Positions 1-64,000 of a stretch of 64,000 nucleotides of DNA are shown here, piece by piece (positions within the stretch are counted from its first letter, which is position 1; each line of letters opens with the position of its first letter). The position numbers and the translations under genes were made by a program. The notes below the pieces were generated by a model, which searched no databases, was not told the DNA's origin, and saw nothing but the letters and a program-made list of their open reading frames with translations. Location of the stretch: positions 420 through 64,419 of the forward strand of contig CAZMYW010000006.1 of assembly GCA_964570625.1 (NCBI GenBank). The letters are read 5' to 3'. This stretch comes from an uncultured Nitrospirota bacterium. GTDB lineage: Bacteria > Nitrospirota > Nitrospiria > 2-01-FULL-66-17.

Positions 1-1
1 G

Positions 2-1288
2 GGTCATCAGAAATCCCACAACCTGTTTACGCACGCACAGACCCTGATCCCCGGCGGCGTCAACAGCCCGGTCAGAGCGTTTCGTGCGGTCAACCGGACG
101 CCGCCGTTCATTCTGCGCGCCAAGGGCTGCCGGCTGTACGACGTGGATGGACACTCGTATATCGATTACGTGGGCTCGTGGGGGCCCATGATCGTAGGGC
201 ACGCGCACCAGCAGGTCGTCAACGCGATCAAGCGCGCGGCCAATCACGGCACCAGTTACGGCGCGCCCACACCGTTGGAGGTCCGGCTCGCGGAAATGCT
301 GGTGGACGCGGTGCCGTCGCTTGAGATGGTCCGGCTGGTGAGTTCGGGGACGGAGGCGGTGATGAGCGCGATTCGTCTCGCGCGTGCGGCCACCAAGCGG
401 GACAACATCCTCAAATTCGACGGCGGATACCACGGCCACGCGGACAGCCTCCTGGTCAAAGCCGGATCGGGCGTGGCCACGCTCGGACTGCCCGACAGCC
501 CGGGCGTGCCCGAAGATCTGGCCCGGCACACGTTGACCGCTCGGTATAACGATTTGGACGACGTGCGCCGCCTGCTGGAGGCCGCGCCGAGATCCGTGGC
601 CGCGGTGATCGTGGAGCCTATCGCGGGCAACATGGGCGTTGTGCCGCCCATGCCGGGATTCCTCGAAGGACTCCGCGACCTGACCCGAGAGCACGGTGCG
701 CTGTTGATCTTCGACGAAGTGATCAGCGGGTTTCGCGCGGCCTATGGCGGAGCCCAGTCGCTCTACGGAGTTCTCCCCGATCTGACGTGTCTGGGGAAAA
801 TCATCGGCGGCGGACTCCCGGTGGGCGCGTACGGCGGCCGGCGCGACCTGATGCAGATGATCGCGCCGGCCGGGCCCGTGTACCAGGCAGGGACTCTTTC
901 CGGCAACCCATTGGCCGTGAGCGCGGGCATCGCGACCCTCAAACTCCTGCAAAAGCCCAAGGTCTACGAGGTCTTGGAGACGCGCAGCGCTTCGCTCGCG
1001 GATGGCCTGGCCGATGCCGCGAAAACCGCCGGCGTGCCGGTGCAGATCAACCGCGCGGGGTCGGTCCTGACCGTGTTCTTTACCGCCACCCCGGTTCGCG
1101 ACTACGCCACGGCCAAGACCGCGGACACCGCTCGATTCGGACGGTTCTTCTCGGGCATGCTCGACGCCGGGGTCTATCTGCCGCCTTCGCAGTTCGAAGC
1201 GTGGTTCGTATCCATGACGCATACCGGGCGCGAGATCGACCGCACGCTCAAAGCTGCGCGCGCCTCCTTCGCAGGGGTCAGCTCCTAG
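2..1288 (+). CDS. hemL: Glutamate-1-semialdehyde 2,1-aminomutase, 5' end truncated by the window edge
   Basis: The reading frame is open from base 2 (GHQKSHNLF...). The PLP aminotransferase class III pattern is conserved throughout (YIDYVGSWGP, DEVISGFR, GKIIGGGLPVGAYGG). The ORF track shows only the GTG-143 sub-ORF. Confidence 0.9.
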   Translation, partial: GHQKSHNLFTHAQTLIPGGVNSPVRAFRAVNRTPPFILRAKGCRLYDVDGHSYIDYVGSWGPMIVGHAHQQVVNAIKRAANHGTSYGAPTPLEVRLAEMLVDAVPSLEMVRLVSSGTEAVMSAIRLARAATKRDNILKFDGGYHGHADSLLVKAGSGVATLGLPDSPGVPEDLARHTLTARYNDLDDVRRLLEAAPRSVAAVIVEPIAGNMGVVPPMPGFLEGLRDLTREHGALLIFDEVISGFRAAYGGAQSLYGVLPDLTCLGKIIGGGLPVGAYGGRRDLMQMIAPAGPVYQAGTLSGNPLAVSAGIATLKLLQKPKVYEVLETRSASLADGLADAAKTAGVPVQINRAGSVLTVFFTATPVRDYATAKTADTARFGRFFSGMLDAGVYLPPSQFEAWFVSMTHTGREIDRTLKAARASFAGVSS

Positions 1289-1397
1289 TCCTGCGACCCC
1301 TCGGATCGCCGCACCTCGGAGGAGGCGATCAACTGAACCCCCGAAAAGCATTCACAAAATTGACAGCCGGAGGCTTGCCAGATACGTTCATTATTGT

Positions 1398-4289
1398 ATG
1401 GCCGATTCACCGACCCGTCCGCCTTCGCTCCATCCCGACACCACCGGAGCAACGCCTAGTTCCGAAGAGCCCTTGAGGGACGAACGGCCGCCATCCCCAC
1501 CTCGACGTCCGGCCTGGCTCTTGATGTATTTCGTCCTCGCCGGATTTGATCTGCTGACGGTCTTGTTTGGCCTCTATCTCAGCCATCAGACGACCCGGAT
1601 CTACACGGAATCGGTGGCGGTCAACCAGCGGTGGGCCGAGCGACTGGGCAGCTATGACGAGCTCCATCGCCTGGCCGGGTCGGTCAACGCGCCGGGCAAT
1701 AACGTCTTCGATTCCCGTTCGGTCGCGACCGAACGGGCGGAGTTGGAAGCCGCCAGAGCTCGCTTCAGCGAGGCTATCACCGCCGCGGCAAGCGATCTCG
1801 GGAGCGAAGCTCCCTCATCGCTCTCGGATCACCTGTCGGCTGACCTGGAGTCCATTGGCATTTCCGTAGAGAGTATGGTGGCCGAAACCCGACTGATCTT
1901 TATGGCCCTTGAGCGGAAAGAACCGACCAAGGCCGGACAACACATGGCGACCATGGATCGCACGTACGGTCAGGTTCAGGAGGCCTTCGGCCGTCTCAAT
2001 CAACGTGTGCGAGCGATCCAGACTGCGCATTTCCGCGAGCAGATCGCCACGGCGGACAGCATCCGGCGGTACGAGTGGGTGATCGCGGCGCTGGTGTTGC
2101 TCATGGTGGCCGGCGCCACGGCGTACGGCTACTACCTGTTTAAACAGGCCGCTCTCGCGGCCAGGAAGCGAGAACACGCCCAGCGCCTCGACGCCATGCT
2201 GCAGGGCGAACAACGGTTCCGCACCCTGATCGAACACGGCGGCGACATGATCTTGATGCTGGATCGAACCCTGGCGATTCGATACGCCAGCCCCTCCGTC
2301 ACCCGCGTCCTGGGTTTGGAGGCTGAGGCGCTGCTCGGTCGTGGAGCGATGTCGCTGATTCACCCGGAGGAGGTGTCCAGGGTGTCGGAGCAATGCCGCC
2401 GCGCGTTCGACGCGCCGGGATTCCGGTTCTCGGTCGAGTGCCGACTCCAACACGCCGAAGGGTCCTGGCGGACGGTCGAGGTCGTGGGCCACTCTGCGGT
2501 CCACGCGCCGTTCGCCGCCGCGGAAGCTGTCCGGCTCATCCTCAACGCCCGGGACACGACCGAACGGCGAGACGCGATTCGGGCCGTTGAAGTCTCCGAG
2601 CAGCGGTATCGGGGGCTGGTCGAGACCATGCACGAGTTGGTCGCCGAGATGACCCCCGAGGGCACGCTCCGGCTGGTCAACCACGCCTTGTGCGTGGTCA
2701 CAGGGTACCCGGAGTCGGAGGTGATCGGATCGAACTTTTTTTCCTATGTCCACCCGGACGACCTCGCTCAGACCGCCCACCAGTTCGAACGGCTGCGGGA
2801 GCATCGCCAACCGATTCGAAACGCTGAATATCGGTTCCGCAAGCGCGACGGCACCTACCTGCACCTGGCGACCAACAGCGATCCGATCAGCGACGATGAC
2901 GGCCGAGTCAAGGCGGTGGTGCAGGTCTGTTTCGATCTGACTCAACACAAACAGGCCGAGGAAACCATCCGGAGACTCGCCTACCACGATCCCCTCACGC
3001 AACTCCCCAATCGCGCGCTCCTGGTGGAACGCATGGCCCGGACCATCGGCAGCGAACCCCAAGGGGCGCAACCGGTTGCGCTGCTGATCCTGGATCTCGA
3101 TCAGTTCAAAGACATCAACAACACGCTGGGTCACCATCACGGCGATGTCTTGCTCCAGCAACTCGCCGCGCGGCTGGTGGGGCTTGTCCGACAAGCCGAC
3201 ACGGTCGCGCGGTTGGACGGCGACGAATTCGCCATTCTTCTTCCGGAAACCGGCCTGGACGGCGCGCTGCGCGTGGGTGAGAAGATTCGGGCGGCGCTCG
3301 TCGCTCCGTTCGACGTGGAAGCGTTGTCTATGACGGTCGAGGCCAGCATCGGCATCGCCGTCTTTCCAGACCATGCCGCCTCGCCCGACGCCCTGCTGCA
3401 ACGGGCCAACGTCGCGATGGACGCGGCCAAAGAACGCCGGAGCGGTCTGGTCGTATACGCCGCTGAACACGATCACTACAATCCCTGGCGGCTTGCCTTG
3501 ATGGGAGAACTCCGGTTCGCCATTGAACACGAGGAATTGACGCTGTTCTTTCAACCCAAAATCCAGATGGCGACGCGGCGCGTCATCGGGGTAGAAGCGC
3601 TCGTGCGTTGGAAACACCCCCACCGCGGCTTGATCCCGCCCGACGAATTCATTCCACTGGCCGAACAAACCGGCCTCATCCGGCCGTTGACCCGCTGGGT
3701 GCTCACGTCGGCGCGCGCGCACGACGCTCGATTGCGGGAAGCGGGCTACCGGCTCACCATCGCGGTCAACCTCTCCGCTCGAACTCTGCACGACGCGGCG
3801 CTGGTCGACTTCATCGCCACCCTTCTCCACCCGAGCCAACCGTCATGGCTCGAGCTGGAGATCACCGAGAGCGCCATCATGGCCGATCCCGAGCGGGCGC
3901 TGGGCGTTCTCCAGCAACTGCACGACATGCACATCCCGTTGGCGATCGATGATTTTGGAACCGGCTACTCCTCCCTCGCGTATCTGAAGAAACTGCCGGT
4001 CGGCACCATCAAAATCGACAAGTCGTTCGTCAAGAACCTGGCCACGGACGACAGCGACGCCGCGATCGTGCGCTCCACGGTCGAGATGGGACACCACTTG
4101 GGTTTGACGGTCGTCGCCGAAGGGGTCGAGGCAGTTGAGGCGTGGGATCAGTTGGCTGGGCTGGGGTGCGACGCGGCGCAGGGCTACTATATCTGTCGGC
4201 CGATGTCGGATCGGGACCTCGATCAGTGGCTCCGCAACGCGGCCTGGCGGATCGACCGCACGACCGATCGCACACCTCACGCCGCCTAA
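1398..4289 (+). CDS. Membrane sensor protein with PAS domains, a degenerate GGDEF domain and an EAL domain (c-di-GMP phosphodiesterase-type)
   Basis: There is an N-terminal TM segment and two PAS-like regions. The GGDEF signature reads RLDGDEF, so the first Gly is replaced by Asp. The EAL signature is intact (GVEALVRW, DDFGTGYSSL). The true start may be an internal Met near 1523. Confidence 0.85.
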   Translation: MADSPTRPPSLHPDTTGATPSSEEPLRDERPPSPPRRPAWLLMYFVLAGFDLLTVLFGLYLSHQTTRIYTESVAVNQRWAERLGSYDELHRLAGSVNAPGNNVFDSRSVATERAELEAARARFSEAITAAASDLGSEAPSSLSDHLSADLESIGISVESMVAETRLIFMALERKEPTKAGQHMATMDRTYGQVQEAFGRLNQRVRAIQTAHFREQIATADSIRRYEWVIAALVLLMVAGATAYGYYLFKQAALAARKREHAQRLDAMLQGEQRFRTLIEHGGDMILMLDRTLAIRYASPSVTRVLGLEAEALLGRGAMSLIHPEEVSRVSEQCRRAFDAPGFRFSVECRLQHAEGSWRTVEVVGHSAVHAPFAAAEAVRLILNARDTTERRDAIRAVEVSEQRYRGLVETMHELVAEMTPEGTLRLVNHALCVVTGYPESEVIGSNFFSYVHPDDLAQTAHQFERLREHRQPIRNAEYRFRKRDGTYLHLATNSDPISDDDGRVKAVVQVCFDLTQHKQAEETIRRLAYHDPLTQLPNRALLVERMARTIGSEPQGAQPVALLILDLDQFKDINNTLGHHHGDVLLQQLAARLVGLVRQADTVARLDGDEFAILLPETGLDGALRVGEKIRAALVAPFDVEALSMTVEASIGIAVFPDHAASPDALLQRANVAMDAAKERRSGLVVYAAEHDHYNPWRLALMGELRFAIEHEELTLFFQPKIQMATRRVIGVEALVRWKHPHRGLIPPDEFIPLAEQTGLIRPLTRWVLTSARAHDARLREAGYRLTIAVNLSARTLHDAALVDFIATLLHPSQPSWLELEITESAIMADPERALGVLQQLHDMHIPLAIDDFGTGYSSLAYLKKLPVGTIKIDKSFVKNLATDDSDAAIVRSTVEMGHHLGLTVVAEGVEAVEAWDQLAGLGCDAAQGYYICRPMSDRDLDQWLRNAAWRIDRTTDRTPHAA

Positions 4290-4442
4290 CTCGATCCCGT
4301 CGCGGGAACACGAGCACCGCCCCTCTCCCGGACCTCGGACTCTCCCAACACCCGTTCGCCGGTGGCGCGTTTGACAGGTCCCCGACTTGCCGGTACGTTC
4401 ACCTATTGCGCGGGTGCATCGGGTGCACGCGCAATTCCCCCA

Positions 4443-6442
4443 TGAGCCGGATGAACATTCGAGACCTCCGCGTCCGCTCCGTCCTCCTGTGCACCGTCGT
4501 CGCACTGGTGGCGTCGTTGGTCGGTTACGCGACCACGGCCGGCGTCGTCATGTGTGTGATGCTGACCGCCGGTTTGATCGTGATCGGGATTGAGTGGCTG
4601 CTCACCGGACGGATCCGGAGACTGGCCGACGCGGTCGAGCGCTTGTGCAACGACACCGGTCCTGCCACCGGCGGCGCAGGGCCCAAGCGCGACGACCTCG
4701 ATCGGATCAACGAAGCCGCGCACCACTTGGCGACCGTCCTTCGCCAACAACTGGCCGACCAGCACGTCATGGAAACGATTCCCGACGCGCTGTATATCCT
4801 CGACCTCGACGGACGTCTGATCCGATGGAATCATCTGGCGGAGTCCGCGACCGGACGAACACCTGATGAACTGAATCGGATACCGTTTGTCGAACTGATC
4901 GTGTCCGAGGAACGCGAGATCGTCTTCGACGCGGTCCGTCGCGGGGTTGCCGACGGCACGTCGGAGATCGAGGCGCGGCTCCTGCGAAAGGACGGGACCT
5001 CGTTCCCGCTCCACTGGAGTTGCGCGAGCCTGAAGGACAGCCAGGGACACGCTCTCGGACTCGTGGGCATCGGCAGAGACATCACCGACCGCCGACGCGC
5101 CGAAGAGACGATCCGGCAACTCGCCTACTACGATTCGCTCACCACATTGCCCAATCGGGCCATGGTGCATGAGCGGCTCGTACAAGCCGTCCGATCCGGC
5201 GAGCGTCGCCAGACCCCGGTGGCCTTCCTGCTCATGGACCTGAACGACTTCAAGGACGTTAACAACACCCTCGGCCACCACCATGGCGACCTGGTGCTGC
5301 AGCAGATCGGCCCACGCCTTCGCGACATCCTCCGTCAATCGGATACGGTGGCTCGTCTGGGCGGAGACGAATTCGCCCTGGTGTTGCCCGACACCGACTT
5401 GGAGGGCGCGCAGCTCGTCGCGAAGAAAGCGCACCAGGTCCTGGAAACCCCCTTCAACGTCGACGGCTTGAGTATCGGGGTGGAGGCCAGCGTAGGCATC
5501 GCGTTGTTCCCGGATCATGGGACGAGCGCCTCCCTGATCATGCAGCGCGCCGACGTGGCCATGTACGCGGCCAAACGAAGCGGGGGCGGCTCCGCGGTCT
5601 ACTCGGCGGAGCGGGATCACTACAGCCCGAGACGTCTGGCGCTAATGGGAGAGCTGCGGTACGCCATCGAACACAACGAACTCGCGTTGTATTACCAACC
5701 AAAAATTCACATGCAGAGCCGGCGCGTCATCGGTGTGGAGGCGCTGGTGCGCTGGAAACACCCCCACCGAGGCATGATCCCGCCCGACGACTTCATCCCC
5801 TTGGCCGAGCGAAGCGGTTTGATCAGGCCGCTCACCCAGTGGGTGCTCTCCACCGCATTGGATCAAATTCGGCAGTGGGAGCAGGCCGGATTCCAGCTCA
5901 GCGTCGCCGTCAATCTCTCGGCCAGAAATCTGCTGGATGCGCAGCTCCCCGACCATCTGGAGGAACTGCTGCGCGGGACCGGCACGCGGCCCAATCGCCT
6001 CGAATTGGAGATCACCGAGAGCACCATCATGATCGATCCCGTCCGCGCGTTGGACATCTTGACCAGACTGCACGGCATGGGCGTCCCGCTGGCGATCGAC
6101 GATTTCGGAACCGGCTACTCCTCCCTGGGGTATCTCAAACGGCTTCCAGTGTCGGCCGTGAAGGTCGACAAGTCTTTCGTCAAGAATATGGAAGCCAATG
6201 ACAACGACGCGGTGATCGTGCGGTCGACCATCGAACTGGCGCACAACCTCGGCTTGCAGGTCATCGCCGAGGGGGTGGAGACCTCCTATCTCTGGGACCG
6301 TCTGGCCGGGTTGGGCTGCGACGCTGCGCAGGGGTACTACATCAGTCAACCGGTGCCGGCCGACGCACTCAGCCGGTGGTTCGTGGACTCGCCATGGGAG
6401 GTGGCGCTGGTGCCACCGGGATCCACGTCCGAGGCCGCGTGA
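4443..6442 (+). CDS. PAS-GGDEF-EAL protein, paralog of the upstream gene, with an intact GGDEF motif
   Basis: The motif ARLGGDEF is intact and the EAL signature is present (GVEALVRW, DDFGTGYSSLGYLK). The C-terminal 450 aa are very similar to the upstream paralog. The start was chosen at ATG 4443 (MSRMNIRDL) to avoid a 148-nt overlap with the upstream gene. Confidence 0.8.
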
Positions 6443-6443
6443 G

Positions 6444-9080
6444 TCAGGCCGATCCGCGGGTTCGCAGCCAGCGCGACAGGGCGTCCATCTGCGCGGCTCT
6501 GAACGCGATCCCGACGTCGATAAATTCCAAGGTTTGAACGAGCGCTCTGGCCGCGGACTCCACACGGTTGGCGGGGTCGGTGAAAAACGCGGCGACGTCG
6601 CTCCGCCACTCCTCCCGCCACAAACCTCGAGTGGCCTGGATGATGCGGCTCGCGCCCACCGGACCGATCGTTTCGCGCAGCCGACCCCAGTGTGTTTTCA
6701 GAAACGCCCACGTCGGATCCTGGGCCGCGGGTCGTGCGAGCAACACGCGAAACGGCTTCCACGCGTCCTGGCCGCGTACCTCGCCCGAGAGCAGCCACGC
6801 CAGCAGTCGCCGGACCAGATGCGGGTGAGGAAACTCGGCCAGCGCGGCAAGAAACCGATCGCGATCCTCGGGCGTGACCGCCCGTTGCCAACACGCCAGA
6901 TACGCGTCGAACCGCGCCTCGTCCCCAAACCGGGCGCCCAGCCGCACCACGGTAGACGCGAGCGTGGGATCGAGTGACGACGCGTCCTTGAGATAGGCGT
7001 CCACCCGGCGATCAAGCTCCCGGCGCACCGCGGGATCAACGACCACTGCGCCCATCAGCCACAGGACCGCGGCGCGCGTCAGGCGAACCTCGTCGTCTTC
7101 CGCCCCCCCGCGCTCCCAGCCCAGCCGGGCCCACAGCGGCGCGGTTACCTCCCCCACCACACCGGCGAACAACGGATGATCCTCCGGAGCAACCAGCCGT
7201 TCCGCCAGGGTGTCGAAGGAGTCTGCCAACGCCTCCACGACCACGCGCGCCTCGTCTCCCCGACACGCGAGCAGGGTGTCCATCACCGTGTCGATCGGCT
7301 CGTCCCCGGCCTGTGCAGCGCCCCATGCATGACTGAGCAGGCCGAGGCGCTCCGAAGGAGTCAGGTGCGGCAGCCCCGTGGCCAGGAGCGCCTGGCGGAG
7401 CACGGCGTCGTGCTCGACACGGTAGAAGCCCGACTCTCCTCCGTTGGCATACACCCAGTGCACCGATCCGCGTCCGGGCAGCGTGACCGCCACTTCGGGC
7501 CCGTCCACCTGCACGCGATGCGCGTGCGTCCCGGCGTCGTCCTGGTAACGAATGACCGCGGGAATACGCCATCGGCCAGCCACGGGATGACGTCGCCCGT
7601 GAGCCGACCAGCGTCGTTGCTCGAGCGTCACGCGTCGTCGGTCCGATGACGCGGCGCGGACGCTCAACACCGGATAACCCGCCTGGGTCAACCAATCGTG
7701 TGCGAGCGCGCCGACCGGTCGGCCCGACGCGCCTTCAAGGTCACGCCACAGATCGGCGGCCACCGTGTTCGCGAACTGGTGGCGCTTCATGTACGCCCTG
7801 ATCCCCGCCCGAAACGCGTCTTCGCCCAGGAACTGCTCGAACATCCGCAGCACCGCCGCACCCTTCTCGTACGTCAACGGGTCGAACATCGCCTCGATCT
7901 CCGCGGACGAGGCCACCGCTGCCACGATTGGGCGCGAGCTGTCCAGGCTGTCCAAGGCGAGCGGTACCTGTTTTCCGAGCTCGAACTCTTCCCACGACCG
8001 CCACGCGGGGCGCCACTGATCGACGATCTTGCATGCCAGCCACGTGGCGAAGGCCTCGTTGAGCCACAGATCGTCCCACCACGCCATGGTCACGAGATTG
8101 CCGAACCACTGATGGACGATTTCGTGGACGATGACGTTCGCCACCACGCGCTGCGTGGTCGTCGACGTTCGCTGAGGATCCACCAACAATCGCGAGTCCC
8201 GAAAGAAAATCGCGCCCCAGTTCTCCATCGCGCCCATCGCGAAATCCGGCACCGCGATCAGATCCAACTTGGGATACGGGTACGGCAACGCGAAGTAGTC
8301 GTTGAGCAACGGCAGCGTGGCTTCGGTCACGTCGAGCGCAAAATCCGCCAGCGCCAGCTCGTGGGGAAGCGCCCACACCGCCACCTCGGTCCCGGCGATC
8401 AGGCGTCGTCTGGACGCCAACCGCCCCACCGCGATCGCCACCAGGTAGGTGGACATCACCGGCGTTTCGGCGAATCGCACCGTCTTGACCGCTCCGCGGC
8501 TCGTTTCCGACACGGCCGGCATGTTCGACAGAACCGTCAGGTGGCTCGGCGCCGTCACCTCGACGCGAAACGCCGCTTTCAATCCCGGCTCGTCGAAACA
8601 TGGGAAACAGCGCCGCGCGTCGGTCGGCTCGAACTGGGTGAACGCGTACCGCTCCTCCACGCCGTTGACCAGGGCTTTGGCCTGATACAACCCCTTCATC
8701 TGCCGGTTGAGGTCGCCGGAAAACTCGATGTCCAGCGCGGCCTGGCCGGGTGTCAGTGGCTCCGGCAGGGTGAGGGTGAGGCGGGTCGTCGGTGGATCGA
8801 GCGTCACGCCGAGCGGGTGGCTGCGATCCTCGATCCGAAGTTTCGCCGCGTCGATTACCAGGTCTTGCGCGTGGAGCACGATCTCGCGGGTAGACGCGTC
8901 CACGCGAACGGAGATGCTCACCCGACCGGAAAAGCGGCCCTCCTCAGGCCGCACATCCAGGGCCAGATCGTAAGAAATCGGCCGCACCACTACCGGCAAA
9001 CGACCCGAAGATCGATCAACGCTCACGCGATCACCCCGTCGAAACCGGCGTATTATCGCAAAAGGCGTGCACACGCGCAA
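6444..9080 (-). CDS. pepN: Aminopeptidase N (M1 family zinc metallopeptidase)
   Basis: The HEXXH-18-E zinc-binding motif is present (HEIVHQWFGNLVTMAWWDDLWLNEAFATW), with the GAMEN-type region upstream (GAMENWG). It is convergent with the upstream gene with almost no gap. Confidence 0.9.
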   Translation of the reverse strand: MRVCTPFAIIRRFRRGDRVSVDRSSGRLPVVVRPISYDLALDVRPEEGRFSGRVSISVRVDASTREIVLHAQDLVIDAAKLRIEDRSHPLGVTLDPPTTRLTLTLPEPLTPGQAALDIEFSGDLNRQMKGLYQAKALVNGVEERYAFTQFEPTDARRCFPCFDEPGLKAAFRVEVTAPSHLTVLSNMPAVSETSRGAVKTVRFAETPVMSTYLVAIAVGRLASRRRLIAGTEVAVWALPHELALADFALDVTEATLPLLNDYFALPYPYPKLDLIAVPDFAMGAMENWGAIFFRDSRLLVDPQRTSTTTQRVVANVIVHEIVHQWFGNLVTMAWWDDLWLNEAFATWLACKIVDQWRPAWRSWEEFELGKQVPLALDSLDSSRPIVAAVASSAEIEAMFDPLTYEKGAAVLRMFEQFLGEDAFRAGIRAYMKRHQFANTVAADLWRDLEGASGRPVGALAHDWLTQAGYPVLSVRAASSDRRRVTLEQRRWSAHGRRHPVAGRWRIPAVIRYQDDAGTHAHRVQVDGPEVAVTLPGRGSVHWVYANGGESGFYRVEHDAVLRQALLATGLPHLTPSERLGLLSHAWGAAQAGDEPIDTVMDTLLACRGDEARVVVEALADSFDTLAERLVAPEDHPLFAGVVGEVTAPLWARLGWERGGAEDDEVRLTRAAVLWLMGAVVVDPAVRRELDRRVDAYLKDASSLDPTLASTVVRLGARFGDEARFDAYLACWQRAVTPEDRDRFLAALAEFPHPHLVRRLLAWLLSGEVRGQDAWKPFRVLLARPAAQDPTWAFLKTHWGRLRETIGPVGASRIIQATRGLWREEWRSDVAAFFTDPANRVESAARALVQTLEFIDVGIAFRAAQMDALSRWLRTRGSA

Positions 9081-9091
9081 ACGGACGGGTC

Positions 9092-10786
9092 TTGATTGCC
9101 GCGCTGAACTCCCTTAGGATGCTGGCCTACGAAGGTTGGATGACTCACCCGTCACCGGTCTCTCACCCGGGAGGCTTGCACGACATGGCCAACAGCGCAA
9201 CCGTGGTTCCGCGCCTCGGAGACCTGTTATGCGCCCAGGGCGCACTCACCCGCGACGGTGTGGGACGGGGCCTCGACGAGCAACGCCAGCGGGGAGGCCT
9301 GTTGGGCGACCACCTTGTGTCGCTCAAGCTCCTCACCCCTCATGCGCTCTCGACCGCGCTGGCGCGTCAGGCCGACCTTCAACGCGCGGCATATGAAGAC
9401 CTAATTCCCGCGCTGGCCACTGAAGCGGCTCACGGCCGACCCCAGGACAGCGCCGCAGGCGCACCACCGTTAGTGCGTTTGGTCGACGCGCTGTTGACCT
9501 ACGGGGTAATCCGCCAGGCCAGCGACCTGCACGTGGAGCCGGAAGCCGACGCGAGCCTGGCGCGGTATCGCGTCCACGGCCTCCTGACGCGCGCCTTCAC
9601 CCTACCGCGCGCGCTCCACCCCGCGCTGGTGTCTCGACTCAAAATCCTCGCGTCATTGGACATCGCGGAGCGGCGGCTCCCCCAGGATGGCGCGGTCCGT
9701 GGTCGCTACGCGGGCCGGCCCGTGGACCTGCGCGTCGCGTCGCTCCCCAGCCAACACGGCGAGAAAATCGTGATTCGGATTCTGGATCACGCCCGCCAAC
9801 TGCTGAGCCTCGGAGCGCTCGGGTTATCGTCGCACGAAGCCGAAGCGGTCGGCGCGATCCTGACCCGTCGAAAAGGCATCATCCTGGTGACCGGACCCAC
9901 GGGAAGCGGGAAAACCACCACGCTGTATGCCATGCTCAACGCCATTCGAGACGGCACGAGCAATATCGTGACGGTGGAAGATCCAATCGAATATTCGATC
10001 GCCGGAGTCAACCAGGTGCAGGTCCACGCGGAAATCGGATTGACCTTCGCACGCGCGTTGCGGGCCATACTGCGGCAAGACCCCGACGTCATTCTCATCG
10101 GCGAGATCCGCGACGGCGAAACCGCCGAGATCGCGTATCGCGCCGCCATGACCGGGCATCTGGTGCTCTCGACCCTACACACCAACGACGCGGCGGCTAC
10201 CATCGCCCGCTTGACCGACTTGGGGGTGCCGCGTTATCTGGTGGCCGCACACACCGCGGGGATCTTGGCGCAGCGGTTGGTCCGGAAGCTGTGCCAGGTC
10301 TGTCGAGCGCAAGGTCGACCTTCGCCCAGCCACGCGTTGCACCTCGGGCTCTCCGCTGCAGCGGTCGACGACGATCAGGCGTGGGGGCTCCCCACCGGAT
10401 GCGCCGCGTGCCACGGCACCGGATACCAGGGACGCATGAGCCTGTTCGAGTCCCTGCTGCCGTCTCGCGATCTCCGCGAACAGATCGGCGGCGGCGCATC
10501 CGAAGACGCCCTGCGCCTGACCGCGCTCCGATCCGGCATGGTCTCGCTGCTCGCCGCAGGACTGGCCAAGGCACGCGAGGGACTGACGTCGCTGGAAGAA
10601 TTGGGACGCGTGTTGGAGCCGGACGAAGGCGGACCCGCGCTCTGCGACGCGTGCGGCAAGATCCGGCCGGGCCCATCCCCGTTTTGCCCGTTCTGCGGCG
10701 CGCGGGCAGCCGGCGCGTGCACCGGGTGCGGTCGGGGGATAGCGCCGTCGTGGTCCCACTGCGCGTCCTGCGGCACGGCCCGCTGA
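9092..10786 (+). CDS. GspE/PilB-family secretion ATPase with an MshEN-like N-terminal domain and a C-terminal Cys-rich zinc-ribbon extension
   Basis: Walker A is GPTGSGKTTTLYAML and the T2SSE core is present (His box HLVLSTLHTN). An N-terminal tandem RLGDLL...Q / LLGDHLV...ALARQ region resembles the 24-residue MshEN c-di-GMP-binding motifs. The C-terminus carries CDACG...CPFCG...CTGCG...CASCG. The likely start is ATG 9185. Confidence 0.8.
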   Translation: MIAALNSLRMLAYEGWMTHPSPVSHPGGLHDMANSATVVPRLGDLLCAQGALTRDGVGRGLDEQRQRGGLLGDHLVSLKLLTPHALSTALARQADLQRAAYEDLIPALATEAAHGRPQDSAAGAPPLVRLVDALLTYGVIRQASDLHVEPEADASLARYRVHGLLTRAFTLPRALHPALVSRLKILASLDIAERRLPQDGAVRGRYAGRPVDLRVASLPSQHGEKIVIRILDHARQLLSLGALGLSSHEAEAVGAILTRRKGIILVTGPTGSGKTTTLYAMLNAIRDGTSNIVTVEDPIEYSIAGVNQVQVHAEIGLTFARALRAILRQDPDVILIGEIRDGETAEIAYRAAMTGHLVLSTLHTNDAAATIARLTDLGVPRYLVAAHTAGILAQRLVRKLCQVCRAQGRPSPSHALHLGLSAAAVDDDQAWGLPTGCAACHGTGYQGRMSLFESLLPSRDLREQIGGGASEDALRLTALRSGMVSLLAAGLAKAREGLTSLEELGRVLEPDEGGPALCDACGKIRPGPSPFCPFCGARAAGACTGCGRGIAPSWSHCASCGTAR

Positions 10787-10897
10787 AAAAGTCCATCGAC
10801 AGCGTTGCCGCTGCGCATCCGGTGCTCACGTACACATCCAGTACGCTGCGCTCCGGTGCTCGCGGCGCCTTGTCGCTGGAGCTTTTTGAGCGGGCCG

Positions 10898-10931
10898 CAT
10901 TCCCTCAACGAGGGAACTCGTTGAGGGAATG
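10898..10931. terminator. Perfect 15-bp stem / GGAA-loop hairpin between the convergent gspE-like and thiL genes
   Basis: CATTCCCTCAACGAG-GGAA-CTCGTTGAGGGAATG was read directly from the sequence. There is no clear U-tract on either strand. Confidence 0.4.
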
Positions 10932-10938
10932 GATGGCC

Positions 10939-11964
10939 CTAACCAACGTCTCGGAAATGTTCGTATCCTACACGCGGGAGTGAACGCCGTCGTCCTGTCG
11001 CATCGATCACGGCGAGGCCGCGGCGTGCGGGTGTCACACGGCCGATAACTGTCAGCATGGCGTCGTCAGCCACCGCGCGACGGGCCCGATTCAAGCGCCG
11101 AGGCGATACGGTGGCTAGCAGCTCGAAATCCTCGCCCCCGCGCAACGCGTATTCGATTGGGTCGCGCCGGACTGCCGCGGCGTAGGCCCGCAACGCGGGC
11201 GAGAGCGGTAACGCGCCCAGATTAATCTCCACCCCCACCTTGCTCGCTTCGCAGAGCCGACGCACGTCGGCAGCCAGGCCGTCGGACAGGTCGATCGCCG
11301 CGGTGGCCAGGCGGTGCTGCGCGAGACGGGCGCCGACGTTCAGTCTGGGGGTGGGACGCTGGTGACGGTCGATCAACCAACGCGCGTGTGATCGTGAAAG
11401 GCCACGCGGCAATCGTGTGCCGCGACCCAATAAACCCAATCCCGCGACCGAATCACCCAGCGTGCCGGTCACACACAAGAGATCCCCTGGCCGCGCTCCG
11501 GAGCGCATCAGTGCGCGCCCACGTACTACCTCGCCGATGACCGTCACCGCGATCGACCAGCAGGGCGCGGCCGATACGTCTCCCCCTGCTAACACGACAC
11601 CATAGCGCCTGGCGGCACGCCCCAATCCCCGATAAAGCCCCTCCGCATCGCGAACCCGCGCCTGGGTGGGCAGCGACAACGCCACAAAAAATGCGACCGG
11701 CCGTCCTCCCATAGCCGCAATGTCGCTGAGGTTCGCGACCAGCGCTTTTTCCCCCAACCGATCAAACGGCCAAACACGCAGGTCGAAGTCGATTCCTTCC
11801 ACCAACACGTCGGTCGTGACAAGCAACTCGGTCCCGGCCCGCTGCCGGACAACTGCCGCGTCGTCACCAACGCCGACGCGCAAGCGAGGCAAAGTGGTCG
11901 GACAGAGCCTGGCGAGCCGGGCAATCAGCCCAAACTCCCCCAATCGCCCTAGATTATTTTCCAC
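10939..11964 (-). CDS. thiL: Thiamine-monophosphate kinase
   Basis: AIR-synthase-related N- and C-domains are present (GDDAAVV, LLVTTDVLVEGIDFD, ANLSDIAAMGGRP). The start is set at GTG 11964 (VENNLGRLGEF). The longer ORF extending to 12096 would read through the intergenic repeat element. Confidence 0.8.
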   Translation of the reverse strand: MENNLGRLGEFGLIARLARLCPTTLPRLRVGVGDDAAVVRQRAGTELLVTTDVLVEGIDFDLRVWPFDRLGEKALVANLSDIAAMGGRPVAFFVALSLPTQARVRDAEGLYRGLGRAARRYGVVLAGGDVSAAPCWSIAVTVIGEVVRGRALMRSGARPGDLLCVTGTLGDSVAGLGLLGRGTRLPRGLSRSHARWLIDRHQRPTPRLNVGARLAQHRLATAAIDLSDGLAADVRRLCEASKVGVEINLGALPLSPALRAYAAAVRRDPIEYALRGGEDFELLATVSPRRLNRARRAVADDAMLTVIGRVTPARRGLAVIDATGRRRSLPRVGYEHFRDVG

Positions 11965-12001
11965 AGATGTTTTTCCCCAGAGCGCACGCTTCGGCGCTCT
12001 G

Positions 12002-12126
12002 GGAGCCTGTTCAGGAGCGCGCCAGATGCCAGGCGCCGCGAGCACCCGCACCGCAGCGTACTGGGTCGTACGTGAGGAGCGGATGCGCAGCGGCAACGCC
12101 GCAGATGGCCGCTCATGGACAGGCTC
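12002..12126 (+). repeat. Copy 1 of a ~125-bp structured intergenic repeat
   Basis: Near-identical to 19566-19689. It has imperfect terminal inverted repeats (GAGCCTGTTCAGGAGCG ... CGCTCATGGACAGGCTC) and internal hairpins (CGTAC-TGGGT-CGTACG, GCGGC-AAC-GCCGC). It abuts the lon stop codon. Confidence 0.7.
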
Positions 12127-14594
12127 TACGCGTTGATGGGAAGGGAGGAGCGGTTTTGGCGCGGCGATGGCCGCGCCCGCGGCTTCACCATGCGAAACCC
12201 CCGCAACGCAACGGGCAACACGTCGTCCATCGTTTCGGCGAACACAAGCTGTAACCCCTGTTTGACGTGTTTGGGCACGTCTTCGAGGTCTTTCTCGTTG
12301 CGCTTGGGGATGATGACGGTTTTCATGCCCGCCCGCTTGGCAGCCAACAACTTTTCCTTCAGACCCCCGATCGGCAACACCCGTCCGCGCAGCGTCACCT
12401 CACCCGTCATGGCGACCTCATGCCGCACCGGGGTATCGGTGAACACCGAGGCCAAGGCCGTGGCCATCGTAATGCCCGCCGAAGGACCGTCCTTGGGAGT
12501 CGCGCCTGCCGGCACGTGGATGTGGACGTCGAGTTTGCCGAACACGTCGGGCTTGACGCCGATCTCGTGTTGCCGGGACTTGATGTAGCTGAGCGCGGCC
12601 TGCGCCGACTCTTTCATCACGTCGCCCAGGTGGCCGGTCAGGGTGAGCACACCCTTGCCCTTCATGGTGGTGGCCTCGATGTAGATGATGTCGCCGCCTG
12701 ATTCGGTCCACGCCAGGCCGGTGGCCACGCCAAGCTCGTCGTGCTCCTGCTCCGCCTCCGGCACGTGTTTGGGGATGCCGAGATAGGCTTGGAGGTTCTT
12801 GGGCGTGATGATGTACTGCTTGACCTTCCCTTCGGCGATCTTCCGGGCCACCTTGCGGAACACGTTGGCGATCTCGCGCTCCAGGTTCCGCACGCCCGCC
12901 TCGCGCGTGTACTGCGTGATGATTATCCGCAGCGCGGACTCGGTGAGTTCCGCGTGTTTCTCCGAAATGCCGTGCTCCTTGAGCTGCCGCGGAATCAGAT
13001 AGTTCTTGGCGATCCCGACCTTCTCCTCCTCGGTGTACCCCGAGATATCGATCACTTCCATCCGGTCGCGCAGCGGGCCCGGGATAGGATCGAGCAGATT
13101 GGCGGTGGTGATGAACATGACGTTCGAGAGGTCGAACGGCACGCCCAGGTAATGATCGGTGAACGCGTGGTTCTGCTCCGGATCCAGCACTTCCAGCAGG
13201 GCCGCCGCGGGATCGCCGCGGAAGTCCATACCGATCTTGTCCACCTCATCCAGCATGAACACCGGGTTATTGGACCCGCCCTGCTTAATGCCCAGGACGA
13301 TCCGGCCCGGCAACGAACCCACGTACGTACGCCGGTGGCCCCGGATCTCGGCCTCGTCGCGTACCCCGCCCAGCGACATCCGCACGAACTCCCGTCCCAG
13401 CGCCCGGGCGATCGACTTGCCCAACGACGTCTTGCCCACGCCGGGCGGGCCGAGGAAACACAGGATCGGCCCTTTCATCTTTTCTTTTAACTTGCGCACC
13501 GCCAGGAACTCGAGGATCCGCTCCTTGACCTTCTCCAGATCGTAGTGGTCGTCGTTGAGCACCTTTTCCGCGGCCGGGATGTCCAGATTGTCCTTGGTCG
13601 TTTTGCTCCACGGGATCTCGACCATCCATTCCAAATACGTGCGGATCGTGGCGGCCTCGGCCGAGTCCGGGTGCATTTTCTCCAGGCGCTTGAGCTGCTT
13701 GTCGGACTCTTTGAACACCTTCTCGGGCATCTTGGACTGTTTGATGCGCTTGCGAAACTCGTTGATCTCCTCAGCGCGTTCGTCGACGTCGCCCAGTTCC
13801 TTTTGGATGGCTTTGAGCTGCTCGCGCAGGAAATACTCCCGCTGGCTGCGGTCCATCTCCCCCTTGGCTTCGGCCTGGATTTTCTGCTGCATCGACAGCA
13901 GTTCGATCTCCTTGTTCAGGATCTCGTTGACGCGCCGCAGCCGCGCGACCGGGTCCAGGAGTTCCAGGACCTCTTGCGCCAGGTCCACCTTCAGCCCCAG
14001 ATTGGAGGCGATCATGTCGGCCAGGCGGCCGGGTTCATCGAGATTTTCGATGACCACCATGATCTCGGGCAACATCAGCTTGCCGAACCCGATGATCTTT
14101 TCGAGCTGCTCCTTGACGGTTCGCATCAGCGCCTCGATCTCGAGGCTGACCTCCGGCGCCGCGGCATCGGGCAGTTTTTCGGTCTGGACCACGTAGAACG
14201 GCGTCGTCTGGACGTACTCGAGCACGCGCACGCGAGCCATCGCCTGCACCAAAATCTTGATGCGGCCGTCGGGCAACTTGAGCATTCGCATGATCATGCC
14301 CACGGTGCCGACCGAATACAGGTCCTTCGCTTGGGGGTTCTCCACGTCCAGTGCGCGCTGGGCCACCAACAGCACCAAGCGGTTGCCGGCGAGCGCCTCG
14401 TCGATGGCCTTGATCGACATCTCGCGGCCCACGAACAGCGGCAGCACCATGTGCGGAAACACCACCAGATCCCGCACCGGGAGCATCGGCAACTGGCTGG
14501 GGATTTCGACCTGCTGGGTGTCTTGCTCGACCGTCTCTGTCACGCGTTCGGTTCCCCCTTTCCTGGTTTCACCCTTCTTGCACCGGAATTTCAA
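12126..14594 (-). CDS. lon: ATP-dependent Lon protease
   Basis: Lon N-domain ([10 protein letters not shown]), AAA+ Walker A ([15 protein letters not shown]) and the C-terminal Ser-Lys protease domain ([13 protein letters not shown]) are present. The start could instead be Met at 14486 (MLPVRD), which would remove the overlap with hsp20. Confidence 0.9.
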
Positions 14595-14979
14595 TCGCTT
14601 TCTGCCGTCGGTCCGGAATCTTGGGAAACGTCACGGTAAGCACGCCGCGTTCGTATCGCGCCATCGCCGCGTGGGGATTGATCGGAATCGGCAGATGCAC
14701 CACGCGGTGAAACGCCGTGGAATTGCGCTCGACCCGCAAGTAACACCCCTTCCCCGCGTCGCTGCGCGTCCGACGGCCCTCGATCGTGAGGTTGTTCTGC
14801 GAGACCACGATCTTCAACTCGTGAAGCACGATGCCCGGCAGGTCGACGGTCACCACCAACCCATCCGGCACCTCATAGAGATCGAGCAGCGGTGTACTGG
14901 GCGCTTCCTGCGCGGACAGGAGCGGCGCCACCAACAACCGCTCGCTCGTCATCCGCACCGTAGTTTCCTGTTTGGCCAT
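14569..14979 (-). CDS. Hsp20/alpha-crystallin family small heat-shock protein
   Basis: The alpha-crystallin domain pattern is present ([16 protein letters not shown] ... GVLTVTFPK). It lies directly upstream of lon in the same orientation. Confidence 0.85.
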
Positions 14980-15056
14980 GCCGAGCCTCCTCCACGTCCC
15001 CGGGCTGAAACACGCCAGGGCTGGCGGAGTGTCCCTGGTGCGGGACGCCCGCCGGA

Positions 15057-15932
15057 TTATTTCAACCGCAGTTGCTCCAGATACCGCCGGAACGCCGGAC
15101 CCAACTCGGGGTTCTTCAGTCCGAATTCGACCGTGGCTTTGAGAAACCCCAGCTTATCGCCGGCGTCGTGCCGGTGGCCGTCGAGGATCTTTCCGTACAG
15201 CCGGCCTTGTCGCGCCAACACACGTAAGGCGTCCGTCAACTGGATCTCGCCGTTTCGGCCCGGTTCCGTATGCTCCAGGATCGAGAAAATATCGGGCGTA
15301 AGCACGTAGCGGCCGATCACGGCAAGCGTGGACGGCGCCTGCTCGGGGGCGGGTTTCTCGACCAGATCTTCGATCTGAAACACGCCCGGTTTGATTTCAC
15401 GCCCCTGGATGATGCCGTATTGGCTCACTTCCTCCCGCGAGACCGGCTGCAGGCCGATCGCCGCCACGCCCACCTCCTGATGCATCGCGATCAGTTGCTG
15501 GATGGCGGGCTGAGGATGGTCGATGATATCGTCGCCCAACAGCACCGCGAACGTCTCGTTGCCCACCCCCGGGCCGGCCTGCAGCACGGCGTGCCCCAGC
15601 CCTTTGGCCTCCCGCTGGCGCACGTAGATAAACCGCGCCAGGCCCGTGATGTGCTGGATCTCCTGCAACTGTTTGTGTTTACCCTGGCCCCGCAGCGTGG
15701 ATTCCAGCTCGAACGCCACGTCGAAATGGTCCTCGATCGCGCGTTTGCCGCGGCCGGTGACAATGATGATGTCCTGAATTCCCGCGGCGACCGCCTCTTC
15801 GACCACGTACTGGATGAGCGGCTTGTCCACCAGCGCCAACATCTCCTTGGGAGACGCCTTGGTGGCGGGGAGAAATCGCGTGCCGAGCCCCGCGGCCGGA
15901 ATCACGGCTTTGACGATCGGGGAAGCGTTCAT
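15057..15932 (-). CDS. galU: UTP--glucose-1-phosphate uridylyltransferase
   Basis: The N-terminus KAVIPAAGLGTRFLPATKASPKEML is the GalU signature. Confidence 0.9.
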   Translation of the reverse strand: MNASPIVKAVIPAAGLGTRFLPATKASPKEMLALVDKPLIQYVVEEAVAAGIQDIIIVTGRGKRAIEDHFDVAFELESTLRGQGKHKQLQEIQHITGLARFIYVRQREAKGLGHAVLQAGPGVGNETFAVLLGDDIIDHPQPAIQQLIAMHQEVGVAAIGLQPVSREEVSQYGIIQGREIKPGVFQIEDLVEKPAPEQAPSTLAVIGRYVLTPDIFSILEHTEPGRNGEIQLTDALRVLARQGRLYGKILDGHRHDAGDKLGFLKATVEFGLKNPELGPAFRRYLEQLRLK

Positions 15933-15985
15933 TCGGCGTGATTCTAGGGGTGCATCGGATGAAAGTCAACGAACAGAACAAACGA

Positions 15986-16771
15986 TCAAAATCCCGTCGA
16001 GACTCCCACCATCCCATACCACGCGACACGGTCATCGGGCCCAAACACGTCGGACCCGAGCCCGGCGTCCGCCACGATCCGGTGGCTGATCTGGTGGCGG
16101 ATCCCCATCTCGATGCCCGTGGTGTTCGACTCGGAGGTGTCCGATGATTGCTGCGTGAAGACATCGACGATCAGGGTCTCGCGAAAGCGCATCGGATATC
16201 CCAACGGATAACTCGCGCCGACCGCGGCGTTGTACCGGCCCCGGCGCTCTCCCGCCGCCGCGGAGGCCGCGACGAGATAGTCCGCGTTGACGTGGGTCCG
16301 CATCCGGCCGAACGTGCGGGTCACGATCAACCCGCCGGAGGCGTCCACGCCGGTGTCCCGAAACCCGCTCGTCGCCTCGGCTTCGGCCCGCACCGCGAAC
16401 GCGGGCCATTGCAGCGACTCGCTGTTGAAGTTGTAGAGCACACCCAGCGCCGCCGCGGTCTCGCGATCAGTCGCGGCGACCGACGACCCTTCGAATGCCG
16501 CGTCTCCGCTGATCTCGATCTGGGCGTTATAGCCGATGCCGTACAACACCCCGATTCCGAGACCGTACCCGAAACCATCCCCGCGCCGATCGTGGACCGT
16601 GGCGCCGACGTCCACGCCGATTTCGCCTTTGGGGATCGGATAGGCATCGTCGATCCGCAGCGGCCGCCCCGCTTCCAGGTTGTCGTGATCCAGCGCCAGC
16701 ACCGGCGCGGTCCCCAGCGCCCACGCAGCGCCCCACGCCGCCCATGCCGCCACCCGGACGTCAGTGCGCAT
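15986..16771 (-). CDS. Outer-membrane beta-barrel protein (putative transport-related OMP)
   Basis: The call rests on a signal peptide, alternating amphipathic beta-strand pattern and a C-terminal aromatic residue (...VGVSTGF). The start was taken at Met 16771 (MRTDVRVAAWAAW). Confidence 0.5.
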   Translation of the reverse strand: MRTDVRVAAWAAWGAAWALGTAPVLALDHDNLEAGRPLRIDDAYPIPKGEIGVDVGATVHDRRGDGFGYGLGIGVLYGIGYNAQIEISGDAAFEGSSVAATDRETAAALGVLYNFNSESLQWPAFAVRAEAEATSGFRDTGVDASGGLIVTRTFGRMRTHVNADYLVAASAAAGERRGRYNAAVGASYPLGYPMRFRETLIVDVFTQQSSDTSESNTTGIEMGIRHQISHRIVADAGLGSDVFGPDDRVAWYGMVGVSTGF

Positions 16772-17714
16772 GCGGGGTTTTCGGCGACCGGACGATGAAC
16801 GGGTTCCCGGCATCCGCGCTCGCCAGGTAATACGTCTCCATCAGTCGATAGATTTCGCTGCGCTTGGCTTCCCAGGCGGGCAACGTCTCGCTGGCCAACA
16901 CGTCGCTGACATTGTCGTGCAGCATGTGGAGGTTGTCGAAGATATTCGCGATCTCGGGATGCTGATCCGCGAACGCCGGGCTGAGTTCCCCAGTGAGCGG
17001 CATGAACGTCCACTCGACCGGCGGACGGTCCAGATACCCGCGATAGGTCGCCAAGATCGGTTGCAGACGCTCCCGCTGCCCGGCGTGGTCGGCCCCGGAG
17101 ATCAACGGATCGTACGCCGCGCCCTGCAGATAGTGGTAGGCCCAGATCGTGGCGTTGAACAGCGGAAACCGTTGTCGAAACGCCCGGGAATACGGGAACT
17201 GGTCCAACCGTTGGTGGTCGAGCCGCTGCGCGGTGACCGCGTACGGGCTTGCCTGGTAATACGCCAGCGCCCGGTGAATCGCGGGCGCCTTGTCCGTCAC
17301 CACCTGCGACGCGTAGATGTCGTACGTGGCGCGATGCAGGGCGTGCGCCTCATCGAACATGTTCTGCGCGCGCCACGCCAGACGGATATACGTGGGCGCG
17401 ATCGCCTCTTCGTTGGGGGGCAGCGCGGGGCGCGACGCGATAAACGCCAGGGTTTGCCGCCGCGCCCGTTCTTCGACCGCGGGCACGTCGTTCCCTCCCG
17501 TGCGCAACAACGTCTCGTACAGGTGCGAGTGGCCGAAGTCCACGCCGTTGAACGCGACGTCCAACTCCGGAATGCCCTGGTGCAGGGCGAGGTTCCAGGG
17601 ACCCCGGCCGTGAAATCGTTTGTCGCGAGGCTCCCACTGGGCCGACGCCGGGCCCGGATTCGCCACCACCAGCGCGATGAGGGCCGCGGTCGCCGTCAGA
17701 TATCGCACGAACAT
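16761..17714 (-). CDS. Hypothetical secreted protein
   Basis: A signal peptide (MFVRYLTATAALIALVVANPGPASA) begins at ATG 17714. No family was recognised. Confidence 0.5.
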   Translation of the reverse strand: MFVRYLTATAALIALVVANPGPASAQWEPRDKRFHGRGPWNLALHQGIPELDVAFNGVDFGHSHLYETLLRTGGNDVPAVEERARRQTLAFIASRPALPPNEEAIAPTYIRLAWRAQNMFDEAHALHRATYDIYASQVVTDKAPAIHRALAYYQASPYAVTAQRLDHQRLDQFPYSRAFRQRFPLFNATIWAYHYLQGAAYDPLISGADHAGQRERLQPILATYRGYLDRPPVEWTFMPLTGELSPAFADQHPEIANIFDNLHMLHDNVSDVLASETLPAWEAKRSEIYRLMETYYLASADAGNPFIVRSPKTPHAH

Positions 17715-17793
17715 ACCGCCTCCTCGACCAGCGCAGGGCGCAAGACGTGACGCGTGAGGAACAACCGATAGAAACAACCAGAGGTGAAGGCGG

Positions 17794-18459
17794 TCAAGCA
17801 CGCGGCTGTTGCGGACGCCCCCGCGGGCCAACGACGCGCGGCCGCCTGGATCCGGCGGAACCACCGGATGCCAGCAGTTCTTCGTGGATCCGAGCCACCA
17901 AGCCGCGGATCGCGGTTTTGGGACGTCGGCCGTCGATGACGTAGTCCGCCACCCGCCGTTTGGCGGCCATCGACCACTGGCTCTTGATCCGCGCCAAGGC
18001 CTCGGCACGCGACAGGCCGTCGCGCGCGGCCAAACGGGCCAGTTGCGTACGCTGATCCGCGCTCACCACCACCACCGCGTCCATACGGTGATACGCGCCG
18101 CTCTCGATCAACAGTGCCGCGTCGAACACCACCACCGCATCGGCATCGCGGGCCGAGACCTCGCGCGTCAGCCGGCGTTCGGCCGCAAACACGGACGGAT
18201 GGACGATGGCCTCGAGTTGCCGACGGCGACGCGGGTGCCCGAAGACCAGCGCGCCCAACTTCGCGCGGTCCACCACGCCGCCGGGCGCGACGTCACGGCC
18301 GAATGCGCGCGCCACCGCGCGGGCCCCGGCCGAGCGCGGCGCGAGCGCGGCGCGAGCGAGCCGATCCGCGTCGATCACATACGCTCCCAGGTCGCGAAAC
18401 ATCGCCGCGACCGTGCTTTTGCCGCAGGCGATGCCGCCGGTCAGGCCGACTTTGATCAT
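17794..18459 (-). CDS. coaE: Dephospho-CoA kinase
   Basis: MIKVGLTGGIACGKSTVAAMFRDLGAYVIDADRLAR carries the P-loop and matches the CoaE N-terminus. Confidence 0.85.
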   Translation of the reverse strand: MIKVGLTGGIACGKSTVAAMFRDLGAYVIDADRLARAALAPRSAGARAVARAFGRDVAPGGVVDRAKLGALVFGHPRRRRQLEAIVHPSVFAAERRLTREVSARDADAVVVFDAALLIESGAYHRMDAVVVVSADQRTQLARLAARDGLSRAEALARIKSQWSMAAKRRVADYVIDGRRPKTAIRGLVARIHEELLASGGSAGSRRPRVVGPRGRPQQPRA

Positions 18460-18566
18460 GGAGGCCGCAGTGTAGCACGGATGCGAGAACCCTGGCCGCC
18501 GTTGATCCCGACGTAAGGCCCGGCGTACAATCCCGCACCGCGCATGACCGACCCCCGCTCCATCCC

Positions 18567-19544
18567 GTGACCCCGCGCCGCCGACGCAGCCGACCATCCC
18601 ATCGCTTCGGCCGCACGATCGCGGGGACCGTGTTCGCGATCGGCGCCATCGCGGCCGGGTACGGCGCCTACGTGTACTTCACGCTCCCGGACGTCGCTCC
18701 GCTCAAAACCAAGAACCCCACCACCACCGCGTTTATGGCGCTGCGGGAGCGGGAGTACAAGGAACGCGACGGCCGCGCGCCGCGTAAACACCAGCAATGG
18801 GTGCCGTTCTCTCGCGTGTCCCAGCACCTGGTCGACGCGGTGTTGCTGGCCGAGGACGCGGGGTTCTACTCCCACAACGGGGTGGACTATCACGAGTTAT
18901 GGGAATCCATGAAGATCAACTGGCGCACCAAAAAAATCCGGCGGGGCGCCAGCACGATCACCCAACAGCTCGCGAAAAATCTCTACCTCTCGTCGGAACG
19001 AACCCTGACCAGAAAATTTCGCGAGCTCCTGATCACCAGACGCCTCGAACAGGATCTGAGCAAACGTCGCATTTTGGAACTGTATCTCAACGTAGTGGAG
19101 TGGGGCCCGCACCTCTACGGCGTGGAGCAGGCCGCGCGCACCTACTTCGGCGTGTCGGCCCGGAATCTCACGCCCGCGCAGTCCGCCACACTCGCGGGCA
19201 TGCTCATCAATCCCATCCGGCACACCCCGCTCGCGCCCTCGTCTCGGCTCGCGCGCCGCAAGCGCATCATTCTGGATCGCATGGTGCGATACCAGAAAAT
19301 CACCCAAGAGGAATACCGCATCGCACTCGGCCTGACCCCACCCGAACCCGACCAAGAGCCAATCCCCGTCGTCGAACCCACACCCGTGCCCGAACCAGCC
19401 GACGACGGCCTAGCCGAAGACGAACCCACTCCCGAACCGCCCATCACTCCAGTCCCCCCCATGGAACTGACCGACCCCCCACCCGACCCCGCCCCAGCAC
19501 CCACTCTCGATTCACCCCCGACCGAGAATCCGGGCGGCACTTAG
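18567..19544 (+). CDS. mtgA: Monofunctional biosynthetic peptidoglycan transglycosylase (GT51) with a Pro-rich C-terminal tail
   Basis: GT51 motifs are present (EDAGFYSHNGVD, RGASTITQQLAKNLYL, RKFRELLITRRLE). The C-terminal 70 aa are a low-complexity Pro/Glu-rich region. Confidence 0.85.
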   Translation: MTPRRRRSRPSHRFGRTIAGTVFAIGAIAAGYGAYVYFTLPDVAPLKTKNPTTTAFMALREREYKERDGRAPRKHQQWVPFSRVSQHLVDAVLLAEDAGFYSHNGVDYHELWESMKINWRTKKIRRGASTITQQLAKNLYLSSERTLTRKFRELLITRRLEQDLSKRRILELYLNVVEWGPHLYGVEQAARTYFGVSARNLTPAQSATLAGMLINPIRHTPLAPSSRLARRKRIILDRMVRYQKITQEEYRIALGLTPPEPDQEPIPVVEPTPVPEPADDGLAEDEPTPEPPITPVPPMELTDPPPDPAPAPTLDSPPTENPGGT

Positions 19545-19565
19545 CACTCCCGACTCGTCAGAGTC

Positions 19566-19689
19566 GGAGCCTGTTCAGGAGCGCGCCATTCGCAAGGCGC
19601 CGCGAGAACCGGACCGCAGCGTACTGGGTCGTACGTGAGGACCGAAAGCGCAGCGGCAACGCCGCAGATGGCCGCTCATGGACAGGCTC
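19566..19689 (+). repeat. Copy 2 of the ~125-bp structured intergenic repeat
   Basis: Aligns with 12002-12126 over its full length with a few substitutions. A 7-bp hairpin (CCGACTC...GAGTCGG) precedes it. Confidence 0.7.
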
Positions 19690-19903
19690 CTAGTGCCTGT
19701 GCTAGGATCGCGCCACTTGGGAGGCGCTATGCTCCCCCAACGCTCGATCCGTCACCCACTCATCCCTGCACAACCTGCAGCCACCACCCTGCGCGCGCGG
19801 CGCCGCGCCTCACCCCGTATCGACCCGAGACGATGCGGGGCCTCGATCAATCTCCCCGGACCGCACCCGCGGCCCGAGGCCTGCTCGGAGGGGAGGATGC
19901 CGT

Positions 19904-20203
19904 ATGGGGATGCGGCTCTATATCGGCAATCTGTCGTTCGCGGCGTCTGACGCCGATCTGCGGGAGTTGTTCGCTCAAGTCGGTGAGGTGCAATCCGCCA
20001 AGGTCATCACCGACGTGTATACCGGTCGATCGCGCGGGTTCGGATTCGTGGAAATGGCCACCCGGGATGAAGGGCAACAGGCCATCGAGCAGTTCAACGG
20101 CAAGCCGCTGAAAGGTCGCCCCATTATCGTGAACGAAGCGCGTCCGCCGGCGCGGCGCCACGGCAACGATTCCAGCGCGCCAGGCCCCTCGCCCAGCACC
20201 TGA
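19904..20203 (+). CDS. RRM-type RNA-binding protein
   Basis: RNP-2 (LYIGNLSF) and RNP-1 (RGFGFVEM) motifs are present. Confidence 0.85.
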   Translation: MGMRLYIGNLSFAASDADLRELFAQVGEVQSAKVITDVYTGRSRGFGFVEMATRDEGQQAIEQFNGKPLKGRPIIVNEARPPARRHGNDSSAPGPSPST

Positions 20204-20207
20204 CCCG

Positions 20208-21950
20208 TTGGCGCCCTCCACGCAACCGACGCCCGACCGCTCCGACGCTTCCGTCCTGCATTCGGCCCAGCGCCTGTCTCCCGGACGGTTTCCCGAAACC
20301 CTGACCCGGCATCTCATCGAACTCCAGCGCGGCGGATTCCTCGCGCGGTTGCGCGATCGCGCGACTGATTTGTGGAACCCCGACCCCGCGCACCAGGCGG
20401 TGGCGGCCAATCGGCTGGGCTGGCTCGACGTGCTGCCGTTGATCAACACCCACGCGGCGCACCTGACCGCGTGGGCCCGCGACGCGCGCGGCCGGTTCGA
20501 CGCGTTCGCCTTGTTGGGCATGGGCGGATCCAGCCTGGCACCCGACGTCATCGCCCGCGTGGCGGCCTCGCCGCAAGACGCGGCGCGATTCGCCATGCTG
20601 GACTCCACGGATCCGGACGCGATCGCCGCGCTGGCGAAGCGGCTCGATGCCGCCAAGACCCTCCACATCGTCTCGTCAAAATCCGGCGGCACCATCGAGA
20701 CGCGCTCACACGCCGAGTTTTTCTGGGCACGCGCGGCCACACGTCCGGGGCAGGGGTTCGCCGCGATCACGGACCCGGGCTCGCCCCTGGCGCAGCTCGC
20801 GGCCGCGCGCACGTTCGAACACGTGTTCCTCAACGCCCCGGACATCGGCGGCCGGTACGCCGCGCTCTCCCTGGTGGGGCTGGTCCCCGCCGCGCTGTTG
20901 GGGCTGGACGTCACCGCGATCGCCGAGCGCACGGCCGCCATGGTGGACTCCTGCGCGCCCCAGGCGCCGACATACGACAACCCCGGGCTGGTCTTGGGCG
21001 CACTCATGGCCGTGTCCGCGCTCAACGGCGCAAACAAATTAACCCTGTTGACCTCGCCCTCGCTCCTTCCGTTTGCCGCGTGGGCCGAGCAACTGGTGGC
21101 GGAAAGCACGGGCAAAGACGGCAAAGGAGTGATCCCGGTGGTGGGCGAGCCGTTGGATCGGGTGGAGTTCGGAGCCGACCGCTGCGTGGTGGCGCTCAGG
21201 TTGAAAGACGAGGCCAGCCCGGCGCTCGACGAGATCCTCCCCGTGCTCCGCAACAGCGGCACGCCGCTGGTGGAGATCGTGCTGCCGGATCGGATGGCGG
21301 TGTTCGGCGAGTTCTACAAATGGGAGATCGCCACCGTGGTCGCGGCCGCACTACTCGGGGTGGATCCGTTCGACGAACCCAACGTCAAAGAGAGCAAGGA
21401 CATGACCGCCTCCATTCTCAACCGCGTGGAGCAAACCAAGTCTTTCGGCATCCCCCCGCCCGCAGTGGACACCGGTCACCTCGCGCTCTGGGGCGCTCCA
21501 TCACCCCCCCACCCCTCGATCGAAGGCGCCTTGCGCGCGTTCCTGGCCCCGGTCAAACCACCCATGTACCTGAGCCTGTTGGCGTACCTGAACCCGACCC
21601 CCCAAGTCGAAGCCGCCATCACGCAAATCCGCCGGGCCTTGGGTCCCACGCTGGGAGTGCCGACGCTCTTCGGCTGGGGTCCACGTTACCTCCACTCCAT
21701 CGGCCAACTCTACAAAGGCGGCCCACCCAGCGGCGCGTTCATCATCCTCACCTCAGACCACGCCACCGACCTGCCGATCCCCGAAGCCGCCTACACGTTC
21801 GAGCAATTAGAAATGGCCCAAGCCCTAGGCGACTTCGAAGCCCTGAACAAACACACCCGCCCCGTCCTTCGTATCCATCTCAAAGGCGATCTAACGACCG
21901 CACTCGCCGAGCTGGAACGCGCCGTCACCGCCAGCCTGACTGACCGTTAG
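20208..21950 (+). CDS. pgi: Glucose-6-phosphate isomerase (short, tal-pgi-type PGI domain)
   Basis: Sugar-isomerase (SIS) motifs are present (LLGMGGSSLAPDV, VSSKSGGTIET), together with the N-terminal LW..D...NRLGWL region typical of this PGI subfamily. Confidence 0.7.
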   Translation: MAPSTQPTPDRSDASVLHSAQRLSPGRFPETLTRHLIELQRGGFLARLRDRATDLWNPDPAHQAVAANRLGWLDVLPLINTHAAHLTAWARDARGRFDAFALLGMGGSSLAPDVIARVAASPQDAARFAMLDSTDPDAIAALAKRLDAAKTLHIVSSKSGGTIETRSHAEFFWARAATRPGQGFAAITDPGSPLAQLAAARTFEHVFLNAPDIGGRYAALSLVGLVPAALLGLDVTAIAERTAAMVDSCAPQAPTYDNPGLVLGALMAVSALNGANKLTLLTSPSLLPFAAWAEQLVAESTGKDGKGVIPVVGEPLDRVEFGADRCVVALRLKDEASPALDEILPVLRNSGTPLVEIVLPDRMAVFGEFYKWEIATVVAAALLGVDPFDEPNVKESKDMTASILNRVEQTKSFGIPPPAVDTGHLALWGAPSPPHPSIEGALRAFLAPVKPPMYLSLLAYLNPTPQVEAAITQIRRALGPTLGVPTLFGWGPRYLHSIGQLYKGGPPSGAFIILTSDHATDLPIPEAAYTFEQLEMAQALGDFEALNKHTRPVLRIHLKGDLTTALAELERAVTASLTDR

Positions 21951-21987
21951 TTGATCTAAGGAGGTTTCGGCCGCTTTTATGCGGCCG

Positions 21988-22110
21988 CTGGCCGCCGAGA
22001 AGTGGGTAGCTGCCAGGCGGAGCAAGAAGCCGCACCGCAGCGTACTGGGTCGTACGTGAGGATGCGGCTTCGCCGCGACAACGCCGCAGATGCCCGTTTC
22101 TCGGCGGCCA
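21988..22110 (+). repeat. Copy 3 (diverged) of the structured intergenic repeat
   Basis: It shares the core GCACCGCAGCGTACTGGGTCGTACGTGAGGA ... CAACGCCGCAGATG with copies 1 and 2. Here it is flanked by a perfect 14-bp inverted repeat (CTGGCCGCCGAGAA / TTCTCGGCGGCCAG). Confidence 0.6.
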
Positions 22111-22129
22111 GATTGACACCGGGAAGGGA

Positions 22130-22879
22130 ATGATGCTACCAACACCCGTGCCCCGCTCATCAGCCATACCAGCTCCCGCTGAAAAAGAACGCACCGTCCA
22201 GCGCATGTTCTCCGCCATCGCGCGCTGGTACGATCTCAACAACACGGTCTTGTCGCTCGGCCTCCACCACGCGTGGAAGCGTCAAGCCGTGGCGCTGACG
22301 CAGGCCAAGCCCGGCAACACCGTGCTGGATCTGTGCGCGGGCACGTGCGACCTGGCGATTTTGCTCGGGGATACGGTCCGGCCGAGCGGCCGCGTCACGG
22401 CGTGTGATCTGAACGCGGAGATGCTGGAGATCGGCCGGCGCAAAGTTGCCAAGCGCGGGTACGATGATCGCATCACCTGCGTGTTGGGCAACGCGGAGTC
22501 GCTGCAATTCGAGAGCAATACGTTCGACGCCTTGACCGTGGCCTTCGGCCTGCGCAACGTCACACACCTGGACCGGGCCCTCGCGGAAATGTATCGGGTG
22601 CTACGACCCGGCGGCCGCGCCGTGTGCCTAGAGTTCTCCCAGCCCACCAACGCGGGGTTTCGCAAGGCGTATGACTTCTACTCGTTCACGCTCCTGCCCA
22701 AGATCGGTACCTGGATCGCTCGCGACCGCACCGGTGTGTACCAGTATTTGCCGGACTCGATCCGGAACTTCCCGTCCCAGGAGCGTTTTGCCGCCATGTG
22801 GCGCGAGACCGGCTTTCACGGCGTGCGGTACGTGAACCGCTCCGGCGGCATCGTGGCTATGCACATCGGCGTGAAATGA
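22130..22879 (+). CDS. ubiE: Demethylmenaquinone/ubiquinone C-methyltransferase
   Basis: RTVQRMFSAIARWYDLNNTVLSLGLHHAWKR and the SAM-binding VLDLCAGTCDLA are present. Confidence 0.85.
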   Translation: MMLPTPVPRSSAIPAPAEKERTVQRMFSAIARWYDLNNTVLSLGLHHAWKRQAVALTQAKPGNTVLDLCAGTCDLAILLGDTVRPSGRVTACDLNAEMLEIGRRKVAKRGYDDRITCVLGNAESLQFESNTFDALTVAFGLRNVTHLDRALAEMYRVLRPGGRAVCLEFSQPTNAGFRKAYDFYSFTLLPKIGTWIARDRTGVYQYLPDSIRNFPSQERFAAMWRETGFHGVRYVNRSGGIVAMHIGVK

Positions 22880-24450
22880 GCGCGATGAAGTCCATCCTCT
22901 ACGTGTGGCTGCCGTGCAAAGAGATCTACCCCATCGGCCTGACGTACCTGGCGAACTTTATCCATGGGCACCACCCCGAGATCAGCCAGCAGATTCTGGA
23001 TCTGACGCCCATCCCGCGCGAGCGGCGCAAGCAGGTGCTGCGCGACGTGATCGCTCAGAACAAATCCGACCTGGTCTGCTTCTCCTGGCGCGACATCCAG
23101 GTGTTCGCTCCGCACGAAGGCGACGCGAGCCTGAAGTACGCATTCAACTTCTACCACTCGATCAACCCGTTCAAGAAAGCGTTCGCGTCGTACAAGGGCT
23201 TGGAATTTCTCTGGCGCTACTACCAGGGCATTCGCGAGTTCCTGGGCTATCCCTGGCTAGTGGCCGAGGAGTTCCCGGACACGCGCATGATGATCGGTGG
23301 CGGCGCGTTTTCGGTCTTTGCGGATCAATTGATCCACAAGCTGCCCGAAGGCACGATCGGCATCTTGGGCGAGGGCGAAGAAGCCGTACTCAAAGTCGTC
23401 GAAGGCAAACCACTCGACGACGAGCGCTACATGGTCAAAGAGCGTGGCGTCGTGCACTCGGGCAAGAAGGGGCATTACCTGCCGCTGACCGACTTCAATC
23501 TGGACGTGCCGTACCTTTCCAAGGTCTACCCCCAGCACACCGTACACCGTGGCAACTACATCGGCGTGCAGACCAAACGCGGCTGCCCCTACGATTGCCA
23601 GTTCTGCGAGTACCCCTACATCGAAGGCAAAGAAGTGCGGCACCGCCCGCCCGCCGCGGTGTTGCACGACATGAAGCAGCACTACGAGTTCTGGGGCACG
23701 CGCAAATTCTGGTTCACCGACGCGCAATTTATCACCGGCCGCGAAGCCTACCTGCAAGTCATGGAAATCCTGGAGCGCATCAAGGCCGAGAAATTCCAAA
23801 TCGAGTGGTCCGGTTACCTGCGCACCAGCCACATCACCGCTGAACTGGCCAAGTTGATGGTGGCCACCGGCGTGGGCGACCTGGAAGTCGCCATCACCTC
23901 GGGCTCGCAAGCCATCATCAACGAGCTGCACATGGGCTTCTCATTAGAGAAGCTCTACGAAGGCTGCCGGCACTTGAAGGATGCGGGCTTCAAAGGCAAA
24001 GTGATCCTCAATTACTCCCCCAACTCTCCGGGTGAAACCGAGCAGACCCTGCTGGAGAGCGTGGAGTCCTACAAAAAGATCGCCGCGATCCTGGGCGAAG
24101 ACCACGTCTTCCCCATGCTCTTCTTCCTGGGCGTCCAACCCCACACCGGCTTCGAAGACCGTCTGCTGACCGAAGGCTACCTGAGCCAAGGTTACAACCC
24201 CCTCTCCCTGAATCCCCTGACGATCAAGAAACTCCTCTACAACCCCGCGCCCTTCTCCAAACTGATTGCCAAGGCCTGCCTGAAGGCGTGGGAGGCCAAA
24301 GAGAAGGAACTGCGCCAGACGCATGAAGTCGCGCGCGATCTCACCGGGCACTATGCGGATACGAATCTGTTCGCCGGGGTGGTGAAGGATTCGGGCAGGC
24401 AGGTACTGATCAACATCGAGCGGGAACTGGTCGGACCGCCTGGTCGTTAG
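22876..24450 (+). CDS. B12-binding-domain radical SAM protein (class B-like), function unknown
   Basis: Radical SAM CxxxCxxC motif is present (RGCPYDCQFCEYP), with an N-terminal cobalamin-binding-like domain. The start ATG overlaps the ubiE stop (ATGA). Confidence 0.75.
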   Translation: MSAMKSILYVWLPCKEIYPIGLTYLANFIHGHHPEISQQILDLTPIPRERRKQVLRDVIAQNKSDLVCFSWRDIQVFAPHEGDASLKYAFNFYHSINPFKKAFASYKGLEFLWRYYQGIREFLGYPWLVAEEFPDTRMMIGGGAFSVFADQLIHKLPEGTIGILGEGEEAVLKVVEGKPLDDERYMVKERGVVHSGKKGHYLPLTDFNLDVPYLSKVYPQHTVHRGNYIGVQTKRGCPYDCQFCEYPYIEGKEVRHRPPAAVLHDMKQHYEFWGTRKFWFTDAQFITGREAYLQVMEILERIKAEKFQIEWSGYLRTSHITAELAKLMVATGVGDLEVAITSGSQAIINELHMGFSLEKLYEGCRHLKDAGFKGKVILNYSPNSPGETEQTLLESVESYKKIAAILGEDHVFPMLFFLGVQPHTGFEDRLLTEGYLSQGYNPLSLNPLTIKKLLYNPAPFSKLIAKACLKAWEAKEKELRQTHEVARDLTGHYADTNLFAGVVKDSGRQVLINIERELVGPPGR

Positions 24451-24524
24451 TCTCAACGCTCGCTCGTGTCATCAGCAAGGCCCGACCCCAGCGATGTGAT
24501 GGCGTCTTCCTAAGGGGTACACCG

Positions 24525-25847
24525 GTGTTGCAAATCAAACAATTTGTCCAGCGCGATCTCTGGACCACCGACCTTCGGTCGCTCTCCGTCGTGCCGCGCG
24601 TGGGCGTTCAGGCCATGCGCCTGGCCATCGCGGTGTCCCTGGAATTTCGCCATCGCTTGCTCGATGCCCGGGCCGCCGGCCTGGTCTACACCACCCTGCT
24701 GTCGCTGGTGCCGTTCCTCGCCGTGGTGTTTTCGGTGTTGAAGGGCTTCGGCGCGCACCACCAGATCGAACCCGTGTTGGCGCAGGTGCTGGAGCCGTTG
24801 GGCCCGAAGGGACAGGAAATCACCCAGCAGGTGATCGGGTTCGTGGACAACCTCAAAGTCGGGGTCCTCGGGGTGCTCGGGGTCGCGGGCCTCTTGTACA
24901 CCGCCTACTCGCTCATCGATAAGATCGAACAGTCGCTGAACGCGATCTGGCAGGTGCGCCGGGGACGATCCTGGACGCGCAAGTTCACCGACTATTTGAG
25001 CGTGCTGCTGGTCGGGCCGGTGCTGGTGGTCACGGCCCTGGGCCTGCTGGCGTCGGTCCAAAGCCAAACCCTGGTCCAACGCGTGATGGCATTCCAACCG
25101 CTGGGATCGTGGGTGGTTGCGCTGGCCCAGTTGGTCCCGTTTCTCCTGCTCGCCGTGGTCTTTGCGTTCATCTACAAGTTCGTACCCAACACCCGGGTCC
25201 ATTTTGCCTCGGCCCTGGTGGGCGGAATATCCGCCGCCGCGTTGTGGGGTCTGGCGGGCATGGCATTCGCGAAATTCGTCGCGGGATCGGGCCAATACGG
25301 CGCCATCTACTCCGGCTTCGCGATCGTGCTGTTGTTGCTGATCTGGCTCTACGCCGCGTGGCTGATCGTGCTGGTCGGCGCCCAGGTGGCGTTTTTCCAT
25401 CAACATCCGGCCGCGTATCAATCCACGTTGATGTGGCAACAACACACTTCTGCCCTGCGGGAACAGGTGGCCCTGAGAGTAGTGGCCGCGCTGACGCGAC
25501 GGTTTCTGGACGGCGCAGGCCCGGTTCGTGCGGCCGATCTGGCCAACGAACTCAACCTTCCGGCCTCCTTGGTGGAAGCGCAGGTGGACCAACTCGTGAC
25601 GCACGGCTTTCTCGGCCGCCTGAGCGAACCTGCCGGCGTGACCCTGATCAAACCACCCGACACCACGCCCATCAACGACGTGCTCGACGCGGTTCGGGAG
25701 GTCAAAGCCTCCGAAGTCATGATTCCGAACCACGCACACGACCCCATCACCGATGCGCTGCGCCGCCGCGATCAAGCCGCTGAACAAGCCCTCGCCGGGC
25801 TCACCCTGGAATCCTTGGTAACCGAACGTAATGATTCGGCACGATGA
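24525..25847 (+). CDS. YihY/BrkB-family inner-membrane protein with a ~130-aa C-terminal extension
   Basis: The family-typical N-terminus and six TM segments are present (AGLVYTTLLSLVPFLAVVFSVL...). Confidence 0.75.
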   Translation: MLQIKQFVQRDLWTTDLRSLSVVPRVGVQAMRLAIAVSLEFRHRLLDARAAGLVYTTLLSLVPFLAVVFSVLKGFGAHHQIEPVLAQVLEPLGPKGQEITQQVIGFVDNLKVGVLGVLGVAGLLYTAYSLIDKIEQSLNAIWQVRRGRSWTRKFTDYLSVLLVGPVLVVTALGLLASVQSQTLVQRVMAFQPLGSWVVALAQLVPFLLLAVVFAFIYKFVPNTRVHFASALVGGISAAALWGLAGMAFAKFVAGSGQYGAIYSGFAIVLLLLIWLYAAWLIVLVGAQVAFFHQHPAAYQSTLMWQQHTSALREQVALRVVAALTRRFLDGAGPVRAADLANELNLPASLVEAQVDQLVTHGFLGRLSEPAGVTLIKPPDTTPINDVLDAVREVKASEVMIPNHAHDPITDALRRRDQAAEQALAGLTLESLVTERNDSAR

Positions 25848-25894
25848 GGATCGTGCGCCGGATGAACAGAGGGCTGCGACTCACGCGCTCAGAG

Positions 25895-25923
25895 TAGGCT
25901 TTCCCGATAGAGGTTGTTATAAT
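25895..25923 (+). promoter_or_regulatory. Candidate sigma70-like promoter for brnTA
   Basis: A TATAAT hexamer at 25918-25923 sits 48 nt upstream of the brnT start. The -35 element is weak (TAGGCT with 17-bp spacing). Confidence 0.3.
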
Positions 25924-25938
25924 GCGCACCACGATTGA

Positions 25939-26497
<559 letters not shown>

Positions 26498-26571
26498 CAC
26501 TGCCGGTCAGCAAGCCCTGGCTGGCAGGAGATATCATGCCTAAAATGATGAGTCTGCGCGGGTAAATCTCG

Positions 26572-26997
26572 ATGCTACTTAAAATCAAGCGGCTGTCTCA
26601 GACAGCAACGATCCCGAACTACGCCCATCCCGGTGACGCAGGCATCGATCTCTATGCGGCAACATCCACTACCCTGGAACCAGGAGAAGCCAAATTGATC
26701 GCAACCGGGATTGCGGTCGAACTTCCGTCGGGCACAGAGGCGCAGGTCCGACCTCGGAGCGGCCTGGCCTTGAAACACACCGTCACCGTCCTCAACACTC
26801 CCGGCACGATCGACGAGGGCTACCGCGGCGAGATCGGCGTGGTACTCATCAACCACGGGAAAGCCCGATTCGACGTTCACCACGGCATGAAGATCGCGCA
26901 GTTGGTGGTGGCGCCCCGACTACGGGTCGAGATTTCCGAAGTCAGTCAATTGTCTGACGCAGAGCGCGGCAACGGGGGATTCGGATCAACGGGATGA
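26572..26997 (+). CDS. dut: dUTP diphosphatase
   Basis: dUTPase motifs are present ([34 protein letters not shown]). Confidence 0.9.
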
Positions 26998-27010
26998 TCC
27001 GCGACGACCG

Positions 27011-28045
27011 ATGAGTAAGATGAAGGTAGTCCAGGTCACCAAACCCAAGGGTCCCTTTGAACTCGTGGAACGCGAGATCCCCGAGCCCGGACCCGGACAC
27101 GTGCGGATCAAGGTCCAGGCGTGCGGCATCTGCCACAGCGACATGTACACCAAAGACGGCCTCTGGCCCGGTATTCAATTCCCGCGAATTCCGGGACACG
27201 AAGTCGCCGGGGTGATCGATGCGTTAGGCCAGAGCGTCAACGGATGGACCGTTGGCCAGCGCGTGGGCGTGGGTTGGCACGGCGGCCACTGCGGGTACTG
27301 CGATTCGTGCCGCCGCGGCGAATTCGTGACCTGCCAAATCGAAAACACCGTCACCGGCATCTCCCGCGACGGCGGCTACGCCGAATACATGATCGCCCAC
27401 GAAGGAACCCTGGCCAAAATCCCCGACGCCCTCACTCCTGAAGAAGCCGCGCCCTTGATGTGCGCCGGCGTTACCACCTACAACTCCCTGCGCAACAGCG
27501 GCGCGAGGGCCGGCGATACCGTGGCCGTGCTGGGCTTAGGCGGTCTCGGCCACCTGGGCGTGCAGTACGCGAACAACATGGGCATGAGAACCATTGCCCT
27601 GGCGCGGGGCAAAGATAAAGAACCCTTGGCCAAGAAACTCGGCGCGCATCATTATATAGACAGCCAGGCCACAGACCCCGCGGCAGAACTGATGAAGCTG
27701 GGCGGAGCCAGCATCATCCTGTCCACGGTCACGGACGCCAAAGCCGTGAACGCGGTCATGGGTGGATTGGGCCTGAACGGAAAACTCGTCATCGTAGGCG
27801 CCCCGCACGAACCCCTCTCCGTGTCCCCCGGTTTCCTCATCGGAGGACGCCGATCCATTGCGGGCTGGCCCTCCGGCTCGTCCATCGATTCGCAGGACAC
27901 GCTGGCGTTCAGCGCCTTGACTGGCGTGCGGTCAATGAACGAGGTCTTCCCTCTGGAGCGCGCATCAGAGGCCTACGATCACATGATGAGCGGCAAGGCA
28001 CGGTTTCGAGTCGTTCTGACAACCGGACCACAGGGTCGGTCGTGA
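27011..28045 (+). CDS. Zinc-dependent alcohol dehydrogenase (MDR family)
   Basis: GHEVAGVIDALG, the structural-zinc Cys cluster CGYCDSCRRGEFVTC, and the GLGGLGHLGVQYA Rossmann motif are present. Confidence 0.85.
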   Translation: MSKMKVVQVTKPKGPFELVEREIPEPGPGHVRIKVQACGICHSDMYTKDGLWPGIQFPRIPGHEVAGVIDALGQSVNGWTVGQRVGVGWHGGHCGYCDSCRRGEFVTCQIENTVTGISRDGGYAEYMIAHEGTLAKIPDALTPEEAAPLMCAGVTTYNSLRNSGARAGDTVAVLGLGGLGHLGVQYANNMGMRTIALARGKDKEPLAKKLGAHHYIDSQATDPAAELMKLGGASIILSTVTDAKAVNAVMGGLGLNGKLVIVGAPHEPLSVSPGFLIGGRRSIAGWPSGSSIDSQDTLAFSALTGVRSMNEVFPLERASEAYDHMMSGKARFRVVLTTGPQGRS

Positions 28046-28184
28046 AGCGGCACGAAATCAAGATTCAAATCCTGACCCTGCCGGTAAACCCAGTGGCTCG
28101 GCCTGTCGGCGACGAGAGCGCCTTCGGGACACGCTCCCCCGAGGGATCATCCCGAAAAAGCGGTTGACTCGAAGACTCCTCCCT

Positions 28185-28309
28185 TAACCCGGCTTATTCA
28201 TGAACCTTCTACTGTACCCGCGGATATTTCCTGCGCCTTGCGGCGCTAAGCATATTTCGCTGGCGTCTTCGCGGGTTCGTTACAAACGTTCATGAATAAG
28301 CCGGGTTAA
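28185..28309. repeat. Perfect 22-bp inverted repeat (TTAACCCGGCTTATTCATGAAC) with an 81-bp spacer, ending 5 nt before the start codon of the BcsZ-BcsA fusion gene
   Basis: The arms lie at 28185-28206 and 28288-28309 and were read directly from the sequence. Confidence 0.6.
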
Positions 28310-28314
28310 CCGAA

Positions 28315-31300
28315 ATGACAACTCGCTTGTTTTCGGTTCGAGGCCTCGTCCTCGTGGCCTTCTTGTCGATCACCTGTTCGTCCGGACAGGCGCAAACGCC
28401 CGATAGCCCCAGCGACGCGGCGATCCGGCAGGTGGATGAACTCTCCGCATTGTGGAGCTTCTACAAGCACACCTACATCGCGACCGGACGCGTGATCAGT
28501 TTGGACGAACAGGGCGTCACCACATCCGAAGGGCAAGGCTACGCCATGCTCCGCGCGGTGTGGTCGAACGATCGGATCACCTTTGCGGACGCCTGGAATT
28601 GGACGAAGCAGCATCTTCAGGTCCGGAGCGATCACCTCTTTGCCTGGAAGTGGAAAGGCAAAGTGCTCTCGCTCAATTCCGCCACTGACGCCGACACCGA
28701 CATTGCCCTGGCGCTGATTCTGGCCTCGCGGCGGTTTTCCGAGCCCGCCTATGAACAAGCGGCGCTGGACGTGCTGGATTCCATTTGGAACAAGGAAATT
28801 GCGAAGATCGGTCGTCAGTATTATGTGACCGCTGGAAACTGGGCGGTCCAGGAAGACTATCCCACGATTCATGTCGCGTACCTGGCCCCGTACGCGTATG
28901 AGATCTTCGCGAGCGTGGACGACCGATATCCGTGGAAACGGTTAGTTGACAGCTCTTATCAGATCCTCGAGTGGATCTATTCCGAGCAAAGGTTGCAGCT
29001 CCCACCGGAGATTCTGTTTCTCGATAAACAGACCGGCCGGTTCCTCTTGAAGCACCCCCGCACCGGAGCGTCGGCGTCCTTTGGTTACGACGCGTTTCCG
29101 ATCTTCTGGCGGGTCGCGCTGGATGCCCAGTGGTTCGGTCGGCCCCAGAGCGAGCTTCGTCGCACCATGCTCGCATTCTTTCAAGACGAGTGGCGAGCCC
29201 GCAAGGCATTCTCCGATCGGTACTCGATTGGTGGTCAGCCGCTGTCTCGGATCGAAGGGCTTCCCCTCTACGCCACGGTCCACGCACTCGCCCTCCAGGA
29301 GGACCAAGCCCTTGCCCGCCTCATCGGCAACGCGAAGCTGGACACGCTTCGTCAGAACGCGCTGGGCGGCCGCGCGACGCCCTATTACCTGCACAACTGG
29401 CTGTGGTTCGGGCGCGCCTTCGAACTCCAAGCGTTGCGGACGTACGATGAATTTCTGGGATTTCTGCGCCCGTTCGATTTCAAAGGATTCTCGGCTCACT
29501 TCCCGTGGGCGCTGTTCGCGGTGACGATCGCCCTCTTTTTCCTCGCCCGCGTTCATCCCCGTTTCAAGCTCGCCTTTCTGGTGTGCGGCTTCGCTCTCTG
29601 CGGGTACTACCTCGTCTGGCGCCTCTTCAACACGCTGAACTTCGTGGAAACCGCGGGACCGTTTATCAGCCTCTCGTTATGGGGGGCGGAATTGTATGCT
29701 TTTTCAACCGTGCTGCTGCTCCTCGTGCAGGTGGGGCTGGGCGGAAAGCAGAAGACGCATAATGCGCCGCCGCTGCCGGGATACTCGCCATCCGTCGACA
29801 TCCTGATTCCGATTTATCCCGAATCGTGCGAGATCCTCACGAAAACGCTGGTTGCGGCCCGCGCCATCGAGTACGCAAACAAGCGCGTCTACGTGCTGGA
29901 TGACGGCCACCGCCCCGAGGTGGCCCGCGTCGCGGGGCGATTCGGCGCCACATACATCAAAGGACCGCGAACGCACGCCAAAGCCGGCAATCTCAACCAT
30001 GCGTTGGACCAAACGCAGGGCGAGCTCGTGGCGGTGTTCGATACCGATCACATTCCCGTGACCACGTTCTTGAAAGAGACCGTGCCATTCTTTGCCGATC
30101 CCAAGATGGCGGTGGTACAGACCCCGCACCACTTTTACAACCCGGACATCTTCCAGCGGGCGTTCGGGGGCAGCGAGCAGATTCCGAACGAACAGGACAT
30201 GTTCAATCACGCGATTCAGAACGGGAGGGATGCCTGGAACGGGGCGTTCTTCGTCGGGAGCGGCGCCGTGTTCCGGCGCTCGGCCCTCGCCGACGTCAAC
30301 GGCTTCAATCTCATGAGCATGACGGAGGACATCCACACCAGCCAGCATCTGCACGCCGCAGGATGGCGCTCGGCGTTTCTCGATAAGGACCTGGCGGTCG
30401 GGCTCGCGGCCGAGAATCTGTCGTCGTATCTGGGGCAACGGAGACGCTGGATGCTCGGCTGCCTGCAGATCTTCTTCAAGGACAATCCCTTGATCCGCCG
30501 AGGCCTGACAACACGGCAACGGCTGGGTTATTTCGCGTCGCTCTACTATTTCTTCTTTCCGGTGACCCGGATGGTGTTCTGGATCACCCCTCTCTATTTT
30601 CTGCTGTTCCATTTCCATCCCATTCTCTCGGACGTCTCGGTCCTGGTCGCGTACTTGCTGCCCTTCATCATCATCCTGCCGCTGATCGCGAGCACGCTCT
30701 TGCCAGGCTGGCCGCGACTGTTCTGGGCCTCGGTGTATGAAGCCACGGTCAGCTTTCAGCTCTTTCGGTCCATGTTCGATCTCTTCCTGCCCAAACGACT
30801 GGGCTTCAAGGTCACCCCGAAGGGATTGCGGTCCCACACGCGGGCGTTCGACTCCACCTCCGCGACCCTGCCCCTCATCGCGACCGGGATCACGCTCGTG
30901 GCGATCGCCAAAGGCCTGTGGGAGTTCTTCTACTTCGGCATCGAAAAGGACGCCTACTTTTTCAACCTGAGCTGGGCCTCGCTCAACCTGTTGTTCCTAC
31001 TCGTCGGCCTCTTGGTCGCCTGGGAACGACCGCAGCAACGAAGCGCGGACCGGATCAAGAAGTCGGTGCCGTTCGAGCTGGAGCGCGCCGGTGTGTCGCT
31101 GACGGGAACCACCCACGACCTCAGCTTGTCCGGGCTCTCGTTCATGACCGCGTTAAACGAGCCCATCCCGCTGTTCGGGGAGATCACCCTCCGCGACCGC
31201 GACCCGATCACGTGCCGGTATCAGGTCGTGTACCATGAACGCGTCTCGCGCCGAGCGTCCCGGTGCGGGGTCGCGTTTCTGGATGTGTCTCACGATGACC

Positions 31301-31755
31301 GATGCAAGCTGATCGTCGATCTATTTGCCGATTCGGGAACCTGGAATGGGGCTCATGCAACCCGAGTGCGCAGCAATTTACTGATGGCCTTCCATCTGTT
31401 CCGAGGCATCGTGCGATGCCTGCGACCCTTGCAACGCCGCACCCGAACCTGCCCGCGGCGCAAGACCTTGCGCCGCATCTCGGTGCGGGTCGGGAGTGAC
31501 CAGCGGCACGTGCTCTTGAGAGACTGGTCGTCACGCGGGATCGGAATCCTGCACATCGGCAAGGAATGGCCTTCGACCACGGAGAGCGGGCTGTCGGCTG
31601 ACCGCTTCCACGACACACCGTTCCAAGAGGTCTATCAAAAACAGCTGCTGCCCCATGTGTGGCGCGTCGGGCTGCGCGTCGCCACTCGCCCCGTCGGTGA
31701 GGCGATCCCCGCTCCCGTGCAAGGGCGTGAGATGGCCTTGCACCAGGACCGTTAG
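28315..31755 (+). CDS. Multidomain exopolysaccharide synthase: GH8 BcsZ-like endoglucanase, TM region, processive GT2 (BcsA-like, QRRRW) and two C-terminal PilZ domains
   Basis: There is a signal peptide. GH8 motifs are present (TSEGQGYAMLRAV, DADTDIALALILA). GT2 motifs are present (VLDDGHRPE, VFDTDHIP, LGQRRRWMLG). PilZ #1 has RSADR...DLSLSG and PilZ #2 has RRKTLRR...DWSSRG. Confidence 0.8.
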   Translation: MTTRLFSVRGLVLVAFLSITCSSGQAQTPDSPSDAAIRQVDELSALWSFYKHTYIATGRVISLDEQGVTTSEGQGYAMLRAVWSNDRITFADAWNWTKQHLQVRSDHLFAWKWKGKVLSLNSATDADTDIALALILASRRFSEPAYEQAALDVLDSIWNKEIAKIGRQYYVTAGNWAVQEDYPTIHVAYLAPYAYEIFASVDDRYPWKRLVDSSYQILEWIYSEQRLQLPPEILFLDKQTGRFLLKHPRTGASASFGYDAFPIFWRVALDAQWFGRPQSELRRTMLAFFQDEWRARKAFSDRYSIGGQPLSRIEGLPLYATVHALALQEDQALARLIGNAKLDTLRQNALGGRATPYYLHNWLWFGRAFELQALRTYDEFLGFLRPFDFKGFSAHFPWALFAVTIALFFLARVHPRFKLAFLVCGFALCGYYLVWRLFNTLNFVETAGPFISLSLWGAELYAFSTVLLLLVQVGLGGKQKTHNAPPLPGYSPSVDILIPIYPESCEILTKTLVAARAIEYANKRVYVLDDGHRPEVARVAGRFGATYIKGPRTHAKAGNLNHALDQTQGELVAVFDTDHIPVTTFLKETVPFFADPKMAVVQTPHHFYNPDIFQRAFGGSEQIPNEQDMFNHAIQNGRDAWNGAFFVGSGAVFRRSALADVNGFNLMSMTEDIHTSQHLHAAGWRSAFLDKDLAVGLAAENLSSYLGQRRRWMLGCLQIFFKDNPLIRRGLTTRQRLGYFASLYYFFFPVTRMVFWITPLYFLLFHFHPILSDVSVLVAYLLPFIIILPLIASTLLPGWPRLFWASVYEATVSFQLFRSMFDLFLPKRLGFKVTPKGLRSHTRAFDSTSATLPLIATGITLVAIAKGLWEFFYFGIEKDAYFFNLSWASLNLLFLLVGLLVAWERPQQRSADRIKKSVPFELERAGVSLTGTTHDLSLSGLSFMTALNEPIPLFGEITLRDRDPITCRYQVVYHERVSRRASRCGVAFLDVSHDDRCKLIVDLFADSGTWNGAHATRVRSNLLMAFHLFRGIVRCLRPLQRRTRTCPRRKTLRRISVRVGSDQRHVLLRDWSSRGIGILHIGKEWPSTTESGLSADRFHDTPFQEVYQKQLLPHVWRVGLRVATRPVGEAIPAPVQGREMALHQDR

Positions 31756-31772
31756 ATCCCAGAGGGCTCTTC

Positions 31773-33350
31773 TTGGATTGGAGGAATACGCTTTTTGCGC
31801 TGTTGATGGTTCTCGCCATGCTCCTCAGTGCCGCCACTGCGTCCGCGGCAGGGTTCAGTGAATCCTGGTACATGTACCGGGGAAACGCCAACATCGAGAT
31901 CGGCAACTATAAGGCGGCCATCGAAGCCTTTGAAAAGGTCCTGGAGCTAAACCCGGACAATCGGGAAGCCATGCGAAGCCTTGGCCTGTCCTACGAGCGA
32001 CAAGGCTTGAAGGATAAATCTATCGAGCTGTTCGATCGTTATCTCCAGAAGTACGATGACGACCCGGAGATTGCCTTCAAACAAGCCGAAGCCCTGGAGT
32101 GGTCACGGTACGCGTACCGCGAAAAAGACGCCCTGAAATATTACCGGATGGGGCTGAAGCGACGAGATGACCCCAAACGGCGTCTCAAATACGCCTCACA
32201 TCTGGCCAAAACCCGGGAAACCAGCCAGGAAGCGGTGGTTCAGTACGAGCGGGTCATTGCGGTGCAGCCCCGCAATGCGGAGGCGCACCGCGGCCTTGCG
32301 AAAGCCCACGCCTGGCTCGGCGACCGCGACCGCGCCCTCTATCACGCGAACCTGGCGGACCGCTACGCGATGACGGAGACCGGCGATCTGACCGCGCTGC
32401 GCCGCGATATGACGAAGGGGCGCGAACCGACCCTTGAAGGCATCGTCGGATTCCTCGCTCAGCCCCAAGACCCCTTCGAGTTATATGCAGTCCGGCTGGG
32501 CTCGCGCGTCAAAGGCGACCTGACCCCGTTCACCACCACCACGCTCGAAGCCGGTCTCGAGTACTTTGGGGATTCATCCGAAAAGTCGACCGGCGGATAT
32601 CTTGCGTTCGGAACCCAGGCCCGCTTCAATCCGTCCAATCGAATCAATGGCATGTTGGAGTATCACGGCGCCGCGCTGGCCAATCCTCTGGCCTACACCC
32701 TTGAGTACACGTATGCCGCGGCGTCGTTCTCGTTTCGCCCGGGCGTCAAACGCGCGCTCAAATACGATTCCCTCCCCGCGCTAGTGGGGAGTCGGGTCTC
32801 CGGCCAACTCATCGGCGCCGCGCGCTCAACCTTGTTCTACACCGACCTGGCCGTTTCCAAAGGCAGCCTCCAGGTCAACGCCACGCCGTTTGCCGGCTGG
32901 GTCGACGGCGAGTCGCTCGCCAACAACGGGCAGGTGGGGCTGGATGCGAAAGTGGCCATGCCGTTCTGGAGCCGTGACACCTGGAACGTGTCCGGCGAAT
33001 ACCTCTTGTACCTGACCCACTACGCCAACGACCAATCAGAGTTCGATACCGGCGCGGCCCCCCTGGCCGGCTATTTCAGCCCCCGCCTGTTCGTCAATCA
33101 GACCCCGCGCCTGGTGGCCACGTACGTCTCACCCACCAAGAACGAGCTATCCGTGGCAGCAGGCCCGTCGATTCAGTATATCGACGAAGCCAGGAACGAC
33201 CCCGCGCTTCGAATCGGCGCGGATGCGCACGTCTCGTACACCGCCCGCGTGCCGGACCGCTTGCTCCTCAAATTCATGGCAGATCTAACCCAGATCACCG
33301 GCATCCAGACGCGCGTCCAGTTGCAGGGGCTCCTGGTGTACACGTTCTGA
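31773..33350 (+). CDS. TPR-repeat outer-membrane beta-barrel protein (BcsC/PgaA-like polysaccharide export porin, compact)
   Basis: A signal peptide and N-terminal TPR repeats are present (AIEAFEKVLELNPDNREAMRSLGLSYERQG). The C-terminal beta-strand-rich region ends in ...LLVYTF. Confidence 0.65.
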   Translation: MDWRNTLFALLMVLAMLLSAATASAAGFSESWYMYRGNANIEIGNYKAAIEAFEKVLELNPDNREAMRSLGLSYERQGLKDKSIELFDRYLQKYDDDPEIAFKQAEALEWSRYAYREKDALKYYRMGLKRRDDPKRRLKYASHLAKTRETSQEAVVQYERVIAVQPRNAEAHRGLAKAHAWLGDRDRALYHANLADRYAMTETGDLTALRRDMTKGREPTLEGIVGFLAQPQDPFELYAVRLGSRVKGDLTPFTTTTLEAGLEYFGDSSEKSTGGYLAFGTQARFNPSNRINGMLEYHGAALANPLAYTLEYTYAAASFSFRPGVKRALKYDSLPALVGSRVSGQLIGAARSTLFYTDLAVSKGSLQVNATPFAGWVDGESLANNGQVGLDAKVAMPFWSRDTWNVSGEYLLYLTHYANDQSEFDTGAAPLAGYFSPRLFVNQTPRLVATYVSPTKNELSVAAGPSIQYIDEARNDPALRIGADAHVSYTARVPDRLLLKFMADLTQITGIQTRVQLQGLLVYTF

Positions 33351-33489
33351 TCACCGACTCGTGATCCGGGAGGCGTCAAGGCCAGAATCTTGACATCCCG
33401 ATCAGGATGCGCGCAGAGTAACGCCCATGGCTCGACCGCTCGGAATCGACTATCCGGGCGCCGTCGACCACGTGAGCGGTGTCCTGATG

Positions 33490-33693
33490 GGCGGACGCCG
33501 ATCCATCACGGGCTGGCCGTCCGGATCGTCTATCGATTCGCAGGACACGCTGGCGTTCAGCGCCCTGACGGGCGTGCGGTCGATGAACGAGGTTTTCCCT
33601 CTGGAGCGCGCATCAGAGGCCTATGATCGGATGATGAGTGGCAAGGCACGGTTCCGAGTCGTGCTCACAACCGGGCATCACAGCGGGTCCTGA
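33490..33693 (+). pseudogene. Orphan 3'-terminal fragment of a zinc alcohol dehydrogenase gene (diverged duplicate of 27840-28045)
   Basis: About 90% nucleotide and about 93% amino-acid identity to the last ~65 codons of the ADH at 27011-28045, with no upstream ADH sequence. Confidence 0.7.
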
Positions 33694-33840
33694 GACGAAA
33701 AGACCTTATCCCAACGCAAGGCCTGGTCCTCAGTCCCCCACTGAATCGAGGGAGCTACCCTCAGAAGCCTAGTTTGGAATCCACCGATAGAGCCCTCTAG
33801 GCTGAGTAGAGTCGGGCTCGTATCTTGGAGCGGGCATCCA

Positions 33841-36800
33841 GTGCCTTCTCCCAACCTTCAAACAAAAGTACTTCGACGCAAGACCACGCCAGAGGAGTAC
33901 CGCGTGTATCGGGCGGGCCTCGAATGGGACTTAACCGATCCCATAGTTATCGAGACGCGCAAGGACCTGAAATCTGAATATCTTTGGCGTGACCGGATGG
34001 AGCCCTATCATCATCAGGTCACAAATCTCATCACCTTCTGCCGCCGCCTGCCGGTCACGCTGCTCGCCGACGACGTCGGTCTCGGCAAAACGATTAGCGC
34101 CGGGCTGATCATCAGCGAGCTAATCTCCCGCTCCCGTCTTTCCAGGATTCTTATTGTCTGCCCCAAGCTGCTCGGCCCGCAGTGGCAGGAGGAACTGCTC
34201 ACGAAATTCAACATTCCTTCTGAGATTGCGATCGGGAGAGACCTGATCAAAGCTGATCCCGAGGGAACCGGTGCCGTCATCACAACCTATCATTCGGCGC
34301 GCCTGCATCTCGATCCAATCCCGAAGGATCGTTTCCAGATGCTGGTGTTGGATGAGGCGCACAAGCTGCGAAACCTCTATGGCGTCGAAAAACCCCCGCA
34401 GGTGGCCAAGCGTTTCCGGAAGGCCCTGGAAGAGCGCCGGTTTCGCTTCGTCCTTATGCTGACCGCGACGCCGATACAGAACCGCCTGTGGGATCTCTAT
34501 TCGTTGGTCGATCTGTTGACCGTTGCGCGTGGGCACCAAAACCCCTTTGGCAGCGAGGACATGTTTGCTCGGAAGTTCATCGCCGACAATCGGGAGCAGA
34601 CCCGCCAGTTGAAGCCGGAAGCGCGCGACGAGTTCCGATCGATTGTCTACGGCTACATGTCGAGGGTCCGGCGCGGAGACGCCAGGCTCTATTTCCCGGA
34701 CCGAGTCGTGCAAATGCACAAGGTCGACCCCACAGCGGCAGAGTTGCAGCTGATCGACGCTATCGCCAAGCCGATCCAGAAACTGAACCGGCTCGCGCAA
34801 ATTTCGATCCTGCAGGCTCTCACTAGTAGCCCAGATGCGTTGATGGCACAGTTGAACAACATGGCAAAGAACGGCACTGTTCCTGAGGAGCTTGCCGCGA
34901 CGGTCCGCGCCATCGTCACCGGAATGCCCACCAGCGCCAAGCTTCATGGGCTCGGCGGGCTGATCGACAGACTAAAACGGGAGAATCCGGAACGCTGGCG
35001 GCTCGTCGTATTCACAGGACGGCTAGAGACCCAGACCACCATCCAAGCCTTCCTGGAAAAGTACGGCCTCAAGGTCGGGATAATCAACGGTATGTCCGGC
35101 CCGCGTAATCAGGAGACCATCACGCGTTTCAGAAAAAACCCGCCTGATTCCCACGTTATCGTGTCTACCGAAGCTGGATCCGAGGGCATCAACCTTCAAG
35201 TCGCCAACGTACTGGTCAACTACGACCTGCCCTGGAACCCAATGATCGTCGAACAGCGTATCGGACGCGTACAACGCTTGGCGTCCGAGCATGCGAGCGT
35301 CGGTATTTTCAACATCATGCTGCGTGGTACCTTCGAGGAGTACATCGTTGGACGCTTGATGGAAAAACTTCAGATGGCGTCCCACGCGATCGGCGATATT
35401 GAATCGCTGCTCGAAGCATCCGGAATCAGTGGAGAGGATGAGGACGGGGCAACGAGCTTTGACGAGAAGATCCGCCAGCTCGTCATAGCGGCGCTCGCAG
35501 GCAAGGACGTGGAGGCAGCAACACGCCAGGAGGAGCAAAGTATTGCCAATGCGAAGAGCGCTCTGGAGCGCGAGGAAGAGAGCATCAACACCCTACTCGG
35601 CGGAATGGATGGAGCCGAGTATGTCGGACCTCGCGCGCCGGCCCTGCCCGGCGTCGTGCGATCTATGGAGCCGCGCGATTTCACTCTGGCAGCCTTAAGG
35701 AGTCTTGGCGCGCGTATCACGCCGCAACCGCCGGATCTGTATCTGGCGGAAGGAAACGGCGGACGTGAACACATCCGTTTTGAGGAAAACGCTGGCGCAG
35801 GCGTAAAAAGCACCCTCTACGCTCCCGGCACTGCCGCCTTCATCCGGCTAGTCGGTCGGATCATTGCAACCGGCGTTTATGAAGTAGAAGACCTCGACCA
35901 AAATCCAGCCAAAGAGGCCGAGGAACTCGCCCGCCGGTGGGTCCTGGCCTTCAGCGGAACGCCCAAGGCAGTAGAGGTCGAAGAGGTGCGCCGTTGTTTC
36001 GAAGGGACGGCTCTCGTCCGAGTGCGCGCCACGGTTGCGCATGACAGCTATGAGCGCCTCGTGGAAGTTTCCTGTTCATCGGCAGAGTACTATGCTGATA
36101 CAGGCCGATCAGGGCTTGGCCCCTTGTCTCAGACAATTGAGAATCCCAACGCCCTTGGGATCAACATCGACAGATTGGCTGACGCTGCAAAATTGGATGG
36201 GGCAATCTCCGAATTCTCCCGCTTCTACTTGGAAAGGCGAGCACAGGAAATGCAGGCCGCAGCCGGGGATGAGCGGAAAAAAAAGAGGCTAGAGGATGAG
36301 TTCACCCCCCGCCTTGAAATGACGCTGGTTGCGCTCGAAGGAAGGCTGCACCGCCAGCTAAGAGTTAAAGCGCAATACACGCTTGATGCTGAAGCCGATT
36401 ACCATAGTTTGCTGACCGTTATACCGCATACGGGAAGATGGGTCGATGCTCCAGAAATGGGGCTCTGCGCTCGATCGGGCAAGACTGTTCCTAAGACGTG
36501 CCTCAAGCAATGTCAGATCGCGGGGGCGGTGGTGCTGCAGCATCTCCTCGCCCGGTCCGAGATGAGTTCAAGGCTTGCGCTGCCGGAATTTACGGTCCTG
36601 TGCAGCCTAAGTGGCAAGCGCGTTCTCAAGGACGAAGCCGAGTTGTCAACGGTGAGTAGACAGCTGGTCGCAAGCTCACTCCTTAAGACTTCGGTTCTAA
36701 GCGGGCAGCGGGCAGAACCCAGTCATTTTGGTCAGTGCGAATTTACTAAAGCCGAGGTTCTCAATACCGAGCTTGCCATTAGCGAAGTGTCGGGTAAGCG

Positions 36801-37539
36801 CTATCGCGTCGATGAGCAAGTGCGATCGGTTGTTTCTGGAAAGACGGGCCACAGGTCGGAGTTTCTGATCTGCCATGAGACCCGACAGCCCTTAATTGTG
36901 TCGGAAGCCGAGCAATGCAGGGTCACCGGTATGTACGTTCGGCCGGGAATCTTGGAGCCATGTGCGATCACGCAGACGCGGGTACTGCCCTCGGAGCTTG
37001 AGCGTTGCGCTGCTACCGGCAAGCGCGCGCTAAAGAAGCTGTTGGTGACGAGCAGCTTGTCGGAAGCGCGCATTCTGGAGGATGTTGCTGTGCGGTCGGC
37101 TACTGGAAAATTTTGTGCGCCGGTTGAAACCAAGACTTGTCTTTGGAGTGGCCGGAAGTGCCATCCAGATGATCTTCGCGCGTGCGCGCTGACTGGCCTT
37201 CCTATCCACTTTGAATTTGCCACGACAAATGGTAAACCCCGTCTCCAGCCGCTTGTCGACCTGCTCAACGGCATCAAGAGAACCGCGGACGAGCCCAAGT
37301 TGTGGGACACCGTAGCGACCGAGATCACAGCGAAACTCGGGAAGGGGTGGTGCCGTGTGGAGGCTGCGGTTCTTTCACCAGATAGGCGGCATCTTGCAGT
37401 CTGCTCCGAGGTCCGTACGTTGCTCGGCTTCCGGGTGAATCAAGCTGGTTTGGTGTACGCCATCGGAGACCATTCCATCCTTGGTCGAACGGCTCAAGGG
37501 CGTCGTACTTCCGAGGGATGGTCAGAGGTCAAAAGCTAG
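33841..37539 (+). CDS. SNF2-family helicase (RapA/HepA-like ATPase core) with a ~600-aa C-terminal domain containing ~10 tandem Cys-rich 16-17-aa repeats
   Basis: SNF2 motifs I (LLADDVGLGKT), II (LVLDEAHKLRN) and III (LMLTATPIQN) are present, with a helicase C domain (VSTEAGSEGINLQ, QRIGRVQR). The C-terminal repeats follow the pattern [CS]xx[ST]GK[RT]. An alternative start is ATG 33997 (MEPYHHQ). Confidence 0.8.
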   Translation: MPSPNLQTKVLRRKTTPEEYRVYRAGLEWDLTDPIVIETRKDLKSEYLWRDRMEPYHHQVTNLITFCRRLPVTLLADDVGLGKTISAGLIISELISRSRLSRILIVCPKLLGPQWQEELLTKFNIPSEIAIGRDLIKADPEGTGAVITTYHSARLHLDPIPKDRFQMLVLDEAHKLRNLYGVEKPPQVAKRFRKALEERRFRFVLMLTATPIQNRLWDLYSLVDLLTVARGHQNPFGSEDMFARKFIADNREQTRQLKPEARDEFRSIVYGYMSRVRRGDARLYFPDRVVQMHKVDPTAAELQLIDAIAKPIQKLNRLAQISILQALTSSPDALMAQLNNMAKNGTVPEELAATVRAIVTGMPTSAKLHGLGGLIDRLKRENPERWRLVVFTGRLETQTTIQAFLEKYGLKVGIINGMSGPRNQETITRFRKNPPDSHVIVSTEAGSEGINLQVANVLVNYDLPWNPMIVEQRIGRVQRLASEHASVGIFNIMLRGTFEEYIVGRLMEKLQMASHAIGDIESLLEASGISGEDEDGATSFDEKIRQLVIAALAGKDVEAATRQEEQSIANAKSALEREEESINTLLGGMDGAEYVGPRAPALPGVVRSMEPRDFTLAALRSLGARITPQPPDLYLAEGNGGREHIRFEENAGAGVKSTLYAPGTAAFIRLVGRIIATGVYEVEDLDQNPAKEAEELARRWVLAFSGTPKAVEVEEVRRCFEGTALVRVRATVAHDSYERLVEVSCSSAEYYADTGRSGLGPLSQTIENPNALGINIDRLADAAKLDGAISEFSRFYLERRAQEMQAAAGDERKKKRLEDEFTPRLEMTLVALEGRLHRQLRVKAQYTLDAEADYHSLLTVIPHTGRWVDAPEMGLCARSGKTVPKTCLKQCQIAGAVVLQHLLARSEMSSRLALPEFTVLCSLSGKRVLKDEAELSTVSRQLVASSLLKTSVLSGQRAEPSHFGQCEFTKAEVLNTELAISEVSGKRYRVDEQVRSVVSGKTGHRSEFLICHETRQPLIVSEAEQCRVTGMYVRPGILEPCAITQTRVLPSELERCAATGKRALKKLLVTSSLSEARILEDVAVRSATGKFCAPVETKTCLWSGRKCHPDDLRACALTGLPIHFEFATTNGKPRLQPLVDLLNGIKRTADEPKLWDTVATEITAKLGKGWCRVEAAVLSPDRRHLAVCSEVRTLLGFRVNQAGLVYAIGDHSILGRTAQGRRTSEGWSEVKS

Positions 37540-37675
37540 TGGCTCCTCACGCGCCACGGTAAAGCGCCATAGGCGCGAGTACGATCCGGTAGCAAGGGTA
37601 AAGCCGGTCGCGGCGTGGATCGACCGCGATGAAGGTCAGAGAGCCAATTCCACTATTCCGTTGGGGGAGGCCCAC

Positions 37676-39355
37676 GTGGATAAGGAAACTGCTTTCGCTA
37701 GAGCGACTTCGGGGGGTTCGCAAGTTCCTGAAGATTGGATGCCAGCAACGGGAACACGTGCTTTTGTATTTGAGGATCCTATTCTCATTTGGCTGGAATT
37801 TCACGGCGAAGCGAATGGATTTCAGAAAGACGCCTCATCGCCCTACGATTTCATGACGTTTATCTTCGAAAAGGGAAGGCAGTTCGAAAATAAGTGGATT
37901 TCTGAATTTGCTCCAGAGGCAATACGCGTTTGCTCGCACGCGTATGAGGTTCGCCGAGTCGAAAGATTCCACCAAACACTCGACCTTATTGAGCGCGGCA
38001 CTCCGGTTATCGCAGGCCCCGCTCTTTGGTGGGCTCCAGAAAAAATATTGGGAGTCCCGGACCTTTTGGTGCGGAGTGACTGGCTTAGTAAGCGCTTACC
38101 GAATACCCGTGTTCAATCAGAATCGGCTGAGCATTACGTGGTGTTGGACATGAAATTCACGACGAAACTCGACTCGACAGAGAAAAAGTTGTCGTTTTCG
38201 AACTACGAGGCACAGGTGAGAATCTACTCTTACATAGTCGGCCAGCTTACGGGTGTAATGGCCCCCCACTCCTTTCTAGTTTGCCGCGACCGGATCGACA
38301 ATCCGCTCGATGTCCCGACCCATTCAGCCATCGGTCCTCTTGATGAGGATCTCCGTAGATTCCGCGAATCTTACCTCGACATTAAGCTCAAGGGTGGCGC
38401 GTACCGACCGGGAATAGACTCTCAGATTGCGGTGAACCTATCAAACGACCAAGATGATCCTTGGCATACGGCAAAGATCGAGATTGCAAGAAACCGAGTA
38501 CCCGGTGGTGACCCATGCCTCGTTTATGAAATCGGGGCGACACAGCGGCAGGCACTTGCAGACAGAGGATTCGGAAATCTGAAGGCCCTCATGGAAATTG
38601 TTCCGGAACAAATCCCTCTGGAATCTTGCAAGGGCCTCGGGGCTGCCAAATGTCCGCGAATCCGGGCCGTGCTGCGAGCAAACCAGACAGGAACGGTTAC
38701 CCGTAACAAACCAACGCGTCTGCCGGTTGAAAAGTCAGTCGAGCTTTACGTCGACTTCGAGACATTCAACAACCTCAACGTCAACTTCGACAGAGAATGG
38801 CCCACGCTCCAAGGCTGTGAAATGATCTTCATGATTGGTGTCGCATGGGTGGAGAACAATAGCTTGCGATATCAAGCGGTCATCGCCGATACCGAGAGCC
38901 AAGCAGGCGAACGTCGGCTTTTGGAAGATTTCGAGAAGCTCATTCGCTCCCGAACAAATGGTTCGACTGTCGATCCGTCATCCACGGCTCTGGTCCACTG
39001 GACAAGCGCCGAAGTCTGGCAGCTTAAACGGGCCTGTGACCGACAGGGCTTCGAGGCGAGTCATCCGCTCAGAAATCTCCCGTGGTTCGATCTTCAAAAG
39101 GAAGTCTTCCTCGCAGAACCAATCGGTGTCCCGGGGGCATGGGGTTACGGAATTAAAGAGGTTGTGCTTTCGCTAGGACTACTCCAATGGCCTGGGGATC
39201 TGGATGACGGTCTCCGCGCCAGTGTCGCCGGATGGAAAGGTTATCAATCAAGCAAACCCCTTGAGTCTTCCGATATGCAGATCGTGGTGCAGTACAACGA
39301 GGTGGATTGCAACGCACTACACGAAGTCGTGAAGTGGCTTCGCCGATCGGCCTGA
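37676..39355 (+). CDS. RecB-family PD-(D/E)xK nuclease fused to a C-terminal RNase-H-like (DnaQ-type) domain (TM0106-like)
   Basis: The nuclease motifs are GVPDLLVRSD and VVLDMKFTTK (D...D-x-K). The C-terminal domain begins YVDFETFNN (DxE). The start was set at GTG 37676, which follows a strong SD (GGGGGAGG) and avoids overlap with the SNF2 gene. Confidence 0.65.
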   Translation: MDKETAFARATSGGSQVPEDWMPATGTRAFVFEDPILIWLEFHGEANGFQKDASSPYDFMTFIFEKGRQFENKWISEFAPEAIRVCSHAYEVRRVERFHQTLDLIERGTPVIAGPALWWAPEKILGVPDLLVRSDWLSKRLPNTRVQSESAEHYVVLDMKFTTKLDSTEKKLSFSNYEAQVRIYSYIVGQLTGVMAPHSFLVCRDRIDNPLDVPTHSAIGPLDEDLRRFRESYLDIKLKGGAYRPGIDSQIAVNLSNDQDDPWHTAKIEIARNRVPGGDPCLVYEIGATQRQALADRGFGNLKALMEIVPEQIPLESCKGLGAAKCPRIRAVLRANQTGTVTRNKPTRLPVEKSVELYVDFETFNNLNVNFDREWPTLQGCEMIFMIGVAWVENNSLRYQAVIADTESQAGERRLLEDFEKLIRSRTNGSTVDPSSTALVHWTSAEVWQLKRACDRQGFEASHPLRNLPWFDLQKEVFLAEPIGVPGAWGYGIKEVVLSLGLLQWPGDLDDGLRASVAGWKGYQSSKPLESSDMQIVVQYNEVDCNALHEVVKWLRRSA

Positions 39356-39434
39356 AAAGGGGACGGGAAAGGTGTCAGGAACCATTTTAAAGATGGTCCT
39401 AATCTCCCACCAAGGGCAGCCTCGGGGGTCACAG

Positions 39435-39467
39435 CCTCGGGGGTCAGGCTTGACTCTGTTGACTAGG
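39435..39467 (+). repeat. Direct repeat A (CCTCGGGGGTCAGGCTTGACTCTGTTGACTAGG), preceded by a 16-bp tandem duplication; contains two TTGACT -35-like hexamers
   Basis: Second copy lies at 40285-40314. The two copies flank the gene 39524-40270. Confidence 0.6.
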
Positions 39468-39523
39468 CGGGGCTTGTAGACGTTGCGGCATTAGTGGCGT
39501 TGCTTACGACTCCGGGGATAGCG

Positions 39524-40270
39524 ATGACAACCCAAACCAAAAAAGTACTGGTCGGCGCGGCAATCGTCCTGATCGTCGCCCTCGTTGGCGGTGTCTGGTG
39601 GGTCTACCACTCGCTTGATCGGCTGGTGGCGTCCGCGATCCGCACGTTCGGCCCCGAGATCACCGGCGTCTCGATCTCCTTGGACCGGGTGAAGATCGAT
39701 GCGCTGGATGGTCACGCTGAGTTGTACGGCCTGGTGGTCGGCAATCCCAGAGGCTTTTCCACCGATCACGCACTCTCGCTCGGCGAAATTCGCATGACGC
39801 TCGACCTCGCGTCGCTGACCAAGGACGTGATCGTCATCAAGCAGATCGCGATCGTGAAGTCCGCCGTCACCTATGAGCTCGGCGCTGACGGCAGTAACCT
39901 GGGGGCAATCCAGCGCAACGTGGACCGCTACGTGGGGCGACCCCGCGCGGCCAACACGTCCCAACCGGAATCCGAGTCGGGCAAGAAACTCGTGATCGAA
40001 GATCTGACCATCAAGAACGCCACGGCCACGGTCAGCACCGCGGTCATGCGCGGCCCGCCCGTCTCAGTGCCGATCCCTGACTTGCATCTCCGAGATATCG
40101 GCAAACAATCCGGCGGCGCCACCGCCGGAGAAGCGGTCCAGCAGGTCCTGGCCGCCCTCACGCTGAGCGTGACCCAGGCGGTCGCGTCGCGAAACCTCGG
40201 GGGATTGATCGACACGCTGAAGAAAGATCCCGCTTCGGCCGTGGACACACTCAAAGGGTTGTTTCGATGA
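39524..40270 (+). CDS. Hypothetical membrane-anchored protein (DUF748/AsmA-like)
   Basis: It has an N-terminal TM anchor (VLVGAAIVLIVALVGGVWWVY) and a periplasmic beta-rich region. The family assignment is tentative. Confidence 0.5.
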   Translation: MTTQTKKVLVGAAIVLIVALVGGVWWVYHSLDRLVASAIRTFGPEITGVSISLDRVKIDALDGHAELYGLVVGNPRGFSTDHALSLGEIRMTLDLASLTKDVIVIKQIAIVKSAVTYELGADGSNLGAIQRNVDRYVGRPRAANTSQPESESGKKLVIEDLTIKNATATVSTAVMRGPPVSVPIPDLHLRDIGKQSGGATAGEAVQQVLAALTLSVTQAVASRNLGGLIDTLKKDPASAVDTLKGLFR

Positions 40271-40284
40271 CAGGGGATGCACAA

Positions 40285-40314
40285 CCTCGGGGTCAGACTT
40301 GACTCGTTGACTTT
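40285..40314 (+). repeat. Direct repeat B (CCTCGGGGTCAGACTTGACTCGTTGACTTT); possible promoter for tag
   Basis: 28 of 30 matches to the repeat at 39435-39467. Confidence 0.6.
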
Positions 40315-40377
40315 GCAATACCGCTCAGTGCTAACCTCACGCTCGACGCCGCTCCGGTGTTGGCCGGGCCTGCACGC

Positions 40378-40993
40378 CATGACCAAACGTCGCTTACGCC
40401 AACCATCCACACCGCTCTCCGCGGCCGTCACCCGATGCCCCTGGCCCACGCCCGGCGACGCGCTCTATTTGGCCTACCACGATCAGGAATGGGGCGTGCC
40501 GGTTCACGACGACCGCACGATCTTCGAGTTTCTGGTCCTCGAAGCCTTCCAAGCTGGGCTATCGTGGCGCACGATCCTACATAAGCGGGAGAATTTCCGG
40601 AAGGCATTCGCCGGATTCGATTACCGCAAGGTGGCGCGCTTCGGCCGTCGGGACGTAGCCCGCCTGCTCAAGGATGCGGGCATTGTCCGCAACCGCCTGA
40701 AGATCGAGGCCGCCATCACCAACGCCCAGCACTTCATCGAAGTGCGCGCGGAACATGGCACCTTCGCGGCCTATATGTGGTCGTGGGTGAAGGGCAAGCC
40801 GATCGTGCACCACTTCCGAACAATTAAGGATTATCCGACCGCTATCGACGAAGCCGTGGCATGGTCCAAGGACTTGAAGTGGCGCGGCTTTAAGTTTCTC
40901 GGTCCCACGGTGGTCTACGCCCACATGCAGGCCGTGGGTATGGTGAACGACCACACCGTCGATTGCTTCTGTCGCGTCACGCCCAGGAAATAA
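40378..40993 (+). CDS. tag: DNA-3-methyladenine glycosylase I
   Basis: The Tag signature is present (RCPWPTPGDALYLAYHDQEWGVP ... FEFLVLEAFQAGLSWRTIL). Confidence 0.85.
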
Positions 40994-41154
40994 CTCCACC
41001 CCCACAATGCGTTCAGCTCTGCCCCCGGTGGGATGCCCGGTTGACGGGTGCGGACGGCGCCTGCTATCGTGCGGCCATGTTGACGGAATCTCTGGATCTG
41101 CCCCATTAACACCCTGTGTCTCACCCGCGTGTGGTTCTCTGACACTGCGAAATC

Positions 41155-42297
41155 GTGAGAGTTCGCCGACTTATCATGTTGGTTGCGTGCGCCCTTCTCG
41201 TCTGGGAGAAGGCCCAGGCATCAGTTCCTCTGAATCTTGATGCAGGCCTCTTAAAAGCCGAGAGGTCCGGAATCGAAGCGATGGGCACACGCGACGACAC
41301 GGTTTGGATTCAAACTTCAGAAACCACGCTCAAAAACGTCATCGCGCTGCCGTTGCCACGGGATTTCTCGCCGCGTGCCTTCGAACTCCTCGATATTCGC
41401 ATGAAAACAGATGCGCGAGTACACGGCTTCTCCTTTCACTGGTTACAGACAGATCACAAGGGCTCAACAAAGTCGTTCGTGATTGAGCGACCGACGTACC
41501 GGGACGATCAATTCCATCGGTATTTGATCCGACTTGATCTCCACCCAGCGTGGACAGGATCAATCCAGGGGATTGGGCTCGGGTGGATTGGATCACACGC
41601 CTCCATTGAGATTGAGAGCGCGAAATTGGAGGCCATGACGTTTGTGGGTTGGATGACCTACGAATGGCTGCAGTTTTGGACTCCCGAGTTGCTGAGGCCC
41701 CTCAGCGTCCATGCAATCCCAGGACTTCGGGTCTTTGATCTGCCCTTTGCAAGTCTCTTGGCGGCGACGTGTCTGGGGGGTATGGCGATCGTTGTGTTGG
41801 TGAGACTTCGGCGATTGAGGGATCCGCGGCAGAGGTCGGCCGAGTGGTCGTCTCCTACCCTGGCCTCTCTATTGTTTGTTCTGCTAGTCGGGTGCTGGAT
41901 CATCTACGACCTTCGCGATGTGTATAGCCACCTCCAAACGCTGGACTCTGAGCGCCGTCATTTTCTCGCGAAGCCCGTCGGCACCCGGCATTACTTTGAG
42001 CTCGATGATCTCCAGGATTTCTTGGACGCCGTTGATCGACGGCTTCCCCAGGGAGAGTCGGTCGCGTTCTTCAGCAGCATGCCGCACGACATGCAGGCGC
42101 GCTATCGGTTGTATCCTCGACGGGTGATGCCGAGAGACCCTACCGCCCCCTCCGTCGTGGTGTTCCAAGATCCGACGATCACGTTTCGGAACGGGCATCT
42201 GTTCGAGGGCGGCATTCCCATGCAAGGGCAGTTTGAACGATTGTGGCAGTTTGGACCTTCCGCAGAAATTTTTCGAAAGATCGCAACGGACAATTGA
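41155..42297 (+). CDS. Hypothetical exported/membrane protein
   Basis: It has a signal peptide and a central TM segment. No family was recognised. Confidence 0.4.
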   Translation: MRVRRLIMLVACALLVWEKAQASVPLNLDAGLLKAERSGIEAMGTRDDTVWIQTSETTLKNVIALPLPRDFSPRAFELLDIRMKTDARVHGFSFHWLQTDHKGSTKSFVIERPTYRDDQFHRYLIRLDLHPAWTGSIQGIGLGWIGSHASIEIESAKLEAMTFVGWMTYEWLQFWTPELLRPLSVHAIPGLRVFDLPFASLLAATCLGGMAIVVLVRLRRLRDPRQRSAEWSSPTLASLLFVLLVGCWIIYDLRDVYSHLQTLDSERRHFLAKPVGTRHYFELDDLQDFLDAVDRRLPQGESVAFFSSMPHDMQARYRLYPRRVMPRDPTAPSVVVFQDPTITFRNGHLFEGGIPMQGQFERLWQFGPSAEIFRKIATDN

Positions 42298-42374
42298 GCA
42301 TGGACGGCCGTTTCCGATCGCCTCACTCCGTTCGGCCGGTTCGGTGACAATCCCTTCATCGTCAAGCACGTCCC

Positions 42375-43748
42375 ATGACTGAGATCGTTCAGACCATCCT
42401 CATTTTTGTCGGACTTTCCTTCTTGGGATACGCCCCTCTGCGCGGGTTCGTATCCACCGAGGTTCGAAGCGGCGAGCGCCTTCTCTTGGGCCTGTCGCTT
42501 GCGCTGGGGCTGACCCCGCTGGTTCTCTTCTTTTTGTTGCTGGCTGGCGGCCATCTTGGCCTGATTCCCGTCTGGCTGTTCGTCACCGGAGCCAGCCTTG
42601 GATTCGTTCTGTGGGTCGTTGACGCGTACCGCTCGGGGTGGAGCCGCCCGGAGTTGCCTGCGTCTCGACCGCTCACGCTCCGATCGACCGTTCAGATGGC
42701 GCTCGCTGGAATCATCACTGCCCTCCTGATCGAAAAACTGATCTTCGTGGCCGTTCAGGGATTTGCGTTTCCGACCTACTTTTGGGATGCCGTCGCCAAT
42801 TGGAATTATCGAGCGAAGATCTTACACGCCGTCGGACGTCTCGACTTGGATCCACACAGTGACGCCTTCCTGGGAGGAGGGTTGCCGCACTATCCGTTGG
42901 GGCCGTCCATCTTCCGGGCCTGGACGACCACGCTCATCGGGAGGTGGAGCGAGCCGGCCGTTGCCGCGCACTCGATCGCGACCTACGTCCTTCTGTTCGG
43001 GATCATCTGGATCCGGCTGTCAAAAAGGATCGGACGATGGTCCGGTTTCGTCTTTGCGTATCTCGCGATCAGCATTCCGCTGATGGCTTATCATGCCTAC
43101 GCGGGTTACGCCGATCTGTTGATCTCGTTCTTCTTTACTGCCTGCCTGATCTATGGCTACCAGTACCTCACCACCCGGGACACACTTTCGGGTCTGGTAT
43201 CGGCTCTGTTCCTCGCCAGCGCTCTGTTCACCAAGAACGAGGGGCTCGTCCTGATCCTCCCCGCGCTCGGGGTCACCGTCCTCGTGGTGTTCTGGTCGGG
43301 ACGAATGACCCTGAGATCTTCGGCCGCCTATTTCGGCATCGCGATCGGCTTACTCGTGCCTTGGATCGTGCTCAAGGCGTACTTTGGACTTCCCTATGCT
43401 CCGACGGACGCGAACGCGAGAATTGCGTTCCACATCGAGGGGCTGCAACAACTCTTCGGCGTCGTGTTCCTGCAAGGAAGTTTTAATCTGTTTGGCCTGT
43501 TCTTCGTGCTCACGATCCTGCTGTTTTCGTCGCTCTGGTGGAAAACGGACGTCGGATTTCTGGCCCTCCCAAACTTTCTCTTTATCGGAGCCGTCCTGGC
43601 AGTCTTCCTGTTCACCGGCAATTACGAATTTCTTGACAACCAAATGACGATCAACCGAACGCTGATGATCGCGATGCCGAGCTACATCTACTTAGTCGGC
43701 GTCTCGTTCGGCAGGAAATGGCCCGGTGCGAGTGGAACAACGGATTGA
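42375..43748 (+). CDS. Polytopic integral membrane protein, putative GT-C-type glycosyltransferase
   Basis: About 12 predicted TM helices. It is convergent with a polyprenol-phosphate GT2. Confidence 0.45.
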   Translation: MTEIVQTILIFVGLSFLGYAPLRGFVSTEVRSGERLLLGLSLALGLTPLVLFFLLLAGGHLGLIPVWLFVTGASLGFVLWVVDAYRSGWSRPELPASRPLTLRSTVQMALAGIITALLIEKLIFVAVQGFAFPTYFWDAVANWNYRAKILHAVGRLDLDPHSDAFLGGGLPHYPLGPSIFRAWTTTLIGRWSEPAVAAHSIATYVLLFGIIWIRLSKRIGRWSGFVFAYLAISIPLMAYHAYAGYADLLISFFFTACLIYGYQYLTTRDTLSGLVSALFLASALFTKNEGLVLILPALGVTVLVVFWSGRMTLRSSAAYFGIAIGLLVPWIVLKAYFGLPYAPTDANARIAFHIEGLQQLFGVVFLQGSFNLFGLFFVLTILLFSSLWWKTDVGFLALPNFLFIGAVLAVFLFTGNYEFLDNQMTINRTLMIAMPSYIYLVGVSFGRKWPGASGTTD

Positions 43749-43801
43749 CCCCACTCCCCCGCCACATCCGATCGCCGTAGGATCGGGGAGCAACAACCAG
43801 G

Positions 43802-44488
43802 TCAGTGCCGTTTTAGCCGGTACTTGAGGACGCACCACAGCGCCCAAACTCCGTCTTTCCACCCGATCTTTTTGCCCTCGGTGTAATCTCTCCCGCTGTA
43901 AGAAATGCCGATTTCATAAATTCGCCAACGTTTCCGCGCAACCTTTGCCGTAAACTCGGGCTCAAACCCGAACCGATCCTGCTCGAGCCTTAATCCGCGC
44001 AACACGTCGGTACGGAACATTTTGTAACACGTTTCCATATCGGTCAGATTGAGATTTGTGAGCATATTGGACAGTAGCGTCAAGAATTTGTTGCCCACGG
44101 AGTGCCAAAACAACAACACTCGATGCTCGTCGGCCGTCAGAAAACGAGACCCGTAGACCACGTCGGCGCGGCCGTCCAAGATTGGCTTGATGAGGCGATG
44201 ATATTCCTCGGGATTATACTCGGTATCCGCGTCCTGAATAACCACCACCTCTCCGGTAACCTTCTCAAATCCTGTCCGGAGCGCCGCGCCCTTCCCTCTA
44301 TTTTTGTCATGATAGAAGACCTGAACGTCCACGTCTGATATCGCTCGCAGGAGCTCTCTCGTTCCATCGGTCGAACCGTCATCGACGACAATGATCTCCT
44401 TCTCGATGGCGACTTTCTGCACGCGCCTGATGATTGCGACAACGGTCGGGGCTTCGTTAAAAACCGGTATGACAACCGATAGTTTCAT
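43802..44488 (-). CDS. GT2 polyprenol-phosphate sugar transferase (DPM1/ArnC-like)
   Basis: [16 protein letters not shown]...[10 protein letters not shown]...[14 protein letters not shown] match the family. Confidence 0.8.
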
Positions 44489-44762
44489 CGAATCGCTCCC
44501 TCAACACAGGCGTCCTCGCACCTGTAAGGCCGGCTCGCCTTTCCAGGAGATCGATCTCTCAATACTTCCGCCTTAAAGGCCTGACTAACGATCTGCCGCT
44601 TGCCCATCGGACCCTCCTCGGAGGACATTATCCTCCTATCTGAGTGTCCACGAAAGAGACTTGATCGGGGACGTTATTTCGCCGGAGAGATTTCGCCATC
44701 TCCTGGACACGGCCTTGAAATTTCCCACGTCATTCTAGGACTCTACAGTAGGGATCACCGCG

Positions 44763-45080
44763 ATGAAACTGCTCGACATCATCTTTTCCGTCATAGTCAT
44801 CGCCTCGGTGGTGTTGTGCCACCAGATCATTACTCATTCCATTGCGAACCAGGACAACAAGATCGATTACGCCGAACTCAGCCATATCCAATACGGCCTG
44901 CTCAATATAGAAGCGTGGAAGGAACAAATTGCCCCCATTCTTGCCGGAGAGATTGACCGGCTGTATTTATCGAGGACGAATGAGCAGTTGCTCCGACAAC
45001 ACATCGAAGTGCTGTTGAACCGGCTGATTGATCAGATCGACAAGAAAATCAGGAAAGAGAACTCCGAAACGGTAGTTTAA
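44763..45080 (+). CDS. Small hypothetical membrane protein (noticeably lower GC than surroundings)
   Basis: One N-terminal TM helix. GC is about 50% compared with about 65% in the rest of the window. Confidence 0.4.
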   Translation: MKLLDIIFSVIVIASVVLCHQIITHSIANQDNKIDYAELSHIQYGLLNIEAWKEQIAPILAGEIDRLYLSRTNEQLLRQHIEVLLNRLIDQIDKKIRKENSETVV

Positions 45081-45161
45081 TCAATACAATAGCTTAAATC
45101 CTCGACAGATAAGTTTCCCGACGGCGATCGGCCATAGCTCCCCCGAATCCGCCTCTTCCCC

Positions 45162-45398
45162 TTACTCCGTTCCTTCGTTCCATCCAGTTAACCTCGCCCC
45201 GAACAGCACGACCGCCTGACGTTCCGCCTGCTCAACACTCCCGAACCAGTACTCCGCCAGTGGCGGCTCGTCCGGCGAGGCCAACAACTGCAGGCAGTAC
45301 GCGTCCACCTCGGCGTCGTAGAGTATAGCGAGCTCGGACACTTCGGGCAGCGGGTCTCCTGGCAAGAGACGCGCGGTTTTGAGCAAATCGTTCTCCAC
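45162..45398 (-). CDS. Hypothetical small protein
   Basis: ORF only; no recognised family. Confidence 0.25.
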   Translation of the reverse strand: MENDLLKTARLLPGDPLPEVSELAILYDAEVDAYCLQLLASPDEPPLAEYWFGSVEQAERQAVVLFGARLTGWNEGTE

Positions 45399-45411
45399 AA
45401 AAATTCTGACT

Positions 45412-46185
45412 CTATCTCGTCTCTCGCAATAGAAATTCGAGTACCGCCTGGTTAAACAGATCAGGTCTCCGTGCGAACACCCGATGGTCGGCGTTCGGGA
45501 TGATGCAGAGCTCCCCGCGTTTCAACAACTGAAACAGCTTGACGGTATGGTTGCCATCGACGAACTGCTCGTGATCGCCCGCCACGACCAACGTGGGCAC
45601 GGTGATCGAGGAGATCTCTTGTTCCGAGTAGTGAGGTGACGTGCGCCAGAGGGTGATGACCTTCTTGAAAAATTGGTTCCAGGACTCCGGCCCCTGCGGA
45701 GACAGGCGCTGATAAGACTCGACAATCTCCGGCGACCAACACCCGGTCTCCTCGGATTCGGTCGGTTTGTTCAGCCAGTTCCGAAAACCCGGGATCAACC
45801 CAGTCACATCGAAGTTTGCGCCCACCAGGATCTGCTTCTTGATCACGCCGGGATGGTGGATCGCGAGATGCAGGCCGATGATCCCCCCGTCGCTCCATCC
45901 GCACAGATCGGCGCTCTGAATCCCAAGGTGCTTGAGCAGTTCAAGCACATCCGAGGCCATCACGGCATAGCTGAACGGATCATCTGAGTCTGTGCTGCGA
46001 CCGTGGCCTCGGCTGTCCGGCATGATGAGCTGAAAGTGGCGGGCAAAGGGCTCCAGGTAGCCGGACCAGCATTCGGAAGACACGGTTCCCCCGTGGAGCA
46101 ATAACAACGGCGGTCCCGACCCCAGGGTCTCGTAGTACAGTTTGATGCCGTTCACCTCGGTGTACTGTCCTCTTCCTCGCTCCAC
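45412..46185 (-). CDS. Alpha/beta-hydrolase fold protein
   Basis: LLLLHGG and the nucleophile elbow-like GWSDGG are present. Confidence 0.75.
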   Translation of the reverse strand: MERGRGQYTEVNGIKLYYETLGSGPPLLLLHGGTVSSECWSGYLEPFARHFQLIMPDSRGHGRSTDSDDPFSYAVMASDVLELLKHLGIQSADLCGWSDGGIIGLHLAIHHPGVIKKQILVGANFDVTGLIPGFRNWLNKPTESEETGCWSPEIVESYQRLSPQGPESWNQFFKKVITLWRTSPHYSEQEISSITVPTLVVAGDHEQFVDGNHTVKLFQLLKRGELCIIPNADHRVFARRPDLFNQAVLEFLLRETR

Positions 46186-46299
46186 GCTCCCCTCTCACAC
46201 CTATCTTGGCGACAGCGTAACAGATCTGACCGCACAACTCATTCGGAAGCCGTGGTGTCAGCCTTGTGATTTGCGACTTTTCCGTGTTATAGCTCGCTC

Positions 46300-46740
46300 A
46301 TGAACGACGACTCGCTCCTCCAGGCTGGACCGGAGCACGACGGCCTGCGGCAACGCTCGATTGAGCTTCGTCATGCGCTCCTCTCCCTGCACAAGGTGCT
46401 GATCGACTCCGAACGCGCGAGTTTCGAAAAAACGATGGGTACGATCCAGTCGCCCAATCATTTCCTGCAGCTGCTCACCAGCGATCCGTGGTTCACCTGG
46501 CTGCAACCGCTGTCATCCCTCATTGTCTCCATGGATGAACAGTTGGACCAACAAGAGCCGTTGACGATCAAGGAATTGGACGCGTTGATCAGCCAGTCCG
46601 GTAGCCTGCTCGTCCCCCTGGAACAGGGCAACGGGTTTTCCGGGCACTACTTCGAGGCATTGCAACGCGATCCGCGGGTGGTGCTCGCACACGCGGAGGC
46701 GGTCAAATTCCTCGGCCTGAGGGAGCCCACCAAAGAATAG
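46300..46740 (+). CDS. Hypothetical protein
   Basis: ORF with plausible codon usage; no family recognised. Confidence 0.35.
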   Translation: MNDDSLLQAGPEHDGLRQRSIELRHALLSLHKVLIDSERASFEKTMGTIQSPNHFLQLLTSDPWFTWLQPLSSLIVSMDEQLDQQEPLTIKELDALISQSGSLLVPLEQGNGFSGHYFEALQRDPRVVLAHAEAVKFLGLREPTKE

Positions 46741-46872
46741 TTCGGGACGCAGAGCGACCGCCCCTCGCGTCAACACAGCACGACACAATCGATTGTCCTG
46801 GCAGGGGTACTCGGTTGGTGGGGGGCTGAAGCGCAAGGCCGACGCGGCAACGCTTCCGCGTCGGCTGCAGGA

Positions 46873-47496
46873 CTACTTGGTGCTGGCTGAATAGTACGGG
46901 TTGGTTCCGTCTGCGTGATCCGTCACGTCCAACACGTCTTTAATCTGCGGCACGGCTTTCTTGATCATCACCACGATGCCCTGTTTCAACGTGACGTCCG
47001 CCGAGCTGCAGCCTTGACAGCCTCCGCCGAGTTTGACGTACGCGATATCATCCTTGACGTCCACCAGCGTCACGTGGCCACCGTGGCCGGCCACTCCCGG
47101 GTTGATCTGTTCGTTGATGACTTTCAGCACCGCTTCCGCGAGCGGCCCGGTAGGCGGAGCGCCACCCATCCCGGGCAGCACCGGCGGCTTGTAGGGACTC
47201 TCGATCTTAAAACCGCTCCCGCTGGGCCCGCTGAGATAGTTGATCGTGGCCCCATCGAGAAACTTGAGCTGGTGCCGTTCGAGGAACACCTTGATGCCCT
47301 CGGAATCCACGATCACTTCGTTGCCGTCCGCGGTCGGTCGGTCGACCAGGCTGAGGGCGAATTGTTGGTTGGCGGTTCCCGCCTGTTTGACGATCAACCG
47401 GAGGCCATGGGCTTTCCGGCCCTCCATATTCATCGCGGCGAGCAGCTGCTCGCGCGCCGGAGGCGTAATGGTCAGGGTCAGCGTCTCTGTTAACAT
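46873..47496 (-). CDS. nfuA: Fe-S biogenesis protein NfuA-like (degenerate A-type carrier N-domain plus Nfu CxxC C-domain)
   Basis: N-terminal HesB/IscA-like region is present. The C-terminal Nfu domain carries GGGCQGCSSA. Confidence 0.75.
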   Translation of the reverse strand: MLTETLTLTITPPAREQLLAAMNMEGRKAHGLRLIVKQAGTANQQFALSLVDRPTADGNEVIVDSEGIKVFLERHQLKFLDGATINYLSGPSGSGFKIESPYKPPVLPGMGGAPPTGPLAEAVLKVINEQINPGVAGHGGHVTLVDVKDDIAYVKLGGGCQGCSSADVTLKQGIVVMIKKAVPQIKDVLDVTDHADGTNPYYSASTK

Positions 47497-47553
47497 CGGG
47501 CTCTCCGTGTAGGCGGGGATCGTACCACAAATTCTCCGCCGCCGCCTCGACCC

Positions 47554-48132
47554 TTGTTAACAATAGACAAATGGACAACGCCTCGCCCTCTCGCGCTGGG
47601 TTCCTCGTCACTACTTCCGCCGCTGCGACGCGAACGGATAGGTCATCTCTTGCGCATCCTGGCTAAGCACCCCGTCTTTGACAGATCCCCCTCCCCTGAC
47701 TACGCTTTCCACCTGTCACACCAAACCCTGACCGAGAGACCGAACGTGCAAAATCGGATCGTGCTTCACTATGGAGATGGTCGAATCGTCAAAGGCAACA
47801 CCGGTGATTTTTTCCCGGATAAACAATGGTTTCACGTCACCGACAAAACCACGGAAAAAGCGAATCGAGTCGACCTCTCGAAACTGAAAGGCATCTTCTT
47901 CGTCAAAGACTACGACGGGAATCCCGAGTATCAGGAGCGGAATGACGTGGAGCGCACGGGGCTGGGAAAGAAAGTGAAGGTCTGTTTCAAAGACGGTGAG
48001 GCGATCGTGGGCTACACCCCGGGATTTTCTCCCAACAAGGCGGGGTTTTTTCTCTTTCCTTCGGACCCCAAGAGTAATACGGAAAAGATTTACGTGGTGA
48101 ACGCCGCCACGGAAGAGATTACGTTCGTGTGA
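47554..48132 (+). CDS. Hypothetical protein with an internal tandem duplication of a ~70-aa domain
   Basis: DGRIVKGNTGDFFPDKQWFHVT and DGEAIVGYTPGFSPNKAGFFLFPS are repeat halves. The true start is probably internal (GTG near 47752). Confidence 0.4.
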   Translation: MLTIDKWTTPRPLALGSSSLLPPLRRERIGHLLRILAKHPVFDRSPSPDYAFHLSHQTLTERPNVQNRIVLHYGDGRIVKGNTGDFFPDKQWFHVTDKTTEKANRVDLSKLKGIFFVKDYDGNPEYQERNDVERTGLGKKVKVCFKDGEAIVGYTPGFSPNKAGFFLFPSDPKSNTEKIYVVNAATEEITFV

Positions 48133-48294
48133 CCTGAGTCATCACAGCCGACGTCAGTTAGGCTTCGAGCGCGCCATTCGCTCGGGCCGTCGCAGATCGA
48201 CCTGCGGCACCACCCCCTGCAATAGCCCCCACACCGGAATATAATAGACTCGTCCGGCCCCAGGTGAGTATCTCACCCTGACACCGAGTTCACG

Positions 48295-49182
48295 ATGGCT
48301 GACACCAAGAAACGGTTGGCAACCAACGTCGCGGGAAACTTTTTCGTCGACGCCACGTGTATCAACTGCGATACCTGTCGGCAACTCGCCCCGACGAATT
48401 TCCAGGAGGTGGGTGAGTATTCGGCCGTCAGTCAACAGCCGCAAGGACACGTAGAATTGCATCAGGCGTATCAAGCGCTGTTAGCCTGCCCGGTGGGCTC
48501 GATCGGCACCGCCCACAGCGACAAAGCGCTTCTTCAGGACGCGATGGCGAGTTTCCCGCTCCATCTGGACGGCGGAGTGTTCTTCTGCGGATTCAACTCG
48601 GAAAAATCCTTCGGCGGCAGCAGCTATTTCATCCGGCATCCGGGCGGCAACTGGCTGATCGATTCACCGCGCTACATCAACTATCTGGTCCGCGCGTTCG
48701 AGGCGCAGGGCGGCATTCGCTATATCTTCCTCACCCATGAGGACGACGTGGCCGACTCCTCGCGGTATGCGAAGCACTTCGGCGCCACCAGGATCATCCA
48801 CCACGCCGACGCAGCCGCTGCTCCCGACGCGGAGTGGATCGTGGAGGGCGACGACCTCGTCGCGGCCTCGGAATCGTTTCGCATCATCCCCGTGCCCGGG
48901 CACACCAAAGGGAGCATCGCGCTCCTGTATGACGACCGATTCCTGTTCTCAGGTGACCATCTGTGGTGGGACCGTGACCTCAGCGGCCTGGGCGCTCTGG
49001 AACATTTAGCTTGGAACAAGACACTCCTACTGAAGTCGGTGGCTGCATTGCTCGGCTACCGCTTCGAATGGGTACTCCCTGGCCACGGCGACCGTATCCA
49101 TCTACCCGCCACCGAAATGAAGACCCATCTGGAACGCCTGCTGGAGCGCAGGAGAACCGCCCGAGTCGGAATGAACCATTGA
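48295..49182 (+). CDS. Ferredoxin-like Cys motif fused to an MBL-fold metallo-hydrolase
   Basis: N-terminal FVDATCINCDTCRQLAP is ferredoxin-like. The MBL-fold region is LTHEDDVADSSRY ... HH ... PGHTKGS. Confidence 0.65.
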   Translation: MADTKKRLATNVAGNFFVDATCINCDTCRQLAPTNFQEVGEYSAVSQQPQGHVELHQAYQALLACPVGSIGTAHSDKALLQDAMASFPLHLDGGVFFCGFNSEKSFGGSSYFIRHPGGNWLIDSPRYINYLVRAFEAQGGIRYIFLTHEDDVADSSRYAKHFGATRIIHHADAAAAPDAEWIVEGDDLVAASESFRIIPVPGHTKGSIALLYDDRFLFSGDHLWWDRDLSGLGALEHLAWNKTLLLKSVAALLGYRFEWVLPGHGDRIHLPATEMKTHLERLLERRRTARVGMNH

Positions 49183-49240
49183 ATCCGACAACCCCGCTTG
49201 TTGACGCGCCAACCATCGCAAGGATCCGTGACCTGAACCG

Positions 49241-51391
49241 ATGACGCGCCGCCGACCCGCACGAACACCTTCGGCAACCGACACGTCACCACCCACCAGT
49301 AGAGCACCCACTGCCGGGAATGAGACGCCGAGTACTCTCTGGTTTTGGCACGGGTTGGCCATCGTGCTGGTGGTTTCCCTGGTTGCCGTCGCCTATGCCA
49401 ACAGCCTCCACGGGGAGTTTCACCTCGACGATCAGAACATCACCACCGACTCCGCACTGCACCTGCGCGACCTCAGCGTCGATTCGCTGGCCAACGCGGT
49501 GTGGCACCGGCGGCCGGTAGCGAGCCTGACCTTTGCCCTGAACTACTACTGGGGCGAACACGAGGTCTTCGGTTACCACCTGCTGAATGTCGCGATCCAC
49601 GCAGCGACTGCGCTGGGCCTTTACGCGTTTCTGTTGCTGTTGTTCCGGCTCCCGCGTGCGCGAGAGGCCGCCGACGAACTCCGCGCGCCGATGGCGTTGG
49701 GCGCCACCCTGCTGTGGGCCGCGCATCCGGTGCAGACTCAAGCCGTCACCTACATCGTGCAGCGCATGACAAGCCTCGCCGCATTGTTCTACGTGCTGGC
49801 GTTGATCACCTATCTCAAAGGCCGGGAAACCGGGGGGCGCGGCCGCATCATCTGGTGGCTTGGAGCGGCGGGGTGCGGCGCGCTGGCCCTCGGCAGCAAA
49901 GAGATGGCTGCCACGCTGCCGTTTGCCCTGCTCTTGATCGAGTGGTGCTTCTTCGACACGGATCGTCGAACCGTGCGGCGAGGGATGATCGCCACGGGAA
50001 TGTTGTTGCTTCCCATCGTGGTGGTGGCGATCTTCACGGTACAGGACCGGACCGGCGCGTCGTTCTGGGGGCAGTTGACCACCCACCGATCGACCATCCA
50101 GCTCTTTACCACGACCGAACACTTCCTGACCGAGGGGCGTGTGGTCGTCCACTACCTCACGCTGCTCGCGTGGCCCCACCCGTCGCGACTCACGTTTGAC
50201 TACGACTTCTCCATCTCTCGCGGCTGGTTCGACCCGCCGACCACGGCGCTGTCGTGGCTCGTGATCCTCGGCACGATTGCCGTCGGGTTCGCGCTCCGTC
50301 GCCGCGCCCCGCTCGCGGCGTTCGCGGTGTTGTGGTTTTTCTTGCAGCTCGCCATTGAATCGAGCTTCATTCCGCTCGATCTGGTCTTCGAGCACCGGCT
50401 CTACCTCCCGTCCATGGGGCTCGCACTCCTCGCCGTCCTGGCGGGTGCACGGGCGTGGCAACGGTGGCGTGGCAGTCGCTTCCGTTATCTCCCGGTTGTG
50501 ACCGCCGCCGCGATTGTCATCGTGTGGACCGGCTGGACGATCCAGCGGAACCGGGTCTGGGCGACGGAGTTCTCCCTCTGGACCGACACCGTGGCCAAGG
50601 CTCCGTCGAATCCCCGCGCTATGTCCAGCCTGGCGGTCGCGTATCGGGACCGCGGCGACCTCGACCGCGCGGTGACGTTGCTACAAGAGGCCACCCGCGC
50701 CAATCCAGGATTCCACCACGGTTTCGGACAACTGGGAGTCGCCCTGCTCGACCGGGGCGACCTCGAGCCCGCACTCGAGGCGTTTCAGCGCGCCCACGCG
50801 CTCGATCCGGCCGATGCACAGGACACCTACCATCTCGGCGTGGTGTATCAGAAGCTGGGGAGACCCGGCGACGCTGAACGCGCGTACCAGGACACCATTC
50901 GCCTCAAACCGGATGATGCGGAGGCACACAACAACCTCGGCGCGGTGTACCAGGAGAAAAACCAGTGGGATGACGCGCTCGCCGAGTATCAAACCGCCGC
51001 CCGGCTGGACCCGACGTTGCCGCAGGCCCACTATGGGATAGCCCGCGTCTTGGAACGTCAGGGAAGACCGGATGAGGCGATTCGCGCCTACCGAGCCGCG
51101 ATCGAACAGAATCCCCGGCACGTGGACGCGCACATCGCGCTCGCCGGGCTCTACCTGACCCGAGGGGAAAAAGGGGCCGCGGTGGAGACTTTCGAGGCCG
51201 CGTTACGGTTAGCCCCCGATGTGCCCGAAGGGCACTATCAGGTCGCGCGACTGCTGGATGACCTCGACCGCAAGGCCGAGGCCTTACCGCATTACCGTCG
51301 ATTTTTGGAGTTGGCCACGGCGGCCCAGGCCAATGCCCGCGCCTGGGTGGAGGCGCGCATTCGGACCCTGGGGCCTGCTGCGTCGCGTTAG
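49241..51391 (+). CDS. TMTC-like protein: N-terminal GT-C membrane domain (DUF1736-type) plus C-terminal TPR repeats (putative protein O-mannosyltransferase)
   Basis: N-terminal motif NSLHGEFHLDDQ...ASLTFALNYYWGE is followed by about 10 TM helices and then at least 8 TPR repeats. Confidence 0.7.
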   Translation: MTRRRPARTPSATDTSPPTSRAPTAGNETPSTLWFWHGLAIVLVVSLVAVAYANSLHGEFHLDDQNITTDSALHLRDLSVDSLANAVWHRRPVASLTFALNYYWGEHEVFGYHLLNVAIHAATALGLYAFLLLLFRLPRAREAADELRAPMALGATLLWAAHPVQTQAVTYIVQRMTSLAALFYVLALITYLKGRETGGRGRIIWWLGAAGCGALALGSKEMAATLPFALLLIEWCFFDTDRRTVRRGMIATGMLLLPIVVVAIFTVQDRTGASFWGQLTTHRSTIQLFTTTEHFLTEGRVVVHYLTLLAWPHPSRLTFDYDFSISRGWFDPPTTALSWLVILGTIAVGFALRRRAPLAAFAVLWFFLQLAIESSFIPLDLVFEHRLYLPSMGLALLAVLAGARAWQRWRGSRFRYLPVVTAAAIVIVWTGWTIQRNRVWATEFSLWTDTVAKAPSNPRAMSSLAVAYRDRGDLDRAVTLLQEATRANPGFHHGFGQLGVALLDRGDLEPALEAFQRAHALDPADAQDTYHLGVVYQKLGRPGDAERAYQDTIRLKPDDAEAHNNLGAVYQEKNQWDDALAEYQTAARLDPTLPQAHYGIARVLERQGRPDEAIRAYRAAIEQNPRHVDAHIALAGLYLTRGEKGAAVETFEAALRLAPDVPEGHYQVARLLDDLDRKAEALPHYRRFLELATAAQANARAWVEARIRTLGPAASR

Positions 51392-51428
51392 GCCCGCGTC
51401 ACTCGATACTCGGATTGGTCGTTAGGAC

Positions 51429-52702
51429 TTAGGAGCACACCGCGCCAAACACGCGGACGCAATTCCGCCCGGCGTGTTTGGCTTCGTATAGGGCTTGATC
51501 GGCGCGATGAATGAACTCTTCCGGCGTGGGGGCGCGCGGTTCGTCGCGGCCTAAAGTGTGGACCCCGAAGCTGCACGTCGCTACGGCCTCGTCCGGAAGC
51601 AATCGTTCCTTTTCGACCTCGCCCCGAATCCGTTCAGCCATGGCCACGGCTTCCTCTTCGCCGGTTTGCGCCATCAAAATCACGAACTCCTCGCCCCCGA
51701 GCCGCGTCACCGTGTCATACGCCCGCACGTATCGGGACAGCACCTGGGCCAGCCCGCGGAGGACGCGGCGCGGTCCAATTCGCCGACCATGATCTCGTTG
51801 AGATAGCGTCGGTTGTACAGGCTGGTCAAGGGATCTCGGATCGAGAGGGTCTTGATCTGTTCAAACGCCTGTTGTTTTTGAATCGCCAGCACGGCCTGGG
51901 TGGCGAGCGGTTTCAACATGCTCAGGATGGACGGATTGAACGTGCGTGGCCTGAAATCGTCGACGTAGAGAATCCCCACCGGGCCGCGCTCCGAGATCAG
52001 CGGCAGGGCGATCAGGGAACGGATCCCCTCCTTGATCAACACGGGGTTCTGAAACGCCGGATAGTCCGCGATATTGGGGACGACCACTGGTTCGGTCTGC
52101 TGCAGGATGTGTTCGGTCAGCCCGCCCGAGCGGACGGGGTACACCGCGTGATCCCGATAAAAACCCGACGAGAATCCCTTCGCCGCGACCAGGAAGAGCT
52201 CGTTCTTCTCATGATTGACAATGGATAGCGATCCGGAGGGCATCTCGGTGATGCGGGTTCCGCCCGTGACAATCGCTTCGAAGATTTGCTCCGGAGTCTG
52301 CGACTGCGACAACATGAGGTTGATGTCAGCCAACACTTGATGTTCCCGCAGGTACTCTCGCACCTGGATTTCTCGGTCCTCCAGGGTCTGGATGACGTTC
52401 CAGAGGAGATGGGAAACTTGTCCGGAGACGAGATCGAACGTGCGGCCGGAGAGCGCGGTCAGGCGAGCCTGCACCGCGGGATTGCCGGTCAGGTCGAACA
52501 CGAGGTCCACCTCACCGGTCGGCAATTCTTCGAGCGGCTTGTCGACGAAAACCGGCACCTTGGCCTGCCGCGCCAGGACCAGACCGGGAGCATTCGGGTC
52601 GCGATCATGGACTCCGACCACCGTGACCCAATCGAATTGGAGGAGCCGGCTCAACACGGCCTGGCCTCCTTTGCCGGCTCCAATGATCAACACCCTGACC
52701 AT
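51429..52702 (-). pseudogene. GAF-GGDEF diguanylate cyclase gene disrupted by an internal deletion and frameshift within the GGDEF domain
   Basis: ORF 52702-51707 encodes a Rossmann-like domain, a GAF domain and the start of GGDEF (DPLTSLYNRRYLNE...ELDRAASS), then terminates. ORF 51743-51429 in another frame encodes the end of the domain (VLSRYVRAYDTVTRLGGEEF...). The ~30 residues normally carrying DxDxFKxxND are absent. Confidence 0.6.
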
Positions 52703-53105
52703 CGATTCACTCCGATCCGATCGTCCTCTACCGTAGCCCAGAATCGGATATTGTCAACGCGCAAATAGCGACGGGCCACGGCTCAACCAACGCGGCGGAT
52801 GGTCCCCTGCGTCACCGGGGGGGGCGAACGTTTGACTCGGCCCGAGAGCCTCAGATACAGTGATGGGCTGGTGAAACCGAGGCCACGCGTACGGCGGAAG
52901 CGGTCTGGACCGCAGGGTTAAAAGACGGCAATGGCACGGTCAAACTCGGCAGCGGCGCGTATGAAAGGAACGACGCGGTGAAGTTTCGCGAGTATGCCGA
53001 GGCGGCCAAGGCCGGTCGCCCGGTCTCGCGCGCACTGGCCGGGGTGCCGATCGAGTTGGACGCCACGCTTACCGCGTAACCGCGGCTCAACGAGGAGGGT
53101 TTGTC

Positions 53106-53651
53106 ATGCGAGGGATTCGACTGTTGCTGGCGTGTGTTCCGGTCCTGCTCGCCACGGGTTGTTCGACGCTGAATGCGGACTATGACTATGACCCGGCCGT
53201 GGATTTTTCGACTCTTCACACCTTCGGCTGGTTGCCGAGGACTTCGGACTCATCGCTGCAGGCGTTGACCGCAAAGCGGATTCAGAATGCGGTCAACGCC
53301 CAGCTCCAGGCCAAAGGACTGACACCGCAGGCCGACAATCCCGACTTTCTGATCGGCATGCAGGTATCGGGCAGGACCAAAGACGCGGGGTCGGTGGGTG
53401 TGGGCGCGTCGATCGGCATCCCGGTCGGCCCCGGCTCCATCTCCTTGGGCACGGGACGCAGCAAGAACAAGGAAGAGCAAGAAGGTACGCTGGTCCTGGA
53501 CTTCCTGTCGCCCACCGATCGGTCGCTGCTCTGGCACGGCTCGGCGACCGGAACCGTCCACCCGGAAGCTCCGCCTGAAGACCAGGAAAAACGGATCAAC
53601 CAGGCGGTGGCGAAGATGTTGGAGAATTTCCCGCCTCAGCGAAAGAAGTAA
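53106..53651 (+). CDS. Lipoprotein (DUF4136-like)
   Basis: Lipobox LLATGC. Family assignment is tentative. Confidence 0.5.
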   Translation: MRGIRLLLACVPVLLATGCSTLNADYDYDPAVDFSTLHTFGWLPRTSDSSLQALTAKRIQNAVNAQLQAKGLTPQADNPDFLIGMQVSGRTKDAGSVGVGASIGIPVGPGSISLGTGRSKNKEEQEGTLVLDFLSPTDRSLLWHGSATGTVHPEAPPEDQEKRINQAVAKMLENFPPQRKK

Positions 53652-53924
53652 CTCCCGGAATACTCCCGGCTCGGCGTTACGAATTTGCTCAGGGATTACG
53701 CCCGAAGCCCGTTTTCTCGCGGTTCCACCGGATTCTTGGTACCAAACCCCTCCACACCATCCTCCGCCCACTTCGAACTCTGAGGAAGCTCCCGTTGTCT
53801 TCGGCTGCGTCCGGACGGGAATCGGCTGACACTCGAGTCTGGTATCATCAACCATCCCCCCTGGAGGCGACAGATGGTTCGACCCTCGGTGCGACCTTGC
53901 AGGAAAAACAGGTGTGGATCTGGC

Positions 53925-54989
53925 ATGCGGAGACCTACCACATCCCTGAAACTGTTGCTGACGGCTCTCAGCCTCGTGATGGGACTGAGCCAGGTCTCGT
54001 GCACCGGGCGCGGACCGCTTCAAGTCGGTGGCTGGGTTACCTACTGGGACTTTCAGCCGGGGCTGGAGTTGCTGCACCGCCACCCGGGCGCTTTGAGCGA
54101 CGTGTTCTTTTTTATCGCCCATCTCGACACAGACGGCCGTCCAGTGCTTGTCGATCCCACGCTCCCCGTCGACCAAGCAGTCGCCCGCGTCAAGGCCAAT
54201 GGCGGACGCCCATGGCTGACTATCGTAAACGACATCAGGTCGGACCGAGGCGTCGCGCTGAAGGATCCACAGGTTGTCCACGACGTCCTTGGCAGCACGG
54301 ACCGGCGGGCCGCCCATCGCGCTGCCATCATCGAGCTGGTGTCGCAGTATGGGATGTCTGGCGTGGATATCGACTACGAGAATCTCTGGGCCCGTGATCG
54401 AACATTGTTCACGACGTTCATCCGCGAATTAGCGGCCGACGCGCGCCGACGGGGCGTCTTGCTGTCCGTGACGGTTCAGCCCAAACTCGGCGAGCGCGGG
54501 TCCGACGGCCCGGGTGCGGCGGACTGGGGGGCCCTTTGCGCGACCGTCGATCGCCTCCAAATCATGCTGTACAACCTCCACAGCCGAGCCACCGGTCCCG
54601 GCCCCATGGCCACCGGCCGATGGATCAGGGGCGTGTTGAGCTACGCGAACTCGCAGTGCGATCCCGAGCGCATCGTGCCGGCGTTAAAAATCAGCGGGAT
54701 GCGTTGGGCGGACGACACGGTCGAAGGGGTGCAGTATGTTCAGGCGATGGCCTTGGTCCAAGAGCACAGCGCGTTGATCTCACGGGACGCGGACGATCAG
54801 GTCCCACATTTTTCCTATCAGGCGGACGGCCGGTCCCACACCGTGTACTACGAGGACGCCGTCAGCCTGCGGGAGAAATTGGCCCTCATCCGGTCGCTCG
54901 GTTATCGGTCCGTGGCGCTGTGGAGTCTGGGGCGGCAGGATCCCGCATTGTTCCAGCCGCCGGCGTCCGGCGAGGCCGGCGATCGTTAG
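53925..54989 (+). CDS. Glycoside hydrolase family 18 protein (chitinase-like), secreted
   Basis: GH18 catalytic motif GVDIDYE is present, with a signal peptide. It is convergent with the PNAG-like operon. Confidence 0.7.
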   Translation: MRRPTTSLKLLLTALSLVMGLSQVSCTGRGPLQVGGWVTYWDFQPGLELLHRHPGALSDVFFFIAHLDTDGRPVLVDPTLPVDQAVARVKANGGRPWLTIVNDIRSDRGVALKDPQVVHDVLGSTDRRAAHRAAIIELVSQYGMSGVDIDYENLWARDRTLFTTFIRELAADARRRGVLLSVTVQPKLGERGSDGPGAADWGALCATVDRLQIMLYNLHSRATGPGPMATGRWIRGVLSYANSQCDPERIVPALKISGMRWADDTVEGVQYVQAMALVQEHSALISRDADDQVPHFSYQADGRSHTVYYEDAVSLREKLALIRSLGYRSVALWSLGRQDPALFQPPASGEAGDR

Positions 54990-57900
54990 AATCGCAGGCT
55001 CACGGAGCCATCGAGCAGCCAACTCTGGTATCCCGGTGAGCGAGAGTAGTCCCATCCCAGCCGAGACTGAATTCGCTCGGTCCACGCCTGGACGGCTTCA
55101 ACGGCCGTGTCGCTCACCAGGCGGTTGCCGCGCAGGGACTCATCTGCCCAGCCCGCCCCAGCCTCGCCCGACAGTTCCCACCCCGAGGCCCATCGCCGCC
55201 GGTAGGCGACGATCCCACGCCCCACGGTCAGGTCTTCGGGTGTGTAGTACCGATTGGACTGCACGCGGGTGTCGCTGCGAGTAATCGCCAGACCCAGCCG
55301 CCACTCGGGCCACGGCGAGAGGACGCGCCGAACCGCGGCGCGGAGATCGAGGCGCACGTTTCCGTCGTCGTAGAACCGTTGCGAGCCGAACACGGAAGCA
55401 TCCCACTCCGGGGCGGGGCGCACCAGATACGACGCGGCGTACCCTCGGCTCTGCAGCCCGATCTCGTGCGCGCGGACCGTATCCACGTCCTCGGACGCCC
55501 ACTGCAGTCGCAATTCATGGACGTCCGACTCGTACACACCCAGAAGCCACACGTTGACGCTGTTCGCACTCTGTTCGATAAACCGGTCACGCACGTGCAC
55601 GCGCAGGCTCAGTCGATTCGTGGCCTGCCACTCGACACCCGCGGTCACCTCGCGGCCCGAAAGATCCGGCAGGCCCTCCTCGGTGAAGCGAACCACGCCG
55701 GCTTCGGTCCAGAGCGTCACGGGACGGGTCAACGGATAACGCAACTGTACCGCGTCCCACCAGTTGGTACGGCCGTTGGAGTCCCGGAACATCCCGAGGC
55801 GCTCCGTCACGCGGGGCCGGTTTTCCCACAGAATACGCGTCATCAGATCGCGGCTTTCGCTGGATCGTTCTCCATAGAGCATGGCGGTCTGGAGGTGATG
55901 TTGGGCCTCGCGAACCAGCCCTTGATGAAACGCCACGCTGGCGAGCTGGTACGCTCTCTCTCCGGCCAGCAGTGGGGTCTGTGCGTCGAGGCTTCGGAAA
56001 GCGGCTCGCGATTGCTCGTACCGCCCGCTCCAGGCCCACGACTTGCCGAGCTGCATCTGAGCGATATGGCGCGGATGGTGGGTGGCCAGGTGCTTGAGCA
56101 GTTTCTCGCCGTTCCAGGAGCGAGGGATGTTGAACCGGCGCAACATCCCCGACGCCGACGAATCCACCTCGTTGTACCCGCTCTGGTCCTGCACGAACCC
56201 GTAACGGAAATAGCGAAACAGCAACCGCTCGTTGAGGTCCGCGGCGTCCGGCTCATTGCCCGCGTTCTCTTGACCGGCCTCGGAGAACGGAAAGGCGTAG
56301 CCGACCACGCGCAGGCCCGCGACGTGATCCTTGAGCTGGCTGACCGTGTCTTGATAGTCCTGTTCCAACCGGCGCGCGTACTCGTCCCGGGTCTCGAGCC
56401 GCTCCTGTCCCTCCAGCCACAGCCGGTTGACCAGAAACCCGCCCATCTGTTCAGTCTCGTCGATCGGAATCAGATCGTGGGCGTGATGGCCGTGTCCCTG
56501 GAGATCCCAGCGGCCGGTCTTGGCGTAGCGGCGGACCAGGTCCCAGTCCGCGAAGAACGGATGGTCGTCCAAAATCCTGGCGGTGGGTACGAACATCGTG
56601 GCTTTCATACCGTACTTGGCCAGGACCGGATCGCCGAGCTGAAACGAATCGATGCGGGCGTCGTCAAAGGTGATGAGGATCGGCTGCCGGGGAAACGGCT
56701 GTCGCCCTCCCATCATCTCGACCAACTCACGAAACGTAATCGCGGTGTAGCCCGCGTCGCGCAGCGCCCTGAGTTGGGACTCAAACAGGGCGACGGGCAG
56801 GTTCGCGCTGCGGGGATGCTCGCCCAGCCCGTGGTACAGCAGGATGGGAACGTAGTGCGCCGTGGGCGACGCCACGCGGGTGAACAACGCGCGCGCGTCG
56901 TCGCCCCGTCGCTGGGCAAGCAGAATGCGTGCCCGCTGTAACTGCACCTCGTAATCTTTGAAAAAGGTCGCGCGATTGCGCTCAAGCAGTTCGAGCGCCT
57001 CCCGCGGGCGGTCGGCCTCGATCAAGGTGTTGAGGAGGCCGATGAAGACCCGTCGATTGCGTGGGTATCGGGCCAAGAGGGCGGCGTACTCGCGGTAGGC
57101 CTCGTCGTACCGTTGGCCAAGACGTTGACTGTCCGCCGCGCTGATCAGAATCTCCAGGTGGTCGGGGTGTTTCTGCTTCGCCCGCTCGAGCGTGGCCTCG
57201 CTGTCCGCGATCATCCCTCGCTCGCGGTACAGCGTCGCCAGCTCGGTCCAGAACGCGGGTCGCTCGGGATAGGATTGGACCGCGAGTTCGTACCAGCGCG
57301 CGGACTCTCCCGTGTTGCCCTGAATCAGCGCGTCCTCGATCAAGAACCGCACCAAGGCTTCGTCGGGACCCTCGTTCGCAATCGCTTCTTTGGCCGCGCT
57401 GAGGGCGGCGTCGTACTCGCCCAGGCTGTACCGCGATCGCAGCCAGTAATACCGCGCCCGGGGTGACCGGGAACCGAGCGTCAGCACCCTGCGCCATTGT
57501 GCTTCACCGGCGCGATAATCGTGGTATTGCATAAGCAGTTCGCCCCAGAAAAACTGGACACCGAGGTCCTGGGGATACGACGCGGCCAAGCCGCGGGCGT
57601 AGCGTTTGGCCCGTTCGAACTGCCCGTCCCAGAACAACGCTTTCGCCAGTTTGAGCTGTTCGCCCGGCTGATCCGGAGCCAGGCGCAGACTGGTTTGGAT
57701 GGTTTGAATCGCCGCGGGGTATTCCCGATGGGCCAGGTGGAGCTGGGTCAAGAGATTGTGGGCCTCCGCGCGACGAGGATAGAGCTCGGCGTATCGGGTC
57801 CAGATCTCCTCGCACTGCGCCCACCGAGCGGCGCGCCAGTAGGCCCAGCCCAGGTCCCGCAGCACGTCGGCCGACTCCGGGTCGTAGCCCAACGCCCGCT

Positions 57901-58942
57901 GATAGCGCTCGATGGCGTCGTCGAGTCGATCGGCTTGATACGCCGCGGCGCCCTGGAACGCGTAGATCCAGCCGAGCGCGCGCCTGATCTGCGCGCCGGA
58001 CCCGGCGGTCTTGATTCGCTGCTCGAACCAGGCCGCGCCCTGCCGGGAACGGTCATGGCGGAGGAAGAGGTTCGCGACCCGCAGCGACCAATCCGTCTCG
58101 GCGGTGGACACTTCGAAAACCCGGTCCAACCACCCCAACGCTTGATCATCGCGCCCATCCTGGAACGCGAGATCGGCCAGGCGAAAGGCGATCTGGGGGA
58201 GGCGCGGTCCCGCGTCCCAGGCTTTTCGGTACCAGGTCCTGGCGCTGGAGGCGTCCCCGATCTCCCGCGACGCGTCGGCCAAATGGCGGTAGAGCTGCTC
58301 GGCATCGGGTTGAAGGGCCACCGCCTGCTTCCACGCGCTGATGGCTTGTCGCGTCTTCCCCTGTTTGCGCGTGGCCCATCCCAGATCGGCCAACAACTCC
58401 GCGTCGAGCGGATCCGTCTCGAGCTGTTTCAGATAGGAGAGCTCCGCGGCGTGGTACTCGCGAGCCGCCTGGTCTCGGTGTCCCAAAACTTCATGGATCC
58501 TGGCGATCCGAAACAGGATCTGCGGTTGGTCGGGAACCGCGAGCAGACTGTCTCGGTATCGTGCCAGCGCCTGGTCCCAGGCCCGCCGGTCCGCGAAGAT
58601 CGCCCCGATTTCGTTGATGACCTCCACCGTGTCTGGCTCGATCTTGAGCACGGTCTCCCAGATGCCGATCGCCTTGTCGTCCTGGTCCAGCCGGCGATGG
58701 GCCCATCCGAGGTTTTCCCAGGCTTTGAGCAACCCCGGATCGAGTTGCGTCGCTTCTCGAAGCGCACCCACCGCCTCTTCAAACTGTCCGCTTCGATACA
58801 GTTCGGCTCCGCGGTCCAGGGCCTCCTGCCCCGGCGACGCGCTCCAAGCCGGCGCGCCGAGTTGGAGCGCCGACCACGCCATCAACACGAGCACCCAGCC
58901 GGTACGCCCGGACACACGGCGGCGGGGATCAGCGGCTCGCAT
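54986..58942 (-). CDS. Fusion protein: N-terminal TPR array, CE4 polysaccharide deacetylase (PgaB-like) and C-terminal outer-membrane beta-barrel (PgaA-like porin)
   Basis: A signal peptide follows Met 58942. At least 12 TPR repeats are present. CE4 motifs are ILITFDDARIDS and HGHHAHD. The C-terminal ~450 aa show beta-strand periodicity and end ...SVSLRF. The start overlaps the upstream gene by 14 nt. Confidence 0.7.
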   Translation of the reverse strand: MRAADPRRRVSGRTGWVLVLMAWSALQLGAPAWSASPGQEALDRGAELYRSGQFEEAVGALREATQLDPGLLKAWENLGWAHRRLDQDDKAIGIWETVLKIEPDTVEVINEIGAIFADRRAWDQALARYRDSLLAVPDQPQILFRIARIHEVLGHRDQAAREYHAAELSYLKQLETDPLDAELLADLGWATRKQGKTRQAISAWKQAVALQPDAEQLYRHLADASREIGDASSARTWYRKAWDAGPRLPQIAFRLADLAFQDGRDDQALGWLDRVFEVSTAETDWSLRVANLFLRHDRSRQGAAWFEQRIKTAGSGAQIRRALGWIYAFQGAAAYQADRLDDAIERYQRALGYDPESADVLRDLGWAYWRAARWAQCEEIWTRYAELYPRRAEAHNLLTQLHLAHREYPAAIQTIQTSLRLAPDQPGEQLKLAKALFWDGQFERAKRYARGLAASYPQDLGVQFFWGELLMQYHDYRAGEAQWRRVLTLGSRSPRARYYWLRSRYSLGEYDAALSAAKEAIANEGPDEALVRFLIEDALIQGNTGESARWYELAVQSYPERPAFWTELATLYRERGMIADSEATLERAKQKHPDHLEILISAADSQRLGQRYDEAYREYAALLARYPRNRRVFIGLLNTLIEADRPREALELLERNRATFFKDYEVQLQRARILLAQRRGDDARALFTRVASPTAHYVPILLYHGLGEHPRSANLPVALFESQLRALRDAGYTAITFRELVEMMGGRQPFPRQPILITFDDARIDSFQLGDPVLAKYGMKATMFVPTARILDDHPFFADWDLVRRYAKTGRWDLQGHGHHAHDLIPIDETEQMGGFLVNRLWLEGQERLETRDEYARRLEQDYQDTVSQLKDHVAGLRVVGYAFPFSEAGQENAGNEPDAADLNERLLFRYFRYGFVQDQSGYNEVDSSASGMLRRFNIPRSWNGEKLLKHLATHHPRHIAQMQLGKSWAWSGRYEQSRAAFRSLDAQTPLLAGERAYQLASVAFHQGLVREAQHHLQTAMLYGERSSESRDLMTRILWENRPRVTERLGMFRDSNGRTNWWDAVQLRYPLTRPVTLWTEAGVVRFTEEGLPDLSGREVTAGVEWQATNRLSLRVHVRDRFIEQSANSVNVWLLGVYESDVHELRLQWASEDVDTVRAHEIGLQSRGYAASYLVRPAPEWDASVFGSQRFYDDGNVRLDLRAAVRRVLSPWPEWRLGLAITRSDTRVQSNRYYTPEDLTVGRGIVAYRRRWASGWELSGEAGAGWADESLRGNRLVSDTAVEAVQAWTERIQSRLGWDYSRSPGYQSWLLDGSVSLRF

Positions 58943-60860
58943 AGACCGGATGTGAGGAGGACAACGCGGGGTTCTCGCCGGTCGCCAACAGGAATCGGCG
59001 TCCCTGTCCACGGAGACGTCGCTCCACCTGAGCCACCGCCGCTTCGAATCCCCGTTGATCAGAAGGAGACAGACCAGCCGGATCGACCCGGAGCCCGCCC
59101 CACCCTTCACCCTGCACCCGGGCGACCACATCGGCGGCCCACCCGGCCGGCCTCCGGGGCCCCTCACCCGACGAGCCCACCGGCTCGGCCTCGTCCCTCG
59201 GCAGGAGACGAATGGTGGGCACCAACTCCCACCCGTAACGATGGGAGAGGATCGAGAACAGCTCCCGATCGAAGCCGACCTCGTGCAGGTCGTCTCCGGC
59301 GACCACCGCTGCCAGAGGAGAGACTGCCGCAATGGAGCGCGCGTCGCGGATCAGGGCCTGCACCTCCGCCTGCGTGGGCCGCGCGCTCACAACGCGGACG
59401 TCGAAGGGATACCGGGACAGAGTCAAACGAGCCAATCGGACCTGCGCCACCGGCTCGGTTCGCCAACCCACCACGCCGACGTTTCCCCGCCACGCGCCGG
59501 GCAGGTACACCGGACGGTCGGCCAGAGGGCGCCCGTCCCACTCCGCCCACACGCCTGAACCCCGTTTGACCAATGTGAGATGGTGCCATGCGTGCGGTTC
59601 GATGCCACCCGGGAATGTGGCGAGCGTCTCGCTCACGGTCCCCCACTCAAGCCGCTGGAGGTAGACCGCCCGATCGTGGCCGCCCCAACGCCACGCCTCG
59701 CCGGGACGCGTCGTCGACTCTTGAACGATCCACACTTCGGTCCCGTCGGTCCGGACATCGGCTTCGAGGACCCAGTCGCTGGTCCACTGGCTCCCGGGCA
59801 GCCACACGTCGACTCGCGGGGTACCCGTCATGATCAGCTCCTCGTTTTCCACGCGGGCCAGACCGGCTCCGGACGCCCACGCGGAGAAACCGACCCCGTC
59901 GGGGGACTTGGCCGGGGGATCGCTCAGGGCCGCGTGGACGCGTCGCATCAAGAGGTCACGGGACCAGGTTGGATCGACTCGGAGCCGTTTGAGGCGATGC
60001 GGATCGGACTCCCGGTCATTGACTCCGAACCGGTCGTCGACGAACCCGAGCGAGTACCCGGCGGTCATCGCGTCGTGATTGACCTGATAGACGTCGCGCC
60101 CGCCGGCTGCGCCCGAGAAGCCGATCCGCGACGCGCACGCAAGCACTTGGTAAGCCCGCAGGTGGGATTCGATCACCTGTTTACTCTCCTCGTAGTCCCG
60201 GCGCACGCGCGCCGTGAACTCCTCCCACGTCTCCACGCGTCCTGCCTCGGCGAGCCATTTTCGATCGGCCAGAAACGACCCCGCGGCGCCTCGATCATCG
60301 ATCAGGATCGGATCGTGACTGAGATGACCCTGCGCGCCGATCTCCCACACCCCGCTGTCCACCATGCGCTGGGTGCGATCCCAATAGATGAAAGCAGGGT
60401 CGCGGCGCACCTGGCGATTGCTCACCAGGAACATCACGGCCCGCCACCCCATGTTGCGAAGGACGGGATCCGCCGCGGCGTACGTATCCAGGTAGCCGAA
60501 GTCGAACGTCAGGAGGATGGGCTTGGACGGGAGTGGCTGCCCCCGGTGATAGAAGGCGGCCAGTTCGCGTAACGTGATCGGCTGAAACCCTTCACGACGG
60601 AGGCTTTCCAGGTGCTCACGCAGGATGGCTGGGTCGAGATGGCTGTCCGCTCCTCGATCGCTGACGCGGTCGAAAGCCAGCACCACGATCCGTGGATCGG
60701 TGGACCGGGCCGCGGCGGGGTCCGGAGGCGGTACCGCGGCATGGTGCAACCCCCAATAACCGCCGGCGACGGACACTATCGTCGCCACGAACAGGACCAG
60801 CCACGCGCGACGATCCTCTTTGAATGTCCGCGCCGAGTGCGGTGTGGTTTGGTCGGACAC
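58929..60860 (-). CDS. PgaB-like polysaccharide deacetylase (CE4 domain with variant TFDFG motif) plus C-terminal GH-like domain, membrane-anchored
   Basis: N-terminal TM helix is present. The CE4 region has LLTFDFGYLDTY and HGHLSHD. The GTG start lies 3 nt after the stop of the upstream GT2 gene. Confidence 0.65.
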   Translation of the reverse strand: MSDQTTPHSARTFKEDRRAWLVLFVATIVSVAGGYWGLHHAAVPPPDPAAARSTDPRIVVLAFDRVSDRGADSHLDPAILREHLESLRREGFQPITLRELAAFYHRGQPLPSKPILLTFDFGYLDTYAAADPVLRNMGWRAVMFLVSNRQVRRDPAFIYWDRTQRMVDSGVWEIGAQGHLSHDPILIDDRGAAGSFLADRKWLAEAGRVETWEEFTARVRRDYEESKQVIESHLRAYQVLACASRIGFSGAAGGRDVYQVNHDAMTAGYSLGFVDDRFGVNDRESDPHRLKRLRVDPTWSRDLLMRRVHAALSDPPAKSPDGVGFSAWASGAGLARVENEELIMTGTPRVDVWLPGSQWTSDWVLEADVRTDGTEVWIVQESTTRPGEAWRWGGHDRAVYLQRLEWGTVSETLATFPGGIEPHAWHHLTLVKRGSGVWAEWDGRPLADRPVYLPGAWRGNVGVVGWRTEPVAQVRLARLTLSRYPFDVRVVSARPTQAEVQALIRDARSIAAVSPLAAVVAGDDLHEVGFDRELFSILSHRYGWELVPTIRLLPRDEAEPVGSSGEGPRRPAGWAADVVARVQGEGWGGLRVDPAGLSPSDQRGFEAAVAQVERRLRGQGRRFLLATGENPALSSSHPVYASR

Positions 60861-60863
60861 GGC

Positions 60864-62729
60864 TCAGCGGGTTCCCCAGTGGTTCCTGCGGACCGTACAC
60901 ATCGCGTAGTAGGTTTGCCACACGAGGATCAGCATGTAGAACGCGCTGAAGAGGATGCCGTAGACCCACAGGCCGTTTCGGTATCGCGCCAGATAACACA
61001 GGCCGTACAAGGTAGCCATCAGGATCGATCCATAGATGTAGATGAGGGACAGGCTCCCGTACCCCAGAAGGGGCAATACCAGGGCGTTGAACACGATCAG
61101 CGGAGAGACGATGGGAAACGTGACCCCGAGGTAAAAGAAGAAGGCGGCGAACGGGTGTCGTCGCCAGATGAACAGGCTGGCCAGGAGGCTCTCGCGGATC
61201 CAGGATTTCTTCCACCGAAGCTGCTGTCGGAAGAATTTCATGTAGGTTTCAGGCACGATGGTGGTGCAGACCGCTTCGGAATGATAGATCACGCGGTGGC
61301 GCCGCAGCATGAAATTGGTCAGACTGCGATCATCGCCGAAGGTCGCCGGCGTGCCGAGAAACGTTTGATGGAGCCACGGGTCGAGCACCTCCAGCACGTA
61401 GCGCCGGCGGTATGCCGCGAGACAGCCGGAACAACACGAGACGGTGGAAAACAAGGACTCGGCGGCCTTGATGACCCGAAACGCGATGAAATAGCGGACC
61501 TCCTGCATTTTGGTCAGGAGGTTCTTGCGGGCGTTGGCCACGTTGGCGTGACCGCAGACCGCCCCGACCGCGGGATCCCCGAACCCCTGCGCCATCTTGC
61601 GGATGGCGTCCCGCCGGACGAAGCTGTCAGAATCGATGTAGACGAGGATCTCTCCGCTCGCTGTTTGGGCTCCAGCCGCCATGCCGTGGCGCTTTCCGCG
61701 GTTCTTTTCAAAGTGGATGACCTTCAATCCCGGGTGGCGGTCCCGCGCGCGTTCCATCTCTTTCAGCGTGGTATCGGTGGAGCCGTCGTCCACCGCGATG
61801 ATTTCGAGGCGGTCGGCGGGATAGTAGGACTGGGCGATACAGTCGATCGTCCGCCCGATCGAATCCTCTTCGTTCTTACAAACGATGATCGCGCTGACCG
61901 ATGGCAGGTACCCGGCGTCCGGAGGCGGCCGATAGAAGGACGCGAGCACGAAGCGGGACAGGATATAGAAGGAAATCATCACGCTGCAGGTATTGACCAG
62001 GGGGTGGTACCAGAAGTAGTAGAGGTTGAAGCTCTTGAGATAGGCCACGTTGGCGCAGGCCGCGATGAACAGTCCCAGGGCGAGCCAGGGGATCCACCAC
62101 TCCAGCAGATTGAGACCCCACGACTTGCGATCGACCGTGAACGCGAGACCGGAAAAAAAACCATCGCGGTCTCTGGCCGCCTCGTCCGGGGCCGCTTCAC
62201 TCACGACCCGCCCCCAGATCCACCGATTCGTGGGAAGGTTGGCTGGAACCTGACAGCGCTGAGCCGCGGTCGGCTCTACTCTGAGATGAACCCATTCTCC
62301 GATGTCGAGGGGCCGGGACGAGTGGAGACAGCCCCCGCGGACGTTCCAGTCGGTCAGCACCGTGGTTCCACCCCTCCGAAGGCCGAATCGGTGTATTCGG
62401 GTATACCGCGCGGGTAGGGGCATCTTCGACCGCGGGGTTACGCGTTGCGCCGAAAACCCGTGGGGTGCCGGAGCGCCCCCTGGGGTAGGGCGACTCGATC
62501 CTACAGTGGACGTTGCCGAGATCATGGCCAACCTTTCAGATGGTGGGAGAGTCCGATGCGTGATTACAGGTCCTGCTGGATCGAAGCAACACCCGTGCCC
62601 GGCGCTTTGCGGTGGCCGACCCGGCCACAACTGCTCAAAACGCACAGAACACGCGGTTCCGAAGTGTGTCTCTGGTCCAGTGGTCGAGATTCGTAATGTC
62701 GAGATCGTAACCAGGAAAGCGCCCGCCAA
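60864..62729 (-). CDS. PilZ-domain-fused processive GT2 synthase (PgaC/HAS/BcsA-like, QQLRW)
   Basis: N-terminal RYTRIHR...(13 aa)...DWNVRGG parallels the PilZ RxxxR/DxSxxG motifs. GT2 motifs are present (AVDDGSTDT, YIDSDS, GDDRSLT, QQLRWKKSW), with TM helices at both ends. The alternative start is ATG 62423. Confidence 0.75.
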   Translation of the reverse strand: MAGAFLVTISTLRISTTGPETHFGTACSVRFEQLWPGRPPQSAGHGCCFDPAGPVITHRTLPPSERLAMISATSTVGSSRPTPGGAPAPHGFSAQRVTPRSKMPLPARYTRIHRFGLRRGGTTVLTDWNVRGGCLHSSRPLDIGEWVHLRVEPTAAQRCQVPANLPTNRWIWGRVVSEAAPDEAARDRDGFFSGLAFTVDRKSWGLNLLEWWIPWLALGLFIAACANVAYLKSFNLYYFWYHPLVNTCSVMISFYILSRFVLASFYRPPPDAGYLPSVSAIIVCKNEEDSIGRTIDCIAQSYYPADRLEIIAVDDGSTDTTLKEMERARDRHPGLKVIHFEKNRGKRHGMAAGAQTASGEILVYIDSDSFVRRDAIRKMAQGFGDPAVGAVCGHANVANARKNLLTKMQEVRYFIAFRVIKAAESLFSTVSCCSGCLAAYRRRYVLEVLDPWLHQTFLGTPATFGDDRSLTNFMLRRHRVIYHSEAVCTTIVPETYMKFFRQQLRWKKSWIRESLLASLFIWRRHPFAAFFFYLGVTFPIVSPLIVFNALVLPLLGYGSLSLIYIYGSILMATLYGLCYLARYRNGLWVYGILFSAFYMLILVWQTYYAMCTVRRNHWGTR

Positions 62730-63302
62730 AGTTCCGGCAGAGTGACGACCGCCGCGTTACCCACAGAGCCGGTGCCGGGCGTATAAAAAAACTACGGGTC
62801 GCGCCACTCCCCCATGGATGGCGCGACCCACTGCTGGGCCGTGGGGGTGGGCGGACACGGCCAGCGGTCGATAGTCGCAATGTGGCTCGCACACGACGCG
62901 CGAGCCGGCGGGTTATGGTTGCTCGTCCCTCATCACGTCGTTCAAGGTATCAATGTCCCAACATCCACGGCCGGATGCCACGACCCACGCGTGAGCCGTG
63001 GCGGTGGGACGCCCCGGGTAACGTCTCCGCGCGCGGCGCGTGACTGCTGCACTCGTTGATGGCGCGCGCCCTCCGAGTGGCGGCAAACACTATGGAGCAC
63101 GCAGGCGCAGTCGCCACGATCCGGGGCGAGAGCACCCGACATTCCGGGCAGGGCGGCGCGGATACTGAACCATCGGCTTGAAGTCGGAAAACACGCCGCA
63201 TGCGATGCCGTCGGTCGCAGCGCCTTGTCGAACGGCGTCGGTGATTCGTACAATGGGGCGTCGCCGTGACGCGGGGCTTACCCTGTTTTAGAAAGGACGC
63301 GT

Positions 63303-63764
63303 ATGCCGAAGACTCAGGCCAAGCAGTTTGACGTCAAGACCATCTTGGTTCCCACCGACTTCTCGGCCGGCGCGCAGACCGCGATGGATCACGCCACGGT
63401 GCTGGCCAAGTCGTTCAACGCCAAGATCATCGTGCTCCACGTAATCGAGACCTTCACGTATACAATGACGGAAGCGCTTCAAGTGGTGAACGTGTACGAG
63501 CTGGTCAAGACCGCGGTGGAACCGGTGCTGGACCAGACCGTGCAAGACCTCGGGGAACAAGACGTCACCGCATCACGCGTTCTGGTCCAGGGCAAGGCGG
63601 ATCAGGAGATCGTGGCCCAGGCCAAGGCAGCCGGCGCCGACCTGATCGTCATGGGTACACACGGCCGACGCGGCGTCAGCCACGCCTTCACGGGCAGCGT
63701 GGCCGAGCGCGTGGTGCGTACAGCGCCCTGCCAGGTACTGACCGTGCGGACGCCCGACAAGTGA
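63303..63764 (+). CDS. uspA: Universal stress protein
   Basis: ILVPTDFS...ADLIVMGTHGRRGVSHAFTGSVAERVV matches the family. Confidence 0.85.
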   Translation: MPKTQAKQFDVKTILVPTDFSAGAQTAMDHATVLAKSFNAKIIVLHVIETFTYTMTEALQVVNVYELVKTAVEPVLDQTVQDLGEQDVTASRVLVQGKADQEIVAQAKAAGADLIVMGTHGRRGVSHAFTGSVAERVVRTAPCQVLTVRTPDK

Positions 63765-63778
63765 AAGGCCGCTCCGGC

Positions 63779-64000
63779 ATGACAATCGCGGCCGCGCTGG
63801 ATTTGAACAGATCTTTCCCCCGCAGCCCCAAGGAACAACTCGGCCCGTACGCGCACCTGGGCCGAATGATCGACAAGGCCCGCGCCAAAGCTGCGGGCAC
63901 CATCGGGGAGTACATTTACCCCTGTCCGCTGGATCGACTGTTGTTGGATTTCTTGGCCATCGACAGCGAGGCGCTCTTGGCTGTCGCGAAGGATCTGCCC
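63779..64000 (+). CDS. Hypothetical protein, 3' end truncated by the window edge
   Basis: ATG at 63779 opens a frame that runs to the end of the window. Confidence 0.35.
   Translation, partial: MTIAAALDLNRSFPRSPKEQLGPYAHLGRMIDKARAKAAGTIGEYIYPCPLDRLLLDFLAIDSEALLAVAKDLP

Follow-up and report, generated by a model that had tools for sequence, protein, structure and literature searches.

ERIC (IRU) elements are imperfect palindromes of ~127 bp that lie in extragenic transcribed regions, have TA termini with a target site duplication, form a long stem-loop and affect neighboring mRNA in an orientation-dependent manner (PMC2229807). In Neisseria, the Correia (NEMIS) elements are delimited by terminal inverted repeats with a TA duplication, occur in short and long forms (107 vs 155 bp) that differ by an internal block, and are inserted near genes and co-transcribed as hairpins (PMC2229807). 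RUP of Streptococcus pneumoniae is a MITE with terminal repeats that match the resident IS630-Spn1 and with insertions at TA (PMC2229807). REPINs are hairpin-forming, high-copy, extragenic elements in which compensatory changes in the arms are common (PMC3116915).

The repeats analyzed here come from a window of 64,000 nucleotides of an uncultured Nitrospirota bacterium and represent a new MITE family of a familiar kind. Their properties match those published for bacterial MITEs (PMC2229807): they are non-coding and shorter than 200–300 bp, have terminal inverted repeats, TA termini (not in B-type copies) and a long stable stem-loop, occur as many dispersed copies with presence/absence differences, and have an autonomous IS with the same terminal repeats. 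Overall, they are probably a high-copy, non-autonomous MITE family of a GC-rich Nitrospirota clade that has IS1182-type ends and would be mobilized in trans.

On informal comparison, no sequence relationship to ERIC is evident; ERIC belongs to the Enterobacteria, whereas the Nitrospirota element is GC-rich, joins a near-invariant apical core to outer stems of three interchangeable types and can be linked to a partner IS of the IS1182 family. Longer ERIC variants, reportedly described by Wilson and Sharp in 2006, arose from internal insertions at fixed sites, and the element, too, has internal modules that are optional and fixed in position, one of which bears a C(UUCG)G hairpin. Correia elements, whose sequences are unrelated to that of the element, are rich in AT, have 24–26-bp repeats and lack a known transposase; in the element, pairing spans the whole length and covaries. 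The match between the element ends and IS1182-family elements follows the same logic as RUP, but RUP depends on an IS630/Tc1-mariner transposase and the IS1182-type partner comes so far from metagenomes and not from the same genomes. REPINs differ in having conserved blocks at both ends, no TA duplication and a single-copy RAYT gene; no such gene was seen between or beside the copies in the ~3% of the host genomes that was sampled.

Copies of the Repeat in the Window

The initial annotation had placed three co-oriented copies in the window. Those three are real, but a fourth on the minus strand had been missed. Each of the four copies consists of an irregular hairpin of ~124 nt (121–125 nt across the family) and a small accessory hairpin directly 5' of it, in agreement with the extra short hairpin that had been noted. 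The features are as follows (CM, covariance model score; MFE, minimum free energy).

10776..10897, minus strand: copy 4, inverted; outer stem C-type (CGGCCCGCTCAAAAAG...), inner part A-type, apical loop altered (TGGATGTG); CM 93.1 bits, E 1e-22; inverted-repeat pairs also found by repeat search
10898..10931, minus strand: small accessory hairpin that precedes copy 4 when read in the orientation of that copy, with a stem of 15 bp, CATTCCCTCAACGAG TTCC CTCGTTGAGGGAATG; fold -25.5 kcal/mol
11976..12001, plus strand: small accessory hairpin directly before copy 1 (CCCAGAGCGC..GCGCTCTGGG); fold -21.3 kcal/mol
12002..12126, plus strand: copy 1, A-type hairpin; CM (model R1) 130.6 bits, E 9e-33; MFE -79.2 kcal/mol, z -6.1
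19544..19690, plus strand: copy 2, likely a full unit; CM 112.2 bits (19567–19689); MFE -69 kcal/mol, z -5.5
21968..21987, plus strand: small accessory hairpin directly before copy 3 (CGGCCGC TTTTAT GCGGCCG); fold -15.4 kcal/mol
21988..22111, plus strand: copy 3, B-type outer stem (CTGGCCGCCGAGAAG...); CM 113.5 bits; MFE -81.7 kcal/mol, z -8.4

Copies 1 and 2, described before as near-identical, share 92% identity, and the diverged copy 3 is 67–72% identical to them. The 28-nt core CCGCAGCGTACTGGGTCGTACGTGAGGA is exact in copies 1–3 (0 matches in 100 shuffles), and the MFE of these copies ranges from -69 to -82 kcal/mol (z -5.5 to -8.4). The outer stems of copy 3 are unlike those of copies 1 and 2, yet the pairing is kept; the perfect 14-bp inverted repeat reported for it (CTGGCCGCCGAGAA/TTCTCGGCGGCCAG) is present, as are the terminal inverted repeats. 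Two internal hairpins had been proposed, of which the apical one (GCGTAC-TGGGTC-GTACGT) exists, but GCGGC-AAC-GCCGC is not a local hairpin and pairs with the 5' arm in the supported fold.

All three annotated copies had been placed immediately after stop codons (lon, mtgA, pgi). Copies 2 and 3 start 22 and 37 nt past the stops of a plus-strand transglycosylase gene and a plus-strand PGI-like gene, respectively, but copy 1 lies antisense to both of its neighbors, the minus-strand lon (12126..14594) and thiL, with its final base (C12126) paired to the G of the lon TAG stop on the other strand. Copy 3 is located between the PGI-like gene and ubiE in the same orientation as both, and copy 4 between the convergent T2SSE-ATPase and thiL genes, with the TGA stop of the ATPase gene (10784–10786) inside its end and its accessory hairpin starting 7 nt after the thiL TAG stop (10939–10941).

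The boundaries drawn initially are those of the hairpin, but the mobile unit reaches ~27 nt or more further 5'. The copy 2 unit is bounded by a TA at 19542–43, within the transglycosylase TAG stop, and a TA at 19691–92, and consists of a degenerate left end with a small hairpin (19550–19565) followed by an A-type hairpin (19566–19690). Within the window, only copy 2 (both ends) and copy 1 (right end) have clear TA flanks. The left extensions of copies 1 and 2 are unrelated despite the 92% identity of their hairpins, so that the hairpin, and not the TA-to-TA unit, looks copied or converted. None of the four copies has an intact left terminal repeat, and they are probably immobile or converted relics.

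In open reading frames that cross copies 1 and 2, the element part matches nothing in Pfam. The thiL N-terminus is indeed inflated, as had been proposed, by a minus-strand read-through ORF (10939..12096) in which the AIRS domain starts only at residue 77, but the peptide TAAYWVVRE... that had been ascribed to the same effect comes from a separate plus-strand ORF (11666..12136). A Shine–Dalgarno sequence with an ATG is present on the reverse strand of the A-type copies and absent from the B and C types.

Family Size and Polymorphic Sites

An absence of further copies, with the similarity going back to a short duplicated gene fragment, had been named as the outcome that would speak against a dispersed element. 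A covariance model search instead found 131 copies in 757 kb from at least six Nitrospirota MAGs, and the initial reading as a dispersed MITE/REP-like element is borne out by this number together with the terminal inverted repeats, the TA/CTAG flanks, the filled and empty sites and the IS1182-family terminal repeat described below. The copies lie among ordinary housekeeping genes, and four of them are inside a single 8-kb lysine-biosynthesis operon.

Comparison of related loci revealed filled and empty sites. The sites L083:2455 and L083:586 are filled, and the corresponding L030 sites each consist of one TA inside a TAA stop; L047:3814 is filled and empty in L005; and copy 4 is filled in the window and empty at the orthologous site in L038 (MAG040). 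The copy 1 orthologue in L038 is present with paired substitutions, the stem of its accessory hairpin is kept by a compensatory A/T swap, and the loop of that hairpin approximates the reverse complement of the loop in copy 1. Both the window and MAG040 thus retain the copy at the lon/thiL junction, and SMAG_U8274 has one there that belongs to a different subfamily. The orthologous copies differ by variants that are common among paralogues, which points to conversion or re-insertion and not to in situ compensation.

Terminal Repeats, Target Sites, and an IS1182-Family Partner

The full unit of ~150 nt is composed of a TA, the left terminal repeat GGAGCCTGTCCGAGTAT, a ~10-nt spacer or small hairpin, the 124-nt irregular hairpin and a second TA. 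The hairpin is bounded by terminal inverted repeats (GGAGCCTGT(T/C)C...GGACAGGCTCC), and each of its ends matches the 17-nt terminal repeat over the first 11 nt of that repeat. In the outer stem, the 5' strand repeats the left terminal repeat in direct orientation and the 3' strand constitutes the right terminal repeat (...GGACAGGCTCC). The 17-nt IS repeat (at most four mismatches) was found upstream of the hairpin in 21 out of 112 copies, in most of them 27 nt away, against a random expectation of 0.2%, and is the true left end of the unit in these copies; a left terminal repeat is thus recognizable in only about a fifth of the family. Among the 21 copies, a TA lies just outside the left end in 16 and C+TA at the right end in 19. 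Over the family, C+TA directly follows the right end in 42 out of 111 copies, with TA making up 1.5% of dinucleotides, and upstream TA positions peak 26–35 nt before the hairpin. The copies are flanked by cTA on the left and TAg on the right, which fits either a 2-bp TA or a 4-bp CTAG duplication, the two not being cleanly separable. The B-type copies, including copy 3 of the window, have neither TA flanks nor similarity to the IS repeat.

Seven elements of ~1.46–1.65 kb on metagenome contigs are bounded by GGAGCCTGTCCGAGTA(T/A) and carry the same cTA and TAg flanks. Three of the seven were scanned, each encoding a protein of 434–469 amino acids with DUF772, DDE_Tnp_1 and DDE_Tnp_1_6 domains, and the two of these checked against NCBIfam scored 355–361 bits (IS1182-family cutoff 270). 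The IS and the element share the 17-nt terminal repeat and the flanks, but the IS is ~1.5 kb long, encodes a DDE transposase and lacks the hairpin motif, whereas the element in the window encodes nothing. Relatives of the transposase occur in about 20 of 120 metagenome loci, and many other MITEs of 30–270 nt have the same ends, some with a related hairpin. A search of the window and of 92 Nitrospirota loci yielded no transposase gene; the host genomes presumably encode one elsewhere.

Since the ends and flanks of the element match those of IS1182-family IS, mobilization in trans is inferred from sequence: an IS1182-type DDE transposase would move the element and insert it at the TA of a CTAG-like target, with duplication of the TA. 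In a genome of 62–64% GC, TA and CTAG are rare and concentrated in stop codons, so that a preference for this target would explain why the copies adjoin stop codons and land at gene ends. Because a TAG stop is rebuilt by the G at either terminus, insertions in tight operons are tolerated.

Structure and Possible Function of the Hairpin

The fold and covariance model check proposed initially yielded a stable hairpin with covarying helices. The internal hairpin is unusually well conserved: the apical core of ~28 nt is near-invariant across subfamilies with different ends, and the outer stems fall into three interchangeable types (A, B, and C). Overall, 87.6% of cells are paired, as compared with 29–44% when the partners are slid, 25 pairs have changed on both sides, and 0 out of 500 shuffles reach the observed covariation values. 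AA and CAA bulges and tandem G.A mismatches (CAGAUG opposite CAGAUG) are conserved across subfamilies, and a G.U closing pair is found in 65 out of 66 copies. In 90–94 out of 105 copies, the plus strand folds more stably, the difference being -6.4 kcal/mol under RNA parameters and -3.2 kcal/mol under DNA parameters. Furthermore, different MITEs of other metagenomes share a related hairpin motif (GGATGCAAGGCG...CAACGCCGCAGAYG), which the autonomous IS lacks.

DDE cut-and-paste by itself leaves the covarying interior helices, the conserved bulges and G.A mismatches and the near-invariant core unexplained. A possible, though not probable, explanation is that the irregular hairpin is a selected single-stranded module, either an RNA element at operon junctions (processing, stability, or coupling) or a folded DNA or RNA needed for transposition. 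In the former case, MITEs would have seeded an RNA control element at housekeeping-operon junctions, and in the latter, the requirement for a folded structure would be new for an IS1182-family DDE transposase. By analogy with ERIC and Correia elements, the copies may also affect the host, for example as mRNA hairpins that act on stability or processing.

A rival reading, in which the hairpin itself is a functional single-stranded structure (RNA or ssDNA, such as a module of operon transcripts for protein binding or RNase processing, or an sRNA with its own transcription) conserved by selection on its function, and the MITE ends merely spread it or came secondarily, is unlikely. The covariation, the asymmetric irregularities shared by subfamilies, the better-folding plus strand, the C(UUCG)G module, the recurrence of the motif in MITEs but not in the IS and the retention of the lon/thiL copy all speak for it. 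However, the orientation relative to transcription is variable, with the better-folding strand mostly antisense (28 antisense vs 10 sense between co-directional genes), and the sites are polymorphic between related genomes. The asymmetry between G.U and A.C counts is weak (141 vs 101), and, as the copies are related, the strand asymmetry is for the most part a single property that they inherited. The differences between orthologues reuse paralogue variants, and an appearance of covariation can arise without any function by template switching in quasi-palindromes. The initial suggestion of a 3'-UTR-derived sRNA family is unsupported given the mixed, mostly antisense orientation to the flanking genes; no conserved promoter or terminator was found to accompany the element, Rfam 15 gave no match at gathering scores over the whole window, and the four weak matches at E ≤ 10 around copy 1 are not relevant to the element.

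Improbable Alternatives

It is very improbable that the repeats are instead REPIN-like elements moved as folded single strands by a RAYT/HUH (IS200/IS605-type) tyrosine transposase. The element resembles REPINs, as described (PMC3116915), in being a long two-arm hairpin with frequent compensatory changes, and the high extragenic copy number, the orientation bias and the better folding of one strand would fit such elements as well. However, the TA flanks and the terminal repeat are held in common with a DDE-type IS1182 element and indicate a different enzyme, the ends read GGAGCC.../...GGCTCC flanked by TA with no GTAG/CGTC tag seen, and the best-conserved part is apical and not at the two ends. 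No Y1/HUH gene lies between or beside the copies, in a sample of ~3% of the host genomes.

An origin of the copies as terminators or attenuators that evolved locally, or as duplicated fragments of genes, which the gene-end position and the GC-rich hairpins might suggest, is refuted by copy number and distribution (the same core at >130 unrelated loci in several genomes), and furthermore no U-tract follows the hairpins, terminator-like matches in two scanned regions are near the shuffled expectation (1 and 5 vs 1.5 and 2.3) and the read-through ORFs lack Pfam matches in the copy part.

A TGGACA hexamer in the right end of the element gives rise to one predicted outward promoter in the window (19679–19708); comparably, the terminal repeat of Correia elements contains a -35-like hexamer able to pair with the DNA next to the element.

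A MITE family of the Nitrospirota at gene ends

The element in the window belongs to a genuine MITE family with IS1182-type ends, which is newly characterised and comes from the Nitrospirota. The initial annotation described three copies, and all three are present; the total is four, because a minus-strand copy had been missed (93 bits with R1, a covariance model of the hairpin family, in agreement with a repeat finder).

Copies of the element and their gene context
10776-10897, minus strand: copy 4, between the convergent genes for a T2SSE-type ATPase (9092..10786, plus strand) and thiL (minus strand)
10784-10786, plus strand: TGA stop codon of the ATPase gene, inside copy 4
12002-12126, plus strand: copy 1, between thiL and lon (12126..14594, minus strand) and antisense to both genes; it ends on the G of the lon TAG stop codon
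19566-19690, plus strand: copy 2, starting 22 nt past the TAG of a transglycosylase gene (18567..19544, plus strand)
21988-22111, plus strand: copy 3, starting 37 nt past the TAG of a PGI-like gene (20208..21950, plus strand) and upstream of ubiE (22130..22879, plus strand)

As had been proposed, copies 1 and 2 are near-identical (92% identity in the hairpin) and copy 3 is diverged (67–72% to them), and a shared core of 28 nt, CCGCAGCGTACTGGGTCGTACGTGAGGA, is exact in copies 1–3 with no matches in shuffled sequence. The outer stems of copy 3 have another sequence than those of copies 1 and 2 with the pairing preserved. Copies 1–3 each fold into an irregular, extended hairpin with energies of −69 to −82 kcal/mol and z scores between −5.5 and −8.4, in keeping with the description of the element as highly structured. 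The left extensions of copies 1 and 2 are unrelated despite their 92% identical hairpins, and the four window copies are probably relics without an intact left end.

The family affects the annotation of these Nitrospirota genomes by creating false ORFs and inflated N-termini. The inflation of thiL suspected in the initial annotation is borne out by the minus-strand ORF 10939..12096, which crosses copy 1 and in which the AIRS domain begins only at residue 77. Copies also rewrite the 3′ ends of genes, as with the ATPase stop codon within copy 4, and mark operon junctions; masking of the family with a covariance model would remove the annotation artefacts. Copy 4 supplies the last codons of the ATPase gene together with its stop, and the C-terminus, as read from the alignment, is ...CGTAR* in the window and ...CGAARSS* in the MAG040 orthologue.

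Family size and distribution

A search with 20 nt of the core against one genome per species returned at least 92 stretches, nearly all of them, among the matches listed, from six Nitrospirota/Nitrospiria MAGs. R1, built from 66 family members, identified at least 131 copies in 757 kb, about 30 of them without the exact core, which confirms a dispersed element with further copies. A lysine-biosynthesis operon (argH, radical-SAM, lysA, dapF, dapA) contains four copies within 8 kb. No match in Rfam 15 reached the gathering score and none at E ≤ 10 was relevant, and the core was absent from the viral contigs searched. The sole core match outside the Nitrospirota among the matches listed lies on a 3.2-kb contig labelled Minisyncoccia (L034, JBASCT010000005.1), a label that probably reflects faulty binning and not the true host.

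Structure of the hairpin

The consensus is a rod that consists, from the outside, of a 12-bp outer stem, a 9-bp second stem, and a third helix in which CAGAUG lies opposite CAGAUG with a tandem G·A at the middle, followed by UGC/GCA, an AA bulge and GGCG/CGCC. Next comes either GA opposite GA or CC opposite GG, two versions that covary, beside a CAA bulge, and then a variable 8-bp stem, CC/GG, and an invariant apical hairpin, GCGUAC-UGGGUC-GUACGU, with a G·U closing pair. Of the cells in an alignment of 66 copies, 87.6% are paired, compared with 29–44% when the partners are slid. Twenty-five pairs are altered on both sides in this alignment, and none of 500 shuffles reached the observed values. 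Conservation is highest in the apical core and extends to the bulges and G·A mismatches, and the interior helices covary. This covariation, examined also with RNAalifold, favours the long rod over the local hairpin GCGGC-AAC-GCCGC of the initial annotation; a “clover” fold, in which this hairpin and GCGCC..GGCGC would form as local arms, was rejected on that ground.

Three types of outer stem, A (GGAGCCTGTTCAGG), B (CTGGCCGCCGAGAAG) and C (GCAGGCTGCTCAAAAAG), share a common interior. Copy 4 joins a C-type exterior to an A-type interior, and modules therefore recombine. Two optional blocks occupy fixed positions, one of ~50 nt that lies between CAGATGC and GCAAGG and includes a CCCC-UUCG-GGGG hairpin, and one of ~75 nt after GTGAGG. 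A reverse-strand small ORF, with TAGGAGCCTGTCCATG as SD and ATG, was ruled out as it is missing from the B and C types.

Several minor features were recorded among the copies. A 30-nt insert, TCTAGCGTGACGGACGAATGCTGCTTCCCG, which may be a tiny nested element, occurs at differing positions in different copies at four of the family loci (L019, L063, L065 and L084; e.g., L063 ~3540-3570), twice in L065. In locus L009 (1057-1330) left halves that stop at GTGAGG, each with a small hairpin behind it, precede a full copy, and in L091 (~1027-1045) the right end is doubled (...TGGACAGGCTCC TA TGGACAGGCTCC TA); these tandem and partial copies suggest recurrent breakpoints or footprints. Loops of the GNRA, GNA and UNCG classes are few among the accessory hairpins found 5′ of the copies. 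The small hairpin 5′ of copy 1 (11976-12001) is kept in the MAG040 locus (L038 ~6921-6946) with a compensatory stem change, and the two loops, ACGCTTCG and GGAAGCGT, are roughly reverse complements, as if a mini-palindrome had flipped. Cores with a CCGG inner stem (e.g., window 19631-19646) carry GUACGUGAGGACCG(A/G)A, similar to the sequence AGUACGAGAGGACCGGA of the sarcin-ricin loop of 23S rRNA; the likeness of GUACGUGAGGACCGGA is probably due to chance, with the tail of the match in the variable stem and an unlike structural context.

Terminal repeats and target sites

Many copies are directly followed by CTAG or CTAN, and in many A- and C-type copies CTA|GGAGCCTGTCCGAGTATTnGGGTGTT| lies upstream with the hairpin immediately after it. 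This left terminal repeat is the reverse complement of the right end; the ends of the C type are GCAGGCTGCTGAAAAAG. C+TA stands right after the right end in 42 out of 111 copies (TA makes up 1.5% of dinucleotides in the loci), and an upstream TA peak lies 26–35 nt before the hairpin. The 17-nt terminal repeat of an IS1182-family insertion sequence (≤4 mismatches) was found upstream of the hairpin, mostly at 27 nt, in 21 out of 112 copies in Nitrospirota loci, where 0.2% would be expected by chance. Among these 21 copies, TA is located just outside the left end in 16 and C+TA at the right end in 19.

Filled and empty sites were compared between loci. Two filled operon junctions (L083:2455 and L083:586) have empty counterparts in L030 that consist of a single TA within a TAA stop codon beside the start of the next gene. 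The site of window copy 4 is empty in the MAG040 locus, and a filled site in L047 (position 3814) is empty in L005, with intergenic DNA too diverged for clean junctions. Where a site is filled, the stop codon of the upstream gene is rebuilt from the TA at the end of that gene and the first G of the element. One locus (L130) favours a target duplication of TA, and most flanks fit two and four bases alike; a CTAG duplication has been reported for the related IS5 (PMC10379815).

The ends, flanks, filled and empty sites and IS-type repeats identify the element as a MITE by a published description of bacterial MITEs (PMC2229807), and the initial proposal of a MITE is further supported by the many copies. 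At a single site in the window (19679-19708, plus strand) a putative hybrid promoter that points outward, like those reported for Correia elements, combines TGGACA of the right terminal repeat as the −35 with an extended −10 (TG-TAGGAT) in the flank.

The IS1182-family partner

When metagenomes were scanned with the left end YTAGGAGCCTGTCYGAGTAT, at least 120 loci matched. Inverted pairs of the repeat among the loci listed delimit seven elements of ~1.46–1.65 kb and seventeen copies of a ~270-nt element (257–274 nt); mixed elements of 30–194 nt also occur, the smallest being two fused repeats. Flanks of the form cTA|...|TAg surround all seven IS copies and the majority of the smaller elements that were looked at. 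Each of the three ~1.5-kb elements scanned encodes a 434–469-aa protein with the domains DUF772, DDE_Tnp_1 and DDE_Tnp_1_6, and the two proteins checked against the NCBIfam IS1182-family model scored 355–361 bits (cutoff 270). Transposase relatives (40–90% identity) are present in ~20 out of 120 listed metagenome loci. The genes between pairs or clusters of copies were all housekeeping genes, with no transposase among them.

Orphan terminal-repeat matches in Nitrospirota loci proved to be chance matches in coding sequence or rearranged copies, with no IS, and a match at window position 61046 lies in ordinary sequence. A full-length IS1182-family element in L180 (29-1573) has mutually reverse-complementary flanks (AGTAATACTA|IS|TAGTATTACT) and, judging from these, seems to have entered a different palindromic mini-element at its central TA.

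Position at gene ends

In GC-rich coding DNA, TA-containing sites occur mostly in stop codons and intergenic DNA. CTAG has a frequency of 0.35 per kb in the family loci and occurs 25 times in the window. A preference for TA/CTAG in GC-rich DNA therefore places insertions at gene ends and channels them onto stop codons in this MITE family, which is tied to the IS1182 family. Across the family, 11 copies lie at convergent and 3 at divergent junctions, and copies between co-directional genes are antisense in 28 cases and sense in 10; when antisense, as copy 1 is, the element has its right end against the upstream stop codon. This mixed orientation to the flanking genes disfavours a strand-specific 3′-UTR RNA, and with it the earlier suggestion of a 3′-UTR-derived sRNA.

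Conservation of the hairpin interior

The MITE family is ordinary in kind with one interesting open feature, the conservation of its interior. A DDE transposase requires the ends, not a fully paired interior. Conservation of the hairpin “cargo” exceeds that of the transposon ends, and different MITEs have it in common: a shorter related hairpin, GCGGATGCAAGGCG...TGGGT...CAACGCCGCAGACGCC (26–55 bits with R1), is found in the ~270-nt and other metagenome MITEs and was absent from the autonomous IS. It offers a concrete case in which to test if the interiors of MITEs are under selection, and for which function.

In 90–94 out of 105 copies the plus strand has the better fold of the two strands, largely one inherited property, and G·U outnumbers A·C (141 vs. 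101), a weak skew in counts that are confounded by alignment register. The copies at the lon/thiL junction of the window and MAG040 share 91% identity (flanking coding DNA 71–83%) and are three paired substitutions apart. Since these variants are common among paralogues, conversion or re-insertion is just as probable as in-situ compensation, and in another genome (SMAG_U8274) the lon-adjacent copy comes from a different subfamily. Template switching in quasi-palindromes could also yield paired changes without selection; however, it would tend to erase conserved asymmetries, and these persist. When the conservation of the paired interior is weighed against inheritance, conversion and template switching, it seems rather unlikely that selection maintains the hairpin as a single-stranded module.

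Other repeats in the window

A separate, AT-richer palindrome at 28184-28309 has 25-nt arms (TTAACCCGGCTTATTCATGAACCTT / AACGTTCATGAATAAGCCGGGTTAA) that are 96% complementary and 76 nt apart, and no further copies were found in the window or the fetched loci. The adjacent stretches 3187-4130 and 5331-6280 are ~72–84% identical in register at an offset of 2144–2150 nt and, from their sequence, look like tandem paralogous genes. A 217-nt direct repeat (27829-28045 and 33477-33693) shows 87% identity between copies that lie 5.6 kb apart.

Follow-up and report, generated by a model that had tools for sequence, protein, structure and literature searches.

Why does the 3′ end of an alcohol dehydrogenase (ADH) gene occur twice in this Nitrospirota contig, once in the intact gene and again beyond a pair of putative exopolysaccharide (EPS) genes, and how did the DNA in between come to lie there? 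The initial annotation of the window (the whole 64-kb stretch of DNA analyzed here) proposed an integrative element that inserts at the ADH 3′ end and brings along a substitute for it. A repeat search of the window confirmed that the ADH 3′ end recurs downstream, returning a single pair of direct repeats (copies A and B; Table 1) of 217 nt with a spacing of 5648. Their in-register identity is 87.1% and drops to 24 to 27% beyond the repeat edges; the flanks 3′ of the two copies match each other at chance level. The identity of about 90% given earlier was slightly generous, as it equals 87.4% across positions 27840 to 28045 and 89.9% without the last 18 nt, and the repeats start 11 to 13 nt further left than first annotated, at 27829 and 33477. 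A 31-nt core of the repeat occurs just twice in the window, and 100 shuffles yielded no match. No third ADH copy, the sign of tandem islands, was found in the window, either with the 31-mer allowing three mismatches or by tblastn with the full ADH.

Table 1. Features of the ADH-tag region, by window position
Feature	Position	Strand	Basis or remark
Full-length Zn-dependent alcohol dehydrogenase (ADH), 344 aa, intact	27011..28045	+	Pfam ADH_N 2e-30, ADH_zinc_N 3e-21
Repeat copy A, ADH codons 273-344 + stop	27829..28045	+	189/217 nt match copy B
ADH-bcs spacer, 269 nt	28046..28314	+	Contains long hairpin
GH8 (BcsZ-like)-GT2 (BcsA-like)-PilZ fusion protein (bcsZA), 1146 aa	28315..31755	+	Pfam
TPR + BCSC_C outer-membrane-type protein (bcsC), 525 aa	31773..33350	+	Pfam TPR families, BCSC_C; homologues found
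Y1 (IS200-like, PF01797) transposase-type gene remnant, upstream region + first 17 codons	33380..33477	+	blastn to L087
Chimeric ORF, Y1 remnant + copy B, 88 aa	33427-33693	+	In-frame joint
Repeat copy B, displaced ADH 3′ fragment, codons 273-344 + stop	33477..33693	+	In-frame fusion to Y1 remnant
SNF2 helicase	33841-37539	+	Pfam; PADLOC match to BrxHI/DrmD-type SNF2 models
624-aa protein with C-terminal RNase_H_2 domain	37481-39355	+	Pfam
DUF748 protein	39494-40270	+	Pfam
tag, 3-methyladenine DNA glycosylase (probable start)	40379..40993	+	Pfam Adenine_glyco 7e-78

Copies A and B both keep the ADH reading frame and stop at the same TGA. Their peptides share 93.9% identity across 66 residues, close to the 93% reported before, and the dN/dS comparison suggested in the initial annotation bore out its statement that most differences are synonymous. 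Over 71 codons, 19 synonymous differences face 9 nonsynonymous ones (dN/dS of 0.13, Nei-Gojobori), and the central 52 codons contain 12.5 synonymous and 1.5 nonsynonymous differences (P = 3.5e-6 against neutrality); across estimates, dN/dS ranges from 0.05 to 0.13. The mainly synonymous character of these differences indicates two alleles, each of which evolved as a working gene. This agrees with the earlier view that copy B stems from a diverged functional ADH and not from a decayed recent duplicate. Gene conversion from copy A was considered as the source of the functional appearance of the fragment and discarded, since the copies differ at 14 central sites, nearly all of them synonymous. 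The longest identical runs (33 and 29 nt) lie within universally conserved ADH sequence. Orthologues of the full ADH in Nitrospirota metagenome-assembled genomes (MAGs) show 84 to 89% identity.

The bracketed DNA (28046 to 33476, 5431 nt) had been described as holding exactly the two EPS genes. Both are indeed there, together with a hairpin-bearing spacer and the transposase-gene remnant, which had gone unnoticed. The cassette unites GT2/Cellulose_synt, PilZ and GH8 in one fused protein, and a short TPR protein follows whose BCSC_C match is marginal (1.1e-5, 25.3 bits versus a cutoff of 23.5). No BcsB domain was detected in the cassette with Pfam. From this domain content, the two-gene cassette is predicted to be cellulose-synthase-like. 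The fusion protein has orthologues with 85 to 90% identity at five related loci (L002, L081, L083, L085, and L086), and a metagenome scan with the BcsC-like protein returned one locus only. The spacer hairpin has a 25-bp stem (28184 to 28309) and ends 5 nt upstream of the bcsZA ATG. It is the sole long hairpin, and no counterpart lies at the opposite end of the cassette. A search of positions 27900 to 34000 against Rfam (E ≤ 1) gave no match; the hairpin is therefore not a known riboswitch.

The left edge of copy B is an illegitimate joint and not an att site. That this edge is chimeric with a Y1 remnant is a new finding beyond the initial annotation. The remnant has its ATG at 33427 and encodes the peptide MARPLGIDYPGAVDHVS. 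In blastn, it matches positions 4425 to 4497 of the related locus L087 (82% over 73 nt, E = 4e-14), which are the start of a full-length 283-aa Y1_Tnp gene, and 13 of the 17 residues agree with the L087 protein. At the joint, Y1 codon 17 is linked in frame to ADH codon 273. The two genes are unrelated, and with the L087 Y1 gene and ADH copy A as parental types, microhomology amounts to at most about CGG (~3 nt). A sigma-70 scan called no promoter for the remnant, so its 5′ part is termed merely an upstream region. L002 retains the Y1 region only up to the equivalent of 33424. In a search with the 88-aa ORF, the chimeric N terminus was covered by no other protein among 5.8 billion; the many 95-aa matches to this ORF are pieces of ADH at contig edges, their start being a conserved internal Met. 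An IS200/IS605-type Y1 HUH element was also considered as the mobilizer but is not supported: only the upstream region and 17 codons are left, the HUH and catalytic-Tyr region is missing from the remnant, and the unpaired spacer hairpin does not bound the cassette on both sides.

The same Y1::ADH joint is present in a second genome. L082, an independent metagenome contig (Ga0483972 lineage), carries the fragment at 2749 to 2965, with the ORF broken by two 1-nt insertions, and continues into tag after ~60 nt. This shared joint, followed by tag, indicates that the structure is real and that ADH-tag is the underlying arrangement. Judging from gene order, tag is the native downstream neighbor of ADH. 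It probably starts at 40379 and not at the ORF start at 40277; its L082 orthologue starts at the equivalent of 40379. The initial annotation had proposed a search for an empty site in which adh is followed by tag. The fragment-tag junction of L082 provides one side of it, but a full ADH leading directly into tag (a naive site) does not occur among the matches listed, so the empty site is deduced solely from the L082 junction.

Other relatives show the locus in different states. L002 and L086 have the same ADH-bcsZA-bcsC order without the duplicated fragment, and ADH occurs without bcs in L001 and L087 to L092. In L086, L087, and L002, the Y1 gene or its remnant is followed by tag or other genes, with no ADH in between. 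The spacer is shared with L081 (Ga0137352 lineage) at 73 to 81% identity, still alignable, and is mostly deleted in L002 and L086, where bcsZA follows ADH after 27 nt. Its first ~20 to 40 nt resemble the flank 3′ of the ADH fragment in L082; among the fragment and ADH flanks compared, only this flank and that of copy A look alike. Across relatives, the ADH-tag interval holds at least six different cargos. After ADH these include bcs, an AAA_15 ATPase (HEC-01A/mad3-like) with a mad4-like protein, a 634-aa protein with a Y1 gene, a HisKA_3 kinase, and an SNF2 helicase with a nuclease-like protein. Different cargos in this interval have a Y1 (HUH) transposase-type gene at their right end. In L087, AbiEi lies further downstream, past tag.

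The SNF2/nuclease/DUF748 block, which begins 147 nt past copy B in the window, is absent between fragment and tag in L082 and is thus a separate difference outside the bracketed unit. GC3 is 0.66 for the SNF2 gene and 0.56 for the RNase_H_2 gene, against 0.77 to 0.80 for the neighbors; the DUF748 gene has 0.80. PADLOC recognized the helicase only, with no matches for the RNase_H_2 protein, the DUF748 protein, or a 380-aa protein, and no convincing repeats bounding the block were found.

The bracketed DNA had been regarded as a unit, and divergence at 4-fold sites gives it a history of its own. Between the window and L082, bcsZA (0.13) and bcsC (0.16) are far less diverged than the fragment (0.31) and tag (0.40); between the window and L081, ADH stands at 0.36 and bcsZA and bcsC at 0.14 and 0.12. 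The contrast between 0.12 to 0.16 for bcs and 0.31 to 0.40 for ADH, fragment, and tag shows that the cassette has a history distinct from that of its surroundings. Versus L086 and L002, flanks and bcs are about equally diverged at 4-fold sites; the synonymous divergence of bcs is somewhat below that of the flanks (ratio of about 0.7 to 0.8), so part of the contrast may be gene specific. The divergence shifts at both ADH copies.

The fragments themselves look young. In the central codons, copy B and the L082 fragment differ by 14 synonymous changes and 1 nonsynonymous change (P = 5e-8), which indicates that each belonged to a working ADH until recently. Their dS (~0.5) is like that of tag (0.62), and their divergence is unlike that of bcs (dS of 0.20 to 0.26) or of the adjoining Y1 remnant (81% identity). 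As pseudogenes, the fragments are therefore younger than the joint they share, which points to later recombination with functional ADH alleles. At the other end of the cassette, copy A and the ADH 3′ end of L081 have a dS of 0.55, as diverged as the remaining ADH.

On balance, the duplicated ADH 3′ end is probably a recombination scar between related genomes, created by an illegitimate joint together with a homologous crossover and reshuffled afterward. Donor DNA from one Nitrospirota lineage, comprising an ADH 3′ end, the spacer, bcsZA, bcsC, and the start of a Y1 transposase-type gene, would have joined the ADH-tag locus in a different lineage. A homologous crossover would have fallen inside the ADH 3′ end, and an illegitimate one would have linked Y1 codon 17 to ADH codon 273 with microhomology of at most ~3 nt. 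This could have occurred by homology-facilitated illegitimate recombination (HFIR) of a linear fragment or, had the fragment first been circularized end to end, by a Campbell-type single crossover. Either route would yield an intact ADH (copy A) 5′ of the cassette and a once-functional ADH 3′ end (copy B) 3′ of it, beside tag. Later, ordinary homologous recombination that broke within or close to both ADH copies may have swapped the cassette, fixed joint included, from lineage to lineage. Such swaps would make each fragment a recently disabled piece of the working ADH of its own genome or of a naive donor. The direction of transfer, the linear or circular intermediate, and the number of events are what we infer. 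Donor and recipient cannot be assigned, because the phylogeny of the ADH 3′ core (180 nt) is star-like, with 7 to 16% pairwise divergence. Sliding identity along ADH versus L001 and L002 gave no clear shift at 27829.

Both boundaries have the form that HFIR or a single crossover leaves. One joins unrelated sequences with at most a few bases of microhomology, and the other lies in homologous sequence between two differing alleles (87%, dN/dS of 0.05 to 0.13). A genomic island or integrative mobilizable element (IME) inserted site specifically at the ADH 3′ end, with its integrase decayed or acting in trans, is unlikely, even though the topology is right: cargo lies between an intact gene and a displaced 3′ fragment, and the direct repeats that bracket it derive from the 3′ end of the target gene (217 nt, 87%). 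The separate history of the cassette suits such an element, as does the same joint next to fragments that are independently fresh in two backbones, a pattern compatible with integration recurring at a fixed point. Yet no integrase, tyrosine or serine recombinase, or transposase was found by Pfam in the 45 candidate ORFs of the 64 kb, in agreement with the initial annotation, and no recombinase was called in the related cassette copies L082 to L086. Nor does the window contain a tRNA or tmRNA gene. What would be attR is an in-frame fusion within codon 17 of a truncated Y1 gene and not a defined element terminus; the repeats lack a short identical core, and no third copy points to tandem islands. 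The cargo also occurs without an attR-like fragment in L002 and L086; this gene order without a fragment had itself been named as counterevidence when the element was proposed. The ADH-tag hotspot agrees with an element at this site, but a general hotspot with at least six cargos also weakens the case for one specific to it. The topology of the earlier mechanism is retained, whereas site-specific machinery was most likely not involved.

An origin of the fragment from a second full-length ADH paralog, or from an ADH-bcs tandem duplication, once situated between the Y1 gene and tag is quite unlikely. A paralog that stayed functional for long would account for the synonymous bias between copies A and B, and one deletion from Y1 codon 18 to ADH codon 272 would create the in-frame joint. 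Relatives, however, contain no second ADH, including between Y1 or its remnant and the genes beyond it in L086, L087, and L002; an inherited deletion predicts neutral divergence of the fragments and not the 14:1 ratio observed versus L082, and 13% divergence excludes a recent intragenomic duplication. An assembly artefact, in which the MAG contig joins two strain variants whose full ADH and fragment lie on separate molecules, is extremely improbable. The window does come from a metagenome-assembled contig, and no second contig spans both copies. Independent contigs nevertheless confirm each junction (L081 for ADH-spacer-bcsZA, L082 for bcsC-Y1 remnant-fragment-tag), an 87% repeat is not of the kind that collapses or misjoins assemblies, and neither composition nor GC3 shows a break in the region. 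The scar reading has a misfit of its own: the dS of 0.55 between copy A and L081 does not suit the simple idea that the cassette is always accompanied by copy A, and the same joint beside a fresh fragment in two backbones also fits a mechanism whose crossover point never changes. In a bolder reading, the bcs cassette and its fixed joint would be a mobile unit cycling between Nitrospirota genomes, leaving via the ADH 3′ repeats and entering other ADH alleles at or next to the joint. It would need no recombinase of its own or would be mobilized in trans by Y1 (HUH) genes. We consider this quite improbable; if true, it would amount to an integrase-less cargo system targeting a gene 3′ end.

Islands, integrative and conjugative elements, and phages at gene 3′ ends (tRNA/tmRNA, guaA, rlmH/orfX) restore their target with an element-borne copy. 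Similar to these, the locus has an intact target, a displaced 3′ end directly repeated beyond the cargo, and an element-side copy that stays under protein-level selection. In contrast, it has no integrase, its repeat is long and 13% diverged, its far junction lies in a truncated transposase-type gene, and relatives carry the cargo without the repeat. For island prediction, this is a caution that a duplicated gene 3′ end around cargo mimics an att pair, while an illegitimate joint plus homologous recombination can suffice. Descriptions of cargo hotspots do not usually include a duplicated end of a core gene. As in defense-island and other cargo hotspots, unrelated cargo follows ADH in related genomes, which marks the ADH-tag interval as one, with defense-like genes in relatives; unlike in those, a scar here marks where one exchange crossed over.

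HFIR, reportedly described in 2002 by de Vries and Wackernagel and by Prudhomme et al., combines a homologous crossover with an illegitimate joint that needs little or no microhomology and places foreign DNA beside the anchor. Classical HFIR usually results in a deletion and not a duplication. The locus shares with HFIR and single-crossover events one homologous crossover plus an illegitimate joint, with a duplication of 217 bp. In Escherichia coli, single crossovers of recircularized fragments gave locus duplications of 109 to 950 bp in 56 of 60 recombinants (PMC3240628). Unlike such laboratory events with their kilobase-scale inserts, the present case involves a natural 5.4-kb EPS cassette, diverged (87%) alleles, and later spread. 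HFIR has also been proposed for displaced 3′ fragments at Rhs and type VI secretion system (T6SS) loci (PMC5361080). At Rhs, CDI, and T6SS effector loci, as here, an incoming module displaces the old 3′ end downstream as an orphan fragment, the modules there recombining via a conserved 5′ part or upstream region (PMC5361080). The 3′ ends at those loci differ in being polymorphic toxin domains with immunity genes and a selective rationale, whereas the 3′ ends here are orthologous and encode near-identical protein, and the fragment has no evident function. The scar would record the movement of a putative exopolysaccharide (biofilm-matrix) cassette among uncultured Nitrospirota without a visible mobility gene, with crossover points that are still readable, and it is a further natural example of a kind of event already known.

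A repeat search of the window recovered a 217-nt direct repeat with a spacing of 5,648 nt, one copy (A) forming the 3' end of an intact alcohol dehydrogenase (ADH) gene and the other (B) a displaced fragment beyond a cellulose-synthase-like bcs cassette. The copies are identical at 189 of 217 positions in register (87.1%), against only 24 to 27% in the flanks on both sides. The window contains exactly two occurrences of a 31-nt repeat core, and shuffled sequences contain none. The duplication described in the initial annotation is thus real, although its identity of about 90% was slightly high and its start lay 11 to 13 nt too far right. No third ADH copy was found in the window by tblastn with the full ADH as the query. 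Each copy keeps the ADH reading frame through to the same TGA stop. Over 71 codons they differ by 19 synonymous and 9 nonsynonymous changes (dN/dS, 0.13), and in the central 52 codons by 12.5 versus 1.5 (P = 3.5e-6 against neutrality). The last five codons, which also vary in functional ADHs, account for four of the nonsynonymous changes.

Features of the window, including the duplicated ADH 3' end and its surroundings
Feature	Position	Strand	Remark
PAS-GGDEF-EAL protein	1398-4289		
Radical SAM	22798-24450		
BrkB/Rrf2	24525-25847		
BrkB-ADH interval	25848-27010		
124-aa ORF	26123-26497		
dUTPase	26572-26997		
ADH	27011-28045		
Copy A	27829-28045		
Hairpin	28184-28309	+	25-bp stem, 76-nt loop
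Cellulose-synthase-like module	28315-33350	+	two genes only
GH8-GT2-PilZ fusion (bcsZA)	28315-31755	+	
TPR/BCSC_C protein (bcsC)	31773-33350	+	short
Y1 remnant	33380-33477		
Chimeric ORF	33427-33693		88 aa
ADH fragment (copy B)	33477-33693		
SNF2/RNase_H_2 pair	33841-39355	+	
SNF2 helicase	33841-37539	+	1232 aa
RNase_H_2-domain protein	37481-39355	+	624 aa, domain C-terminal
17-nt motif	39440-39456		just 5' of DUF748
DUF748	39494-40270		
17-nt motif	40289-40305		just 5' of tag
tag	40379-40993		mechanical ORF, 40277-40993
Putative split GAF-GGDEF gene	51429-52702	-	
104-aa ORF	51429-51743	-	
GAF-domain ORF	51707-52702	-	
OsmC pseudogene	52882-53079	+	
Second polysaccharide-related cluster	53874-62729		

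The 98 nt 5' of copy B align with the start of the coding sequence, and the region upstream of it, in a Y1_Tnp gene (IS200-like, PF01797; 283 aa) on the related contig L087, with 82% identity over 73 nt (E, 4e-14) and 13 of 17 identical residues (MARPLGIDYPGAVDHVS against MARPLRIEYPGAVYHVT). The 88-aa ORF is therefore a chimera, joining Y1 codons 1 to 17 in frame to ADH codons 273 to 344. At the joint, the two parents have no more than about three bases in common; such a joint marks illegitimate recombination rather than the end of an element.

The same Y1::ADH junction is found on L082, an independent JGI contig with bcs genes 91 to 92% identical to those of the window; it is therefore not an assembly artifact. 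On L082, bcsC is followed by the Y1 remnant, the junction, the ADH fragment, and, after about 60 nt, tag, the native downstream neighbor of ADH. The SNF2/RNase_H_2/DUF748 block of the window (33.8 to 40.3 kb; GC3 of 0.66 and 0.56 for its first two genes) is thus a further, separate point in which the window differs from L082. Downstream of the L082 fragment, the flank resembles that of copy A. The illegitimate junction is common to copy B and the L082 fragment, and two independent origins are very unlikely. Their central 52 codons differ by 14 synonymous changes and 1 nonsynonymous change (P = 5e-8; dS, about 0.5). Dead DNA from a single junction event would be expected to show roughly a dozen or more nonsynonymous differences, even at the lower neutral distance of the Y1 remnant. 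Gene conversion by copy A was rejected as a cause, since 14 central sites, almost all synonymous, separate A from B. Most simply, each genome carries as its fragment a functional ADH end that was displaced recently. Early decay is visible in the L082 fragment (two 1-nt insertions at the 5' edge and the substitution of conserved residues, R to C and G to S), and copy B shows essentially none.

The cassette and its flanks were compared by divergence at 4-fold-degenerate sites, with bootstrap intervals. Between the window and L082, the flanks diverge by 0.31 (0.17 to 0.47; fragment) and 0.40 (0.30 to 0.49; tag), versus 0.13 (0.08 to 0.17) for bcsZA and 0.16 (0.12 to 0.20) for bcsC. For L081, in which ADH is followed by a long spacer and bcsZA before the contig stops inside bcsC, the values are 0.36 (0.29 to 0.43) for ADH versus 0.14 and 0.12 for bcsZA and bcsC. 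Nei-Gojobori dS gives the same pattern, and the noncoding spacer and Y1 remnant, alignable at 73 to 81%, fit the cassette-level and not the flank-level distance. Because cassette, spacer, and remnant are less diverged than the flanks, the lineages of the window, L081, and L082 have exchanged the DNA between the ADH copies since their backbones split. The divergence shifts are located at the two ADH copies. Flank and cassette divergence are alike for L086 (0.23 to 0.28 and 0.19 to 0.21) and L002 (0.30 to 0.38 and 0.25 to 0.26). The contrast could be partly gene specific, as bcs is somewhat less diverged than the flanks in every pair.

The host is a Nitrospirota bacterium, and the closest ADH loci are from Nitrospirota metagenome-assembled genomes. 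ADH orthologues (84 to 89% identity) precede a 634-aa protein, a Y1 gene, and tag in L087; an AAA_15 ATPase (PADLOC HEC-01A/mad3-like) and a mad4-like protein in L089, L090, and L092; a HisKA_3 kinase in L091; and small ORFs and DinB in L001. Because this cargo differs so widely, the ADH-to-tag interval is a hypervariable hotspot, and the position after ADH looks like a defense or cargo hotspot. AbiEi_2 lies further downstream in L087, past tag. Neither a naive ADH-tag genome nor a second contig spanning both copies was recovered among the relatives retrieved.

A site-specific element, decayed or acting in trans, would explain the topology and the fixed junction, and the initial annotation had proposed one targeting the ADH 3' end. 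It is nevertheless unlikely, given a junction inside a truncated gene, a long and diverged repeat, and no recombinase at all: none of the 45 candidate ORFs in the 64-kb window is an integrase, recombinase, or transposase, nor does the window hold a tRNA gene. Some cassette copies also lack the fragment. In L002 and L086, ADH leads into bcsZA-bcsC after only 27 nt, a deletion having taken out the hairpin together with the end of ADH and the flank next to it, and no ADH fragment follows bcs. This retained gene order without the fragment speaks against the proposed element, and the initial annotation had itself named such an arrangement as refuting it. The annotation's observation stands, and its interpretation is partly supported. 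A different, intact Y1 gene lies 3' of bcsC in L086, L002 keeps only the upstream region of the Y1 gene, and in L083 and L084 homology ends about 16 nt past the bcsC stop, before unrelated genes. That the fragment survives from a second ADH paralog or a tandem duplication is quite improbable: L086, L087, and L002 give no support, and the nonneutral divergence between fragments is at odds with it. Independent confirmation of each junction leaves an assembly chimera extremely improbable.

No BcsB domain was detected in the cellulose-synthase-like module; homologues of its TPR/BCSC_C protein (about 60 to 64% identity) are widespread in Nitrospira/Nitrospiraceae assemblies. The hairpin, ending 5 nt before the bcsZA start codon (RNA fold, -63 kcal/mol; z = -6.7; no Rfam match), is kept in L081, where the loop is longer and one stem change is compensatory, is absent from L002 and L086, and could serve in regulation or represent a small inserted element. 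The SNF2 helicase matches PADLOC BrxHI/DrmD/ZorD-type SNF2 models. Its gene and the RNase_H_2 gene have lower GC3 than their neighbors, neither lies between the L082 fragment and tag, no bounding repeats were found, and they are possibly an acquired defense-like pair. The 17-nt motif GGGGTCAG(G/A)CTTGACTC resembles GGGGTCAGACTTG upstream of the L086 Y1 gene. DUF748-tag order is inverted relative to L087, and the real tag start is probably 40379 (ATGACCAAACG), as in the L082 and L087 orthologues. The BrkB-ADH gap holds the 124-aa ORF and dUTPase in the window, 3 nt in L086, OsmC in L002, and unrelated 165-aa and 66-aa ORFs in L088 and L089; variability thus extends to the upstream side of ADH. 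The OsmC pseudogene, 25 kb from ADH, carries an in-frame deletion joining residues 2 to 29 to 108 to 143 of the 142-aa OsmC adjoining ADH or BrkB in L001, L002, L086, L088, and L089, and its position points to large rearrangements of this region. It adjoins what looks like a GAF-GGDEF gene split by a frameshift, in which the two ORFs overlap by 37 nt and the shorter matches GGDEF profile positions 66 to 160 only. The second polysaccharide-related cluster encodes a GH18 protein, a 1448-aa TPR and polysaccharide-deacetylase protein, and a 621-aa GT2/chitin-synthase-like protein; c-di-GMP and EPS functions are abundant in the window.

The observed structure would arise in a single step from one illegitimate joint and one homologous crossover inside ADH, either by homology-facilitated illegitimate recombination (HFIR) of a linear fragment or by joining of the fragment's ends into a circle followed by a single crossover. 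On the simplest reading, cassette-bearing genomes then recombined with functional ADH-tag genomes by crossovers near the junction, inside the ADH 3' homology. We infer the transfer direction, whether the intermediate was linear or circular, and how many events occurred; distances over the 180-nt ADH 3' core form a star-like matrix. The scar shows a BcsB-less cellulose-synthase-like cassette being traded among Nitrospirota lineages with no visible mobility genes. The circularized-fragment route has been observed directly in an HFIR assay in E. coli, in which 56 of 60 recombinants arose by single crossover of recircularized, partly degraded molecules and bore duplications of 109 to 950 bp at the homologous locus (PMC3240628). 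For orphan 3' ends displaced at Rhs and T6SS loci, HFIR has likewise been put forward (PMC5361080). On balance, we favor the duplicated ADH 3' end as a natural case of this known class of recombination scar, within a cargo hotspot.

Follow-up and report, generated by a model that had tools for sequence, protein, structure and literature searches.

The window, as we call the whole 64-kb stretch of DNA analysed here, carries a fusion synthase gene (28315..31755, + strand) followed, 18 nt past its stop codon and on the same strand, by an exporter gene (31773..33350, +). The synthase ORF has an ATG start and no internal stop. It encodes 1146 aa in the order signal peptide, GH8, three transmembrane (TM) helices, GT2 (the BcsA core), four TM helices, PilZ and PilZ-like domain. 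The sequence-only reading that preceded this work had already placed GH8, TM, GT2 and PilZ elements in series on a single ORF of this length. Profile searches confirmed it, the Pfam families Glyco_hydro_8, GT2 and PilZ all being found at strong E-values and the TM segments by hydropathy. The hydropathy profile shows a signal peptide and seven TM segments, three between GH8 and GT2 and four after GT2, and the topology of the protein is predicted accordingly. The genes flanking the pair encode a Zn-dependent alcohol dehydrogenase, a dUTPase and an SNF2 helicase. As previously proposed, no bcsB-like gene accompanies the pair: the 64-kb window has 13 ORFs of 525 aa or more, and a BcsB domain occurs in none of them.

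The sequence-only reading also included positions 28185-28314 in the system. This stretch is non-coding and carries a hairpin of 126 nt (28184..28309, +), which has inverted-repeat arms of 25 nt and stops 5 nt short of the synthase start codon. The arms (28184-28208 and 28285-28309) are 96% complementary, and the RNA fold is calculated at -63.5 kcal/mol (z=-6.6). No further copy of the sequence was found elsewhere in the 64-kb window, no exact copy in metagenome contigs and no match in Rfam. The locus of the closest relative (L005) is devoid of the hairpin and has an intergenic gap of about 27 nt. The hairpin thus looks like a MITE-like insertion and probably lies outside the conserved system. 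It could alter synthase expression, and such a strong structure near the start codon could lead to poor expression of this particular copy.

The synthase begins with a signal peptide (aa 1 to about 26, MTTRLFSVRGLVLVAFLSITCSSGQA; 28315..28392, +), whose hydrophobic segment spans aa 5-23. A signal-peptide-like N-terminus was present in all 17 homologues inspected, some of which have a lipobox-like Cys, suggesting that the GH8 moiety is exported to the periplasm. The GH8 domain (aa ~32-370; 28408..29424, +), identified by Pfam (PF01270, aa 46-297, E=7.2e-33), PDB and Foldseek searches, is an (alpha/alpha)6 endoglucanase domain of the BcsZ/CMCax type. Its closest matches are the cellulose-operon endoglucanases CMCax and BcsZ, with E-values against PDB sequences of 1.7e-22 for CMCax (1wzz), 1.4e-19 for CelA and 1.8e-13 for BcsZ (3qxf), and Foldseek TM-scores of 0.79-0.83. 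In the alignment with CelA, E72 falls on the catalytic Glu95 and D259 on Asp278. The motifs quoted in the sequence-only reading are present in both catalytic domains: the key residues of TSEGQ (E72) and DADTD (D125/127/129) in GH8, and of DDG, DTD and QRRRW in GT2, are invariant or at least 90% conserved in 50 homologues. From these residues, the domain may be predicted to be an active glucanase.

GH8 is joined to the membrane region by a near-invariant linker (aa 371-395, ...YDEFLGFLRPFDF...; 29425..29499, +). No other region of the protein is as conserved or as family-specific as this junction. Searching 185,579 genomes with the linker motif and TPYYLHNW returned only family members. The linker would dock GH8 onto the synthase. 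Its high conservation suggests rigid docking, and could be taken to mean that GH8 is mainly structural, serving as a carbohydrate-binding guide or a docking platform in place of the periplasmic domains of BcsB, with hydrolysis irrelevant. BcsB, the usual chain guide and dock for BcsC, whose TPR#1 binds to it in E. coli (PMC11379886), is absent here. Yet E72 and D129 are invariant in the 50 homologues and D259 is found in 49 of them, across phyla, which argues for retained hydrolysis, and in E. coli secretion requires the hydrolytic activity of BcsZ rather than the BcsZ protein per se (PMC11379886). We judge a mainly structural GH8 very unlikely; a guide may also be a hydrolase, and the explanation we favour combines the two functions.

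The membrane and catalytic core is of BcsA type. Three TM helices (aa 396-475; 29500..29739, +), modelled by AF2 at aa 398-410, 415-439 and 448-473, align with TM2-4 of BcsA; the equivalent of BcsA TM1 is missing, the alignment with R. sphaeroides BcsA beginning at BcsA residue 53. They are followed by the cytoplasmic GT2 domain (aa 490-720; 29782..30474, +), assigned by BcsA alignments and by Pfam GT2 families (aa 493-768, E=1e-22), with Cellulose_synt at aa 665-793 (E=8e-14). Its motifs are DDG (529-531), DTD (576-578), TED (670-672), conserved like the others, and QRRRW (708-712). The C-terminal TM and interface helices with the gating loop FKVTPKG (aa 831-837; 30511..31023, +) match the TM5-8 region of BcsA. 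Over about 545 aa the GT2/TM/PilZ core aligns with BcsA of E. coli (E=2e-93) and R. sphaeroides (E=5e-81), and DDG, HAKAGNLN, DTDH, FFVGS, TED and QRRRW are conserved in both alignments. The AF2 model, confident and without a break, has a Foldseek TM-score of 0.79 against 4p00_A. In R. sphaeroides BcsA the residue equivalent to E700 is E371. All 50 homologues keep the R909/E700 pair, the catalytic and acceptor motifs and the gating loop FxVTxK (with F831 and K836) without change.

Of the two tandem PilZ domains proposed earlier, the first (aa 905-1005; 31027..31329, +) is canonical. It is detected by Pfam (PF07238, aa 907-999, E=2.9e-13) and carries R909xxxR913 and D935xS937xxG940, the full motif being found in 46/50 homologues; in the alignment with R. 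sphaeroides BcsA, R909 falls on R580 and R913 on R584. The second (aa ~1041-1122; 31435..31680, +) is a divergent PilZ-like beta-domain, undetected by Pfam and by PDB sequence-profile search. The segment RRKTLRR (1048-1054) proposed as its motif does not hold: the family-conserved RxxxR is R1044-T-C-P-R1048, accompanied by D1070xS1072xxG1075, and this motif is complete in 44/50 homologues. The PilZ-like assignment is supported by these RxxxR/DxSxxG motifs, by hhalign against the first PilZ of the family (probability 77%, E=2e-5, motifs in register), by the AF2 model (six strands, pLDDT 78-89) and by homologues, the domain at the same position in the GH8-less relatives P0256 and P0266 being a Pfam PilZ (E=7e-9 and 3e-9). 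One subclade has no second domain, which would thus be dispensable. The conserved residues suggest c-di-GMP binding and gating. A PAS-GGDEF-EAL gene within the 64-kb window indicates that c-di-GMP signalling is present.

The sequence-only reading described the partner as a 525-aa TPR and beta-barrel protein, which our data bear out. After a signal peptide (aa 1-25) come about 5 TPRs (aa 30-214; nt 31860-32414, +) and a 16-strand outer-membrane barrel (aa 220-525; nt 32430-33347, +). Pfam detects the TPRs at E<=1e-16 and BCSC_C at 25.3 bits, above the cut-off of 23.5. The AF2 model (pLDDT 92.8) contains about 11 helices followed by the 16-strand barrel, and its best Foldseek matches are the E. 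coli BcsC structures 9b8a, 9b8h and 6tzk (E 1e-19 to 1e-16), ahead of PelB and PgaA. Judged from this model, the exporter is a miniature BcsC.

The same machinery could make a product other than cellulose, namely a different beta-glucan or a related polymer such as a mixed-linkage beta-1,3/1,4-glucan, a curdlan-like or a modified glucan, for which GH8 would be specific. Identity between the core and characterised BcsA reaches only 29-30%, and all NCBIfam equivalog scores lie below the curated cut-offs (CelA 518.6 against 699.1, BcsA 397.9 against 992, BcsZ 92.8 against 299, BcsC 23.6 against 858), so that orthology, and therefore the product, remains putative. The GH8 family also comprises lichenases, chitosanases and xylanases, and our matches include xylanases and the beta-1,3-1,4-glucanase 5xd0. 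BgsA and CrdS, moreover, are BcsB-less BcsA-like synthases that make non-cellulose glucans. Against this, the nearest solved GH8 structures are those of cellulose synthesis, CMCax and 6vc5 (Komagataeibacter), ranking above CelA and BcsZ and with xylanases far weaker; the exporter fits BcsC better than PelB or PgaA and has BCSC_C; and the BcsA acceptor-site motifs FFxGS, QxxRW and TED are all intact. A non-cellulose product is thus unlikely, though it deserves to be kept in mind.

The fusion was found in more than 120 protein clusters (90% identity; 1040-1214 aa), with the same Pfam set. At the species level, 97 genomes carry it, among them that of Nitrospira moscoviensis with its complete chromosome. 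Most carriers are Nitrospirota; others belong to Myxococcota, Desulfobacterota, Fibrobacterota and further phyla. This recurrence of an architecture of about 1140 aa in independent clusters and on a finished chromosome led us to reject the idea that the ORF is an assembly or frameshift artefact joining separate bcsZ and bcsA genes. The family-specific conservation of the junction and the continuity of the AF2 model also stand against an artefact; we found nothing in its favour and consider its probability next to nil. The layout is common in genome databases, which contain hundreds of auto-annotated members; it is undescribed, as had been claimed, in the sense that we found no paper describing it in the searchable literature. 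In N. moscoviensis, a 1050-aa multi-TM ORF overlaps the synthase start; it occurs otherwise in one close relative.

Of the 61 loci having enough sequence, 59 have the exporter gene immediately after the synthase, in at least 7 phyla and between otherwise unrelated flanks, and no third gene is conserved beside the pair across phyla. In two Myxococcota species, synthase and exporter form a single 1661-aa ORF (GH8-GT2-PilZ-TPR-barrel); such natural fusions indicate a functional link between the parts (Rosetta stone). These data agree with the minimal two-gene system proposed earlier and support the reading of the locus as a minimal exopolysaccharide synthase/exporter. The pair might instead be part of a machine that also depends for its activity on a gene elsewhere in the genome, for a co-subunit resembling BcsB or a different inner-membrane partner. 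BcsB has been reported to be indispensable for BcsA activity (PMC9693552; PMC5070118), our search for bcsB and extra partners covered 64 kb here and +/-8 kb around homologues, and the N. moscoviensis ORF is a lineage-specific candidate. However, this ORF is confined to two organisms, the window has no BcsB-domain ORF and the pair keeps no third gene. The N-terminus is unlike that of BcsA, signal peptide and GH8 replacing TM1, the one-ORF fusions suggest that the parts present suffice, and cellulose synthases without BcsB exist in cyanobacteria and plants (PMC8892547). A missing partner thus appears quite unlikely, and the pair would be independent of BcsB.

From the domain identities, residue conservation, gene pairing and phyletic spread computed here, we infer the polymer and the enzymatic activities. 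We consider it reasonably likely that the gene pair is a self-contained, BcsB-independent, c-di-GMP-gated Bcs-type exopolysaccharide system, probably for cellulose, with a cellulase tethered at the channel exit. The cytoplasmic GT2 core would build a beta-glucan from UDP-glucose, beta-1,4 linkage (cellulose) being the most likely, and thread the chain through its own 7-helix channel, like BcsA. In the resting state, R909 of the first PilZ would pair with E700 and so keep the active site covered by the gating loop (F831-K836); on binding to this domain, c-di-GMP would break the tether and switch synthesis on. The second PilZ-like domain may provide an extra c-di-GMP site or concentrate c-di-GMP locally, tuning the threshold. 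The signal peptide would send GH8 to the periplasm, where the linker would tie it covalently to the BcsA-TM2-equivalent helix, and this tether would therefore place GH8 1:1 at the channel exit, above the channel. There, GH8 could trim or clear chains failing to engage the exporter, a task ascribed to the separate BcsZ protein of E. coli, and probably also assumes the scaffolding and docking role of BcsB. The TPRs of the mini-BcsC, presumably docked on GH8, would capture the chain and pass it to the outer-membrane barrel. Two adjacent genes would thus make up a seemingly complete signal-gated machine for secretion of a cellulose-like polymer, with trimming enzyme, synthase and sensors in one protein.

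The system shares with canonical Bcs (E. coli bcsRQABZC and R. sphaeroides BcsA-BcsB; PDB 4p00, 9b8v, 3qxf, 9b8a) a BcsA-type processive GT2 with its own channel, the PilZ/c-di-GMP gating residues, a GH8 periplasmic endoglucanase and a TPR and 16-strand outer-membrane porin. In contrast to the free canonical GH8, that of the fusion is attached to the synthase N-terminus; the synthase has 7 TM helices and a signal peptide instead of 8 TM helices, and an additional PilZ-like domain; BcsB and BcsQ/R/E/F/G/D are absent; and the TPRs of the exporter number about 5, compared with about 19 in BcsC. The closest non-fusion relatives are uncharacterised GH8-less tandem-PilZ BcsA-like synthases such as that of an Acidobacteriota (MEE9231170.1, P0256 above; 756 aa), with 40% identity over 659 aa. 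They share the 3-TM N-terminus, both PilZ domains, an adjacent gene for a TPR protein of about 526 aa and the lack of BcsB nearby; that TPR protein has no similarity to the window exporter detectable by BLASTP. The ascidian cellulose synthase carries its hydrolase-like domain, which belongs to another GH family, at the C-terminus and is not known to have PilZ or an outer-membrane exporter. It is a eukaryotic case of synthase and glycosyl hydrolase in one polypeptide (PMC8892547). The cyanobacterial synthase, with its HlyD-like partner and TolC-like exporter, and plant CesA are BcsA-like synthases without BcsB (PMC8892547), but cyanobacterial export proceeds through a membrane-fusion protein and TolC, whereas a BcsC-type TPR porin and an attached GH8 are found here. 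In Pel and PNAG systems (PelB-PelA, PgaA-PgaB), a TPR-porin exporter likewise works with a periplasmic hydrolase (PMC8892547); the synthase families and polymers differ, and there the hydrolase is not joined to the synthase but either binds the TPR or forms a fusion with a deacetylase. Known Bcs fusions, namely BcsAB in Komagataeibacter, Acidobacteriales and Zymomonas and BcsZC in Zymomonas (PMC7112194; PMC9693552), also unite cellulose-machine subunits in one polypeptide. We found no Z-A or Z-A-C arrangement in these two papers or in a 2021 FEMS review (PMC8892547). Where the known fusions link A with B, or Z with C, the present one joins Z to A across the membrane, without B, and extends to Z-A-C in some Myxococcota.

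The fusion synthase gene (28315-31755, + strand) starts with an ATG and encodes 1146 amino acids without interruption. The exporter gene (31773-33350, + strand; 525 aa) begins 18 nt past the synthase stop codon. The sequence-only reading had drawn the locus as 28185-33350; both ORFs are indeed found there, but nucleotides 28185-28314 are non-coding. It had also placed GH8, GT2 and PilZ elements in the single 1146-aa ORF, and Pfam matches were obtained for all three: Glyco_hydro_8 at residues 46-297 (E=7.2e-33), several GT2 families at 493-768 (E down to 1e-22) with Cellulose_synt at 665-793, and a single PilZ at 907-999 (E=2.9e-13). An artefactual joining of two genes by a frameshift is ruled out by the recurrence of the same Pfam set in the 120 relatives listed, including that of the finished N. 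moscoviensis genome. The neighbouring genes, which encode a dUTPase and a Zn-dependent alcohol dehydrogenase upstream and an SNF2 helicase and an RNase-H-like protein downstream, bear no relation to polysaccharide synthesis.

A palindrome of 126 nt (28184-28309), flanked by TTAA and bounded by 25-nt terminal inverted repeats, ends 5 nt upstream of the synthase ATG. As RNA it would form a very stable hairpin (-63.5 kcal/mol, z=-6.6). It is present in a single copy in the window, is missing from the closest relative of the locus, and its terminal repeat has no exact match in metagenome_contigs. This element looks like a MITE-like insertion, and its position beside the start codon may affect expression by occluding the ribosome-binding region. 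No promoter or terminator above shuffle expectation was detected between 27900 and 33900, and in search of an upstream riboswitch, c-di-GMP-responsive or otherwise, 27500-34500 was scanned against Rfam (E<=1) without any hit.

Other parts of the window were also annotated. The region 33841-46000, directly downstream of the exporter gene, has a GC content of 0.54-0.59, versus about 0.62-0.67 across much of the remaining window, and opens with a 1232-aa SNF2/helicase protein overlapped by a 624-aa RNase_H_2-superfamily protein, and could have been acquired as a defence or mobile island. A 440-aa ORF (24525-25847, + strand) shows an unusual pairing of a BrkB/YihY-type membrane domain (residues 47-293) with an Rrf2-type regulator domain (residues 314-433). 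A second synthase-dependent EPS locus, PNAG-like in appearance, occupies 53874-62729. It encodes a GH18-like protein (53874-54989, + strand), a 1448-aa protein combining a long TPR array with a polysaccharide deacetylase (54986-59332, - strand) and a 621-aa chitin-synthase/PgaC-like GT2 (60864-62729, - strand).

The central part of the fusion synthase is of the BcsA type. E. coli BcsA can be aligned over residues 400-943 of the fusion protein (E=2e-93), and R. sphaeroides BcsA, from its residue 53 to 621, over residues 403-947 (E=5e-81). The motifs of a processive GT2 of this family, namely D, DxD, TED and QxxRW together with HxKAGN and FFCGS, are all present: DDG (529-531), HAKAGNLN (554-561), DTDH (576-579), FFVGS (645-649), TED (670-672) and QRRRW (708-712) match both BcsA proteins column for column, and their key residues are invariant or found in at least 90% of the sequences in a 50-sequence family alignment. 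The R. sphaeroides numbering was confirmed in the alignment, because R580xxxR584 sits at the expected place. R909 and R913, which correspond to R580 and R584 in the PilZ RxxxR motif, are invariant. E700 corresponds to E371, which we take, from the published BcsA structures, to be the partner of R580 in the autoinhibitory tether; like F831 and K836 of the gating loop (F831-K-V-T-P-K836, equivalent to FxVTxK), it is conserved in 50/50 homologues. The residues of BcsA gating by c-di-GMP are thus all in place, namely the PilZ RxxxR/DxSxxG motifs, the FxVTxK loop and the counterparts of Arg580 and Glu371, and point to the same control.

The AF2 model of the fusion synthase (pLDDT 85, pTM 0.72) superimposes on BcsA (4p00_A) with a TM-score of 0.79. 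Hydropathy and the model together predict a signal peptide followed by a GH8 barrel (residues ~32-370), which a near-invariant linker (371-395) connects to three TM helices; the GT domain comes next, and another four helices, TM or interface, separate it from PilZ. This differs from the eight TM helices, cytoplasmic N-terminus and TM1-4 ahead of the GT domain that define BcsA, since here the GT domain follows after three TM helices only. As these three align to BcsA from residue 53 onwards, the signal peptide and GH8 domain appear to stand in for BcsA TM1, which would place GH8 on the periplasmic side. Scores against the NCBIfam equivalog models fell under the cut-offs (518.6 versus 699.1 bits for TIGR03030 CelA; 397.9 versus 992 for BcsA NF008558).

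The N-terminal domain (PF01270, E=7e-33) has the (alpha/alpha)6 fold and the catalytic Glu and Asp of BcsZ, and in the AF2 model it compares with CMCax and BcsZ at TM-scores of 0.79-0.83. In the alignment with C. thermocellum CelA, E72 falls on the catalytic Glu95 and D259 on the base Asp278; at the former position the 1kwf sequence, that of the E95Q mutant, has a Q. E72 and D129 were found in 50/50 homologues and D259 in 49/50. BcsZ is a separate soluble periplasmic protein, whereas this GH8 domain is fused to the synthase, and the NCBIfam BcsZ model NF008305 gives 92.8 bits versus a cut-off of 299.

Two PilZ domains in tandem had been proposed. The first was confirmed by Pfam. The second (residues ~1041-1122) escapes Pfam PF07238, even in scans restricted to the C-terminal 117 and 142 residues with a threshold of E<=1, and when the PDB was searched with a profile of the family C-terminal domains, nothing relevant came up. 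This region nevertheless carries RxxxR (R1044xxxR1048) followed by DxSxxG (D1070xS1072xxG1075) at the canonical spacing of about 20-30 residues, the two motifs being complete in 44/50 homologues. The RRKTLRR stretch originally assigned as the second RxxxR lies five residues away from the conserved R1044xxxR1048, and that assignment was dropped. When hhalign was used to compare its alignment with that of the first PilZ domain of the family, the match spanned 86 columns (77% probability, E=2e-5) and brought both motifs into line. AF2 models six strands (pLDDT 78-89), with DxSxxG at the junction of strands 2 and 3 as in the first domain. In P0256 (Acidobacteriota) and P0266, which are among the nearest relatives without GH8, the C-terminal domain alone is recognized as PilZ by Pfam (E=7e-9 and 3e-9, 36-37 bits), and such proteins match the family profile through position ~1122; the alignment of the family C-terminal domains against the single P0256 C-terminus gave a weak match (E=0.049). 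Motifs, profiles, model and relatives together support a divergent PilZ-like domain. It is absent from a Nitrospiraceae subclade of ~1040-aa proteins, from some Fibrobacterota members and from single-ORF forms found in Myxococcota, which indicates that it is dispensable.

The partner had been described as a 525-aa TPR and beta-barrel protein much smaller than BcsC, and each element of this description was recovered. Pfam detects N-terminal TPRs (E down to 9e-17) and, marginally, BCSC_C (PF05420, residues 314-473, 25.3 bits versus a cut-off of 23.5). The AF2 model (pLDDT 92.8) shows a signal peptide, about 11 helices forming ~5 TPRs (residues 30-214) and a C-terminal 16-strand barrel (220-524), the same succession as in BcsC. 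Foldseek ranks E. coli BcsC first (9b8a, 9b8h, 6tzk; E 1e-19 to 1e-16), followed by PelB and PgaA. The solenoid of ~19 TPRs that spans the periplasm and docks on BcsB is not found; there are ~5 TPRs and no BcsB, and the score against NCBIfam BcsC NF008520 is 23.6 bits versus a cut-off of 858. The exporters of Nitrospira measure ~527 aa, and those of other phyla reach ~660-800 aa, with more TPRs and more frequent BCSC_C matches.

In order to determine how widely this architecture is shared, as the sequence-only reading had suggested doing, we searched 5.8 billion proteins (E<=1e-10) and obtained 351 matches. The best 120 of the 351 are full or near-full length (1036-1214 aa), 55-89% identical and carry the same Pfam set. 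Among the matches listed, most come from Nitrospira and other Nitrospirota, with further members in Zixibacteria, Myxococcota and Thermodesulfobacteriota; their source annotations read only 'glycosyl hydrolase family 8' or 'cellulose synthase (UDP-forming)'. Two peptide motifs taken from the GH8-TM junction were then used to scan 185,579 species, each represented by a single genome, and 97 relatives were retrieved. The majority were Nitrospirota; the others belong to KSB1, Myxococcota (including the cultured Anaeromyxobacter terrae), Fibrobacterota, Desulfobacterota, Oligoflexales, Spirochaetaceae and Gammaproteobacteria MAGs. The closest relative, from a Nitrospirota MAG, is 88% identical in amino acids and is preceded by the same alcohol dehydrogenase gene, which assigns the window to a Nitrospirota genome. 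At 50% clustering, just about eight representatives are full-length GH8 fusions: the family is narrow in sequence and wide in taxonomy.

The gene pair itself is the conserved unit. Among 84 related loci, 61 had at least 2.2 kb of downstream sequence, and in 59 of these tblastn located the exporter immediately after the synthase. Across three phyla, the pair is the only common element of the annotated contexts, and de novo clustering of neighbouring ORFs across the 84 loci revealed no third conserved gene beyond Nitrospira-lineage synteny; what other large clusters appeared came from antisense ORF artefacts or from that synteny (YdbH-like, MR_MLE and others). The proposal of a two-gene unit is thereby sustained, and so is the predicted lack of a bcsB-like gene: the 64-kb window has 13 ORFs that reach 525 aa or more, none of them with a BcsB domain, and the 84 related loci show no conserved third gene corresponding to the adjacent or fused BcsB that accompanies BcsA. 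In N. moscoviensis, a 1050-aa ORF with ~8 hydrophobic segments (locus L001, 4852-8004) overlaps the start of the fusion synthase by 4 nt. It was considered as a possible BcsB substitute and rejected as a component of the family, as it has no Pfam domain and occurs only there and in one close relative (L049).

In Myxococcota MAGs of two species (loci L077 and L081, both 7299-12284; 81% DNA identity), synthase and exporter form one uninterrupted ORF of 1661 aa. It comprises, in order, GH8, GT2, PilZ, an internal signal-peptide-like segment, TPRs and a BcsC-type barrel. The signal-peptide-like segment of the exporter (…ALLPALLVMGVCSSAHA/EG…) comes directly after the helix homologous to residues 1021-1035 and occupies the place of the second PilZ. 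Judged by its domains, this protein is an entire predicted trans-envelope secretion system in a single polypeptide. In four representatives of the 50% clusters (P0242-P0245, 1517-1996 aa), the match to the family profile ends at position ~1040; three of them carry Pfam GH8, GT2, PilZ and TPR, with no BCSC_C barrel match. They look like similar one-ORF fusions, for which their length suffices. By Rosetta-stone reasoning, such fusions indicate that the synthase cooperates with the exporter.

A set of GH8-less relatives of ~756-768 aa was also found: L085 (4417-8271) and L086 (531-4385) in Acidobacteriota, P0256 and P0266. They share the 3-TM N-terminus and have two Pfam-detectable PilZ domains. 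P0256, from Acidobacteriota, is 40% identical to the fusion synthase over 659 aa, and its gene adjoins one for a TPR protein of 526 aa, while no BcsB is encoded in the vicinity; by BLASTP, the exporter of the window has no meaningful similarity to this TPR protein. These relatives may represent a wider uncharacterised clade of BcsB-less tandem-PilZ synthases.

PMC11379886 describes the biological function of BcsZ as unknown and proposes that it clears cellulose that fails to be translocated; it reports that in E. coli secretion needs BcsZ activity rather than the BcsZ protein itself, and that the first TPR of BcsC docks on BcsB. We propose the following mechanism for the fusion. Binding of c-di-GMP to the first PilZ would release the R909-E700 tether and open the gating loop, and the second PilZ-like domain may add another c-di-GMP site. 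The GT2 core would then polymerise and translocate a beta-glucan in the manner of BcsA, most likely cellulose, another beta-glucan being possible. The chain would exit beneath the tethered GH8, which could trim or clear chains that do not engage the exporter, in keeping with the E. coli data on BcsZ activity and TPR docking. As BcsB is absent, guiding and docking would most naturally fall to the GH8 domain with its rigid, conserved linker, and the short TPR arm and GH8 may jointly span the periplasm. One conceivable input lies 24 kb away: a 963-aa PAS-PAS-GGDEF-EAL protein (1398-4289, + strand), which makes or degrades c-di-GMP, could feed the PilZ-gated synthase.

Taken to its end, this reasoning leads to a proposal that we put forward tentatively and consider somewhat less probable than its contrary: the enzyme would be a truly BcsB-independent cellulose synthase, in which the cellulase replaces BcsB by stabilising the exit, guiding the chain and docking the TPR arm, and proofreads export in cis at a 1:1 ratio. 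Whether paired with the mini-BcsC or joined to it in the one-ORF Z-A-C form of some Myxococcota, it would be the smallest complete trans-envelope cellulose machine known in diderms, and the tandem PilZ would act as a two-site c-di-GMP switch. Two questions are open in bacterial cellulose secretion, the purpose of BcsZ and the reason why BcsA needs BcsB. The family may answer both by design, with a cellulase presumably tethered 1:1 at the channel exit and BcsB absent, so both could be tested in a two-gene system or, in some Myxococcota, a one-gene system. As a minimal unit, the cassette would also lend itself to structural studies and to the engineering of cellulose production. In the biofilms and flocs of wastewater, where they characteristically form dense microcolonies, Nitrospira are the chief nitrite oxidisers and comammox organisms; since the family is concentrated in this genus, it is a candidate determinant of that growth form. 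Its significance for secretion, tools and ecology is argued here from sequence.

Comparison with known systems sets the family apart. The bcs classes share core bcsAB and are distinguished by BcsD (type I), BcsE/G (type II) or BcsK without BcsD/E/G (type III) (PMC8892547); beside the gene pair, neither the window nor the related loci contain any of these markers. Known Bcs fusions are BcsAB and BcsZC (PMC7112194, PMC9693552), known BcsB-less systems use HlyD and TolC, and a hydrolase-bearing synthase is noted only for ascidians (PMC8892547). The arrangement had been called undescribed, and the literature searched, which did not extend to Romling & Galperin 2015, holds no account of a GH8-BcsA fusion or of Nitrospira cellulose synthesis; the databases are rich in automatically named members. 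As far as could be found, the family is thus abundant in databases, undescribed and experimentally uncharacterised. All its NCBIfam equivalog scores are well under cut-off and the type I, II and III accessory genes are absent. The pair would operate like the Bcs systems, yet without BcsB, with 7 TM helices instead of 8 and with ~5 TPRs instead of ~19.
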